NCBI GenBank assembly: GCA_965645245.1
Contig: OZ287077.1
Span: forward strand, 1-64,000
DNA: 64,000 nucleotides
Direction of reading: 5' to 3'
DNA from: Massalongia carnosa
Lineage: Eukaryota
How positions within the stretch are numbered: position 1 is the first letter of the stretch; every line of letters starts with the position of its first letter. Positions 1 through 64,000 of the stretch are shown in pieces. Under the pieces are notes generated by a model. That model saw only the letters and a list, made by a program, of their open reading frames with translations, was not told the origin of the DNA and did not search any database. The position numbers and the translations under genes are program-made.

Positions 1-263
1 ACTCCGTACAACTTCTTGTGAATAGGAATAACATTGATTGGTCAAAAGTTTAAGGTTTAGCGCTTTCTAACCAACAATGGTTTAGCTTGGGGGGGGGTGC
101 TAGAATGACAGCGAGAGGGATAGGCGGTTATTCGTAAACGATATCCCTCTCGCTGTCATTCTAGCACCCCCCCCCAAGCTAAACCATTGTTGGTTAGAAA
201 GCGCTAAACCTTAAACTTTTGACCAATCAATGTTATTCCTATTCACAAGAAGTTGTACGGAGT
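1..263. repeat. Perfect palindrome (arms 1-122 and 142-263, 19-nt spacer) made of two piggyBac 3' ends tail-to-tail; left arm runs off the window start
   Basis: 1-122 is the exact reverse complement of 142-263; spacer GGCGGTTATTCGTAAACGA. Confidence 0.95.
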
Positions 264-2310
264 ATCAGATACCTATTTACTCGTCCCCTATCATATGAAT
301 AGCTTCCCAACAGCTGGCTTTCTTACAGCAGGGCCTGATTGGATTACATCCTCCACAAGCCCATATAGTCTGAGCACCCCTTCGCCTTCTTTTACGCCCA
401 TCGACACTTATTTCAGCCAGTGGCTCTCCCTTCCGCTTTGAAGGTCGTTTTTTCTCGGCGTTACATTGCACACATCTTTTTCTGCCTTCAAGACGAACGT
501 AATGATGAATGGGAGATGGTACTAAAGCATCAATCGTGGTATTGATGCTTATCTTTGATGAGCCGGGCCTGATGCCCGCTTGATTTGATATCAGTTCAAG
601 AGCAATCCGACGAAGAAATTCAGAACGAGTAAATTTTATCTCCTCGGAATCGAAAGAGTTCAGCGAGTAAAGTTTATAGGCATTCAATCCGGCTGCATCT
701 AAAATAAAAATGAACAAAGGCCACCAGTAACGATCCGTTCGACGATTGTATGAGTAAATCGCTCGCTGCTGAGCGTTTCCATCCGATCCCCCCATATGAA
801 GATTATATTCTTTGATTGGGGCTGGTATCGGTAATCCTAAGGGCCGTTGAACCTCTTGATTGAGCAAGGGAATGGAGTGAGCCAGAGTTGATGGGAAATA
901 CGATACAATAGGTTGAAGAGAGGTCTCGGGAATTCCATATCTCTTGTGCGGATTTATATAGTGCATTTCGTACAAGTCCTGAGGAGAATGACCGGTGGTC
1001 ATGTACTGCACACCATTATTATCCACCCAGCCCATACAAAGCACCTTATCGTCGACCACCATATGGGCCTGAAGACCCCAGTCTTTTCCTTTTGAAGTGA
1101 CGTCCCGTATGGCCAACAATTCTTCTGGAAAGCCCGAGCCCTTTTTAGCAGTTCCACTGGCAGCTATTCCGATTGATCGAAGTGCCTTGAATAATTTCGT
1201 ACTAGTAAAGAAATTATCACAGAAAAGATGATAATTCAGTGAGGATGGAAGTTCTTTACATAACTGAATCACTACAAAGCACTAGGAGTTAGTTTATCTT
1301 TTGGCAAAAATCCCAATTGTCTGACTGTTTTCAATTCACTTATTCTGCTACTCTTCGAGGCAAACATAAATGACAACAGATAATTATCCTGACAGAGACT
1401 GTAGATTTTAAATCCTTTATGGGCACTTTTTGTAGTAATCTGCAAGGTATGTCGAGAACGGCCCTTGAATAACACCAGCTGTTCATCTATAGATATCATA
1501 CTTCCTGGTCTGCAATGTTTCAATGAAGTCTTTCGGAAATCAGTAGCCAACGGTTCCAGTTTCTTCCACCAATCAGGTCCTTGACCAAGTCCGATAGGCT
1601 CAGTCTGTCCATTATTGATTTTCAAAAATCGTTTGATTTGTTGAAATCGACCAAGCGACATCGCGGACAGAATAGGCATGATAACTGGTTTGTCAGGACG
1701 TTGATTCCAATAATCCTCTGTAGCAGGTAGATGATCGAGTCCCATAAGAATTAATATGCCCAAAAAAACCTCAATTTCCGAGTCAGTAGTGTCAGTCCAA
1801 ACCCGATGATTGTTCTCCTTCTCCTTTTCCATGTAGTTATTTGCCTTGATATTGGTATGATTTGCGATGATACGACAATGCTGCCTTGTTATAAATAACC
1901 GAAATAATCCCAAAGGATTTCGAGAATCGTTTTCAACGAGCGGAACAAAAGGCCTGTTTTCAACCCGAATGGGGGTATATTTTGAGGAAATAGGGGGAAG
2001 GTCGATTAAAATATCCCGAACACTTCTTTTGCGATTTATTTTATGTTGCTTCGCTGAAATGGGAGATTTGTCTGATACACTCGGGATTTCTTCTTCATTG
2101 AGCGTCATACTTATAATATCAATTCCGAAGCTAGAAGAATAGTAATTTATGTGATTTATTTTGATTGAATGACCGAATAGTATTCTTTGAAAAGTAAACA
2201 AACGCGCAAACACTCTAGAGAAAACTAATGTTCTGATGACTCATCGGTGCGGAAGCTAGTCCAATATAGATTAGCTTGGGAGGGGGGTGCTAGAATGACA
2301 GCGAGAGGGA
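144..2310 (-). mobile_element. piggyBac-superfamily DNA transposon with ~39-bp TIRs
   Basis: TIR TCCCTCTCGCTGTCATTCTAGCACCCCCC..AAGCTAA at 144-182, inverted at 2271-2310; TA on both outer sides (142-143, 2311-2312); encloses piggyBac transposase. Confidence 0.9.
277..2213 (-). pseudogene. piggyBac transposase (DDD + C-terminal Cys-rich domain), split by a single frameshift at ~1272; likely ATG at 2108
   Basis: Motifs MSLGRFQQIKRFL, ISIDEQLVLFKGR, LFCDNFFTS, YNLHMGGSD, RCVQC...CGGC..CC..C..H; ORFs 1272-2213 and 277-1272 abut at TAGTG. Confidence 0.88.
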
Positions 2311-2385
2311 TAACTGGCCGTTCAACCCCAAGAAGAGTAGTCCAATCCTTAAACCTAATCCTGCTTGTGCAGCGTCAGCTAAGAG

Positions 2386-2534
2386 TAACCCTAACCCTAA
2401 CCCTAACCCTAACCCTAACCCTAACCCTAACCCTAACCCTAACCCTAACCCTAACCCTAACCCTAACCCTAACCCTAACCCTAACCCTAACCCTAACCCT
2501 AACCCTAACCCTAACCCTAACCCTAACCCTAACC
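2386..2534 (+). repeat. Telomeric repeat tract (TAACCC)x~25, left-end orientation, interstitial in this window
   Basis: 149 bp of perfect TAACCC units. Confidence 0.98.
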
Positions 2535-4243
2535 ACGGTGAAATATGGAAGATCATAACATGCGGAACATTGGTTGTTCCGAAGGTGAAGGCATACTGGA
2601 GTTCATTGCGAAACTCTCTCGCACAGCGCGAGTCACCTGATACTCAACCCGCTTCTAGGGGAGTATTAGAGCGTCTTTTTGAGTTGTAACAGGTTGACGA
2701 GGTCGCTATCACTGTTCGGAAAAGGTTAGCTACCTTGAAAGACAGTGACGTGTCGGGGACACAGGAGGTGGCGCCCTCCAGCGAGCCATGGTCGGACTCG
2801 GACCACTGTCTATTCCATGAAGGAAAGGCCTACATCCCAGCCTCCTTACGAGGAGAAATTCTTGAGTTAAATCATAATGATCCGCTGGCAGGGCACTTCG
2901 GGAAAGACAAGACGATTGAGCTAGTGAGTAGAAAGTACTACTGGCCATCGATGAAGTCAGATATAGCACGCTATGTAGAGGGTTGCGACGTCTGCATAAG
3001 TAGCAAAGCTACGAGGCATAAGCCTTATGGAAACTTGCAGTCGTTGCCTATACCAACTCATAAGTGGAAGGACATTACGATGGACTTCGTCACTGGCTTA
3101 CCTAAGAGTAAGGACTGGAGGGGAGTTGATTATGACTCCATCCTAGTCGTCGTTGATAGGCTCACCAAGATGGTACACTATGAGGCAGTGAAGAAAACGC
3201 TGACTGCTGAACAGTTAGCTGAAGTGCTAAGGCACTGCGTGTTCAAGTATCACGGCCTACCTGACTCCATAGTCACCGATCGGGGCTCGCTATTTACATC
3301 AAACTTCTGGTCATCCCTATGCTATTACATGAAGATAAAGCGTAGGCTAAGCACAGCCTTCCATCCACAAACAGACGGTCAGACAGAACGTCAAAATAGT
3401 ACCATGGAAGCTTACCTTAGGTCTTACTACCGTTTCGAGCAAGATGACTGGGTGCAATGGCTCCCTACCGCTGAATTTGCATACAATAACACCCGTCATT
3501 CAAGCACCAAGCTCACCCCGTTCGAGGGTAATATAGGCTACCACCCAAGGATGAGTTATGAAGATAACCAAGACCCTCGATCGAAGTCGAAGACAGCTGA
3601 GGAACAGGCTAAAAATCTACGCGATTTGTTAGCAGAGTTGAAAAATAACCTGCAATTAGCCCAAGACAATCAAGCCAAATATCACAATAGAACGGTGAAA
3701 GAACGTTGCTACGCTCCCGATGATATGGTTTGGCTAAACAGCAAACATATTAAGACGAAAAGGAACAAGAAGCTTGAGCATAAGTTCTTGGGTCCCTTTA
3801 AGGTGTTGAGGCCTGTAGGCACTCAAGCTTACGAGCTAGAACTTCCGAAAAGTTGGAAAATACACCCAGTCTTTCATGTGTCTCTGCTGGAAAGAGACAC
3901 CACCAGAAGGGAGGTAGTAGACGAGCAAATGGCTGAACAGCTTGAATTCAAAGACTATGACATGCAAGAGTATGAAGTAGAGTGCATACGAGATAGTGCA
4001 GTCTATGCAAAAGAAGCAGAAGACGGACGACCGGCTGGATTATATTATCTAGTGCATTGGAAAGGTTATCCCGACGCGGAAGACACATGGGAGCCCGTCG
4101 CCGGCGTCAAACATCTACGAAAGCTATTGAGGGAATTTCATGAGAAAAATCCTACCAAGCCAACAGCTAAGTTCACCCCTCAGGCCACTAGGACTCCCTC
4201 ATTAGCGAAAGAAATAGGACGACGCACAAAGAGGACTAAATAA
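2535..4243 (+). pseudogene. Gypsy pol C-terminal part: integrase (HHCC, rve) + chromodomain; frame runs back to the telomere junction with one stop at ~2687
   Basis: HNDPLAGHFG..C..C, ITMDFVTGLP, IVTDRGSLF, HPQTDGQTERQN, GPF, YLVHWKGYPDAEDTWEP. Confidence 0.93.
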
Positions 4244-4823
4244 GGCCAGCACTCTTTTCCTACCACCTGCCCACGAAAAAAGGTTGGAGGTTTTTATTGA
4301 GGCTGCGCTAGGAGCTCAGCAATGTGTTGCAGTAACGTCATGCTCGATTCCATCCAGGCCAGTAGCTCTTTTCCTAGCACCTTCCCTAGAAGGGGGGTGG
4401 GAGGTTTTTAATGAGGCTGAGCCAGAGCATAAAGTTATGTTATCCTAATATCTTCCAAGCTCTTACAATTCCAACTCTTGCTAGCCTGCATTCAAGCGGC
4501 CATCGACGTTAAAGCCATCGGCACGATTAACCGCTTGCAATTACCACGCGATGATGGGCTGAACGCACGAACTACCTGGGATGAATTTCGCAGGAGCTCA
4601 TTACTAGAAGGGAGGTAATTGTAATAGCGCGGCAATACAGGACTGCGCTAGCTCCTGGGATGACTCACCCAAGAAGACCGGGTGACTGATAATCCGGATG
4701 CTTAGTCATGATAAGGCGGATAGCAATACTAAGCCATCAGCAATCAGCCTTACCAGTTTGTTAGGCAGCAACTGAAGCTATTCAGATAAGCCTCGATCTC
4801 ATGGGAGGCCTGGGACGCCTAGG

Positions 4824-4947
4824 AGACCTCAGCTGAAGGCAACAAGGCTATCTGCTAGACCTCAGCTGAAGGCAACAAGGTTATCTGCTAGACCTCAGCT
4901 GAAGGCAGCAAGGCTATCTACTAGACCTCAGCTGAAGGCAACAAGGC
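4824..4947 (+). repeat. 33-bp tandem repeat (~3.7 copies) within the gypsy LTR
   Basis: AGACCTCAGCTGAAGGCAACAAGGCTATCTGCT units starting at 4824, 4857, 4890, 4923. Confidence 0.92.
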
Positions 4948-5544
4948 AGACAGGTAACCAGACAAGTAGTTAGTAAATAGGACCCCAAGGGGTATATAGA
5001 AAGCTCGATTCCCATCTTCAGGGAATCAGCTTTTAGCTTTAGCACCTACCAATCTATTAGCAGTCACACTGAGCATTATAACCCATAAGGACTAGTTTCT
5101 ACTGTCCCTCTTATAAAATAACACGAAAAGCACCGTAAACCAAATTGAGTCCGCGCTAAATCTCTTATGGACGATTTCAAAGAAAATCTGATGCTTCGCA
5201 AAGAGACCTCCTCTCCCCACCGCAAACGGGTGAAAAAGCATGCACGTTTCGAGATATCGACTATGGTTGATGTAATTAGTAGGTCTGCAAAGTTTTACGA
5301 TATCAAACGATGAAATGCATGCTCGCAATGAGGTGCCTCTTTTTGGTCCTTTCCGTACAGCGTCCTCTCCGCATTATTTGATAACTCAGTACTGTTCCGC
5401 AAACCGCGTTCCCTTTTTCGGGTTAAACCTAACCGCATGAGGTTAGATCTAACCGAATGAGGTAGTGTTGCCTAAAGTAGCAGGGGAACTCATTCAGTAC
5501 TATATAGATCTCGTGATTTTTCTTTCTAGCAAGGCGATCGAAAG

Positions 5545-6405
5545 TTACTGCGCTGAATTTGCAAATATGTGACGAATTGCTGCAGGACATCTGAGTTGAG
5601 TTGATTGTCTAAACTGAGCTGGATATCTGAGTCTGATTGGGTTCCTGGATTGGACTGAGTGTCCGAACTGATTGGGGTCTGACACGTACATAGCTTTGTA
5701 ATCGTGGTCTGTTTTTCGGAGTTGTGCATCTCTGAATGGCGGTGAGTATTCGGCTTGGGCCATCTTCTTTTTGATATTCAAAGATGGAGAGCTCGGGTTG
5801 ACTGGTCTGCAGAGCTGTTTCTTCTGATTGCCATACCTTCTGACTTTCGGCAGGCATAAGGAACTCTTCTTCTTCGTGGTGGCTGATTGCACCATTACAG
5901 GTGAAGGACAGCAGTGTGCAAGGCAAAAGGGGGACGATAGTGACAAGGTGTTGTTGGAAAATTTTGTAATGACTCCGTGTCTGCGAAGCCATGGGCGGCC
6001 CAAAACAATGGGGTAATGTCTTAATCCTGTTACATAAAGAAAGAGCTTTTCTACATGCCTATTTAGGTCCATGGTAACTTCGGCGATGTGAGTTATATTG
6101 CCAGTCAATGCTGGCTGGCCATCGAAGCCGGAAAGTCGTCTAGGATATTTCAATTGGTGTAAGGGGAAGTTATGAAAACGCGCGAAATCTTGATCAATAA
6201 AGGAATATCCAGATGCACAACTGTCCACAAGAAGCAAAGCTTTTATTCTGTTTTGAAAACGACGTAATATACAAGAGATAACAATATGAATATCTCTAAA
6301 GTTCTCATCAGTTTCAAAAAGAGTAAGAGCAGACGCCGCTGAAAAAAGATTGCTAGACATGTGCGGCGGTGTAAACGATGTGGACAGCAGGCAAGAAGAA
6401 ACCAA
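5545..6405 (-). pseudogene. Gypsy aspartic protease region (frameshifted)
   Basis: ALLLVDSCASGYSFIDQDFA; IVLGRPWLRRH. Confidence 0.85.
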
Positions 6406-6994
6406 GAATCTGGTTGTCTCTGCGCGCGACTATGCGCAGAGACTAAGCTTTTTCTACCTCCTGGACCTTCGATATCTGTGACGTTGATATCGGCGTTGAT
6501 TGTGCATTTGATGATCCCTCATATAGGACAAGAGAGCGAACCGCGGTTGTCTTTCGATTCGGGCAGTCACCAATGGTACCCGGATGTGGTTGGATACCAA
6601 CCTACGGCGCTAGACATTATTATGGTCACGTGTATCAGTAGACCTATTCCGGTATGCGGCACGCATCCTGGACTAGGATGATTTTAGACCTTAGAAGTAG
6701 AGTCATAGAATCATTAATATAACATAACCTCATACTTCTACAGGTTATGAGCTTGGCCAGCGCATAAGCTCATTAATCTTCGCTAGCGACAGGCCACAAA
6801 TACCCCACACCCCCCAGAGCAAAGCACCTAGAACGAAGAACTTCCTACCCGAAAAGGAGGAATGGTGTGAGGCAGGAGGGTTAAGACCACTTGGCTACCA
6901 AAAAGAGCCAATTCTGAAATGGCGGTGTGGAATCAAGCCAATGCGCCTGACCACCTACCACAATAGATAGGAAGAGTGCTACGCCCACATACTG

Positions 6995-7285
6995 AAAGGA
7001 TACGAAGTAGAACGCTCATATACCAAAGGCTACGAGGCAAACGCTCACATACCAGACGGCTACGAGGCGAAGACGCTCATACGAAGCAGAACGCTCACAT
7101 ACCGAAGGCTACGAGGCGGAGAACTTGCTCATATACCAAAGGTTACGAAGCGAAGACGCTCACATACCAGACGGCTACGAGGCGAAGACGCTCATACGAA
7201 GCAGAACGCTCACATACCGAAGGCTACGAGGCGGAGAACTTGCTCATATACCAAAGTTTACGAAGCGAAGACGCTCGCATACCAC
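6995..7285 (+). repeat. Tandem repeats in Copia-A1 5' leader (~30-bp subunits, ~115-bp higher-order unit)
   Basis: ACGCTCACATACC(A/G)..GGCTACGAGGCG repeated; block at 7041 recurs at 7156. Confidence 0.85.
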
Positions 7286-7356
7286 AACAGCTACAAGGCA
7301 ACCCACCTTCCTACAACCCAAAGGCGTTGAGAAATCTTCGCCCAAAAAACCACAAA

Positions 7357-8313
7357 ATGTCAGACCGACGAGAAGAGCAGGAGAAGGCTCCCCGCATCAT
7401 TCTCCAAGGCTCCGAGAACTATAAATTATGGCGATCCTACATTCTGGGAGAGCTCAAGCAGAAGAACTGCGCCTGGGCAGTCACCGGAAAGCCAGAGCCA
7501 ACGAAGGAGTCCGTCAGATCGGACATCATAGCCATGGGCTTCAAACCCACCGAAATGACGGCCCAAGCACTCTGGACTGCCCTCTCCACCGAAATTAAAG
7601 AGCACCGAGCCTCCCTGAGCAAAGCGGAGGGCATCATCAAAAACTCGGTAGCCTCCAAACACCAAGCAGCTATCGAGGGCAAAGAAACCAAGGAAATGTG
7701 GGAAACCCTACAAACGAAATTTCAGCACATCTCTCCAATGAGCATCTCGCGACTCATCCTGGAGACCACCAAATTACGACTATCGGACTGCACAGACATT
7801 CACGAATATTGCAGCAAATACCAAGAGGCCTACGACACTGTGTGCGGCCTCATTCCCACAGATTCCGAGATCCCCGCAAAAGGAGCCGAGGTACTCCTGC
7901 AGGCAGGACTGCTCACTGGGATGGGAAACGAATACTCGGGGATCGTCTCTATGATGGAGACAGTGTGGAAAATGGGGAACACAAACATCGCCGAGAGCAC
8001 TAAAAAGCTTATCCGGTTTGCAGAAATCAGGAAAGAGAACGACCAAACTCCAGGACAATCCGGCACACCCAAACAATCGGCACTCTTCACCTCCAAACCA
8101 CCAAAGCCTAGTAATCGAGCACCCCCGGGGACCTGCACAAACCCAGATTGCATCAAGAAGGGAAATACACAGCACTACACAGACCGTTGTTTCCTGAGAT
8201 ACCCCGAACTTCGGCCAAAACACTCGCTGCACCAGATGAGAACAAAAGGCTCTAGGCAAAACCTCCAAAGCCAGACAGAGAGCCCATCCGAGACCCCGTC
8301 CCGCGAAAGTTGA
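7357..8313 (+). CDS. Copia-A1 gag
   Basis: ATG 7357; LQGSENYKLW, KEMWETLQTKF, C..C...H....C knuckle; ends TGA in frame with pol. Confidence 0.85.
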   Translation: MSDRREEQEKAPRIILQGSENYKLWRSYILGELKQKNCAWAVTGKPEPTKESVRSDIIAMGFKPTEMTAQALWTALSTEIKEHRASLSKAEGIIKNSVASKHQAAIEGKETKEMWETLQTKFQHISPMSISRLILETTKLRLSDCTDIHEYCSKYQEAYDTVCGLIPTDSEIPAKGAEVLLQAGLLTGMGNEYSGIVSMMETVWKMGNTNIAESTKKLIRFAEIRKENDQTPGQSGTPKQSALFTSKPPKPSNRAPPGTCTNPDCIKKGNTQHYTDRCFLRYPELRPKHSLHQMRTKGSRQNLQSQTESPSETPSRES

Positions 8314-11300
8314 CAACCAAATTTGCTAGCGGTCAAAGGGCCGAGAGACGCTTCCTGGCTGGTTGACAGCGCGGCGGACGTGCACGTGTGCAATGATCGA
8401 AGCTTGATGACTGAGTACCACGAAAAGCCTACCCGGATCGGAGGCTCAACTGCAGATAGGGTTTCACCAGGCCGTAGAAAGGTGCGCCTTCGCCTCAGCC
8501 TGAAAGACGGTCGCGAAGGAGTGATCCTGAACCTGAACAACGTGTTTTTCCTTCCCCACAGTCCTTCTAATCTTGTCAGCCTCGGCCTTCTTAACATTCA
8601 TGGAATTTTCTATGATAATGAGAACGAGACACTCTATGATAGAAGAACAAAAGAAACCCTGACTTACGCCGAAAGGTGGAGGACCAGCTTCCTTCTTCAC
8701 CCTCTCAACCTCTCTGTCTCTGCAACTCATCTAAAGCAGATCGACGACAACACGTACGAGTGGCCACCACACGCCTACAGGACCACCACCTCATCAAAAC
8801 TACCTCTCACCACCTGGCACAAACGACTCGGCCACCTCAACTTCCCCTCACTGAAGCAACATCTCCACAAACTGGAGATCGACTACGTGGACGACTCAGA
8901 AAAGTACGTGTGTGACAGCTGCCAACGTGCGAAAGCCACAAAAATCTACAACCGCCACGAGCCTCAGAAACGAGCAAGCGAGGCGTACCAGTTTATACAC
9001 ACATACCTAGTAGGTCCCATCAACCCTGTTGGTTTTGGAGGGGAGAGATACTTCTTCACATTTACGGATGACTTCACGCGATATACCGAAGTGTACACTG
9101 GTGCCCGGAAAAGCGATTGGTTCAAATGTCTCAAGACCTTCTACAACCTCTGCAAAACCAGGTCAAACAAGGAGAGAACAGTCGAACGCCTACGTTCAGA
9201 TTATGGATCAGAACTGCAGAGCAAAAGGGTAGAGGAATGGTTTGCGAAGAAGGGCATCACTTTTGAACCCTCAGCACCGTACTCTCAGGAACAAAACGGC
9301 GTGTCAGAACGAATGGGAAGAACCATCATGGATATGATAAGAGCGACAATCCTAGAGGGAAGCCTTGATGACGAGCTATGGCCTGAAATTGTTCTTGCGA
9401 TGACGTACGTCAAAAACGTTCGCCCCACGAAGGCTTTAGGTGGAGACAACCCCTACCATGCACAGCAGAAAATCCACCCAGATATCCAACACCTCCGAGT
9501 GTTAGGCTCGACAGTGTACGTTCTCCTACACGAAGAGGAACGAGCCTTAAAGTCTGAGAAGTGGAACCACGAGCCTTACGCGGTATTCTTGTTGGATACG
9601 ATGGTCATACAATCTACAGAGTCCACATCCGAGAACAGAACAAAGTCATTCGCATCAAAGATCTCAGAATCTTTGAAGACTACGAGGCCAAGACGTCCAC
9701 CGAGCTTCCTGAATACAAAAATACTCCCACCTTCTCAGGTTTCTTACTCTCCGATGACGATGACGAGGCGACGAGTGACACACAGATGTTGGATGTAGGC
9801 CGAAAGGTCAACAATGCAACAGGTGCCAGCGAGTCAACTCCCAGCAAAGTAACTCCTAGGAAGGGCCGAAAGGTCACTACTAGAGATGAAACTACTGGAG
9901 CGTCAAATGAAACTACGGAGACAAGGAATTCTCGGTCTGGCCGAACGATAAGGCCTACACAAAAGGCTCAAGATCAAGATCTGATAGTACATCTCAGCAA
10001 GCTGCTAGACCTTGACTGGGAACACAACTCGGAGGAAAAAGCAAACGCGTTCCTGACAAACATCGAATGCGAGGAGGACGGCCATGACGCAGACGACGAC
10101 CCATACACAATCTTGACTTCGAGGCTCATTCAGGCCAACGCCCAAAGTAAAGGAGACTACGTCCTTGCCACCCAATTAGATGTCGAAGAACCTGAGTCAT
10201 ACAACAGGGCAATGCAATGCCCCCACGCCTCGCAGTGGGCACAGGCAATGAAAGAAGAAATAGACTCTCTACACGAAAACAAGACCTGGGTTCTCATACC
10301 AAAGAACGAGATGGAGTCAGGTCATCGACCTCTGGGGGGGAAGTGGGTGTACAAGGTCAAGCGTGATGTCGAAGGCAAGGTATCTAGATTCAAAGCCAGA
10401 TGGGTTATCAAAGGGTACCTACAACAGTTTGGTGTTGATTTCGATCAAACCTACGCATCCGTGGTGAAGCCAATGGCCTTCAGAACCCTGTTCGCCCTTG
10501 CCGCCTTCTTCGACCTGGACATCGACCAGATGGACGTAAAAACGGCTTTTCTCTATGGCCTCATTGATCAACTGATATATATGGAGATTCCAAATGGAAC
10601 TGAGACAGAAGCCACAAAGAATATGGTTTGCAAACTGTTGAAAGCTATCTACGGCCTCAAACAATCTCCCCGCCTCTGGTACGAACGCTTTTCAGGCTTC
10701 CTCCTCGAGAAACTAGGCTTGAAACGCTTCCACGCAGACCACAGTTTATTCGTATCGGGTGCAGGGCTGAAAGGTCCCGTACTCAGCGTCTTCGTAGATG
10801 ACATCAAGATTATGGCGCCAAAGGACAGTGGGATAATCAAGCGAGTCAAAGCAGAACTCACAGCTGCATTCTCTATGTCAGATATGGGTCCCATCAGCTT
10901 TTACCTAGGACTGAGAATAGATCGGGATCGAAAGCAACGAATCACCAAACTGTCTCAACCGGCCTACATCGAAAAGGTGTTGGAGAGATTCCATCTCGAC
11001 AAAGCCAACCCCGTCAACACCCCGATGAAAGAATCTGTACCACTCTCCCAACGCGAGGAAGGAGAAGCCTCACCACCAGAGAAGGAGAGATACCAAGGAA
11101 TGACGGGGTCCATAATGTTCTCCATGGTAGAGACCAGACCAGATATTGCCTTCGCCACGTCCCTCGTAAGTCGCTTTGCCAAGAACCCGAGCCATCAGCA
11201 CACCGAAGCAGTCAAAACCATCCTCAAATACCTCAAGGGCTCGAAACATCGAGGCATAACCTATGGGGGAGATGAAGAACTGAAAATCGAAGGCTATTCG

Positions 11301-11843
11301 GACTCGGATTGGGCAGGTGACAAGGACAGCCGGAAGTCAACATCCGGTTTCATCTTTATGCTGAACGGGGGACCGATAAGCTGGTGCTCTAAAAGGCAAT
11401 TAACAGTTGCTCTCTCTTCCACAGAAGCGGAATACATCGCACTCACGCTGGCCGCCAAAGAAGCCACCTGGCTTCGTCTACTCCTCACAGAGCTTGGGGT
11501 GTTGGAAGCGGACCAACAGCATGCTGAGATCAAGGTCTCCAACTAGAACTCGTGCGTACAAGCGATCAACAGAGACCTCAACAGCCTCAAGCCCAGCGAT
11601 GGAGACCCCACTGTTTCACTTAAAGGTGACAACCAAGGATCTCTTGCTCTGGCAAACAACCCAGTATTCCATGCCAGGACCAAACACATCGATATCCAGC
11701 ACCATTACATCCGAGACGAGGTGGAGGCAAAGAGAATCGAGTTGACCTACGTGCCAACTGGGGAGATGATCGCCGACGGCCTGACGAAGGCCCTAACGCA
11801 CGCAAAGTTCCACACCTTTGTCGAACAGATGCAGATGACCTAG
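8314..11843 (+). pseudogene. Copia-A1 pol (protease, integrase, RT, RNase H); frameshift ~9568 and premature stop 11544-11546
   Basis: WLVDSAADVH, WHKRLGH, RLRSDYGSE, QNGVSER, FKARWV, QMDVKTAF, FVDD, YSDSDWAGD, KHIDIQHH; defects seen by comparison with Copia-A2. Confidence 0.95.
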
Positions 11844-12152
11844 AGCCAAATCAGCACAGCCACACTACCTGGAGCCACAACCTACCAATGAACCGATGCA
11901 ACCAACAGCTGCTGATTCTTCCAAAAAAAAACGAGATAAAAATCGATTCGTTAGCGTGGGCGATTCTTACGTAACTAGCGCATAGCTTGTGGGGGGGTGT
12001 TGGATACCAACCTATGGCGCTAGACATTATTATGGTCACGTGTATCAGTAGACCTATTCCGGTATGCGGCACGCATCCTGGACTAGGATGATTTTAGACC
12101 TTAGAAGTAGAGTCATAGAATCATTAATATAACATAACCTCATACTTCTACA

Positions 12153-13242
12153 GATGTTGACGTCGACAATAGAAGCATAGCTTCCAGTCATCACAGATCT
12201 TACGGACTCCTGGATCCGTCAACTTATGGCCTCGAACGGCGGCCATTGCTGAACTCAGATCCATGGGATCGCCGCCGGCAGCGGCGACAGGGGCAGCAGG
12301 TGTGGTGACGGCCGGGGTGATGCGTGTGGTCATGTTGGAGGTGCTGGTCGTGGCAAGTGCGTTTCCTCGTCTAGTGGTCGGAGGATTGCTGGCATTGGCA
12401 GCAGGGGTGGTGCGAGGATGGCGATGTTTTAACTGCCTCAGGTCCCAGTCGGTGTCGGACCACATCTGCACATGATCGTCAAACGTAACGGGCCTGGACC
12501 CATCTGTTTTTCGCCACGAGATTGCGGCTGCCTGTATGGCGTAGTTGACATTTGATCGCATGGCGTCGATTAGAGAGCCATCTTCCATTCCCGATCGTTC
12601 TTTCTTCTGTGTGAAGAGGTTATAGTATTCTTCGAAACTTAGCGTACCCTGTTTGAGGGTGTCACGAAGATAGGTGCGTGCGTCTTCTTCTTCAAAGCGA
12701 TTGCCACATACCTGGCGCAATTTCATTCGCCAATCTTTTAGACTTGTCAGCGCGCACAAGCCATCCTTTCTATACCTGTTCATCAAGTTGTGTGCTTTTT
12801 TTCCGATGGTAAGTCGGGATTCGGCATAAGTTATCTTTTCGTTCTCTGTAGGATAGCGGTCATGGTTCACATGCATCCTCTGTATCAGACTCTGTTCCCA
12901 TGAATCGAGATTGTCCATGTTGCCGTCGTATTCGGCAATGTCCGGCAGCTTTTCTGACTTGGCCGGTTTGTCTGTGGAGAGGTTCTTGCACTTAGCAGCT
13001 GTCACGGCGGCCACGATCGAAGTAAGGAACTCGGGACTGAGAGAGGAAGAAGGGGAAGACGTGGAAGGTGGTGTAACGATGGTGGAGGCTTGGGCTTCCT
13101 GTTCCAATTTTGCTATTTGGTTTTGCAATCTCTCCGTTTCTTGAAGGAATAGAAGGGGGTTGGCCTGCACGTAGGCAAGCTGTGCATCTGTGCTTTCAAT
13201 GGGCTGCTCGGGCATAGGTTGTCCTTGATCTTGGTTTGACAT
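12153..13242 (-). pseudogene. Gypsy gag, split in its zinc knuckle by the Copia-A1 insertion
   Basis: GDPMDLS and CFYCRRQH; removing copia plus one TSD restores CFYCRRQHPGTIGDC. Confidence 0.85.
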
Positions 13243-13747
13243 GACTGATTATCTATAGGCAAAAAATGAAAAGAGAAAGGAAGAATAGTGCTTTGAAAAG
13301 CACAAAAAATATAGATCGGACGTAATGTCAGGGGAGGGCTGGAGAGATACAAGACTCTATCTTGCAGAACGGATATCTAGATATGCTAAAACTAGAAGTT
13401 GAGAATAATACACAAGACGTCCGATGAAGAGCTCTAAACACCTGGGAAACCACATAGACTTTATAGCCATGGCTTTCAACTCTCCTATTCTCGACTTGCC
13501 CCACCTCTGTTCCTATACTAATTTCCTTAACATGATTGCTTTGACCTATCCCGCCTTTATCTGTGCCGAAGCACTCTCAGTCATAAGCCTGGATAGTGGA
13601 GAGGTTGAGATTGGATATGGATTGTAGGAGATTGATAGTGCGCTGAGGGCGGCAGAAGAACGCCTGAGCACGATGGGTGAGCAATGGGCCCTGTTAAATA
13701 CTAACCCGATCAGGACAAGCGGGAGGGTGCGAAGCGATTCCGTGACA

Positions 13748-15965
13748 GCCTAAGTTCATCTTTTTGGGCCCTTCCTCTTCCATAAGGTCGGCGTTGTAGA
13801 AGAGATAAAGAATAGGAGATATTGGGGATCCTTGAGGGACTCCAAAGTTCGTGGTGAATGGTTGCGAGGTGGAGTTGGGCATGGCGATGGTCGTTTTCCT
13901 TTCCTGAAGAAGCTTTCGATCCATTTAGCTATGTTGCCGCCTATTCTTCTCTTCCGTAGGTTGTGCAGTAGTCTTTTGTGGGATACGTTATCGTAAGCAC
14001 CCGAGATGTCCAGTATGAGCACTGTGGCCACTTCGTTGTTAAGCCAGGCTGCGTGGATGGCCTCTAGGAGCAGATGGAGGGCGTGTTCCGGTGATCTAGC
14101 TCGCCTGCCGCCTATATGGAGTCTGGGGAGTAGGCTCTCGGTCTCCATCGCGTGATTGATTCTGGTAGCAATGATCTTCTCCATAGTCTTACCTAAAGTG
14201 TTGAGCAAGGCTATGGGTCTGTATGAATTCGGCAAACTGTAGTCGGCCTTAGCTGGTTTCTGAGAACCACCGTGGTGGATTCTCTGAAAGCATTGGGGTG
14301 ATGACCCAGTTCCCAGCTGGCGTTATACAGAGCTACAAGTGTGGGCATGATGAGCGGTAACACATCTCTGAAGATTCTATTAGTCAGTCCGTCGGGGCCT
14401 GGGGCCGAGAGTGGTGCTGCCTTTGTGATGGCTTTAGTTATTTCCCGAGCTGAGATGAGAGCAAATTGAATTGGCTCTGGATAGTGATAATCGGCGATGT
14501 CTTCAAGATTGGTCGCATCCGGGATAGGAAAAAACTGTCTGCGAAGCAGTTCAGCCTTGCCCGAGGCCTTCGTCACTTTGGAGCCATCGCTTTTCATCAG
14601 GGTTGGGTGAAGGCTTGGAATGGGTCGACCTGTTCTTAGCTCATTTCGCAAGCTTCCAGAGACCATCTGGAGTGCTGGTGGCCTCCTCTACCCTGTCCCT
14701 ATGTGTTGTCTTGAGAGCTTTTTGTACGGTTTTGTTTTTGCTGTTTCTCGCCTCTCGGTAGGCTTCCCAGTCTTCCAGAGAGCGCGTTTCCTTATGCTTG
14801 CGCCTGAGATATCTGCATAGGGTGACTGCCTCTTTGCATTCCGGGGTAAAGCCAGGTTTTGAATGATTGCACCCTCTAGAAAGTGGGACTGCTGTCTCCA
14901 TTGCGTGCTGGATAGCTTCAACTAACTCATGGGCCAAGTTGTCGAGTTCTTGAACTGTGCTCACGCTCCTAGGTGCCGGGAGCTTGCCTGTCATCGTGTC
15001 TAGTAGCTTTTCCCTATCAGTCTTAGACCACATGCGAGAGGACCTTATGGCCATCTTAACTGTGGTGATATCGAATGCTGTGCCAATGGGGTGGTGATCT
15101 GAGTCATTATCCAACTCTCTTCTCACATCGCACATGAGTACGACTGAAGCCACTGCGGGGTTGCGAACGTTAAGTCTATCGTGCTCTGTGCTGATCTATG
15201 ATCGTATGTTATGGTGCCAGGGGGGAGCAGAAGTTCTAGCTCGCTTTGATCGAGAATCTCCAGTAGTTGGTCTGCCTCCGGATGTTGATGATGGTAGTCT
15301 TCGCCAGTCCATAGGGGATGGTGAAGATTGAAGTCCCCTACCACTATGTGTTCTCCCTCCACCTCTAGCGCCTTGATTAGGTCTGACAAGGTGCTGTAGT
15401 TCCCCTGAGAGGGGGAGGGATTGTAGATGTTATGAATATTAATGACTCGCTGGGTTTCGCCAGGAAATGCCAAGTGCAAAGTCATCAGATCGGGAGAGTA
15501 GAAGGTTACCTTCCAAGAGGCGCTTGCTATGTCTTTGTTGACGAACATGCATACTCTCGGAGGGAGCTCTTGTTCTCCTGTTTCGGGGGATAGAGAAGGT
15601 GAAAAACATTTTGACCGGATTGTGCGTGGTGTGTTGATAGGGGTTCCCCGCCCAGGGTTCCTGGATGGCCAGGATGCCGTATTTCATGGTTTCCTCCCTG
15701 CGAAGGAAGTCCGCCATGACAGTGTTCTTGGATTTGTTGCAGTTGTACTGAAGTATGGACAGATAGTGGGTGTATTCACTCATAGTTCCTCTTCTGTCTG
15801 AGTACTGAGCTGCAAGCGACGGGTTGCCGATCTGGTGGTCATTGAAGAACTATCGTCGTTCTCCTTATCGCTCAAGACCTCCACAGCCTTCGAGGAGGGT
15901 TTCTTCTTTCCCTTCTTAGAAGCTGCTTGTGCCATGCTCCTGTTGGTAGAGCTGGGGTTTACTTG
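13748..15965 (-). mobile_element. Tad1-like LINE fragment: ORF1 tail, APE endonuclease and RT (frameshifted); cut by the gypsy LTR just before the catalytic DD motif
   Basis: ILQYN, AIQEPW, VVGDFNLHHPLW, TIDLTF, SDHHPI, APGPDG, YRPIALLNTLGK, GVPQGSPISPILY; ORF1 stop/ORF2 start overlap ATGA at 15780-15783; right boundary approximate. Confidence 0.92.
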
Positions 15966-16172
15966 GCTGATAATGTTTAACTCTATGGGGTGCTGGATCA
16001 AATTGGGCCATGATTGCGACGTTTCCGCAATGGGTGCGGCTTCCTTGCCTTTCACGCGATGCTGCGGGTCTTGAAAATGGGACTGCACTTGATCGGGCCA
16101 AATGGCATGTTGACATTTGCGACACACGATCATTCGCCACTCGCTCAAATGCTCAATGGGTAATGCGCTCAT
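15965..16172 (-). pseudogene. DUF3505/OrsD-like zinc-finger N-terminus, as in telomere-linked RecQ helicase-type genes; disrupted by the LINE
   Basis: EHLSEWRMIVCRKCQHAIWPDQVQSHFQDPQH (CxxC..H..H) recognised from memory of the family. Confidence 0.6.
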
Positions 16173-16766
16173 GATCATGATGATGATGATGATGATGGGC
16201 AATTTGGGGGTGGGATTTTTCATCATGTGTGGTTCGGGATATGGGCTCTCGCTTATTCGCAAAGTGGGTGCAAGCGGGATCTCATGTTAAATGGAGTGGA
16301 ATTTTTTTAAAGAATTGACAACTTCATTTTAATGCGACAACGATAATTCTTGCATATTCGTAATCGCCGAGTGAAATTGTACTATTCATATATACACTAT
16401 ATTTCACGGTACTCATCATCTGCTGATGTTGAGCGGCGGCGAGTTTTGATGTTCCTGTACTTTCGCCGCTCAAAAGCTCCTCAAACACCCTTTACGCCGC
16501 GATTTTTCTAAAATCAAGGAATGATCGGAATTTATCCCTTGAAACACATGTTACAATTTCGAAGACGGGCTATCTCTGACCGCTGGAAGCAAGAAAATCG
16601 GCCCAGAGGTTGAAATAGCACCCAACCCTTGAAAGATATTCCACCGTACCCCCACAGATGACATGTACGCCGCTTAAGTAAATCTGGTCCCTAAGAGTTA
16701 TATTCCACCGTACCTACGGTGCATTTAAGCATGTAGGTTAGAGTTTTATTGAATGGGACCCCCAAT

Positions 16767-19700
16767 TCAATTAAGCATATGGGATAGGAACATCCTCTTC
16801 ATGTCACGGTAGCAGAACCTAAACTCTGCAGGCGGCTTTGCACCTTCGCGTCTTAGCTCCTTAGTCTGCTTGTTGATCTTGTGCATGGCCTTCCAGATAT
16901 CTGCTTCAAACTGCTCGAGGTTAAGAACGTGAAGGTACTCCAGCCAGGACTTCAGCAATCGAGGGTTCTCCTGCACATTGTACATCTCATACCATGACGC
17001 CGCTTGGTTGAAACGAATGAAGACGTCGCGGAGATACTTTACTGCTCTCCACCTCCGCTTATACTCCTCGTGCATAAGCATATTCCCAACTAGTATGTTC
17101 TCACCATGTGGTGCTGCTAGTCGCCACATCTCCCAGTTGATCTTAGGCTTGAACCACCCTAACCCCGATAGCTCTATACTCTCCTTCATCCCGAGTCCTT
17201 CCTTGACGATGGTCTTCCCTCCTTGGAAAACCCTCCACCGGTCCTTAAACAGTAGGGACTCTCCCGACCGACAGCATATTTCCACCGTAGCAGAAGTGGA
17301 GGCCCCGCAGCGCAATAACCATGATGATGGTCTCAGGTAGGGAGTACGTCTTAGCTGAGTGGGCAAGAACATGCTCAAACAGGAAGCAGTATTTGGGGAT
17401 CTAGGCGTGGAGGAGGCTTACAAAGTCGATTGTAGGTACAATGTAATCTGCCAGTGGAGACGGGGTGTCTGCTTTATCGTCTGCGTCGTAGAGGTCCCAC
17501 TGTTCATATATCTCCTCCATCATGGTTAGGGATATCCGATGTTCTTCCCTCACTCCATAAGACTTCCAGCGACTGTCCATGAGGTTTGCATGAGCCCGCT
17601 TCGTGCTGTGCAGATAGGCAAACTCGCACACGCCCCTAGAGAGCGTGATACATCCGCCCTCCTGTTGCAGAGAACGCACATATCCAGGGTCCAGGGTTAG
17701 GTTCTCCACCGAGTCGTTAGTAAAGACGTACACTTTCGAAGAGTCGAATAGAGTCTTGGCGAGCATATAGAACTAAGAATATATCAGCCCATCCTTGCTC
17801 TCGTCACCCTACGGTGCAGCAAACAGCGTCTGGCTCATCCTATCTCGCATGGTAGCCCAGGAGTATACAGTACGCCTCGGGTTCCCTTTAGCCTTGCTTC
17901 CATCCGGGTTAAGGACCATCCTCGTCCTGCAATACTCATCTAGGCAGCACTTCTTCCACAGGAACACCTCGGCTTCGTGGTTCTCTGGTATCTGATCATA
18001 AGGAAGCGCGCTGTCCTGTGAGGTGATCTGCTTTGCAATGTCCACAAAGGTGCGATCTGGGTTGTAGAATTCCGGATCTGTTGCATTCAGCCACTGCCTC
18101 TTCCAGCCATTGTATGCTTCGACCAAACCAGTAGAGTCATTAGTTGCCAGCTTGGTGTTCTTGGAATGCGTGAACAGTGTTGCGCCTTGGAACCGATGAA
18201 ACCCAGAATTCTTATCTATAGTCCTACCAACCAAGGTCCAAAGCTCATCGAGGTACCGCGGCTGGATCGTATGGGCAACTAACTGCTGGTTGGCAGACTC
18301 CTTCCGTTTGAGGCTCTCTGCAGATATCGCCGTGGATACAAGGTCGGTATGCGAGAAGAGGCCGGATAGTTCAGCAGTATGTTGGAAGACTTAACAACTT
18401 TGGTGATACAGGGAAGGAGGATGCCATCCACGCGCCCAAAGTAGTAGTGGGATATCTTATGCAGCGGGACATATCTTAGGGATGGATAGTCTGATCGTGG
18501 AACCAGGGACCTTCAACCCAAAGTGTATGTCGCCCGTGAGATTGAGGACGGGATGGGCCTTGGGGAACCACTTTATCCCGCGACGGGCAAACCCGAGACT
18601 CTGGGGGAAACAACAGGTGCTGTCGATGTCAAAACTGACCCTTGGTTGACGATTCTTCCGACTTGTAGCGTGTTTCTTGGACAGGCAAAGACTCGGAGGT
18701 AGTCCATCGTTATGTGGAGTGGCTTCGTCCAGGCGAGCACTAGCAGTGCCTTTTAATGCCGCCTTGTAGCTGACGCCCTGGATATCGGTGGCTCTCATCA
18801 GTCGGGGGCTTTTGAGGACATCGGGAAGCGGAGTGCCCCCATTGTGTAACCCTTTAACAATGGAAGTAATATCAGGTATGGATGAGCACTCTGAGTGCAC
18901 ACCTCGGCGTCGGTGGTGTTCTTAATGCTGGCGATCGGCTTCGGTATGCTGCTCATGAGTGCAGCAACGGAATTTTCGAAGCTGCTTGGCCAGCTTAGAG
19001 GATGTGCTCTATAGTTGATCAGGCTCGGATTAGCGATGTGGGAACGCTGCGCGCTACGCGGTGCATGTTGTATTGTACCGCTGGTTGTGGATTTTGGCCT
19101 AGGGGGGTTTCTCTTGAAGGCACGGGTGGTGGTGCTTCGACGAATCCAGCGGGTTGATAAAGATCCGAGGGCGTAGGTGTAGATATAGCAATTCTTGGAG
19201 ATGGGCGTGAAGTGGGCGAAGTAGGGTTAGAATCGACACCTGTCAAAGGCTTCACCCATGATAATAGCGTGTTTCTCTGCGTTGGGAACGAAGTCCCACG
19301 TCTACTACTGGTGCTACTTGACTGAGCTTGGAAGTCCTGCTATGACTGCGGTGTGTATCTGCAGTATGCGGTGAACTGCCCTGTTGTATATCTGTATTCG
19401 GTGGACTATGAATTGGTGTGCTGTTGTGTCTAGATGCTGATGATTCGACATCACTAAACTGCTGGGCAGCGTAGTCAGAATACAGTGACCCGGCCTTGCT
19501 GCTCTCCTGCCTCTCTTTTTGCCCAATTCGTAGTGCCTGGAGCACTTCTGCTGCCTCGAGATGGGCTGCCGACTCCTCCAAGCGTGCCGTGACCTCCGCA
19601 TCATAGTCTGCGTCTTCAATATTTATCACCTCCTCTGTGCGTATTTTTTCAACTTGTCGAATGATTTCGGGCTCCTCGTGTAGGGTATTTGGAGTTGCAG

Positions 19701-19988
19701 TTCGAGGGGGGTTGTCCTGGGTTAGGTATGCTTCGGGTTCAAGCTCTTCCTCACAGTCTTCCACTATATCGCGCTGCGGGGGGATTGGTATGTCTGGGCT
19801 GGTTCGCAGACCAATGGCAGGCAGGGTGTAGCTAGGAATATCGGATGTAGGTAGAGGCTCGTAGGCAACAAAGTCGACGAGACCTGCAAGACCAACTGGG
19901 CGCGATGGATTGTGGTAATAGCCTCGATTCTACCGTCTCTTGGCCGCTGCAGCTTCATCAGCAGTAGAGTACTTTCGAGGCCTACCAC
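16767..19988 (-). pseudogene. Large fungal hypothetical protein gene broken into at least 6 co-oriented ORF fragments
   Basis: Consecutive minus-strand ORFs with protein-like blocks RVSFDIDS..SLGFARRGI, FVDIAKQIT, FLWKKCCL, SYGVREEHRISL; acidic low-complexity N-terminus. Confidence 0.55.
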
Positions 19989-20474
19989 CTGGTTTTTTCA
20001 ATGGCTGCGTAGAAGGCATGATCGGGGAAGAGTGACGCTGAGCAGTTGAACAATAAGGGATTTAGGAAAAAACCCTAATTTGGTTAACGCGGTACGTGAC
20101 ACCAGAAAACATCAATACAATCCACCAGAACGCCAGCTAAGAATGTAATATCAATGACAGGTTTAAGTTACTCATCGCATGCTCTCATCGCATGATAACA
20201 TCGTTCACATCATCGCATGGTCGATCACTTCTCCTAGTCAGGATTTGGATTCACATGAGAAATACAGGAAAAAACCGAAATTCGGTTAGCGCGGTACGGT
20301 GCTCCGGTAGAATCGAGTGACACGACTTCTCCTCTTTGAATCATCACAACGCAACCAACAACGCTTACAATGGTTAACGACTGAATGAGAATGACGATTG
20401 AAGTCCTTGCCGATCGATTGCGCCAAAAAAATCCACCACTTGTGTTCTAACCTTCACCCCGGATTCCGACATCA

Positions 20475-20682
20475 TGTAACGTAACAAATCGAGCCCCTAT
20501 ATAGTCCAGCGGCCCCTAGCCCTCAACCGACTCGTGGAAGGATCTAGAAGGTTCGAGCATTGACCAGCTATGGAAACCATGAATGCCGCGATAAGTCTAG
20601 CGCGCACACGCGATCCCGTGACTTCGGCTTGTGGCTTTTTCCGCTCCGGTCTACCGAACTAGTGCCGAGTAGAACCGTGACA
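20475..20682 (-). mobile_element. 3' LTR remnant with adjacent PPT
   Basis: TGTAACG...CGTGACA termini; GGGGAGGC on minus strand just upstream; CTATATAG inside. Confidence 0.55.
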
Positions 20683-21385
20683 GCCTCCCCGGTGTAAACT
20701 TCAGCTTTAACCTTTATTGCTACGTTGGTAGTGATGTCGGCTGAATAAACCTACATGACCTTGTGTTCTAGACCTTGTTTCTAGAGGCAGGTCCGCAGTG
20801 TAGATAGAGATTCAGTCCGAGGTAATCTTCCATCGCTACGTTAGTAGTGGTGACTGCGAAATGAAGCTACATAGCCTCGGCATCTAGACTTTTTAGAGGC
20901 AGGCTAGCAATGTAGTGAGGGATCTAGCCGGAGGTAGAACTGTTTTACCTTGCAAGGGAAGGTCTAGTTAGAAGGCTGCTCAAAGCTGACTAGATGATCC
21001 AGCGAACGCCGAGTTTGTAGATGGATCCTGAGGGATGGTTGGATGTAAGGCGATAAGGTCAGATGTGGGCTGGAAGGCTCCTAAGGTTCCAAGGCTCCCA
21101 AGGCTATAGGCTCGGGGTGAGTAGGATAAATACCAGAACGAATCCTGTAGTATTCGTTAGCAATTTGTCTTTATTCTATGAACAACCTACGTTTGGGTCT
21201 CGGACGAGATCTCTTGGTCTAAGCACTTCTACATCCATTAGTTCTTTGGATCACGTATACTCTCGGATATCAAAAGGTAGTATAGTAGATAGAGGATAGA
21301 ACGCTTGCTTTTGTTCTATATAGTGGGAATAGCTAGATTTATAGACAATGTACGGTATCCTAGTATTAGACTAGCGATACGTCTA

Positions 21386-23327
21386 ATCGTGCTAGACCAC
21401 TTTCGGAATGCAGAGAGCACCCCTTAGTGCTTACCGGCTCAAAGACGCTACCGGCTCAAAGACGCATTTTTCAACACCTCAACATTAAAAAAATCAGACC
21501 TTCATGAAAAGACGTCCAAATAGCTTTATTTCGGGTTTAAAATCTACTGCTCAGTCTGTTCTACTAACAGGCCCTGCCCTAGTAAAAATCGGACGTTGTC
21601 TAACTGGGTTGATGAGGCCTTTTTCCCCTTATTAGCCTCCCTTTGTTCCTTTCGTCTAGCCTTTTCTTCCTCTTTTTTTTGACGAATTGAACATAATTCT
21701 CTACATTGACTGACTTTTATGACTCCACCCTTTGCAGCTACCTGACCCCCGAGAGCGGCCCGACTTTTACGCGATGTGGTGGCTTTTTGCACTTGCTGAA
21801 GGTCCCGCGTAGTCAAATCTAGGGTGTTGGCGGAGGTGATGGAGGCCCTAATAAATTTCTGAAAACCGTCCACTGTTTTTTTATCCATCCATCCACCGAT
21901 CGGCCCGGCCGCGGTCAATGCCCTTTGCAATTTGTGACCGAATTTTCTGATTGATTCGGGGCCTCGAGGGGTGCGCTCATGAAATTGAAGAGGTAGGGGG
22001 CTCGGGGTGCGGGGTTCATTCCTAATTTCCAAGGCTGCAGCTTGCTTCTGACGAATGACGTCGAGTACCATGTTGGGATTGAATGGGACGATGCCGGTGG
22101 TCCTGAATGCATGACGAATAGTAGATGATTTGAATGTCTTGTTGCGAAATTCCTGGAATGCGGCTAAAAATTCCAATTTTCCAAATTCCGTGTCTCCCAT
22201 TCGTATCGCATGATCAATGGCCTCAGCATGATAGTGTTTGTACGGCTGAAAAACACCTACATCTAACGGCTGAGTCAAATGAGTAGAATGTGCTGGAAGA
22301 CGAAATAGAACGATCTGATTTTCAGTGGCCAGCTTCAAAAACGGAATGGTTGAATGAGACCCAAACCCGTCGATGACTAGAAGTAGCCAAGCTCCACGTC
22401 TTTTAGTCCGTGTATGCTCGATGAAATGACGAAGCCAATCCATGGCTAAATCGTCATTTGAATAGCCGGTCTCGCTGGTCCCAATCAACGTCTCTCCGTC
22501 GAGATCGTTGTGTTGACACCATTTATGAAGAATATGAATACCCGAAAGAATAAGTAATGGTGGAATAACGTCACCGGCCGAGCTGATACACTCTACAGAA
22601 GTAATGTAGTCACGATTATCCGGATCAGTCATACGAAGAGGCTTTCGTGGGTCCAAGGTGATTACTATTTGAGCTCGTCCGCATCCAATTCGAAAGCCTG
22701 TTTCGTCCATATTCCATACATCCAGCTCCGTTATTCCCTTTTCCCTCATCACCCTTTCTAATTTGCTGAAATATTCAACCATATCGTTAACGTCGTGACT
22801 ATTTTTTCGATCGACTGCGAGAGGCTTCTGTTTTCGTACATGAAGCTCGGGATTTCGATCAAGAAATCGCTTCAGCCACTGATGACCAAGAGTACGATTC
22901 TCAAAACGAATCAGATAATTTGCAGCCCCCACGATCAATTTGGGTCGCGCACACATGTTGGCCTTGTCCAATCGCTCGATGTAGTCACGAACAGCTTGTT
23001 CTTGCTCATCCGTCAGAGCTTTGTTGGTACTAGGTCGACTGCTTTTGGAGTTGCCTCCATTCCATCGTTTTTGAACCGTACGAGGGGCAACGTCAAAAGC
23101 TATAGCTGCAGCTCGACAATTAGTATACAAACCATCATGTAACGCGTCAATTGCACTGTCAATTCGATCCTCGATAGCTGAATATGAATTGACCATTATG
23201 TTGTTGATTGTTGACGTGTCGAAGTTGAGGTGTAAAATGTTGAAAATGCGTCTTTGAGCCGGTAGCGTCTTTGAGCCGGTAAGCACTAAGGGGCGCTCTC
23301 TGCATTCCGAAAGTGGTCTAGCACGAT
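21386..23327 (-). mobile_element. Complete pogo/Fot1-like DNA transposon
   Basis: ~85-bp TIRs starting ATCGTGCTAGACC with internal ACCGGCTCAAAGACGC x2; TA duplicated (21384-85, 23328-29) relative to the intact LTR. Confidence 0.95.
21544..23196 (-). CDS. Intact pogo/Fot1 transposase (HTH, CENP-B-type HTH, DDE_1), 550 aa
   Basis: WNMDETGF, LLVIDGFGSH, STHLTQPLDVGVF; uninterrupted ORF. Confidence 0.93.
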   Translation of the reverse strand: MVNSYSAIEDRIDSAIDALHDGLYTNCRAAAIAFDVAPRTVQKRWNGGNSKSSRPSTNKALTDEQEQAVRDYIERLDKANMCARPKLIVGAANYLIRFENRTLGHQWLKRFLDRNPELHVRKQKPLAVDRKNSHDVNDMVEYFSKLERVMREKGITELDVWNMDETGFRIGCGRAQIVITLDPRKPLRMTDPDNRDYITSVECISSAGDVIPPLLILSGIHILHKWCQHNDLDGETLIGTSETGYSNDDLAMDWLRHFIEHTRTKRRGAWLLLVIDGFGSHSTIPFLKLATENQIVLFRLPAHSTHLTQPLDVGVFQPYKHYHAEAIDHAIRMGDTEFGKLEFLAAFQEFRNKTFKSSTIRHAFRTTGIVPFNPNMVLDVIRQKQAAALEIRNEPRTPSPLPLQFHERTPRGPESIRKFGHKLQRALTAAGPIGGWMDKKTVDGFQKFIRASITSANTLDLTTRDLQQVQKATTSRKSRAALGGQVAAKGGVIKVSQCRELCSIRQKKEEEKARRKEQREANKGKKASSTQLDNVRFLLGQGLLVEQTEQ

Positions 23328-23631
23328 TAGCCATTAGCATGCGTCTACTCGTGCGGTAGAAGGTGAGTGCGGCTGAAATGAAGTAGCCTGATTTGTACAT
23401 TCTAACATCGGAGACTAGCACCACGTAGCTATCTTCCACCTCTTACGCTGAGCCTTTCCCCATTCGGGATCAGTGTCGCTCGTGATTAGCTTACTGGTCT
23501 CGTAGCCTATTACAATTCTAATTGCTCTCATACCCTACGGGTCAGCCAGCCCGTTTGGAGGAAGCTTAGCTAGTGAAGCCATCTGTTTTTGAACTCCGCA
23601 AACGATGTCATCAAACTCTCGCCCTCGCAGG

Positions 23632-23970
23632 TGTTGTAATGTGCAAAGTCACCCGGCTGATGCCTAGTAAAGTGTTCAGAGTCACATAGTACCGCATTGG
23701 GATTAGTGCGTTGGTAAGAACATTAGGCAACACATAACGACCTCGAGAAGCACCGCAAAACTTCTATGAACATTCCCATCGAGTCATAAATTGGATATGA
23801 GTCAATCACCAATCTTAGATTTCTAGGAAGCAGGAAGGTGAGTCATAGGGAGAACGGTTTTCGGCATGTTTTTCTATCTATATAAACACGGTCCTTAGAT
23901 AGGTAGATAGAAATATCAATCGTTTCAAAAGTGAGCTTTTTACTATGCCAGCAGAGCTTCAATTACAATA
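23632..23970 (+). mobile_element. Solo LTR (339 bp) inserted in the gypsy gag
   Basis: TGTTGTAAT...ATTACAATA; TSD GCAGG (23627-23631, 23971-23975); TATATAAA ~23879. Confidence 0.88.
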
Positions 23971-26776
23971 GCAGGAATGTTCGGCAAGGTCCAACAAGAT
24001 CTCCCCAGGCAGAAGATATTTCAAGGCCCGCGGAAGAGTCACCGACACCAAGCACTGAGGAAGCTATGGGCCCTGCTAAATACACAGAGGAAGATCTGCA
24101 GAGAATCACAAAGCTCTGCATTGAGTCCTTCCTCCAGGCACAAGGTAGTCGACATGAAGGCCCCCGAGAAGGTCAGTTAAAATCTCGGTTCCCGAATCTC
24201 TAATATTGAAAGTCCCATATAGAGTGTTACCATTTCTGCCAACAATGCGAAGACCACTTTGACACCGCCGGCGCCACCGGGTCAAACCGTCCACCCTTTG
24301 CCGCATCTTTCCTTCGTGGCCGGATTAGCTTTCGTTGGCACCAGCACAAACGTCGAAGCCAAGGCGAAGAGGTAGGACCTTTGTCTTGGACCGAGTTCAA
24401 GGCTTTCCTTCGGAAGAATCTTGGAGACTCCAGGGCTTTTGTGGACTCAACCTGGAGTAGGATCAAGCGGGACTCCCAGTATCAACATGAAGAAGTTCAG
24501 GATTGGGCTTCTCACCTGGAACATCTGCAATCTATACTCCTGGAGTTTGATGCTGATGCAGCTCCAGAGGAGTCGGACCTTATCCGGTTCTTTCGTGAAG
24601 GCCTCAAGCCTTCGATAAAGGCTCAGATGGAACAACGAGGAAGGGAACTAGACAGCTGGGAGTAGCTGGTCGAAAAAGTGATCGATGCTGAGGTAAAAGC
24701 TAGCCTGCAGCCGCAATCGATCCTTCGTGAGATGGATCAGCGTTGTCCACATGGAAACCGGCCCGCTCATGCTACTGTGGCCAAACCCCACACCTCTACT
24801 CGAGACCCTCGAGACGAGCCTAGCGAAAAGCCCAATCCGTCGGGTCCGAAGCAATCAAACTCCTCGCGCCTAGAGAACAGCGAGATTGCTGAAGAAAGCT
24901 CGGAGATAAAAGAAAATGCAGCGACGTAGTGATCATAGTCGAGATCGGAAAGGCTCCGAGTTCACTCCGGCCACCGGTGCCAACACTTCCAGCGGCACCA
25001 GCAAGGACTTATCCCAAATCGCCTGCTTCAACTGCAACAAGAAGGGACAATACTCAAGTACTTGTCGCGAGTCCAAGAATGACGCCTCAAAAAACTAGTA
25101 TCGGTCTTGGCAACCTCCGCGCCTCTGACTGAAACTAGTAAGGAGGCTAATCTTGAGCGGGTTCCTTGTATTAGATATCCGGTCCATTTGAGGAAGGATC
25201 AAGACAAGATACAGGCTTTGATAGATTCGGGCAGCGAGGTCAACGCAATGCACCCCGCTTATGCCGCGAAACTAGGCCTTCGTGTTAGGGAAACAGATGT
25301 TGGGGCGCAAAAGATTGATGGATCTCACCTGGATACCTTCGGTATGGTTATCGCAGGGTTCGCGGTCAAGGACAAGCTAGGGAAGGTTCGATTCTTCCAG
25401 GAAACCTTCTTGTTGGCTAATATTAGCCTGGAGGTGGTCCTGGGGATGCCTTTTCTTACACTCAGCAGTGTGGATGTACGGTTCGCAGAGCGATAGCTCG
25501 CCTGGAGAACCTACACAGCTGCCGAGGCTTTACCAACAACCAGACGTGTGGAGATCATCGATAAGGAAGAATTCGCGGCGGCGGTCCTTGGAGGAGACGA
25601 CGAGGCATATGTGGTGCATGTAATGGCCGTAAGCAAGCCATCGTCCATGCCGATCCACACCTCTCGTCAGGCCCAAGTAGCCTCGCTAGTGAGCGAGGAG
25701 GCCAAGATCCCCGTTGAATATTCCGACTTCTCTGACGTCTTCTCCCCTGACTCCGCAGTAGAGCTACCGGAGCAGACCGGCATTAACGACCATCCTATCG
25801 ACCTAGTAGATGGTAAGCAGCCACCTTATGGCCCAATCTACAGCCTAGGTCCTGTGGAACTAGAGACACTGAATACCTATATCGAAACCAACCTAGCCAG
25901 CGGTTTTATTAGGCCTTCCCAGTCTCCGGCTGGTGCTCCGATACTGTTCATCCGCAAGAAGGACGGTAGTCTGTCAAATTATAGGATAACTAATCCTAAA
26001 CATCAGTGGTAACTCAGGATGATATATCCGAAGGGTTATTCCGGCCCGACTAGACACGTGGCCTCCCCCCTTAGATAGATTCCCACTTTTCCACATCCTC
26101 CACAATAAAATCAACATCTACCCAATTCCCTGATTATGCCTTTTGACCCTTATATTTGACAGTTATGAGCCCGGATAGTCGTAAAGACACCGCAAATCGT
26201 CAAGAGCATTAGATTCTTAAATTCAACGAGACAGCAATCGTGAAAATGGCAGCAGAATCCAAAACGATGAGGACAATCCTCGAGACATCAGAAGATTGGG
26301 AGACGTGGTATGTGTTAGAATGTACAAATCAGGCTACTTCATTTCAGCCGCACTCACCTTCTACCGCACGAGTATACGCACGCTAATGGCTAGACGTATC
26401 GCTAGTCTAATACTAGGATACCGTACATTGTCTATAAATCTAGCTATTCCCACTATATAGAACAAAAGCAAGCGTTCTATCCTCTATCTACTATACTACC
26501 TTTTGATAGGTTATGAGCCCGGCCGCAGGGCGCCTCTTTACATGTGTTTGCTTGTCTTACTTTACCTACCCTAACACAAGCCTCCTTACCGTCGCAAACA
26601 ATTACCGTCGCGAATAATCTCCTACAAAAAAATCCGAAAAAAATCGACACATATGAAACAGTCGGCAGTGTTTGAGATGGCTAAGCACTACTATCAGGCG
26701 CCCGGCTTCTTCTTTGCCCCTTACTAAACGAACGCTAACAAATATTTTAACAGGCACCTCCTTGCACTTCGTTTCG

Positions 26777-27099
26777 ATGTCTCGGATGATCTACATTCCT
26801 AACAAAAAACCGGGAATGTGACTCCAGATGTCTCGGATGATCTACGTTCCCAATAAAAAACCGGGAATGTGACATCCACTTCACTTTGATGTCTCGGATG
26901 ATCTACATTCCCAACAAAAAATCGGGAATGTGACATCCAGGTGTCTCGGATGATCTACATTTCCAATAAAAAACCGGAAATGTGACATTCACTTCGATGT
27001 CTCGGATGATCTACATTTCCAATAAAAAACTGGGATTGTGACATCCAGATGTCTCGGATGATCTACGTTCCCAACAAAAAACCAGGAATGTGACATCCA
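26777..27099 (+). repeat. Six-copy ~51-61-bp tandem array in Copia-B leader
   Basis: GATGTCTCGGATGATCTAC(A/G)TT..AA.AAAAA.CGGGAATGTGACATCCA units. Confidence 0.93.
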
Positions 27100-27698
27100 T
27101 TGGGATGAAACCAAATCTCCCTACCATCGATTTTGCCCTCTATTCATAGTCAGCATCTGCGTATCAGTTATAAGACTGCAGGATTATGGCTTCGAGCAAC
27201 AAAAACGCTCTCGATTTATCAATCCCAAAGGCACAACTAAACGCCTCAAATCTATCTTTGCACCTGCATCTGCTTCTGCATTTAGATCTATTATATCAAT
27301 CACTGCCCCATTCCTACGTGGCACTCTTGCCGAGATCCAATGACTCTCAGAGCCTCAACCAAATAATAGGCCGGCAACAAGGCTTGAACGGGATTCACAA
27401 CATTACAGGCGGCTAGTGCGGAAATCGTTGCTTTTCTCTTAGAGGATAACTCAGATCAATCAAAATTGGATTGCTTTGTACCATCATCCCTGAGCCTCCA
27501 GTCACTCCCGGTCAGTCCACATCATAATCGGACCTAGAACCGCCTAGCGACTGTGATCCTTTCGATCTAAGAGCCAGAACCAAGTCACCAAGCACTTATA
27601 ATAGCACTCCGTCGGAATCCGGTACAATCAAACACCAGTTCAAGCCAGTCCGTTAACAAGGACAATCCATCAAGCTCTTCCAATAAACCCTTTCCATC

Positions 27699-30600
27699 AT
27701 GAGTGAAAAAATCTCTGGATCGGGGTCCTATAGCGCTATTGATAGGATCCCTAAGCTAGTGGACCACGAGGGTTATCCAGCATGGAAGCGAGCCATGCGA
27801 GATTGCCTCAAAATGATAGATCTTTGGATCTATTGTGATAACACCGAAGCTGCACCACGCCCAAACGCTCCCAATGATGGCTTCAAAAAATGGAAAAATG
27901 GCCAAGATAAGGCCTGCACTGCTCTTCGATTAGCTTGTGAAGGAAATGCCTACACCGATATAGAAGACCATACTACTGCTTCCGTCGCCTGGGACCTGCT
28001 TGTGTCAAACTATAAGCCTCGCGGTTCGGGATTCCTCAATGACACCTTCAGAAAATTAGACAACCTTATCCTATCGGATTGCAGCAGCCCTGCAGACTAC
28101 GTTTCCCAATTTCGCGCCACGGTCAATAAGCTTCGCACCTTCTCAAGCAAGCTAAGCCTGGACGAAAACTGGCTTATCTATCGCTTCCATACCAATTTAG
28201 GCTTCGAATACAACAGCTATTTCGAACGATACGCTCAGGATCATGATCCTTTCAATGAAATGGGTGAACCCAAGCACACGTTAAGTCAGGCAATGCAGCA
28301 TTTCCAAAACACGGTGACCAACCCAAGCAAGTCCAGCGATAAGGCCGTAATCGCAATGGCAGCTGTTTCAAACGCTCAAACCCAAGCAGGAGCTCAACCC
28401 GGAACAGCCCATTCTCGAATCATCACCAAGACCATCAAGTACTGCAACCACTGCCGAAAGGACTATCACGTAGAGAGCGAGTGTCGTGAAAAATATCCAC
28501 ACCTCGTTAACCAAGACTCACAGCGTAAGTCCAATAAGCGTCGCAGGAATTCCAAAAGTCAAGGTCAAAGTCAAAAGCCAACCGGAAACAATGACTCAAC
28601 CAAAGGAGCCTTCTGCGCCTACATGGCCACCGCGGATATAACCAAAATATCTAAGCTCTGGATCTGTGACTCTGGAACTAGCCAACATATTACCCACGAT
28701 CGCTCCATCTTCACCTCATTCAAGACATCCGATTGCCCTCCAATTCAAGGTATTGGAGGAGTATTAATCCCCAAAGGAATAGGTAACGTCATGTTGCGGT
28801 GTGCCGGTAACGAGGGTCTTCGGGAGTTCCCTCTTTTCGATGTGTTATACGTTCCGGACGGAGGCCTAAATCTCATCTCCCAAGGACAATTACAACGAGA
28901 TGGATGTCCCCTGAAGATTGTACCAGAGGGAATTGAAATCGGGAACTATGGTATCATCGCTCGCCGCCAGGACAATAATCTGTATATCCTGAATATGTGG
29001 AACGTCTCTGAAGCCGCTCTCGCTCTCGCTGCAATTAATAGCGAGGAGATAAAAATGTGGCACGCTCGTTTAGGCCATCTTGGAAATCAAAACATTCTCA
29101 AGCTCGCTGGAATGTCAAAAGGAATGGACCTCACCAATCCCCCGCCCCAAGACGCCTGTCCTCCGTGCGCCATCGCTCAGTCCCAAGTAGAACCACACCG
29201 GCCCACATCCAACCAGGCAAGCACCCGCTGGACTTAATTCACAGCGATGTCCAAGGACCTTTCCCAGAAGCCTTGAATGGCGCCAAATATATGGTGACCT
29301 TTCTTTGCGATTTCGATAAACGGTCCCACGTCACCTTACTGCGCGTCAAAAGCGGAGTCCTTCAAGCTTTTAAAAACTACAAGCAAAATGAATATGGGGA
29401 CAAACGAATTATCCGCCTGCGATCGGACTGTGGGGGTGAGTATGACTCCAAAAACTTCGAGAATTTCAGAAACGAGCATGGCATTCAGTAGGAACCTACC
29501 GTACCAGGAAATCCACCCATGAACGGGACAGCCGAGCGCCTATGTCAAACGCTTCGCAAGTTAGCCAGCACCATGCGAGAAGGCGCTAAACTCGACATCA
29601 AATATTGGGCTGAAATGGTTCTCACTGCCAACTACCTAAGAAATCGACAACCAACTGCGGGACGCTCCATCACTCCCTACGAGCCTCACACCGGCAGCCC
29701 ACCAGAACTAGGACATCTAAGGATAATAGGACAGACTGGCTATGCGCAAAATCGCAAGCCCTCCACCGGATGGAAGAAATTTCAGGAACGAGCCACCAAA
29801 TGTACTTTAGTGGGATACGAAGGCGATCACATCTATCGAATGATAAATCCACGGGGCGCGGTCATGCGTTATTCCAATGTTCAGTGGATAGATAACAATC
29901 CCCCAACTCCTCCTTCCTTATCATTCTCTCAAACTAAAAGAGCCCTACATGTTGGACAGTCAGGACCGCCCACAAGAAAGCAAAAAATTGCCCATCATAC
30001 GGACGCCCCTCATACGGACTTAGTCGACGCTCATGAATCCATAGAATCAATTCCCACTGGACCTCTCCCATCAAACGCTGGACAAGAGGCATTGGCAAAC
30101 CAACTGCCCATTGAGCCTCGGTCCCAGGCAGATATTCTCTCTAAGCACCCAAAACTTCGTGCCCCCTCGCCTGAACCACTAGCTCTTTTGGCACTTCTTG
30201 CTCGAGCCAATGACCCAGAGCCATACGAGCCTAAAACCTATAAGCAGGCCGTAGATAGTTGGGAGGAAAAGGATTGGCGAAGGGCAATGCAGGAAGAAAT
30301 TGACTCTATCAACGAAAATGATACCTGGATCCTCACCTCCCTGCCCCCGGACCGCAAAGCCCTGCGAGGCAAATGGGTTTATAAAATCAAATGAGGCCCG
30401 GCTGGCGAGATTCTTCGTTACAAGGCTCGATGGGTAGTCAGAGGCTTTGAGCAACGTGAAGGCATTGACTACAATGAGACTTTTGCTTCAGTAGTGAAGC
30501 CAATGAGCTATAAAGCCATCTTCGCTATCGCTGCAGCCAATGACTGGGAAATTCACCAAATGGACGTAAAAACAGCCTTCTTGTACGGAAGGGTGGACGA

Positions 30601-31819
30601 GAAAATCTGCGTGGAGCAACCAACCGGTCTGGATGACGGGTCAACGAGAATTTGCAAGTTGAACAAAGCTCTTTATGGCCTGAAACAGTCGTCTAGAATC
30701 TGGTATGAAACGATCACTACTTTTTTCAAGTCTCATGAATTCGTTCCAGTCAACGCCGACCTTAGCGTTTTCGTTAAAGAAGGGGTTATCGTAGCCATTT
30801 ACGTCGATGATTTTAATCATCACTGGCTCTTCTTCTTCCGAGATACAACGTGTCAAGAATCTGCTGAGCGACAAGTTCTCGATGGTTGATTTAGGCCCTA
30901 TCAATTATTACCTGGGCATGACGATAACTCGGGATCGGGCTAATCGGATTCTTCGCCTTGGTCAGCAGGCATATCTGGAAAAAGTACTACGCGACCATGG
31001 CATGTGGGACACTAACCCCGTAGCTACCCCGATGGATGGGCGACTGGAGGCTGCACCAGAGGGCCATCAGGCCACAGATGACTCTCGCCTCCGCTACCAA
31101 TCAGCGGTGGGCTCTCTCATGTATGCTATGCTAGGCACCAGGCCTGACTTAGCCTACGCCGTATCGGTGGTCAGCCGCTATGCCTCGAACCCGACCGACA
31201 CGCACTGGAAGGCAGTCAAACGCATCTTTCGATACATCAAGGGCACTCTTCCGTTGCAGTCAACATACAAAGGTCACTCACAACCCTTGAACGGTTACAC
31301 CGACGCGGATTGGGCCGGAGATCATCATACCCGAAGGTCTACCTCTGGCTTCGTGTTTAATGTGCGTAGTGGCGCTATTAGTTGGTCTTCCAAACGACAA
31401 CCGACCGTAGCCCTATCTTCATGCGAAGCCGAGTACATGGGTCAGACTCAAGCCACCAAGGAAGCCGTCTGGTTGTCTAGTCTTCTCGACCAACTTTCAG
31501 CACCTCAAATCCTTGGGAATCACTCTCTCCAAACCCAGAGCACCTCTGTAGCCCTTGCCTGCTTGCCTACATCTTTCGCCCTAAATGCTATCATCATTCA
31601 CTGCGACAATCAAGGAGCAATGGCTTTGGCGAAAAATCCCCAGGCACACGCGCGGAGCAAGCATATTGACATCCAATTGCACTACCAAAGAGAGAAGATC
31701 GAAGACAAATCAGTGGAATTTCGCTATGTTCCTACCGAAGAGCAGGTAGCTGACGGCCTAACCAAGGCCCTACCAAAGGACAAATTGTTGTCTTTCGAAA
31801 GGCTTTAGGCTTAGAGTAA
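27699..31819 (+). pseudogene. Copia-B gag-pol with several frameshifts and stops
   Basis: CNHCRKDYHVESEC, WICDSGTSQH, WHARLGH, RLRSDCGGEY, QMDVKTAF, YVDD, YTDADWAGD, KHIDIQ. Confidence 0.93.
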
Positions 31820-32158
31820 ACCAGAAGCCTTTTGTCGTAAAAAATCCGACCTTAACCCCCCCAAAAAAGAAAGTATCACCCACAGCTGAGCCTGTGGGGG
31901 TGTTTTCGTACATCGCCAGCAGCATTAGCCTGCGGAGTACACTGACTCACCTGCAGGTGATTCACTGGGAAGCATGATATTATACTGGAGTATGTGGGAG
32001 TTATTGAATTTCTCTTTATCATGTGGGAGTGCTATTTCAGTGCCTGAGTGGGAGTGTTAGAATTTACAAATCAGGCTACTTCATTTCAGCCGCACTCACC
32101 TTCTACCGCACGAGTATACGCACGCTAATGGCTAGACGTATCGCTAGTCTAATACTAG

Positions 32159-32677
32159 TGTTGAACAAAAAATCAACCAGGCATACGGCAGCGGGATGCA
32201 GGAGAAGAGGGTCTAGGGCTATCAAGGATAGGCAAAGAGAAGTGCTTGGCAAACGTGATGCAGGTACTCCGTATTTCCAGTGAAGATACTCCAAATTTAG
32301 CTATCTGCTGAACTGAATTCTGAACGACTGAATAGCTAAATTACATGAGGAAGCATCGTCTCTTTATACTGCTTGAGGGCCTCCATCTCGGCCTATATCA
32401 AATGCATGAACCTGCTTCCTTTGAACCTTTTCAGCTGGGCAAAATACACCTTATTGCTGACCGGAGACACCGAGACACTCAGTGATCATGAACAGCTGAA
32501 TTGCCTCCGAAATGTAGCATTTTTGCTGCATACCTTTGCCTCCTCGTAGTTGCCGAAGTCGTGCCGAAATCTGAAGCTTTTCGCATATAGCATATGATTG
32601 CCTAATCTGGAAATTAGTAAGCAGGAGGCAAAAGAACCTCGGTCGCAAATATTCAGGTATCTCGGCAAATTCCAATA
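32159..32677. mobile_element. Solo LTR (519 bp) nested inside the Copia-B 3' LTR
   Basis: TGTTGAA...TTCCAATA; TSD ACTAG (32154-32158, 32678-32682); absent from the 5' LTR. Confidence 0.88.
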
Positions 32678-32779
32678 ACTAGGATACCGTACATTGTCTA
32701 TAAATCTAGCTATTCCCACTATATAGAACAAAAGCAAGCGTTCTATCCTCTATCTACTATACTACCTTTTGATAGTATG

Positions 32780-35700
32780 ATGAATTGAAAACGATATCAG
32801 CTAACGAGTTTTGGAATATGGCAGATCCAGACCAACCTACTGTTCTTCCTGCGGCAGCTCCCTACAAGCCGGTAGTAGCAGACATAGTACAAGGAGAGAC
32901 ACTATACACAAACCTCTCAGCCGCAAATCAGCGAATGTTCGATAATGCAAGAAAACATTACGAGTCGGATCAGAAAGACTATATAAGACAAGAAACCTCG
33001 TTGACGACGATAAGAAAACACATAGTAGAAACAGTTCCGATCACAAACCGAACGAGCCTGAAAGCGTGTATGTCAGTAAAGGAGTGTCTCATTATCTTAC
33101 GAAACCTTATGGCACCTCCGACGGGACATTCCATGGCGTTGGCGAAGGAGAAATATGATAAGTTGCTTAGGATGAAGGCGAAACCACTAGACTGGTTGGA
33201 TAAGTGGGAGAAGGTAGTAGCCAAGGCCCGACAACACGATTTGTCGGAGTTCAAGCACGGAATATGGCTTGGAAATATGTCGTCGTGGATGAAACCACAC
33301 GCACCAGAACTATCCTATGCACTTCGATCCAGAGGCAACGACGCCGCAAGAAATGACATATCGCAATATCCAGAAGTCCTACGAGAAATCCGAGAATACT
33401 TGAGAGATGGAGTGAAGAAGACGGTCCGGGGAGCCGCGTTCCAGACGTTAGTGGACGACGAAGACGAAGATGGCCTACTAGAAGAAGTAGCCAATACAGC
33501 CACTAAGAGAAAGAGGGCAAATACAACTGGACAATCTCACCGTGGAGGGAAAAGGCACGATAAGATATGCCCTGCGTGTGAAAGACCAGGCCATGATCTC
33601 GAGAACTTTTGGTTTATATTCCCAGAAGGGAAACCAGATGACTACACTCTAGGGAAAAGGAAAACTAAAGAGGTAAACAATAGAGTGGATAAGGACAGGA
33701 AGTTAAAAAAAGAAGTCCAAAGGATAAGGAAGGATAAAAAGAAGGTTGAGGAGATTCCACCATAGCAAATATCGTTGGTGGACCACCAAGATCTTCACGA
33801 ATCAACGTCGGTGGATCATCAGAATCAAGACGAATCAATAGACGCTGCATTCCTTCTAAATCATCAATCAGAAACATCACTGCCTTCTTCATGGCCTGAC
33901 GACATCCTAGATTCCGGAGCCTCCATACATGTCTTCAATGACATAGCTCGTTTCCAGAACTTCACTAAAGCATCAAAGATCATATATATACAAGCCGGAT
34001 CATCAAGGATTCCAATCCTTGGTTACGGTAGTGTCAGAATACCTATACTCCGAGAAGATAAATCTGAGGGGGTGATGAGACTATCGAACGTGGCATATTG
34101 TGTGGACTTCGTGGTAAATCTAGTGTCGTTTCAACAACTAAGAAAGAGAGATATATACTGGGACACGGAAAGGAATGTTCTATACAAGAAGACTAATAAA
34201 GGACGAAGGACAATTTGTCTGATTCATCAAGTTGACGAACTTCCTGCATTCCAAAGTCAGATTCATCTAGTAAGGCCGCATTGCTAATAACTCCAATACC
34301 TCGTCGTCGTTCAGGAAAACCTAGATCCTCCTCAAAGGGAGATGCCTTCATCTGGCATTGTCGTATGGGACATCCTGGACCAATAAGCCTTCACAAACTA
34401 GGAGAGAACTCATTAGGTGTTACACTATTAGGGCCATCGACCACTCAGTGTGAGGCGTGTAGTCTGGCAAAGATGCATAGACAAATATCACGTCGGCCAG
34501 GAAATAGAAAAGTAACGAAGCCATTCCAGGAACTGCACATAGATTGGACGGATTTCGATAAGGCCATGGATGGTTTTATACGAACAATGTTTATCACAGA
34601 CAAATATACTGGATTAGTCATACCTTATTTCATGTCAACACACGGAGAGGAGTCAGAAACCCTCAAGATTCTCAAAGACCTAATGGCTTGGTGCAAGCAA
34701 CGGAACCTACTGATAGAAAGGATACGGTCAGATTTGGAGTTGAATAGAAAGCGTACCAACAAGTGGTTGTCATCGGTAGGGATAGAATTCGAACCTTCCG
34801 CTCCTAGAACTGCAGCACAAAATGGTGTAGCGGAACGTTCAGGGGGTGTGATAGTGACGAAGGCGAGGGCGATGTCAATAGGAGCTAAGTTACCATCAAA
34901 TCTCTGGAAGGAGGTAATAGATGCGTCAACGTATTTACATAAGAGGACTCCTAGAGAGGCTCAGTCGTGGAAATCACCGTTCGAAACATTCTACAAAACC
35001 AAACCTCAATTGGCCCATTTAAAGGCCTATGGCTGCAGAGCATATGCGATGACTGAGGACGCTCAACTTCATAAGAACAGACGACAGAAACTCCAACCCC
35101 GTGCATATATAGGACACCTGGTAGGATACCGATCGACGAATATCTTTAGAGTGTGGATATCAGAAAGACATGGTGTCATCTCCACACTAGACGTGATATT
35201 CGATGAGTCCAGATTCTACGAAGGACAGTTACCCGAAGAAGGAAAGTCTGAAGTAGAGAGAGAGACCATCATAAATAGGATCGAGTTGCCAGTGGCTGAA
35301 GCAATAAATGAAAGCATCTTAGAGGAAGATGTGGAGATACTGGAGTATCATAATGATGAAGCAGAGGATATATCTGACGTCGATAGGCTTGATAGACCAG
35401 AAAAATTGATCGAGGATCTACGGGAACAAGAACGTGGATTACCAACACCACCACCAGATGAAGATGACGAATTAGCCATGGCACTTCATGCTCGGTTAGA
35501 AATTGAAGATATACATGAGGCAAGCTGCTCTCAATGTGACTTCGACGATAATATCTATATCAATAAAGAAGCACCACGCATCCAAACATCAGAACTCGGG
35601 GCATTTGCCGCTGGTCGGTTGTTCAGTAAGTTCCATAAGTTGAATCTACCCCCACCTCCCAAAACCATACGTGACCTGGAGGGTCACATGTTCGAGTCTC

Positions 35701-38700
35701 ACTTCATCGATGCCATCAGAGAACATCTCGGTGAGCATGAGAAGATGGAGACGTTTGAACTAGTCGAAAGCAAGCATACCATAAGACATCAAGTGCTGGA
35801 CTGCATGTGGGTTTTCACCTACAAGACAGACAGTGATGGCTATTTGGTAAAATGCAAAGCTAGATTAGTAGTATGTGGGAATCAACAAGAGGTTGGGGAA
35901 CTACCAACACGAGCGACCACTTTGGCCAGCTCAGCATTCAGGTCCATGATGGCGTTAGTTGCGAAGTATGATCTAGAAACTAGACAACTCGATGCAGTAA
36001 ATGCATTTGTCAACTGGCCGCTGGACGAGGTGGTATACATACGTATTCCACCATATTATCCATTCACAGGTAGGCATTCGCATTCGCCGTCGAGCGGGCG
36101 GGCACTGAAAAGAGGACGACTCTATCAGAAGACCAAACAGCGGCGACCCCTGGTGAAATGATGACTTCTGTAAAAGGAAGGCCTTCACACCCAAGAGTAA
36201 ACGCGGCCAGTCTAGGTGAGAAACCATTCTGGAGAACTAGTCGACAAGGACTGATCACCCTTGAATCGGTATAGTCCCGGACAGTAAAGCTCAAAGGTGG
36301 AAGAGGTTAAATCAGAGATGTGGTCTAAAACAAAAATATGTGTTAAGACTGAGAAAAGCACTCTACGGCCTGAGACGGTCACCATATCTATGGCAGAAGC
36401 ATCTGTCAAAAACATTTCAATCCATGGAATTTAGGGCCATACCTCAAGTATCATGTATAATGATGAGAGGCGGAATCCTAGCATTCTATTATGTGGATGA
36501 CACGGTATTTTGTTACCACAAATCGATCGAGGGTCAGGCCTTGAAAGCCATCGAGCATTTATGTTCAATATACACCATGAAATCACTAGGGGAAATCGAA
36601 TGGTTCTTAGGAATCAGAGTCATAAGAGATAGGTCTAAACGACTTCTATGGCTATCCCAAGAGGCCTATATTGATAAGATGGCTAATAAATTCGATGTTC
36701 AACTAGATAAGAAACTACCAGATTGATTGATTGATTGATTTTTCTTACGCCGATATGACACCAGCTGAAGCTGGCCCATGCGGGAGATACTACATAGGCT
36801 ATATAAAGGCAGAAAACCCGAACGGGTAAAAAACTGCTCCTGCGTACCAGGTTTGTAGAGGACTCGCTCTTTCCCCGGGTTGATCTCTACGGTTTGGGAA
36901 ACCCGCTATACCCGTTATGCGCCTGAGTAAGTGCAAGAATAAAAGAGAAGAAAAGAAAATAAGTAGAAGAAAAAACCAATTCTCCTCTCATTATTGCTCC
37001 GTCATTTGCGCGGCAATGGTGTACTGTGTTAGTATGCCCGTACGCATAAGCCATGCAGTGATTATTTTGATCGCTTTGGGGTCTGTTATCAGTTTTTGAT
37101 AATCCAGCGAGCCAGCTGCACGCAACATATCGATTCTATTATGCAATCCGCAGAACATTATCACATGTTTCGCCGTTTGAAAGCGGCTTCCGCACAGGCA
37201 GGCCGCGGACTCAATGTCTGGCACCTTGCGTTTGAATAGAAAACTCGCTAACCCGATTTTCTCTGTTCTAATTTGAATTGCGAGGGAGCTTTGCGCCTTA
37301 TTCAGCAGCTTGTGCGTGTTCAACCTGTTTTTGTGCAATGGACCCGACTGTGCTATTGTTGGATCAAGCGTATGTATTGATTGATACGCTATCCATTTGT
37401 CCTTCCATTTTTCTTTAAATCGTTTCGCTATGATTCCGTCTCTTTCTCTTTGAAGTGCGGCATATTCTGCTCGTTTTTCCTCTTGTGCATTCTCCGCTTT
37501 TTCCCATGGTGGTGTGCGTTTGGGCTTTCTCTTTGTTGATACTTCAGCTGTCAGCTTGGCCACCCATCTCTGTCTACGAGCTCCCGGTGTTTCTCCAATA
37601 ATCCGTTGTCGCCCTCTTTTCCCTTTCAATCTCGTTCTGATTTTCTCGCATGCCTGTTCTATGACTTTTGCCTGACCGTTATGTTGTAGCCTCGATCTAC
37701 CTTTGGCCTGCAGATGATCCAAATGTTGCGTCAATGGACAGATGAATGTTTCCGCCTGTAACACCTCGATGGGTGTGGCCCTGTACGCTCCGGCTACTAC
37801 TCGTAAACATTTGTTTTGTACGATCTCGAGTTTGCTTTTCCTCGTGACTTTGACGTGCTTTTGTGTTTCCTCCGGCGTGTGCCATACCAGAGAACCATGG
37901 GTCATTGCCGGGCGTACCACCGCCGTGTACACGTGACGGGCTTGTAGGAGGGTCGCACCCCAAGTGGCTGCGGCGATTCTAGTCAGCGCTCTCGTTTGTC
38001 TCGTCATTTTCTTCTGTATCTCTTTGTAGTGCGCCGACCAATTGAGCCTCGTGTCTATGTACACCCCCAGCACTCGTACAGATTTCGTGACGTTGAGTAG
38101 TTTGCCGTTTACTGTGAAGGAAGCTTCGAGATTGAATTTCTTGGGATTTTTTGCTAGATGTATGAGCTGAAACTACCAGATACTCCTATGATATCAACTC
38201 AATATACAGTCTCAGAAAACAAAGCTTCCCATCAGTCCATTCACTTATATCAACAAAGGATAGGAACAGCCCTATTCGCAGCCATAACCACCAGACCAGA
38301 TATCGCATTCACGGTGTCCAAACTATCCCAATTCTCCATAAATCCTTCCGATGAACATCACCAGGCAGCGATGCGAGTCCTAGAATACCTATACGCCACC
38401 AAAACCCTGGCGATTCAATATGAAGGAAAACAAGAGGAAGGAATACAAGGGTTCCTATGTGCTAGCGACGCGTCCTTCGCGGACAACAAGGATAGGAAAA
38501 GTTCTCAAGGATATATAATGACGCTGTTCGGAGGACCGGTTGCATGGAAAGCAAGCAAACAGGCGACGGTGACCACATCGAGCACTGAGGCCGAATTGCT
38601 GGCCTTGTCGGACACCACCAAAGAAGCAATGTATCTAAGACGACTGTTAAAGGCCATCAAGGTGAGGCTGGAGGGACCGGTGATCATCGACTGCGACAAC

Positions 38701-39069
38701 AAACAGACTATCAACTTGATAACTAGTGAGGATATGAAGCTTCAAACTCGGCTTCGCCATGTGGACATACATAATCACTGGTTGAGACAGGAATATCAGG
38801 CCGGTAGGGTGTCGATAAGATGGTTGGCCACAGCTAAGATGCCGGCGGACGGATTGACGAAGGCCTTATCAAGGCAGAAGCATGAGGGATTCATAAGATT
38901 GATAGGATTGGTGAACATATCGGAAAGATTGGACTCGATACGAAAGATGGAAAGTTTAAAAAATCGTCTAATGCATTCACAATCGGGCGTTCAGGTGGCG
39001 TGTTTCGGAGGACAAAGCATCAAGATGAGGAATATAAGGGATTATACTGGACTGATTCCAGATCTATAA
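32780..39069 (+). pseudogene. Copia-C gag-pol body (gag to 33765; protease; integrase; RT; RNase H), interrupted
   Basis: ORFs 32785-33765, 33775-34287, 34281-36161, 36340-36726 and 38158-39069 carry successive copia domains. Confidence 0.92.
36724..38168 (-). mobile_element. 5'-truncated Tad1-like LINE with (AATC)n tail
   Basis: 13-bp TSD GAAACTACCAGAT (36711-36723, 38169-38181); (TGAT)n at 36724; ORF LGVYIDTRLNW..YRATPIEVLQAE..CLCG..QTAKHVIMFC. Confidence 0.95.
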
Positions 39070-39287
39070 ACGGTGTTTCTAGATCTGAGGGGGTGTGTCA
39101 AATTAGAGGATAACTAATCCTAAACATCAGTGGTAACTCAGGATGATATATCCGAAGGGTTATTCCGGCCCGACTAGACACGTGGCCTCCCCCCTTAGCT
39201 AGATTCCCACTTTTCCACATCCTCCACAATACAATCAACATCTACCCAATTCCCTGATTATGCCTTTTGACCCTTATATATTTGACA

Positions 39288-41879
39288 GATACCATCAAGG
39301 CGCAAAATCATACGATCAAGGGACGTCCTTTTCGATGAGGACGAGGTCCATAGCCTTGTTGACCCACCAGACCTATTGCATTTCCTCTCTACCACCGGAG
39401 ATAATGCACCCTACATCATTACTGATCGCATGCGAAATGCACTAGCTGAGTTAGATGCTGAGGACGAAAAAAATCGTAGAACCTTTGACGAATTATTTGC
39501 AAATTCACCTGCTATCGCGGAAAATCCTTTTATAACGGAAAAGCCTGGTATAGGACTTGATGGGCCATCTAGAAAAAAGGCCTCATGACACAGCACCAAA
39601 CATCCTTCCTACACCTACACCGTCCCTTAGTCCCTCACCAAGCACACTGGGGGGTGATAGTGATGATGCTACAGGTCTCCCACCGATAATGAGGCGTGCG
39701 CGTGCTATGAGGCCATTGACGTCAAGGAACATAGCACCACAGGCTCAAACGATTTCAGCAGACCTAGACGACGACCACATCTTACCTGAAGGGTCAAAAC
39801 GGCAAAGAACCACGCGTCATAATGTGTACGCAACACAGTTGGAGGAAGTTGGTCAAGGATCAACAGACCCTTTTCACGCCTCGTTTGCAGCCCTGACCAT
39901 AGGTTCGGCCTATCGTCCAGCTTTAGCATTTACGACCAGGATAGCCTCATCCTCGGAGCGACCTCATACGCGTCCACATCGAGACAATATGCCAGCCGCG
40001 CCGAAAGGGTTCAAGGAACTAGCTAGGCACCCATACCGCGAGGCGTTCAAAGAGGCAATGCGGGTGGAGATAAAGGAATTACAATGCAAAGGCACGTGGG
40101 AAGAGGTGGCTAAGGATGAGGCCATACACAAGCAATCAGTTCCTACCATGTGGGTCTACAAGTATAAATTTGATGAGGACGGCTGGCTTGTTAAACATAA
40201 GGCGCGTTTAGTGGCTAGAGGGGACCTTCAACCTACGAATTTCGATACGTATGCAGCCACATTAGCTGCACGCCTATTTCGATTCCAGATGGCCCTCGTC
40301 GCATCATTTGACCTAAATACGAGGCAGTACGATGCAGTGAATGCATTTGCTAATTCACTAATCAACGAAACTACATACTGTAGGCTTCCACCAGGATGGA
40401 CTGGCAATTCGAACGTTATATTACGTCTTCTCCGGGCCCTCTACGGGCTAAAACAGTCACCAGCACTATGGCACAACGATTTATCAAGCACTCTAATAGA
40501 GCTAGGGCTAGAACCTCTCCCTGGGGTCGAATGCATTTACACCAACAGCTATATGATAGTGTTTTTCTTCGTAGATGACATATGCGTCATCTATGATAAA
40601 CGCTACTCAGCATACGTTGATGCTTTCGAAGCAAAACTCTTTAATAAATATAAAATGAAGGCCTTAGGTGAAATTGAGTGGTTCTTGGGCATACGGGTCA
40701 CTAGGGATATGGCCTCAAGGAAACTGTGGCTATGCCAGAACACTTATATCGACAAAATAGGTGCAAAGTTCAACATTACCGGGGTCAATGCAAAGGCCTC
40801 GCCGCTACCTGTTGAAGATATTCCCAAATTCAACGGCATCGCCACTGCACAAGACATATTTCAATATCAAACGAAATTAGGGCACGTCAATTTCCCTGCG
40901 GTTATTACAAGGCCTGATATAGCAAATTCGGCCTCCAAATTATCAGAACATTTAAACAACCCCTCACCCAGACACATCGAGTTGGTGAATAGGGTGATAG
41001 GTTACCTCGTTTCAACAAGGACCTTATCAATCATGTTCGACGGTCGCATAATCATACCAAGAGAAGTCATACCAAAAGAAGTCCTGATAGTGAGCAGCGA
41101 CTCCAGTTTTGCAGACGACCTGCAGACTAGGTACAGCTCGCAGGGCTACGCAATGAAGCTACTCGGAGGCCTAATAGACTGGAAGGCCAACAAACAGAAG
41201 ACGGTTACGCTATCGTCAACTGAGGCTGAATTGCTGGCTATTTCTCAGACCGCGAAAGAGACCATATGGTGGTCCCGTCTTTTTGAGTTGATTGAATTTG
41301 ACCTAGGAAATGATCTCACCATTCAATGTGATAACCGTCAAACTATCAGAGCCCTAATATCAGAAAACCCCCGATTCTCGACTAAGCTAAGGCATGTGGA
41401 TATTCATTCACATTGGCTACGGCAAGAAGTGATCAATAAGACGATCTCTATCAACTAGGTGCCATCAGCTCAGATTTTGGCCGATGGGTTCACTAAGGCC
41501 CTACCAATACAGCGGCACAAAGAATTTATCAACCTACTAGTACTAGTCAAGGCAGAAGGGCCTAAACAGCCGTCTCAGGAAGGACCTAAAAAGGAAGGGC
41601 CTTGATAGCATCAAAATTCACGATAGCATCAGAACTCAGCAAATAGCATCAGAAATCAACTTCTACACTGATCGCATAGAAGCTGAAGGGGTGTGTGAAC
41701 CTAAGTGATGATCTTAGGTGGTGGCTCAGGGGCCTAAGGGATAGCATGGCCTTATTAGGCCTAGTGTGGGCTAGCTCGCCGCACATAATGTAATATTAGC
41801 TACTGAGATAGAGCTTTCCTTCTAGACATTCATATTATCAAGAGTTCACCTCTATTCACGAACCTCACTTGGTTCAACA
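39288..41879 (+). mobile_element. 3' half of Ty1/copia Copia-D (RT, RNase H, PPT, 3' LTR 41694-41879)
   Basis: KHKARLVARGD, QYDAVNAF, FFVDD, SSDSSFADD, RHVDIHSHW; LTR TGTGAACC...GGTTCAACA. Confidence 0.9.
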
Positions 41880-43159
41880 AGGTCGGTGTTAGTGATTCCA
41901 ACCAAAACGGATAAAGGCAAGTTCAATTTATTAGTATTGAACGTTGCATCCGTTTCTAATAAAAACCCACCCACGAAAAATCGAGCCAGCCTAATTTGCT
42001 CTGCATTGCAAAAAAAAATTGTTCTATCATCCGTCTCTCACGCACATTATTCTTAACAATATATTTTTCCTTACACCGTACATGAAAGCCCCTGTCTTTC
42101 AACGAGCCCAAGGCAAAAAGAAGCTCTTCTTCAGGCGTGTGAGCTCCCTCCGAATGAGAGAGATTATAATAATCGCTCCTCGAGAGACGGAGTCCTTGGA
42201 TTTCTAATATTCTCGCTGCTTGGCCATATTGGGTTGACGATGCACAGAGACTCTTCCCTTAATCTAGGGCATCTGTTCGATCAGGGTCCCTACTATGATG
42301 TTCTCTGAATGCAAAGGGATCAGTGGCCATCTCATGATAGTGCTCGGAGTTAGTGGCTATTAGTCTCAATGCATTGTATTTTTTTTTTGAGACGGAGGCG
42401 ATAAGGGCACTCATTGAACGAAACTTTGGTATTGGCTCGCACCCGGTCTTCCTCCTTTACTTTTCTAGTGTTTCTAACTCTTTTGTGGTGGCGTGTGCAG
42501 TCTAATACGATTAAATAGTTTTTCTTATCGTGAGTTTCTGTGACCAACGCGAAGCCTTGGGTGAAGGCATAGTCTTGAAGACGAGTCTTTGCCTCCTCCT
42601 AAGACGAAAATAACTCATTCTCTTGCGGAGGGAGGAGGTGAGGTGGGGGTAGAAGGGCAATGTTGAATTGCACTGCCCTCGTTCTGGAAGTTTCTATGCT
42701 TAGTCAGCTGAGTGTATATTAGCCGCTCTTCTCCCTCTATAGAACAATCAACCGTCTCAAGCTTCAACAGGCAATGGCATGTTGCTTCCGTGCACCCAAA
42801 GAAGTGGGATCGAACTCCATCGCGATGAGGAGCAGTATAATATATAATATATAATATGAGGTATAACATAAGTGGAAGGGGAGATTTAGGGAGGGCCAAG
42901 GGTTAGGACAAGGGCAAGGGCAAATGGTAAGTGAGGGTGAGGGTATGCTTTATCAGGCCGAGTAGGGTAATAATTATTAGTAGCAATAACACGTCATACG
43001 ATTTAAACCGAAAAGAGTTTAATGTGCTGTTAGCAGTTGCATTACTAGCTTGTACGCACCCTGGATAAGCAGTGAAATGGCTGTTTACTAGTAAAGATTT
43101 ACACAGGGGGGGGGGGGGGGGGGGCGGACGGTCGGGGGGGGACTGTCCCTAAGCACCTC
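41880..43159 (-). mobile_element. Mutator-like (MULE) remnant: FAR1-like N-terminus and start of DDE domain, cut by Copia-D; probable terminus GAGGTG.. at 43159
   Basis: Minus-strand RLQDYAFTQGFALV..LDCTRH..CPYRL and LLETDATFNTNKLNLPLSVLVGITNT (~41884-41965). Confidence 0.7.
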
Positions 43160-43165
43160 GGGTTA

Positions 43166-44501
43166 TAGTACTAGGTCAAAAGTTTCCGGCAGCCCCACCA
43201 TCAACTTTTTACCCCCCCACTGCTTTGAATTATCAACCATCACGTTGTTATTTTGATGTCTTGAAACTTCCTACGATGATTACATACATTATAGCAAGCA
43301 CATTGGGCTGAGAAATATATTTTTAATATTTCGTATACCATCCTTTTGACTGGATGCAAGCTTCAATCCTTCTTTTCATGCTGTCTACTAAACTCTTCAG
43401 CATTTCCTCATTTATCAAGGCCCATGCTTCTTCCAAAGCTTTCCAAAGTACCTCGCGGACCCTATCATCACTACCAGTCACCGAGTCGATGTCCGGATTG
43501 ACCTGATAGACGAGCTTTTTGAGCACGTACCAAACGGACTCGATGGGATTCAAATCAGGAGAATAAGGGGGCCAATCGATGACTGTTATACCGTTTTCAT
43601 CGAACCATTTCTTCACCTTTTTGGCAGTGTAAATGGGGGCATTATCCTGCATGAAAATGAGGCCTGGTTCCCAAATTCCAAGCAGATTATCGTTCAATAA
43701 TTCCAAATATGAATTCGCGGAGTACCCCATCTTCTTTGCCTCGAAATCACGGGCCAATTTTTAGATATCCGTCCTTCCCCCCCCCTAAAAAGCCCCCATA
43801 CCATGACCTTGACCTCTTTACCTTTGCCGTACTGTTGTATCATAGGTTTTTTCCATTTTTCGTCCGGAAATCTGAACACCCATTGACGCTGTTAGCCCGA
43901 CCCCTTTTCCACCGAGCACTCGTCTAACCATATTATTTTTGACCACTGCTCAAAAGTCCACTCACGCCGAAGCAAGCACTAGTCCAGTCTCTTCTTTGCC
44001 ACCTCGGGCGTCAATAGAGGCCGCTTTTTAGCCAGCCAGTTTGTTAGACCATAGTCTTTGAGCGTCCGATAGAGAGTGGATCGACTACATTGCACCCCAA
44101 CCTCCGTACGCAGCTGCGCGTAGGTGATGCGTGGATTGATTCGTGCAAGTTTGATGATACGTCTTCGGTCGCGGTCCGAGAATATTCCAGGCCGACCCGA
44201 TCGCGATTTGGACTTTTCGTTGTTGCGTTCTGAGTGCTTTTGAAGAGTGTAAATGACGGTGGTTCGAGGCACATTTAATGTCTTTGCAATTTCGGCCGAT
44301 GCATGCCCCAAAGCCTGGGCTCCAATAATCATACCTCTTTGACATTGATTCAATTCGATATTACGAAGCTTATTACCAGAAATTGAAGTCAACGGAGTGC
44401 GTGGCATGGTGAAATGATGAGGTCAAAGTTGATGGGTTGGTAGGTTAAAACGCGGAATCACGAAAATCGCGGGTAGTGTCGGAAACTTTGACACGGGACT
44501 G
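43166..44501 (-). mobile_element. Tc1-family (DD34E) transposon, transposase 43323-44407 frameshifted
   Basis: Imperfect TIRs (C/T)AGT..GTCAAA(A)GTTTCCG flanked by TA; RSGRP, IIWLDECSVE, FMQDNAPIY, WPPYSPDLNPIE (34 residues between D and E). Confidence 0.9.
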
Positions 44502-44601
44502 TAGAAGCAAGGGACAGTTAAGAAGATGGCAAAGGGGATGAAGGTTAAAACGGAAAATATAGCGCAATTAATCAATTGGGTTGTGTTCTTCCTTGGCACT
44601 A

Positions 44602-45987
44602 TCCCTGCCGCGTAGCTGGCACTCAGTCCACAGGACTGAGTGCCGAACACCCATATAACCGAAATTTCACTATTTCACCTACAGGCCCAAAAACATCAGG
44701 TTATCAACGATTTGATAAACCATAGGAGCCATTCACTATATAATATGGACTCTTCCGTTTCAACTCCCTAAATATCGGCCCCCATCGCTTTCGTTGTTGA
44801 CGATCAGCCTTATTCTGACGATGCGACTCCAATTGCTCCTCTTCCTCCTTTCGCTCGAAAGTCATTCTTCTGCATTGCTCCACCTGAATAACTCCTCCTT
44901 TTTGAACGTAATGCTTGCTCTGATTGGCCCTCACCTTTCGAGCGTTTTCGGCTGCTTTAGTCAGTGCTAATTGATCCGATAACAGCTCGCTTTCTCGAGC
45001 ACATGCTAATGCGCCTTTGACGAATTCGGATATTGAGCCTCAATTTTATACGAAGCTTGAAGCAAAGCACTCAAATTCTTCGGAGTTTGCGGGTCTAAAA
45101 GATCATTATCCGAATGATCAGGTGTTTGAGCATAAATATCAGCCAAAGGATCGGCCTCCATGTACGAGGCCCCTGATCCCAATTTATCGAAGACAACGGA
45201 CGGATCGAAAGGAATGATGCCCACGGCCTTCCATGCTGATTTTATAGTCGAAATTTTGAATGCTTTATTTCGAAACGAGTTGAAAGCATTCAAAAATTCC
45301 ACCTTGTTAAACGTCTCGTCCCCATGGGCCATTGCATCCTTAACCGCCTCAGCATGCCAATGTTTCAGGGGCTGAAAAACTACGACGTCCAATGGTTGCA
45401 ACAGATGAGTCGTATGAGGTGGCAGGCCGAAGGGGATCATTTTAGCCTCATTGCAGTACTCAATAAATTCAATAGTATGATGCGACCCATAACCATCCAT
45501 CATTAGTAGTCGAGACGCCCCTTTTTGAATCTTTGAGGAGTGCTTATCGAAATGCTTCAGCCATTCTATAGATAACCAGTCATTTGAATAACCAGTCTTG
45601 GCTGTCGAAAGCATGACTCCATCATTCAAATCATTTTTCGGCCCATGAGCCTTGAATCATCAATTTACTGAGTATGAGAAATGAAGTAATGCTGCTCCCA
45701 GCGCCATTTATACATTCGATGGCTGTCAAACTTTCACGATTGTCTGGATCTTTAGAAAATACCTTTTTCTGCTTGTCATCTGCTAAAGTAATACCCAATC
45801 TGATCGTGGATTTTTTCGTAGATGATCAGTAGCTAGTTGAATTCGAGCCTCAATTTCCTGATAAGTGGAAGACATGATGATGTTGATGATAATTTATCAA
45901 GGTTGTTGGTCAAAATATTTAAATTTTCGGTTATATGGGTGTTCGGCACTCAGTCCAGTGGACTGAGTGCCAGCTACGCGGCACGGA
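44602..45987 (-). mobile_element. Internally deleted pogo/Fot1-like element
   Basis: ~65-bp TIRs TCC(C/G)TGCCGCGTAGCTGGCACTCAGTCC.., TA flanks; LMMDGYGSH, HLLQPLDV; HTH and first catalytic D missing (join ~45800). Confidence 0.9.
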
Positions 45988-47958
45988 TAATTGAAAGTGA
46001 AATTCATACGTTGCTTAAGTGATAGTGCCGGGAGAGGGGCCACGCCATACTAAATTGGGTGTGGCTATCATGGAGGGGCTGTCAGCTCAGCCCTGCAGGG
46101 GACCATCGCGAGGTGCTCTCTGTTCAGCGCTTCACTGCTGAACCGACCCTCGCCGGCCCTCTATCCATCCACCGCTCAAAGACGCTTGGTGACAGCCGCG
46201 CTCGATGATGAGCCCTTAAACTGGATGGCCACGAAGAAGGGCACCGTTTTCCGCGTCACCGGTCTCGCAGCCTCGCAGTCTGACGACGAACTGAACATAA
46301 CGCTGAAGGCTGCCATCGACAGGAAAGGGTTGCGCTGGTGGAGTTCCACGGCGGGGTGCCTAGATTCCTGTCCGAGCTGACAACCAACCCGCTGGGAGAC
46401 TGGCAGGTTGATGGCGGACACGGACATTAGCTTTGACTGCCACTTCTTCGGATTCACTCAACTGTACGCGCCAAAGTCAGATGCGCCGGTTGCCGCAGAG
46501 TACGTAGCACTTCTCTGAATGTGTAGCCTGTGTCCGTTATTCCTGACTGCTTTCTTACTGCTCACTGCTAATTTACCACGTCTCAGTATAATTGCAATCA
46601 CCGGCCTTGACGGACACGCATACGGGTCATGGAGGGGAAAGGGAAACCTCGGGCGAATGTGGCTGCACCACTTCCTGTCCAAGGACCTGCCATGCTGCCG
46701 CACGATGATCTATGGCTACAACTCCAGGCTGTCAAGCCATGGGATCGACACAACTATAGACTACGGCCGGGAGCTGGAAGAAGAGCTCAAGAAGGTCCGG
46801 AACACAGAAGAGGTAAGCAGCTGTTACAATGTGCCCTCGCGAGCGGAAGCATGAAGCTGATGGCTGCGATGCGCTAGCTGAGACAGCGGCCGCTCTTCTT
46901 TATCGCGCACAGCTTTGGTGGTATTATAATTGCTCACGTAGGTCGTCCGCTGTGACAGCTATATGCCTAAGGCTAAGCAGCAGCATAGTGCCTTGTCAAG
47001 GCGGTTCAGGCTAACGAAGATGATCATCCAACGATAGCAACCCTCTACAGAGCTACGTACGGCACGCTTCTGTTTGGGATTCCACACAAGGGGCTCGTGA
47101 TAGATGATATCCAGAAGATGCTGGCTGGGCAGGACAATCACCCGCGAAGTGCACTACTTCAGCAGATCCGATCTAAGTCTGACTCGCTAGCGTTTCAGCT
47201 AGCAGATTTCAAGAATCTCATCCGAGACCGGAAGGTGGTAAGCTTCTACGAGACGGGACAGACTAGGCAGCTTGAGTTTGTATGATCCTCTAGGATAAGA
47301 TTATAGGAGACCACTGATATTTTGGCAACAGGACCACGAAAGCAAATGCTGGAGAAGGACTGGCGACTTCATCACGACAGTAGATATCGACTCGGCCCTT
47401 CTTCAGCTGCCAGATTCTTTGGAGGAAAAGATCCCTAAAGACTCCGATCACTCGATGATTGTCAAGTTCGATAACAGGAATAATCGAGGGTATACCAGTG
47501 CGCGGGACAAGCTTAAACAGTTTGAGCAGAATGCACCGAGTGTGGTTGCGGCTCGTTTTTGTACGTAGCCTTCTATTCTATGCTAGATCACATCAAGATT
47601 AGTCCTTGTTTAACCGTCTTTATGCTTGCTTCTGGGTAATAACGGCCGAGTTCTAGTGCGAGCGCAAAACAGACCCAAGCCTTGTTCCACGGTCCCCTTC
47701 CAGAGAGATAGCGCGTTCGTGGGCCGAGAGGGCATTCTTGCAACAATAAGCAAGAAGCTTGAACAAGCAGCCTTGCGTGATCACGGTCGAGTGGCCCTGA
47801 TCGGTCTAGGAGGCGTAGGGTATGCATTTCCATACATTGTGCGGTGCGAGGTAATGCTCATGTTCGAACTAGGAAGTCCCAGATCGCTATCGAGTATGCG
47901 TACAGAGTCAGAGAGTCGGCTCCGCAAACCTGGGTGTTTTGGGTGCATGCGAGCAACG

Positions 47959-48190
47959 TGTCAAACCTGAATGTGGTCGATTCTCATCGCCGATCCTCGA
48001 CCCCCTGTCGCGGCAGATGCCGCTAAGCTACGCCATTTCTTCCACACCTTTACCCCTCAATTTGCCGGGGTTGATATCGTTGCTGCCATGACCCCTTTTC
48101 CCTTCTATATAGGTAGCTAGATGTGGGCATTTCCCACATACAGAAGACAGCCTTTTTCCATCCTTCCTGAATTCATGTGAAAGGTTGACA
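47959..48190 (+). mobile_element. Solo LTR (232 bp) inside the NLR NB-ARC exon
   Basis: TGTCAA...TTGACA; TSD CAACG (47954-47958, 48191-48195). Confidence 0.92.
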
Positions 48191-49329
48191 CAACGCCAAC
48201 AGATTTGAGCAAGCTTATAGAGACATCGCTACCAAGGTCGAACTCCCCAGCCGCGATGACGCAAAGTTTGATATCCTCCAACTACGTATATGAATGGCTC
48301 GGCAATGAGAGAAACGGCCGATGGCTTATGGTAATCGACAATGCCGACGACGATGAGGTTTTCTTTGCCGCCGACGAAGATAGCGTCGGTATTGCGCAGA
48401 AGAGCGCCATCCCCAGCCGCACCAGGCCGCTTGAAAGCTTCATCCCCTAAACGCCGAACGGAACGATTCTCATCACCTCGAGGAACGGAATTGCGGCAAG
48501 TAATCTCGTTGAGCCGCATGGTAGCGTTGTCCAGGTGGACCCAATGGATGAAGAGGACGCTCTAGCGCTGCTCAACACACGGCTACCATTTAGCGAGTCT
48601 AGTAGAGCGGATGCGAAGGCGCTTGTCCGGGCTCTAGAACGCATACCTCTTGCAATTATCCACGCTGCGGCGTACATCAAGACAAGAGCATCCACGACAA
48701 CCATGTCCGATTACCTTGAGCTGTTCCGTGAGAGCGAGGCCAATCAGGTGCATCTCCTAGGCAAGAACGTTCTAAAGGACCTTCGGCGAGACTACAGCAT
48801 ACGGCGTGCGGTTATCGCAACGTGGCAGATCTCGTTCACTCAGATCCAGAAGATGGAGCAGCCAGCTGCAGATTTGCTTGCATTGATGAGCATGTTCGAT
48901 AGGCAGGGAATTCCGATAGCCCTGCTGCGGAACAGCACCAGTCGACTCGACTTTGACGACGCTCTGGCGCCGTTGCTAAGCTTCTCCCTTGTGCGGGCCG
49001 AGATCGGAAAGCAGTCGTTTGAGATGCACCGTCTAGTGCAGCTATCCATGAGAAAGTGGCTCGAGGCGGCCAAGCAGCTAAGCAAATGGACAAAGGAGTC
49101 GATAAGAGTTCTAGCCGCAGCATTCCCCAGCGGAGACTATAAGACGTGGGCGGATTGTCAAGTACTCCTTCCCCACGCAAGAGAAGCTATTGGCCATGGA
49201 ACAGAAGATGAGATGGACGTGACAAATCAGGCACAAGTTGCTTCAAACTTAGGATGGTACTTACTCCTTAGAGGTGAGTACAGAACGGCGGAGGAAGTTG
49301 TTCGAATGTCAGTCGAAGCAAGAGAGAGG

Positions 49330-49889
49330 GTACTTGGGCCAGAGCACCCACACACGCTCACCAGTGTCAGCAACCTTGGGTCGATGTTGGAGAGCCAGGG
49401 AAAGTACGAAGAGGCGGAAGCGATGCGCCGGCGAGCATTGGAAGGAAGGGAGAAGGTACTTGGGCCAGAACACCCACACACGCTCACCAGTGTCAGCCAG
49501 CTTGGGTCGGTGTTGGAGAGCCAGGGCAAGTACGAAGAGGCGGAAGCGATGCACCGGCGAGCATTGGAAGGATACGAGAAGGTACTTGGGCTAGAGCACC
49601 CACACACGCTCACTAGTGTCAGCAACCTTGGGTCGGTGTTGGAGAGCCAGGGCAAGTACGAAGAGGCGGAAGCGATGCACCGACGAGATTTGAAAGGATC
49701 TGGGAAGGTACTTGGGCCAGAGCACCCACACACGCTCACCAGTGTCAGCCACCTTGGGTCGGTGTTGGAGAGCCAGGGCAAGTACGAAGAGGTGGAAGCG
49801 ATGCACCGGCGAGCATTGGAAGGAAGGGAGAAGGTACTTGGGCCAGAGCACCCAGACACGCTCACCAGTGTCAGCCAGCTTGGGTCGGT
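49330..49889 (+). repeat. 126-bp (42-aa) high-identity TPR-coding repeats, ~4.4 units
   Basis: Units start at 49330, 49456, 49582, 49708, 49834. Confidence 0.95.
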
Positions 49890-52499
49890 TATATAGATAC
49901 GCTGCAGCAGCCACAATCTCTCTCCAAAGCTTGTGAGGTAAATTGGCTGATAGTCTCATCGCTCGAACCTTCTCCATGATAAGCCTTCCAAACCTTTCTG
50001 CCCCTCCATTTTGAGCATGAGTGTTTGGTGCACAAGGCTCAAACGTAACTCCAACATTGATGCACCATGCCTTAGTCTTTAAGCGATTCATCTCCTTGTC
50101 AGACCGGATGACTTTTACCTCAAGATTGTGCCGAAGTGCGAGCCACGTCACAAAGTCTTGAATCAAGGGTAAATTCTCTTCTTCTTTTGCCGACTTTGTG
50201 AAGTAGGTAATAGCCATTTTTGTCGCCTCACACACCACAGCCATGACTCGTCGAACGATAGCTCCATCTCCTTGATAGCCATCCCAACCTTCTTCTAGAT
50301 CAAACCAGTCAATAAAAACACGGTAGAACGGTCGCAAGGCCCGATTAGCTGGCGTTCTTCGTGATATCTGTTGAGTTATCTTTGCCATCGCGCAATGGGT
50401 GCACTGGGCCATCTCTTTACATCGAAGTTGACTTTTATTCTCCATTTTCGCAATTCACCTGGTGCTTCGTCTCGCCTTTTGAGTGGAATGGACCATATCT
50501 TTCTAGAATAGTTGTCCACAATTTCCAAAAAGTATGTGTATCCTTCTCGAGAGGCAGGCAAAGGACCGCAAATATCGATGGAGACCAGAGCCAGAAGAGA
50601 GGTTTTTCGCTCGGTCGCTTTGCCTCTTTTATTGGTGAGCTCAGTGAGCGCGCATACCTCGCAAATGTGATCCTCTTCTTTGCTGACCGGAATAGGCTTT
50701 TCTAGGGTGGTGACCTTATGCAGGTTACGAAGCTTTTATCGGCCTAGGTGAGCGAATCTTCGATGCCATAGCCTGTACGTTTCAGAGTGTTTGTGTCTTG
50801 GTTGGGTTAAGTGCGGGTGTTGACTCAATCTCGATTTCCATATTGTTATGTATTGTTAGACATGTTAAACCCGCGCCGCGCGGCTTTAACGCCTCTGATG
50901 AAGACGAGAGTGATGCAATATCAACTTTGCTTGGAAAGGCAATGTCATGATGCATGGACGCGGTTAATGCGAATTCATCGAGATCCTTTGCTATTTTCTC
51001 GACGATATGTACTCCCTCTCGCTGCCGTGACTCCATGATCTCCTTGCCTTGCTTGTCATGCATCTTCAGCCCGTGCTGATTGAAACTTCCGATGAGGCCC
51101 TTCTCGCACATCCGCCTTCCAGACAAGAGATTAACCCCTAGCTTGGGGACATAAAGGACAGAAGAAAGAAATCTCTGATTTCCGTGCCCATCCTTGATCA
51201 CGCACGTACCGCGATGACATGCTCTCAATTCTCCCCCGCCGACCTTTATTCTTCTTTCTCTGATCTTTGTCAGAGGTCCGCTAAAGAGCTGAAGCTTGTC
51301 AGTCATGTGGGATGATGCGCCAGAGTCAGCTACCCATTTTGATATGGGAATCGTACTGACAGCTTCTCTGGAGAGGGCCGCAGTTTCCTCGAGATCATCT
51401 AGATCATCGTCATTATCGCCTGATGAGAAGCTATCGTTCTCGTCCTCTTCTTCTAACTCGCCAGCGAGATAGCTCCTATGGCGCTTGACGGATGATTTGC
51501 CCTTATTGATCTCTTTCTTCTTCTTCGCGAGGCTCCTAACGTGGCTGCGAGTGCTTTCCAAGAATTCGCACTCTTTGGTCCTGTGGCCGACTTCTCCACA
51601 GATTAAGCATCCCTTTTGCGAGTTGACCTTGAATTTCGTTTCTCTCTTTGCACTTGAGGACCTTTCGTGCCGTCTGGATCGCTCCTGCCTGGAGTTGTTG
51701 AATGCTTCGACTTCTGGATGGGTTGAGAGGCCGTCGCTGCTCTCTTCGCTGTTCTTTCTGCTTTGCGAGCAAGGCTAAATCTGCTTTCGCCTGTGTTAGC
51801 TGCATTTCTATGTCTTCCAACCTTTTTATGCCAATTTCGGCATCTACTCCCCCAATTGCATCAATTCCGTCCCTAATGACCGCCTACTCGGCTGGGAGAG
51901 TTGTAAGAGTAATTGGAAAAGTTGCCGAGTGGGAAATGCGTCTCGAAGTGTGGGTGTGGCCATGACGACCTTGTCTCTCAACAACAAAAGTTCCCCCCAT
52001 GCCTCCTGAACGGTAGTGTTCTCTTTCATTTTATATGACACCAGCTCTTGAAGGTAATGCCTTCCTGAAGAGGGAAGGATGTTTTTGTACTTGCTTAACA
52101 GCGGGTCCACTTTTCCGCCGCTGTCTTCATCACTCTTACGCGTTCTTGATCGAATTGGCTTAAGCAGATGGTTATAAGATAGCATGCTTTAGCGTTGTCC
52201 TTTCTCTATCTTTCCGGATCGATGAATGGGGTTTCCGGGGTGAGGGGTGTGTCTGATTTCTCTATTCCTTTTCCATCAAGGCTTAATTTGTCCATGCGCT
52301 GCTGAAGGTACGAGGAATTGCGCTGTGGCTCGCTTATTGTATGAAAGATGCCTTCCGCTTCGAAATGCATTTCGGCTAGCTCGAACCATCTTTGATAGTT
52401 CTCCCTTGTCAGAACGGGCAAGGGACTTCTTTTCGCTAAATCGTCTGCGATTGTTGTCATTTTTGATATTTGCTTGTGCTTGTTGTATCCGTCATATCA

Positions 52500-52685
52500 A
52501 GCTGCCGAGAGTGCTGGTTTATCCTACCACAGGAATCGTAAGGAGCTGCCGAGGTGCTGGTTTATCCTACCATAGGAATCGTAAGGAGCTGCCGAGGTGC
52601 TAGTTTATCTTGTCATAGGAATCGTAAGGAGCTGCCGAGGTGCTGATTCTTCCTACCTAAAGGAATCGTAGTCGAGCTGCCGAGA
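52500..52685 (-). repeat. ~43-bp tandem array (4-5 copies) in Copia-E leader
   Basis: GCTGCCGAGGTGCTGGTTTATCCTACCA.AGGAATCGTAAGGA units. Confidence 0.88.
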
Positions 52686-52992
52686 TAGCGATTTGCGAAG
52701 AGCTATATCCTTTTCTGATGTTCGGAAGCTTGTTGCTGACCGTGATCATAACCAGTTCAAAGGAGACTCTGGTTTCAGGTGATCGCATTGACTATAAAGC
52801 TATCTAAAAGCTAGTTCATGTGACCTCGTATTGCTTCTATTTCTAAGGTTGGCGGAAACACAGCGATCTGCACCTCGCTGGCGCCGTCACTCTCGCCGGC
52901 GCCTCTACCTAGCGCCCCCTTTCGGGCCTTGGTGCAGATCGCGGTGGATACTCCCAAGCCCAAGATGGAAACGGCTCGCGCGGCGATGCTGT

Positions 52993-54024
52993 TTAGGAGG
53001 CTGAGGGAGGGTGTTGAAAACGGCGTGAGGTGGCTAAGATGTGGGATTGATGCGTTTGGATATAAAGCTTGTAGGAGTCTGACTTCCACCGGCCTAGTAA
53101 TTGAATGTCGTTCTCGCTAAGACCGACTTCCTTGGCCGACGTCGCTGCACCTCTTCGGAAAGAGTGACCTGAATAATTACCTGTTATGCCTAAGCTCTTA
53201 AGCCCTGATCGCATCGCGGTGGTCAAATATTCGCGTGTGGAAGCCTTTTGTTTATAGAATAAAGGGGAGGTTGCAGGTAGTGGAAACCGGGTGATCAAAT
53301 TACGAAGGGATTTTACCGCGCAGGCCTCGTCCCCTGATGCGGCTATCGTTAGCGTAATGCCTCGACGAAAGGGGTCGGTTTTGGACGCCGGCAAGGAGAG
53401 GAACAGCTTATCTGCTTCTAAGTGGACGGATTTCCTAGTTAAATGCCATGATTCGAAGCTTGGGTCTGTTAGGTCTCTGATAGTGTACGTAAATTCGCCT
53501 GCGCGAAGAAATCCTGCGAATGCCAGTCAGTATGCTGCGTGTAGAGTGGCCTGCGCGTTGTCGGTTAAGTCCAATCGTTTCACTAAACGAAGGAGTATGT
53601 TTTTCGTAATGGGCATTCGCTCTTTCTTGTCGGCTTCGCCATTCTTTCGCTTTATGCCGGCAATGATTCTATTTAGTACGGGATGGTGAAACGTTTCTAG
53701 ATCCTCAAAGCCCGTGTCGATTTGGCTGGACCGAACTCCGGCTAGATAGGCCTTGATGGTTTTGGGCTGTATTTTGTGTTCTCCTAGCATCGCTATCCAA
53801 GATGACAAAGTCTGTATGGTTGCCGGAAATGGAGTCGCGTTCATTGATATTCTGCAGTGTGTTACATAGCTTCTTCTCCCTGTGTCATACAGACTGCGGG
53901 TTTTGACTGCCAAGCCCCACCACAGGTATCTAGCTGCTGGTCGGGATAGAGGTATTTCGCTATACCAGCTTTCGGGAGGGTCGCGTGCTAGGATTTGAGT
54001 AGAAGTTCCTGTAAATTGGGCCAT
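52993..54024 (-). pseudogene. Tyrosine recombinase (one in-frame stop at 53527-53529)
   Basis: TIKAYLAGVRS, AFAGFLRAGEF, SKTDPFRRG, YSGHSFRRGAAT, LGRWKSDSYKLY. Confidence 0.93.
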
Positions 54025-55546
54025 TTGTTAGCGATTTTCTCCAATTTGCCCCGTGATAGGAGGTCAGCGAGCTCATTAGACTTTGTTGGGATCTAACGTA
54101 TTTCAATCCGAATATCATGAATAGCGGTCAGCATTGCGATTGCCCGAAGGGGCCGCATAGCGTTTCCACGAATAGATGATTTCCTTATTCCTGACGTGAC
54201 AGCAAAGTTGTCACAGTGGAAAATCACATGGCTCCCTGCACAAAGGGGGAGCCATTTACGCAAAGCGTGTAATATCGCTGTCATTTCTTTGACATTGATG
54301 TGAGTTGGCCTAAGCCGAGACGTGAAACGTTCAGAAAGTGCATGCTCAGCAGGCATGGTAAAACTGGTATGATCCTCCACTAGGATGTAGGCCCCAATGC
54401 CGTACCCTGATGCGTCCGTCCAAAGACGAAATGTCTCGCGAGGATGGTCTAACATGCGAATGCCATTCCATTTAGGTAAAAAAAGATGCCACCACTGCAG
54501 GTCGGCTTTGATATTCTCGTTAATATGAATATGACGCCCACGAGACATGGCTTTTGCGTTAAAAAGACGTCGGAGGAAAGCTCTCCCTGGCACTACCACT
54601 TTAGCTGCGAATGACAAAAATCCCACCAAGGAGTCTAATTCCTCCCTTCTGATCGATGATTTTTGCAAGGCCTGTTTGACGAGGTCTTTGGCTTTCTGCA
54701 GTTTGTCTGGTGGTAGCCGTGCTTCCATGAGCATAGTATCCAATTCAATGCCTAAGAAATCGATCACATGACCAGTTTTATTTTTCTTTTCGTTGACTGC
54801 GATTCCAAGGTCTTTGCAAAGATCGAAGAAGTACCGAGTGAAAGCTTCCGCTTCGGGATTAGTGCGGCAAACTGCCAAGAAATCATCTAGATAATGAAGC
54901 ACATCATGTTGATTTTGTAAACACATCCAATTTATCCCCTTTGCAAACAAATCGAATAGAAAAGGAGACGTGCGCAAGCCGAAAGGTAGAAAGCGCTCCA
55001 TCCAGTAAACATTATCCCATTGAAATCCCAGCAACCACCAGTCGCTTTTAGCCACGGGTATATGGCGAAAGGCATCGGAGAAATCCCTTTTTACTAATAT
55101 GCACCCTTTTCCTTGTTGTCTTATTTTGGCGACAGCGTCATCGAATGTGGGGTATTCCAAGGCCCCCCATTCCTGAGGGATGAAGTCATTTACCGACGAT
55201 CCTTCAGGATGAGATAAATGATGGACACGGCGCCATGTACCATTTGATTTGGGTACGAGACCTAATGGGGATGATATGAACTTGGAGGGAAGAATATCTA
55301 CTCGCGTCAATCGTCCCTTATCCCTCTGCTCCTCGACATCTTTAGTGAGTATATCAGGAGCTTCTTTTGCTGATAGTAGATTGGGGCTGAGGATGAATTG
55401 TTCTGGGCCGGTATACCCAATCTTGGCCCCATACCGAATAATATCAAAATAGCCTGTTTGTACACGTTATCGGGGTGAGTTTCTAGGTGCTTCTTCCAGC
55501 CGGCGAGGATGAGTGGTCCTTGCTGAAGAGCCTCGAGTTTGTCCAT
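53987..55546 (-). pseudogene. DIRS-type reverse transcriptase / RNase H (frameshifts near 5' end, stop at 54093)
   Basis: SPLGLVPK..WRRVHHLSHP, KRDFSDAFRHIP, LPFGLRTSPFLF, HYLDDFL, FLGIELDT, LWTDASGYG, HINVKE, FHCDN, NELADLLSR. Confidence 0.93.
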
Positions 55547-55594
55547 CAGTCTGTACGGAAAACCTTCCGCGATATGGTCATATGGGCCGGCTAG

Positions 55595-56671
55595 TCAATC
55601 CTTCCTATTGACCGGTGTCCAATTCGGATTGTTACGAGATTGGCTACTTGGGTTGCTATTGTTGGGGGTGTTGCCCCTGCAACTAAGTGCTGGGTGCTGT
55701 CTCCCGCAGTTGCTGCAGACGTGTTGGTATCTGCAGTCTCGGCAGTCCTTGCCTGTGTTATACCGATGGCAAGGGTAGGGCCTTGGAGTATTGCTGTTTG
55801 AATTGGTTGTGTATCCCCCAAATCCGGTCCGGGTTTGAAGGTTGTTGAGGGGCCTGTCGCGTTTAACCAGGTATGTGTTTTCCAAGTCTGGGTAGCTTTG
55901 CCTCCATTTTACGGGGTCGTCCACTCCTTGATACCACAGCGTTCTATGAAATAGCATATGAACTTGCAGCAACGACTCCCATGTGTAGGTATTGTGAAGC
56001 AAAATCAGCCGGTCCTCGTATTTCATGAAGGCCCTTGCTAGATCTTTGAACAGACTTGCTTGTGCAAAGTGCAATACCGCTTGCCAGTATACCAAAAGAC
56101 AACGAATTAGGTGGGTGATACCCTTGATGTCGCTCAACGATGCGTCATCCTCGCCAGTAATGACCTCCAGACCTTTGCTGATATTGATAGATTTCTTCGT
56201 AGACTTGCTCAGAGTAACGTCACTGCACATCTTGGCGATATTGATGGGGTCAAACTTATTTTCCAAAATTTGCTTGAAATACAGCTGGTTTATGGCCGGA
56301 AAGTCACTTGTCAGAGGGAGGATTCTTGGGTCATCCGTACCTTCGCTCTGAAAGGCCTGATTGGTCTGTTGGGATCCCCCATGCTGAAATCCCGTAGGGG
56401 CCTCCTCCACCTCCAACGCGGCCTGTCTGTCGACAATTTCCTTCCTAAGCTTTCTCATTTCGGCCTGGCGCCCCTCTCGTACCAAAATGTCGCGTTGTAC
56501 GCGAAGTTCAAGTAGCTCATCAGGGGTACCGGGGCGTGTGGGCCCTTCTTCCGCTGGCTGGCCGGCCTGCATTGTTGCGGAGGTCGGCTGAGAGTCAGGC
56601 ACAAGGGGGGTGAGGGGGCCAGTGGGGCCGCTATCGTCGGCGGTGGACGCAGTGCGGCGGGTAGTAGGCAT
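55595..56671 (-). CDS. Gag-like ORF1 of the YR retrotransposon with C-terminal Cys/His zinc fingers
   Basis: ATG 56671 downstream of TATATA (~56852); CHRYNTGKDCRDCRYQHVCSNCGRQHPALSC. Confidence 0.8.
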   Translation of the reverse strand: MPTTRRTASTADDSGPTGPLTPLVPDSQPTSATMQAGQPAEEGPTRPGTPDELLELRVQRDILVREGRQAEMRKLRKEIVDRQAALEVEEAPTGFQHGGSQQTNQAFQSEGTDDPRILPLTSDFPAINQLYFKQILENKFDPINIAKMCSDVTLSKSTKKSINISKGLEVITGEDDASLSDIKGITHLIRCLLVYWQAVLHFAQASLFKDLARAFMKYEDRLILLHNTYTWESLLQVHMLFHRTLWYQGVDDPVKWRQSYPDLENTYLVKRDRPLNNLQTRTGFGGYTTNSNSNTPRPYPCHRYNTGKDCRDCRYQHVCSNCGRQHPALSCRGNTPNNSNPSSQSRNNPNWTPVNRKD

Positions 56672-57395
56672 TCTGTTTATGGAAGGGAGTAGAGCGGAGC
56701 TAGGTTTATACGTGTTTATCGAAGATGAAGAAGGGAAGAAGGATGGATTGTTCGTTAGGTTGGAAGATTGTTGGATCGGACTCAAAAACTACTATGCAGT
56801 GCTACCTCCGAATCCGAGATGATGAGGAGATGTAGGACTGCTTTGGCCCTCTATATAGCCTCCATCTCCCCCCTGTCATCCATCCATCCCTATCCGATCC
56901 CCCGTCGTTATCCGAACCAGCTCCTGGCGGATAACCGTGCAAAACCGAAGAGGTCCGGATTTTGCATCACCTGTTGTCCCCGTCATGCGTGGAGAACCGC
57001 TGGTAGCCGATCCGCTGGTGGCCGAATCCGCTGGTAGCCGAATAGCATCGGTCCCGCACTAGCTCTCGCCATAGATGAACTAGGAAAAGAGCAGACTTTT
57101 CACCAAAGGGCAAAGCACGCTAAACCTAAAACCTTCCTAGAGAAGATTAGACTACCCGCTATCCACGTTATGAGTCAGTGAGCCCAACAAGCCGTTATAA
57201 CCATAACCGCAACCGCCATTCAACATTTCTAATAATTAAAATCATATTTAACACGAAATATAAAACCAGAAATTCGTTTTAATAAACTCTATACGTCATC
57301 TGACCGTCGAGAACTAGACTTTGACTTCGTTGAGATTTAATCTTTTTACATCATTAATTGATTTCATTTTACAGTTAATTGTAGACTGAAGAGTC

Positions 57396-59168
57396 ATGAG
57401 AAGTTTTAGATATCAGTCTCTGCATGCAGATGAGATTCGTTTGCTTAGAATATTGTCAGGGGAAGGGGATGGTATAATGGCTGAGTTGGAGCATGTCACT
57501 TTGGCCAAGTCTCCAGCCTATATTGCATTATCGTACACTTGGGGCTGCGCTCCTTATCGCAAAGGCCGTTCGCCTTTAGCGACATATAGTGTCACGCTGA
57601 ATGGTCATGCTTTCTCTGTTCAGGAAAACCTTCATGATGCCTTATCGCATCTTGGCTGGCGCGCGAAGGAGGAGAACTGTCTGCTCTGGGTAGATGCAAT
57701 CTGCATAAATCAGGCAGACGTTGAAGAGCGCAATGCACAGATCTTGCATATGAGATATCTGTACGAGCATGCATTCATAATCTATGGTTGGATTGGTGTG
57801 CCGTATAACGAAGAGGAGACTCGTTTGGCTGTGCATCTGATGAGAAAATTCAATATGGTTCTTCGTGATGGGCTTGCGGCATATAACGATGACATGCATG
57901 CTGTCTCGATAAGTATTTCGGACGATAATCCGGAGATATTTCCTACGCCTGGAACAGACTGCTATAGGGGCTGGCTTGGTATCAATGATATGTTCAGTCA
58001 ACCTTACTGGCGGAGGGTCTGGATATATCAAGAAGCCACCGGGCCGTCGCCTACAAAATTTTACTGTGGCAATGACTGGTTCAACATGACACATCTTTGC
58101 GCCGCCGTTTTCTTTGCTCATCATTTTGCGGAATGGACGGATTTGGATGCCCGGTTTCGGAATATCGCTAGAGGCGCAGCGTTCGCCCTCCAAGCGTTCA
58201 GAAGCAATGGGGTCTTCACTTATGGCACTTCGCTTTTGAGCTTGCTAGAGTCCACTCGGAACACGGAAAGCACCGACCCTCGTGACAAGGTCTACGCCCC
58301 TCGTGGCCTGGCAACCGATTTACTGCCAACGAGCATCTTGCCTGATTATAGAAAGTCAGTGGAAGAGGTGTATGGCGATGTAGTGCGCTTCTCGCTTTCG
58401 CAGCCAGACCATGGGCTCCAAGTCCTCGGCCACGTTATCCGACCCGCAGCGGACTCTAAATATCTCAAGAGCGTCCACAATGGCCCTTTGATTCGCAGCT
58501 GGATACCCGACTTACGCGACCATCTAGGGATCAGCCCATTCTGCACGAATGTACAGAGCTCAAACACAGCCTATAATGCTTGCGGACCCCACAGGACTCA
58601 CAACGCGAGAATTGAAGGCTCTCAATTGATTTTAGACGGTAGCAGAATCGACCAAATTAAAACACTCACAGCATCATGGGAGGAAAACGTGTTCAGCACC
58701 GGCCATGTCCGCTCCTGGGCTTTGAATCCACCTCACGCTTTCCGCATTCCCACCGGCCAGACCCTAGACAGCGCATTTCGTACCACCGTCCTTGCCGATA
58801 TGAATCCCTTGACCCAGACTCGGGGCCATATAGTCGACTGGGAACTCCTCGAGACAAGTAACGACACCCTCAGCCCCAGCCAAAGCGCGCGGAAGAATGA
58901 GATGAACGTCGCCTTGAAAAGCGCGGCCGGTTGTCGAAGGTTTTGCTGGACCACGGGTGGGCGGATGGGAATATTTCCAGCTGCTACCAGGGTAGGAGAT
59001 CTTGTCTGTGTTCTTTTTGGCGGGCAAGTACTTTATGTCTTGAGAGGTGCTGATCACAATCATTTTGAGTTTGTGGGAGAGTGCTATATACATGGATTGA
59101 TGGACGGAGAGGCTTTTAAGCAAGGGGATACTCATGTTGCAGAAAAAGAAACGTTTAATTTGAATTGA
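57396..59168 (+). CDS. Heterokaryon-incompatibility HET-domain protein (het-6-like architecture), intact, 590 aa
   Basis: IRLLRI, YIALSYTWG, LWVDAICINQ..ERNAQI..M, YWRRVWIYQE, TDPRDKVYA, GDLVCVLFGG..LYVLR, FVGECYIHGLMDGE. Confidence 0.93.
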   Translation: MRSFRYQSLHADEIRLLRILSGEGDGIMAELEHVTLAKSPAYIALSYTWGCAPYRKGRSPLATYSVTLNGHAFSVQENLHDALSHLGWRAKEENCLLWVDAICINQADVEERNAQILHMRYLYEHAFIIYGWIGVPYNEEETRLAVHLMRKFNMVLRDGLAAYNDDMHAVSISISDDNPEIFPTPGTDCYRGWLGINDMFSQPYWRRVWIYQEATGPSPTKFYCGNDWFNMTHLCAAVFFAHHFAEWTDLDARFRNIARGAAFALQAFRSNGVFTYGTSLLSLLESTRNTESTDPRDKVYAPRGLATDLLPTSILPDYRKSVEEVYGDVVRFSLSQPDHGLQVLGHVIRPAADSKYLKSVHNGPLIRSWIPDLRDHLGISPFCTNVQSSNTAYNACGPHRTHNARIEGSQLILDGSRIDQIKTLTASWEENVFSTGHVRSWALNPPHAFRIPTGQTLDSAFRTTVLADMNPLTQTRGHIVDWELLETSNDTLSPSQSARKNEMNVALKSAAGCRRFCWTTGGRMGIFPAATRVGDLVCVLFGGQVLYVLRGADHNHFEFVGECYIHGLMDGEAFKQGDTHVAEKETFNLN

Positions 59169-60366
59169 GAATACGAAATCTAATGACCTATAAATTTATG
59201 ACGTCGGTTTTCTTTATCTTGACCTCGTCAATCTTTAAATTGATATAACTCCTCCATTATAATTCCATTCTCTTTGAAATTTTAATGATATGCTATCTAC
59301 TAAATTTGCATGGAAAAGCCCTTAATCTTCAATAAATTATATGCATATTACATTCGTTATAACCAATATACTCACCGAAGAGATCAACCATATCTGCCTC
59401 GAAGAACGACTGTTCCGCCTATCATCGCAAACGAAGGTCGACAGCTCAGCATGACACCCCCCAATCGATCTGTTAAGCCCAGGACTCCTATACATTTTCT
59501 ACAAAAGCAATATGTGATGAATGAAAACAGATGCGGTTGAAATTTAGAATTTATTCAGCATCATTGAACTTGAAGACAAAAGCTTTCATCAGCATACAGG
59601 TTTGTGATGTTTTCGTTGATGAAGGGGTCAGAAAGACAAAGTCCTGCTACGATAGCCCGACTTGATAATCAGAAAATTGCAATAGCTATCTGCAACAGTC
59701 TGATATCATTTTTCGAAATATGTGTTAACTTCTTCGATGGCATTCGTCGGAATGAGCTTTGGAGTGAAAGCAGTACTTTTTGCTAGAATTGAAGAAACCG
59801 CAGACATAACATACGGGACGCCTGAATCAGAAACACATATTTGAATTCTGTTTATCCTCTCGAGATTGCAGTAGCATTCAGAGTTGATTGCCTACGTCTG
59901 AATCTGTTCTATATCTCTCGTCTTCGAGCTCGGAAATTGATTGATTTTCAAGTCCTAAGTTGCGAAACGATGATACTGATTGCTTTGAAGATGTCTTAAG
60001 ACGTCTGATTAGGTTTCACCTCGTATATCTTGCAATTATTGATCATGCGTTGGTTTTCACTCGTTGAGAAGTCAGCGCAGTTGACGGCGAGATTGATATT
60101 TGAGAGTAGCTAGACAGTTTTGATGTCTTAGTATCAATAGCTGAGATGCTAAACTGTCGTGTCAACGCACGTCGTAGCAGGCGGTCCAATCATCGTTAAC
60201 TAGTGTCATTCTCTAATCGTGGGCTTTTCGGGTAATGTAGTTACGTGGAGAATTCTAGTGTAATATAACTTCGCTATTCAAGGTCTTCGATTGATAGATG
60301 AACTGACTTTTTAGCTCGAGTCCGTCCTAGTACGTCGATGAGTATTGCATGCGAAGTCTCTTGGTC

Positions 60367-61230
60367 TGTCACGGTGCGAGGGCGTGTAGTAATTCAGGTG
60401 GTGCAAACGTGAGACTTGATTGTCTAGCTTAATGGACAAGACGTTCGACAAAGAGAAAAGAAACAGTAGAACGAAAAGACATGCCTATTACTCCTGATAA
60501 CTAAGCTAGTCCACCTTCGGACGTTGTCTGCCCTGATTACCATGTTGACTTCGTCATGCTTTCGGCATGCACTTCCGCAATGCCATTACCTCATGACTGT
60601 TCTTAGCACCTCCGGAAGACTAGTTCTTCCCGTTCCGACGTGGCATGTGCTTTGTCACCCCGTGACACCAGCTCCCCTTCTAGGTCCGAGCTCCGCGAGG
60701 ACCACCAGGCTTGTTAGGCATTAATCGATGATAGTCCTTCACCAAGTCATCACAATGAGTAACGTCTTTCGCTTCTGTCCAGTCCGGAGAGTCCCATCCG
60801 GCCCACTTCACCAAGTACTGTAATCGTCTTCGAAAGAAACGCGAGTCTATTATGTCTTCGACCTCCTATTCTTCTTCGCCTTCTACTTCGACGGGAGGTG
60901 ATGGAGCGGGTACTTGATCAACGTGCGGGTGTTGAGACACTGGTTCCAAAAGAGATACATGAAACACAGGATGTATCTTCATGGAGGCGGGTAGGTTCAG
61001 CTCGTATGCATACTTGCTGATCACTCTCTTTATAGTGAACCTTCCAAGTTTCTTCCAATCTAGCTTTCGGGAGGGTCGTTTGGTCTTTATGTGCCGGGCG
61101 TCTAACCATACTTTGTCACCGACTTGAAACATTGGAGCGGGAAGTCTATTCGCATTAGCGGAGTCTTCATATCTAGCCTGAGCTAAACGCATTTCGTTTC
61201 CGAAATGTTCACTAATGTCTTTCATCTTAT
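60367..61230 (-). mobile_element. 3' end of a Ty3/gypsy chromovirus (integrase tail, chromodomain, PPT, 301-bp LTR 60367-60667)
   Basis: [45 protein letters not shown]...GTGACA; AGAAGGGGAG PPT. Confidence 0.88.
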
Positions 61231-64000
61231 TGTAGAAGTATGAGGTTATTCATTGTTGTTATATTAATGATTCTATGACTCTACTTCTAAGGTCTGAAAT
61301 CCTCCTAGTCCAGGATGCGTGCCGCATACCGGAATAGGTCTACTGTTACACGTGACCATAATAATGTCTAGCGCCATAGGTTGGTATCCAACACCCCCCC
61401 ACAAGCTATGCGCTAGTTACGTAAGAATCGCCCACGCTAACGAATCGATTTTTATCTCGTTTTTTCTGGAAGAATCAGCAGCTGTTGGTTGCATCGGTTC
61501 ATTGGTAGGTTGTGGCTCCAGGTAGTGTGGCTGTGCTGATTTGGCTCTAGGTCATCTGCATCTGTTCGACAAAGGTGTGGAACTTTGCGTGCGTTAGGGC
61601 CTTCGTCAGGCCGTCGGCGATCATCTCCCCAGTTGGCACGTAGGTCAACTCGATTCTCTTTGCCTCCACCTCGTCTCGGATGTAATGGTGCTGGATATCG
61701 ATGTGTTTGGTCCTGGCATGGAATACTGGGTTGTGTGTCAGAGCAAGAGATCCTTGGTTGTCACCTTTGAGTGAAACAGTGGGGTCTCCGTCGCTGGGCT
61801 TGAGGCTGTTGAGGTCTCTGTCGATCGCTTGTACGCACGAGTTCTTGTTGGAGACCTTGATCTCAGCATGCTGTTGGTCCGCTTCCAACACCCCAAGCTC
61901 TGTGAGGAGTAGACGAAGCCAGGTGGCTTCTTTGGCGGCCAGCGTGAGTGCGATGTATTCCGCTTCTGTGGAAGAGAGAGCAACTGTTAATTGCCTTTTA
62001 GAGCACCAGCTTATCGGTCCCCCGTTCAGCATAAAGATGAAACCGGATGTTGACTTCCGGCTGTCCTTGTCACCTGCCCAATCCGAGTCCGAATAGCCTT
62101 CGATTTTCAGTTCTTCATCCCCCCCATAGGTTATGCCTCGATGTTTCGAGCCCTTGAGGTATTTGAGGATGGTTTTGACTGCTTCGGTGTGCTGATGGCT
62201 CGGGTTCTTGGCAAAGCGACTTACGAGGGACGTGGCGAAGGCAATATCTGGTCTGGTCTCTACCATGGAGAACATTATGGACCCCGTCATTCCTTGGTAT
62301 CTCTCCTTCTCTGGTGGTGAGGCTTCTCCTTCCTCGCGTTGGGAGAGTGGCACAGATTCTTTCATCGGGGTGTTGACGGGGTTGGCTTTGTCGAGATGGA
62401 ATCTCTCCAACACTTTTTCGATGTAGGCCGGTTGAGACAGTTTGATGGTTCGTTGCTTTCGATCCCGATCTATTCTCAGTCCTAGGTAAAAGCTGATGGG
62501 ACCCATATCTGACATAGAGAATGCAGCTGTGAGTTCTGCTTTGACTCGCTTGATTATCCCACTGTCCTTTGGCGCCATAATCTTGATGTCATCTACGAAG
62601 ACGCTGAGTACGGGACCTTTCAGCCCTGCACCCGATACGAATATACTGTGGTCTGCGTGGATGCGTTTCAAGCCTACTTTCTCGAGGAGGAAGGCTGAAA
62701 AGCGTTCGTACCAGAGGCGAGGAGATTGTTTGAGGCCGTAGATAGCTTTCAACAGTTTGCAAACCATATTCTTTGTGGCTTCTGTCTCAGTTCCCTTTGG
62801 AATCTCCATATATATCAGTTGATCAATGAGGCCATAGAGAAAAGCCGTTTTTACGTCCATCTGATCGATGTCCAGGTCGAAGAAGGCGGCAAGGGCGAAC
62901 AGGGTTCTGAAGGCCATTGGCTTCACCACGGATGCGTAGGTTTGATCGAAATCAACACCAAACTGTTGTAGGTACCCTTTGATAACCCATCTGGCTTTGA
63001 ATCTAGATACCTTGCCTTCGACATCACGCTTGACCTTGTACACCCACTTCCCCCCCAGAGGTCGATGACCTGACTCCATCTCGTTCTTTGGTATGAGAAC
63101 CCAGGTCTTGTTTTCGTGTAGAGAGTCTATTTCTTCTTTCATTGCCTGTGCCCACTGCGAGGCGTGGGGGCATTGCATTGCCCTGTTGTATGACTCAGGT
63201 TCTTCGACATCTAATTGGGTGGCAAGGACGTAGTCTCCTTTACTTTGGGCGTTGGCCTGAATGAGCCTCGAAGTCAAGATTGTGTATGGGTCGTCGTCTG
63301 CGTCATGGCCGTCCTCCTCGCATTCGATGTTTGTCAGGAACGCGTTTGCTTTTTCCTCCGAGCTGTGTTCCCAGTCAAGGTCTAGCAGCTTGCTGAGATG
63401 TACTATCAGATCTTGATCTTGAGCCTTTTGTGTAGGCCTTATCGTTCGGCCAGACCGAGACTTCCTTGTCTCCGTAGTTTCATTTGACGCTCCAGTAGTT
63501 TCATCTCTAGTAGTGACCTTTCGGCCCTTCCTAGGGGTTACTGTACTGGGAGTTGACTCGCTGGCACCTGTTGCATTGTTGGACTTTCGGCCTACATCCA
63601 ACATCTGTGTGTCGCTCGTCGCCTCGTCATCGTCATCGGAGAGTAAGAAACCTGAGAAGGTGGGAGTGTTTTTGTATTCAGGAAGCTCGGTGGACGTCTT
63701 GGCCTCGTAGTCTTCAAAGATTCTGAGATCTTTGATGCGAATGACTTTGTTCTGTTCTCGGATGTGGACTCTGTAGATTGTATGACCATCGTATCCAACA
63801 AGAATACCGCGTAAGGCTCGTGGGTTCCACTTCTCAGACTTTAAGGCTCGTTCCTCTTCGTGTAGGAGAACGTACACTGTCGAGCCTAACACTCGGAGGT
63901 GTTGGATATCTGGGTGGATTTTCTGCTGTGCATGGTAGGGGTTGTCTCCACCTAAAGCCTTCGTGGGACGAACATTTTTGACGTACGTCATCGCAAGAAC
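61231..64000 (-). mobile_element. Second Copia-A copy (Copia-A2), 3' LTR 61231-61393, continues beyond the window
   Basis: Near-identical reverse complement of ~9391-12152. Confidence 0.96.
61547..64000 (-). CDS. Copia-A2 pol (integrase C-terminus, RT, RNase H), open throughout the visible part
   Basis: 814-aa open frame lacking the frameshift and stop of Copia-A1. Confidence 0.93.
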   Translation of the reverse strand, partial: VLAMTYVKNVRPTKALGGDNPYHAQQKIHPDIQHLRVLGSTVYVLLHEEERALKSEKWNPRALRGILVGYDGHTIYRVHIREQNKVIRIKDLRIFEDYEAKTSTELPEYKNTPTFSGFLLSDDDDEATSDTQMLDVGRKSNNATGASESTPSTVTPRKGRKVTTRDETTGASNETTETRKSRSGRTIRPTQKAQDQDLIVHLSKLLDLDWEHSSEEKANAFLTNIECEEDGHDADDDPYTILTSRLIQANAQSKGDYVLATQLDVEEPESYNRAMQCPHASQWAQAMKEEIDSLHENKTWVLIPKNEMESGHRPLGGKWVYKVKRDVEGKVSRFKARWVIKGYLQQFGVDFDQTYASVVKPMAFRTLFALAAFFDLDIDQMDVKTAFLYGLIDQLIYMEIPKGTETEATKNMVCKLLKAIYGLKQSPRLWYERFSAFLLEKVGLKRIHADHSIFVSGAGLKGPVLSVFVDDIKIMAPKDSGIIKRVKAELTAAFSMSDMGPISFYLGLRIDRDRKQRTIKLSQPAYIEKVLERFHLDKANPVNTPMKESVPLSQREEGEASPPEKERYQGMTGSIMFSMVETRPDIAFATSLVSRFAKNPSHQHTEAVKTILKYLKGSKHRGITYGGDEELKIEGYSDSDWAGDKDSRKSTSGFIFMLNGGPISWCSKRQLTVALSSTEAEYIALTLAAKEATWLRLLLTELGVLEADQQHAEIKVSNKNSCVQAIDRDLNSLKPSDGDPTVSLKGDNQGSLALTHNPVFHARTKHIDIQHHYIRDEVEAKRIELTYVPTGEMIADGLTKALTHAKFHTFVEQMQMT

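Follow-up and report, generated by a model that had tools for sequence, protein, structure and literature searches.

The element at 57083..52811 on the minus strand of the window (the whole 64-kb stretch of DNA that was analysed) is a retrotransposon of 4273 bp with a tyrosine recombinase (YR), resident in an ascomycete fungus that is met in lichen sequencing runs. It is probably a defective copy of the Ngaro type (order DIRS), a class read from its architecture and its relatives. Tyrosine-recombinase retrotransposons are rare, and how they replicate is poorly understood. The copy is laid out as a 5′ segment A, an internal region with gag, pol and YR, and a 3′ segment B, and its end structure, new at first sight, is most likely the familiar arrangement of split repeats minus the 3′ repeat module. 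Other copies were sampled through the Logan contigs of four public runs (X2, X3, X5 and X6, of 10 listed) and through protein clusters.

Table 1. Features of the element and of the sequence that it interrupts (positions in the window)
Feature	Position	Strand	Basis or remark
gag-like ORF, 358 aa	56671..55595	-	Cys/His-rich C-terminal stretch
pol (RT + RNase H)	55546..54093	-	RVT_1 E=7e-17, RT_RNaseH E=2e-10
Tyrosine recombinase (YR), Cre-like	54024..52993	-	Phage_integrase E=0.0027 by itself
Segment A, 302 nt, 5′ non-coding	56782..57083	-	common to the short A-m-B unit; joint 52955->56782
TATATAG in A	56857..56851	-	227 nt in from the 5′ end and 75 nt short of the end of A
Segment B, 145 nt, 3′ non-coding	52811..52955	-	common to the A-m-B unit
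5′ terminal 9 nt	57075..57083	-	CTAGTTCAT on the element strand; inverted match to the 3′ terminal 9 nt
3′ terminal 9 nt	52811..52819	-	ATGAACTAG on the element strand
Left flank, inner part of the interrupted multi-copy sequence	52741..52810	-	contig depth and joints
Right flank, outer part of the interrupted multi-copy sequence	57084..57384	-	depth drops to single-copy near 57384

The three frames follow one another on one strand in the order gag, RT/RNase H, YR. As the original prediction had it, this is a YR retrotransposon without a methyltransferase: among 13 frames of at least 80 aa on both strands, the Pfam scan gave RT, RNase H and integrase only, and the gap between pol and YR is too small to hold a methyltransferase. 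The gag frame has no Pfam match, and its C-terminal stretch, judged by eye, may be a zinc finger. A profile of 25 YR sequences matches the Cre/Tre recombinases (E=2e-11 to 1e-9) in two stretches, one N-terminal and one catalytic. The catalytic set is present (R175, K216, H288, R291, W314 and Y322); across the 25 sequences K216, H288, R291 and Y322 are invariant, and R175 and W314 occur in at least 90%.

The window copy is dead, with one frameshift and two premature stops. The frameshift lies in pol, where the A-run at 55446-55449 is short by one base; an extra A behind 55445 is found in X3 and in part of X2 and is absent in X5. Further on in pol, a premature TAG stands at 54095..54093, where intact relatives of 519 aa have a Trp and run 35 residues longer, and the run contigs have T>C at 54094. 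In YR, there is an in-frame TGA at 53529..53527 (codon 167), which is a Cys codon in all covering contigs of X5, X2 and X3 (53527 T>A).

The ends of the element were fixed with the help of contigs from copies that lack it. In these contigs, 52808 is followed by 57082, so that 4273 nt are passed over with an ambiguity of 2 nt (three contigs in X5 and one each in X2 and X3). This places the ends within 2 nt at CTAGTTCAT / ATGAACTAG; one X6 contig begins at 52811. The short inverted motifs that had been proposed as boundaries, which read CTAGTTCAT at 52811-52819 and ATGAACTAG at 57075-57083 on the forward strand, are thus the true ends. Together, the B end and the A start make a dyad; an inverted match of 9 nt fixed to the end of B arose in 3/2000 shuffles. 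The inverted termini plausibly form the recombinase site.

The interrupted sequence is multi-copy. Next to its left flank come a PBS-like TGGTTATGATCA, 43-nt tandem repeats and then a copia-type pol (Pol_BBD at 50782-51774), and the sequence is probably a copia 5′ LTR whose limits we infer. The original prediction had named it a “Copia-E” 5′ LTR; what the contigs and the window show is that the flanks are multi-copy and run on into the copia-type pol, and “Copia-E” is that prediction’s own label only. Directly after B, the window returns to LTR sequence. The empty copies of this LTR decide what the target looked like. Removal of the element was expected to leave TAAAAG-CTAG-GAAAAG, the trace of integration at a CTAG core, but the joined contigs read TAAAAG|GAAAAG. 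Three more X2 contigs pass a loose end at 52810 into GAAAAGAGCAGACTTT and read the same, and CTAG is also missing from the insertion point in three variant joints among the run contigs. The prediction had itself named an empty LTR without CTAG as the outcome that speaks against a CTAG core. Since the empty sites lack it, both CTAGs are the element’s own, and the joined ends make a palindrome of 18 nt (9+9 nt, abutting) where 14 bp had been described. This palindrome is the likely site of the recombinase. There is no target-site duplication, and the empty site and the element ends have at most 2 nt (AG) in common.

The window copy is without long repeats, as had been noticed at the outset, and neither ITR/ICR nor split direct repeats are part of it. 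Its two ends share no repeat above 27 nt in either orientation; among the inverted pairs of the region, the longest measures 18 nt and is internal, and the termini pair over 9 nt only. Split direct repeats were found neither within 52000-58000 nor elsewhere in the 64-kb window, and nothing from 52601-57300 recurs at another place in the window.

A short unit also occurs in these runs, in which the element’s first 302 nt (A) and last 145 nt (B) flank a spacer of 38 nt (m). It is seen as a joint 52955->56782 with 38 letters between, in X2, X3 and X6, and its depth is close to that of the internal contig (772.8 vs 723.8 in X2, 68 vs 44.3 in X3 and 4.1 vs ~3.3 in X6); in X5 the only trace is an 11-letter loose end. 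These A-m-B units probably represent an Ngaro 3′ repeat module. The spacer showed nothing above chance against the element (blastn, word size 7), and it was accordingly rejected as a leftover of the internal region. Segment A contains three 16-nt tandem repeats (56995-57041), and its TATATAG may be the TATA box of a promoter. With the TATA box so far inside the 5′ end, a transcript of the window copy would not include the copy’s own 5′ end. Segment B opens with GGG, has a 16-bp stem (52859-52874 / 52931-52946), and contains, within its last 40 nt, A-rich words that resemble poly(A) signals and may act in that role.

The element belongs to a family with many copies. The summed depth of its contigs is ~6-27x that of the single-copy flank, a measure of depth and not of copy number; 1319/2101 X5 contigs are at least 99% alike, and 23 protein-cluster members are spread over contigs of at least 9 different Mb-scale lengths. 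A canonical A1-ORFs-B1-A2-m-B2 copy was not seen in the contigs of the four runs. Also, the B|A junction (57083 back to 52811) is found in 0/14 of the joints listed from these contigs, which can miss such a junction.

The canonical design does occur in relatives. We collected 85 related fungal loci and counted repeats in the relatives (RT identity 35-55%) whose flanks extend for 2.5 kb or more upstream and 3.5 kb or more downstream, 30 distinct loci in all. Split direct repeats of the form A1-ORFs-B1-A2-m-B2 are present in 7/30, six of them as A1/A2 repeats with split-repeat geometry and one (L034) as B1/B2 with an A-like start; three loci on short contigs (L027, L077, L081) have the design as well. 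With these repeats in relatives and A-m-B units in the same runs, the terminal architecture that was thought possibly undescribed is probably not a separate design. In three loci marked as repeat-bearing in the RT tree (L051, L064, L068), the A-type repeat extends to the ends of the contig, which may be an assembly effect, and these loci were therefore left out of the counts. Spanning repeats at L008, L016, L033 and L050 were rejected as split repeats, being either 64-82% alike and part of neighbouring elements, or 4-6 kb off the ORFs. Bare A-ORFs-B copies, with unrelated flank directly after B, make up 14 loci in six related families, of which F1, F2 and F6 have both bare and canonical copies. 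For example, L016 and L017, which sit at different sites and are both bare, agree at 99.3% over 5026 nt; direct integration of the bare form accounts for this more easily than a later loss of the module from each copy.

The A2-B2 spacer measures 39-89 nt in 8/8 loci dissected. Among these loci and the window’s unit, CCC[AG]CCC lies within the first 16 nt of the spacer in 7/9, and B starts with GGG in 7/9. The 3′ module of L004 abuts B1 directly and is composed of A(439)+m(89)+B(181), and a TATA box stands ~55 nt before the end of its A. At 7/10 junctions, the last 6-9 nt of B recur in inverted form among the first 30 nt of A, the arms in relatives being spaced 8-24 nt apart. At the nucleotide level, A, B and the 5′ leader had no match in the 85 loci at E<=0.05, and exact CTAGTTCAT/ATGAACTAG was not found in the 7 loci searched for it (L001, L003, L005, L009, L045, L047, L059). 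In an RT tree of the related loci (FastTree, midpoint root; no named Ngaro references among them), the window element clusters with P0002-P0004, L001 and L005, and the split-repeat loci fall in the sister clade and beyond the midpoint, that is, on both sides of its clade. The tree has several long branches and omits 21/85 loci (>3 stops or <430 aa) and 2 duplicates, and given also its method and rooting it is used for bracketing only. In the nearest clade, L005 has no split repeats and L001 is without its 3′ end.

A mechanism may be proposed from what was observed: where the element ends and what it encodes, the missing target duplication, the A-m-B unit, the relatives’ split repeats and the junction dyad. 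Its predicted parts are the sites of promoter and poly(A) signal, the circle, and the route to the bare form. The family’s full design would be A1-[gag, pol, YR]-B1-A2-m-B2, in which A would supply the promoter together with a few tens of nt at the start of the transcript, and B the signals for its 3′ end. Only the internal B1|A2 junction could then serve as a template for copying the untranscribed 5′ stretch of A back into cDNA. The cDNA would close to a circle, and the Cre-like recombinase would join the B|A junction, which in the window family would be the 18-nt palindrome of ATGAACTAG adjoining CTAGTTCAT, with a non-homologous target and leave no duplication. Cre is able to resolve two lox sites. 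In the same manner, the recombinase could divide a circle with two B|A junctions into two smaller ones, A-internal-B and A-m-B. A full copy that has already integrated could instead lose either part through B1xB2 or A1xA2 recombination. Both routes would yield the forms seen, namely the copy in the window and the A-m-B units at other places in the genome. Some observations run against loss of the module from an Ngaro: no B|A joint appears in the four runs, the bare form is common, and no locus of the nearest clade shows split repeats.

Other explanations have to be weighed against this one. It is unlikely that the bare A-internal-B form with abutting 9-nt inverted ends is the family’s normal, self-sufficient retrotransposing form in this lineage and regenerates its ends without split repeats, either from read-through RNA of upstream promoters or from a circle transcribed past its own start. 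Pararetroviruses transcribe a closed circle in this way. The missing B|A joint, the raised depth with most contigs at least 99% alike, the scatter of cluster members over Mb-scale contigs, and the near-identical bare L016 and L017 of another family would all fit such a form, as would the position of the window copy inside a copia LTR in the same orientation, where an upstream promoter could read in. However, the A-m-B unit has the spacer motif of the canonical relatives’ A2-B2 gap, the TATA box lies inside the element, the CTAG-core part of the idea is refuted by the empty sites, and three of the families with bare copies also have canonical ones.

Movement as DNA is quite improbable as an account of the copies. 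Here, the recombinase would excise A-internal-B and A-m-B as circles from half-sites and reinsert them, so that the copies did not all arise via reverse transcription. Excision and reinsertion as circles has been proposed for Cryptons. The two unit types do have the same ends and similar depth in X2, X3 and X6, the empty paralogous sites are clean and without target duplication, and all X5 contigs at 55445 carry the frameshifted A-run, which means that copies with a broken pol have multiplied. Yet mobilisation in trans through RNA serves broken copies equally, the empty sites seen are other LTR copies, at the element’s own locus neither an excision footprint nor a polymorphic empty site was seen, and the circle junction is absent among the joints of the four runs. 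A combined reading is speculative and has a low probability as well: a two-junction circle, resolved by the recombinase, would have split the Ngaro design into two separately moving parts (A-ORFs-B and A-m-B, with the same 9-nt inverted ends), which the recombinase could also move, or rejoin in tandem, as DNA in this ascomycete lineage. The canonical element would then be a transient tandem, and RNA-based spread would alternate with Crypton-like, DNA-based spread. Least of all do we expect that the inverted ends arose by chance or that CTAG is a 4-nt target duplication, for which the empty site would read TAAAAGCTAGGAAAAG. Two CTAGs look like a direct and an inverted repeat alike because CTAG is its own complement, but no empty LTR copy has CTAG at the site, and as a duplication or a shared core it was rejected for this reason; moreover, the match, rarely reached in shuffles, extends 5 nt past CTAG, and the relatives’ B end pairs with a word near the start of A.

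The Ngaro-type reading can be set against known systems. Published descriptions give the structure of the Ngaro superfamily (order DIRS) as A1-[ORFs]-B1A2B2 (PMC8547959, PMC4157794, PMC3783388, PMC13465315). The window element shares with it the order of gag, RT/RNase H and YR on one strand, the lack of a methyltransferase and of a target duplication, and, in its relatives, the split direct repeats; its isolated A-m-B units resemble the “solo AB repeats” that one of these sources reports for Ngaro elements of Cafeteria (PMC8547959). It differs in lacking the A2-B2 module, as do the organism’s other copies as far as the four runs show, in ends that abut as a perfect 9+9 nt palindrome, and in its ascomycete host, since the fungal surveys consulted place Ngaro mainly in Basidiomycota with one truncated copy in ascomycetes (PMC3783388). 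An “LTR/Ngaro” repeat class does appear in genome figure legends of a 2023 lichen-genus preprint (10.1101/2023.01.10.523206). DIRS1-like elements are also YR retrotransposons that insert without target duplication, and an internal copy of the circle junction is their proposed means of restoring ends, but the window element has no ITRs of hundreds of nt, internal complementary region or methyltransferase. PAT-like elements share split direct repeats with the wider family and have a methyltransferase-like domain (PMC4157794), which the window element lacks.

Cryptons, the YR-only DNA transposons of fungi and animals, are alike in their Cre-like recombinase, in ends without long repeats, and in a proposed circle that recombines with the target. 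They have no RT, RNase H or gag, whereas the window element has RVT_1 and RT_RNaseH, and their flanking direct repeats of 4-6 nt, described as reflecting target microhomology (PMC13465315), contrast with an empty site that has at most AG in common with the ends. Sites of the Cre/loxP type likewise have two inverted arms around a short centre, and the recombinase profile matches Cre; unlike them, the arms here are 9 nt and abut (in relatives they are 8-24 nt apart), and the target partner bears no likeness to the element’s site.

The window element is probably a further Ngaro-type element, and a new class of element is not required. In the fungal surveys consulted, Ngaro is treated as close to absent from ascomycetes, and this locus supplies base-exact ends, a clean empty site and the lack of a target duplication for a multi-copy, little-diverged ascomycete family. 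Together with the 85 related loci, it brings out three features that matter for mechanism: bare A-ORFs-B copies outnumber canonical ones, a conserved C-rich word stands in the 3′ module right after A2, and the B end pairs with the A start as an inverted repeat. With these three features, the circle-junction model becomes testable.

The ends of the element, a minus-strand, probably Ngaro-type tyrosine-recombinase retrotransposon copy (57083..52811, 4273 bp), are real and are fixed by contig joints. Logan contigs from four public sequencing runs (X2, X3, X5 and X6) were placed on 51500-58500 at 85% likeness, and five of them (three from X5, one each from X2 and X3) pass from 52808 straight to 57082, skipping 4273 nt, with a joint that slides by 2 nt (AG). 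Three more X2 contigs continue from 52810 into GAAAAGAGCAGACTTT, the sequence at 57084, and one X6 contig begins one letter ahead of 52811. The predicted ends, 52811 and 57083, are thereby confirmed. Uninterrupted copies of the flanking sequence read TAAAAG-GAAAAG, and three variant joints likewise lack CTAG at the insertion point, so both CTAGs are part of the element and there is no target duplication. The original prediction was largely right in its overall observation (three ORFs, the ends, no repeats in the copy), but its CTAG core in the target, for which it had itself named the empty site as the test, has to be abandoned.

A repeat search of 52000-58000 found nothing to link the two ends, and neither blastn with 52601-57300 nor a self-comparison of the whole window turned up any of that region a second time, in agreement with the long repeats having been described as missing from this copy. 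The two ends do share an inverted match of 9 nt, which is real; 3 of 2000 shuffles reached it in a lenient search. Contig depth, when summed, stays high between 51500 and about 57384 and is flat and low thereafter (X5 about 2500, X2 27, X3 about 7; depth is not copy number), and both flanks are multi-copy. Because the left flank also leads into a copia-type pol (Pol_BBD), the element lies inside repeated sequence, most likely a copia 5' LTR whose other copies are uninterrupted.

The gag ORF has no Pfam matches. As predicted, there is no methyltransferase; the Pfam search found neither that nor any further domain in all 13 frames of at least 80 aa on both strands. The tyrosine recombinase (YR) gives a weak match on its own, and a profile of 25 aligned sequences, the window's YR plus 24 recombinase frames from related loci, matched the Cre and Tre recombinases (E=2e-11 to 1e-9) over the catalytic as well as the N-terminal part. 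Individually, 21 of the 25 match Phage_integrase. The catalytic K216, H288, R291 and Y322 are invariant across the alignment, and R175 and W314 are kept in at least 90% of it. The window copy is nevertheless dead, with three lesions judged against P0131 and P0132, two intact pol proteins of 519 aa from its own 90% cluster, and against the mapped run contigs: an A-run at 55446-55449 that is one base short and shifts the pol frame, a TAG at 54094 where other copies have Trp, and, in YR, a TGA at 53527 where they have Cys. The short A-run is common to all X5 contigs there and is intact in X3 and part of X2, which means that a pol-defective lineage has multiplied in one organism.

Coordinates of the element's features, of related spacers and of neighbouring sequences
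Feature	Position	Strand	Details
gag	56671..55595	minus	358 aa
pol	55546..54093	minus	RVT_1 E=7e-17; RT_RNaseH E=2e-10
YR	54024..52993	minus	Phage_integrase weak, E=0.0027, single sequence
Stem inside B	52859-52874 / 52931-52946		16 bp, 94% complementary, 56-nt loop
Spacer m, window's unit	between 56782 and 52955		38 letters; C-rich start
Spacer m, related loci	L004:13242-13330; L027:5439-5486; L060:6311-6360; L074:13042-13090; L077:4376-4448; L081:4742-4809		C-rich start
Other repeated DNA in the L079 copy	6535-9431		about 2.9 kb, between A1/gag part and rest
HET-domain ORF	57390-59168		592 aa; just right of element
TPR_10/TPR_12 NLR-type ORF	48451-49896		internal repeats in 126-nt register
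Tandem repeats	52497-52690 (43-nt units); 6981-7299; 26765-27107		just inside internal-region 5' end of three different copia elements
Complete copia	6589-12153		155-nt LTRs 6589-6743 / 11999-12153, 99% alike
Second copy of that copia	61231-64000	opposite to first	98% alike; runs past window end

The same runs hold a second joint, from 52955 to 56782, with 38 other letters in between. Read in element orientation, the unit consists of 302 nt from the 5' end (A) and 145 nt from the 3' end (B), with a spacer of 38 nt (m) between them; the spacer has no match in the element interior. The depth of this A-m-B joint compared with the long internal contig is 772.8 versus 723.8 in X2, 68 versus 44.3 in X3 and 4.1 versus about 3.3 in X6; X5 has just an 11-letter loose end, matching the end of the spacer.

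The relatives show where such a unit belongs. An RT search gave 2254 proteins, the best beyond the window's own cluster being 66% identical. An 11-sequence RT alignment then led to 80 metagenome loci and five contigs binned in bacterial MAGs (85 loci, 35-55% identical in RT to the window's family), and all-against-all blastn put many of them in multi-copy families, so their ends were fixed. A flank of at least 2.5 kb upstream together with at least 3.5 kb downstream was available for 32 loci, 30 of them distinct (L005=L006, L037=L042). On self-comparison, six of these 30 (L004, L038, L060, L073, L074 and L079) have A1...A2 repeats in the canonical split-repeat geometry, A1-ORFs-B1-A2-m-B2; L034 has a B1/B2 repeat with an A-like start behind B1, four have other spanning repeats not counted as split repeats, and the remainder have no spanning repeats. 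Beyond the 30, L027, L077 and L081 show the canonical design on short contigs. In all eight loci dissected, A2 directly adjoins B1 and a spacer of 39-89 nt separates A2 from B2; the 3' module of L004, for example, is A(439)+m(89)+B(181). A C-rich word, CCC[AG]CCC(ACCC), stands within 16 nt of the start of m in seven of nine cases (the eight loci and the window's unit), and B starts with GGG in seven of the same nine. The families sharing the C-rich word are unalignable in their other non-coding DNA; priming, pausing or protein binding are candidate roles for it. A stem lies inside the window's B, and the B of L004 likewise opens with a GC-rich self-complementary stretch. The L079 copy is split by other repeated DNA and keeps its A2-m-B2 module.

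The contigs from bacterial MAGs (L081-L085; 2.7-6.6 kb, fungal-type retrotransposon RT, binned in Acidobacteria, Kribbellaceae, Thiodiazotropha and Bacteroidetes) most probably entered those bins as eukaryotic contamination. A second Ngaro-like family (P0003, P0135-P0148; 24 cluster members) has an RT 63% identical to the window's and lies on Mb-scale contigs, several of which (1893471, 3767895, 1633556 and 3628741 nt) equal in length contigs with the window's family, so one genome probably carries both.

In the RT tree (FastTree, 67 rows, midpoint root, several long branches; 21 loci with stops or too short and two duplicates left out) the window's RT falls in one group with P0002-P0004, L001 and L005. 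The sister clade includes L004 and L079, both with split repeats, and further repeat-bearing loci fall in other clades and beyond the midpoint. Judged by RT sequence, elements of apparent Ngaro build, none a named reference, bracket the window's family. Neither of the two nearest loci has split repeats to show, which counts against a lost 3' module: L005 is without any, and L001 is cut ahead of its 3' end.

The window copy is the bare form, A-ORFs-B, and it has company. Unrelated flank follows directly after B, without A2, in 14 loci (L002, L011, L015, L016, L017, L020, L021, L030, L032, L037, L044, L057, L072 and L080) spread over the same six families, three of which (F1, F2 and F6) contain canonical copies too. 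Two bare loci at different sites, L016 and L017, match at 99.3% across 5026 nt. Such near-identical copies may mean that the bare form is a direct product, or even mobile, and they count against a lost 3' module, as does the lack of any B-A junction of the window's family among the 14 joints listed from contigs of the four runs. The prediction of an undescribed terminal architecture, corrected to a bare A-internal-B form with inverted ends that is sufficient in itself, gains from these two observations, and it is still unlikely. In its build and in how its spacer starts, the A-m-B unit agrees with the 3' modules of the canonical relatives, and it is best taken to be the Ngaro 3' module; it is also the remnant expected of a canonical element after A1xA2 recombination, and 'solo AB repeats' of Ngaros are on record in Cafeteria (PMC8547959). 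With split repeats in the relatives as well, the most likely reading of the architecture is the known Ngaro design minus its 3' module. Movement of the units as DNA by the recombinase is more doubtful still.

The 'att-like' ends of the original prediction find a counterpart at the B-A junction. Seven of ten junctions (nine real ones and one made by setting the two ends of the window's element next to each other) show an inverted match between the final 6-9 nt of B and a word within A's first 30 nt. The offset of that word in A is 21 in L004 (8 nt; 10 of 2000 shuffles) and L079 (6 nt), 24 in L027, L038 and L060, 8 in L074 and 0 in the window. This makes the dyad a family trait, with the window's 18-nt palindrome as its tightest form, and it fits a recombinase site of two inverted arms.

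Transcription signals suggest how the repeats might be used. In the window's A, a TATA box stands 227 nt in from the 5' end and 75 nt ahead of A's own end (about 55 nt in L004), and A-rich words resembling poly(A) signals stand in B, 20-45 nt ahead of its end, in the window and its relatives; together these probably mark the transcript limits. The transcript would begin within the final few tens of nt of A and stop near the end of B, with the first 250 nt or so missing, and a complete A would be carried solely by read-through RNA across the B1-A2 boundary. This is the same logic as in the published model for split-repeat elements, in which the repeats anneal (as summarised in PMC6681497). A closed cDNA circle would then contain the B-A junction, which the recombinase would join to an unlike target; such joining is compatible with the missing duplication and with sharing of AG at most. 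The bare form could arise if the recombinase resolved a circle with two B-A junctions into two circles, each inserted separately, or by B1xB2 recombination after integration, A1xA2 recombination giving the A-m-B form. The former route would account for the two forms having similar depths in X2, X3 and X6, and for no canonical copies turning up in the four runs; the data can accommodate either.

Mobile elements abound in the window, among them several copia, a chromo-integrase and a Tc5/pogo-type transposase. HET-domain and TPR_10/TPR_12 ORFs flank the transposon cluster, tandem repeats lie within three copia elements, and one complete copia has a second copy on the opposite strand (table). HET domains are typical of filamentous ascomycetes. 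Runs containing the element stretch include one labelled 'lichen metagenome'.

Three papers give the Ngaro structure and its absence of methyltransferase (PMC4157794, PMC8547959, PMC13465315). A fungal survey described Ngaro as Dikarya-specific, with one truncated ascomycete copy 'without terminal repeats' (PMC3783388), fungal Ngaro is still assigned chiefly to Basidiomycota in a 2026 paper (PMC13465315), an 'LTR/Ngaro' repeat class is listed in two figure legends of a lichen-genus preprint (10.1101/2023.01.10.523206), and the Repbase consensus sequences of VIPER and TATE are without 3' repeats (PMC6681497). Neither the spacer motif nor the pairing of bare with A-m-B forms came up in the literature covered; either may be described in the primary papers on Ngaro or in reviews of it. 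The element is best taken as a new Ngaro-type member in an under-sampled host group, with a few mechanistic leads for specialists.
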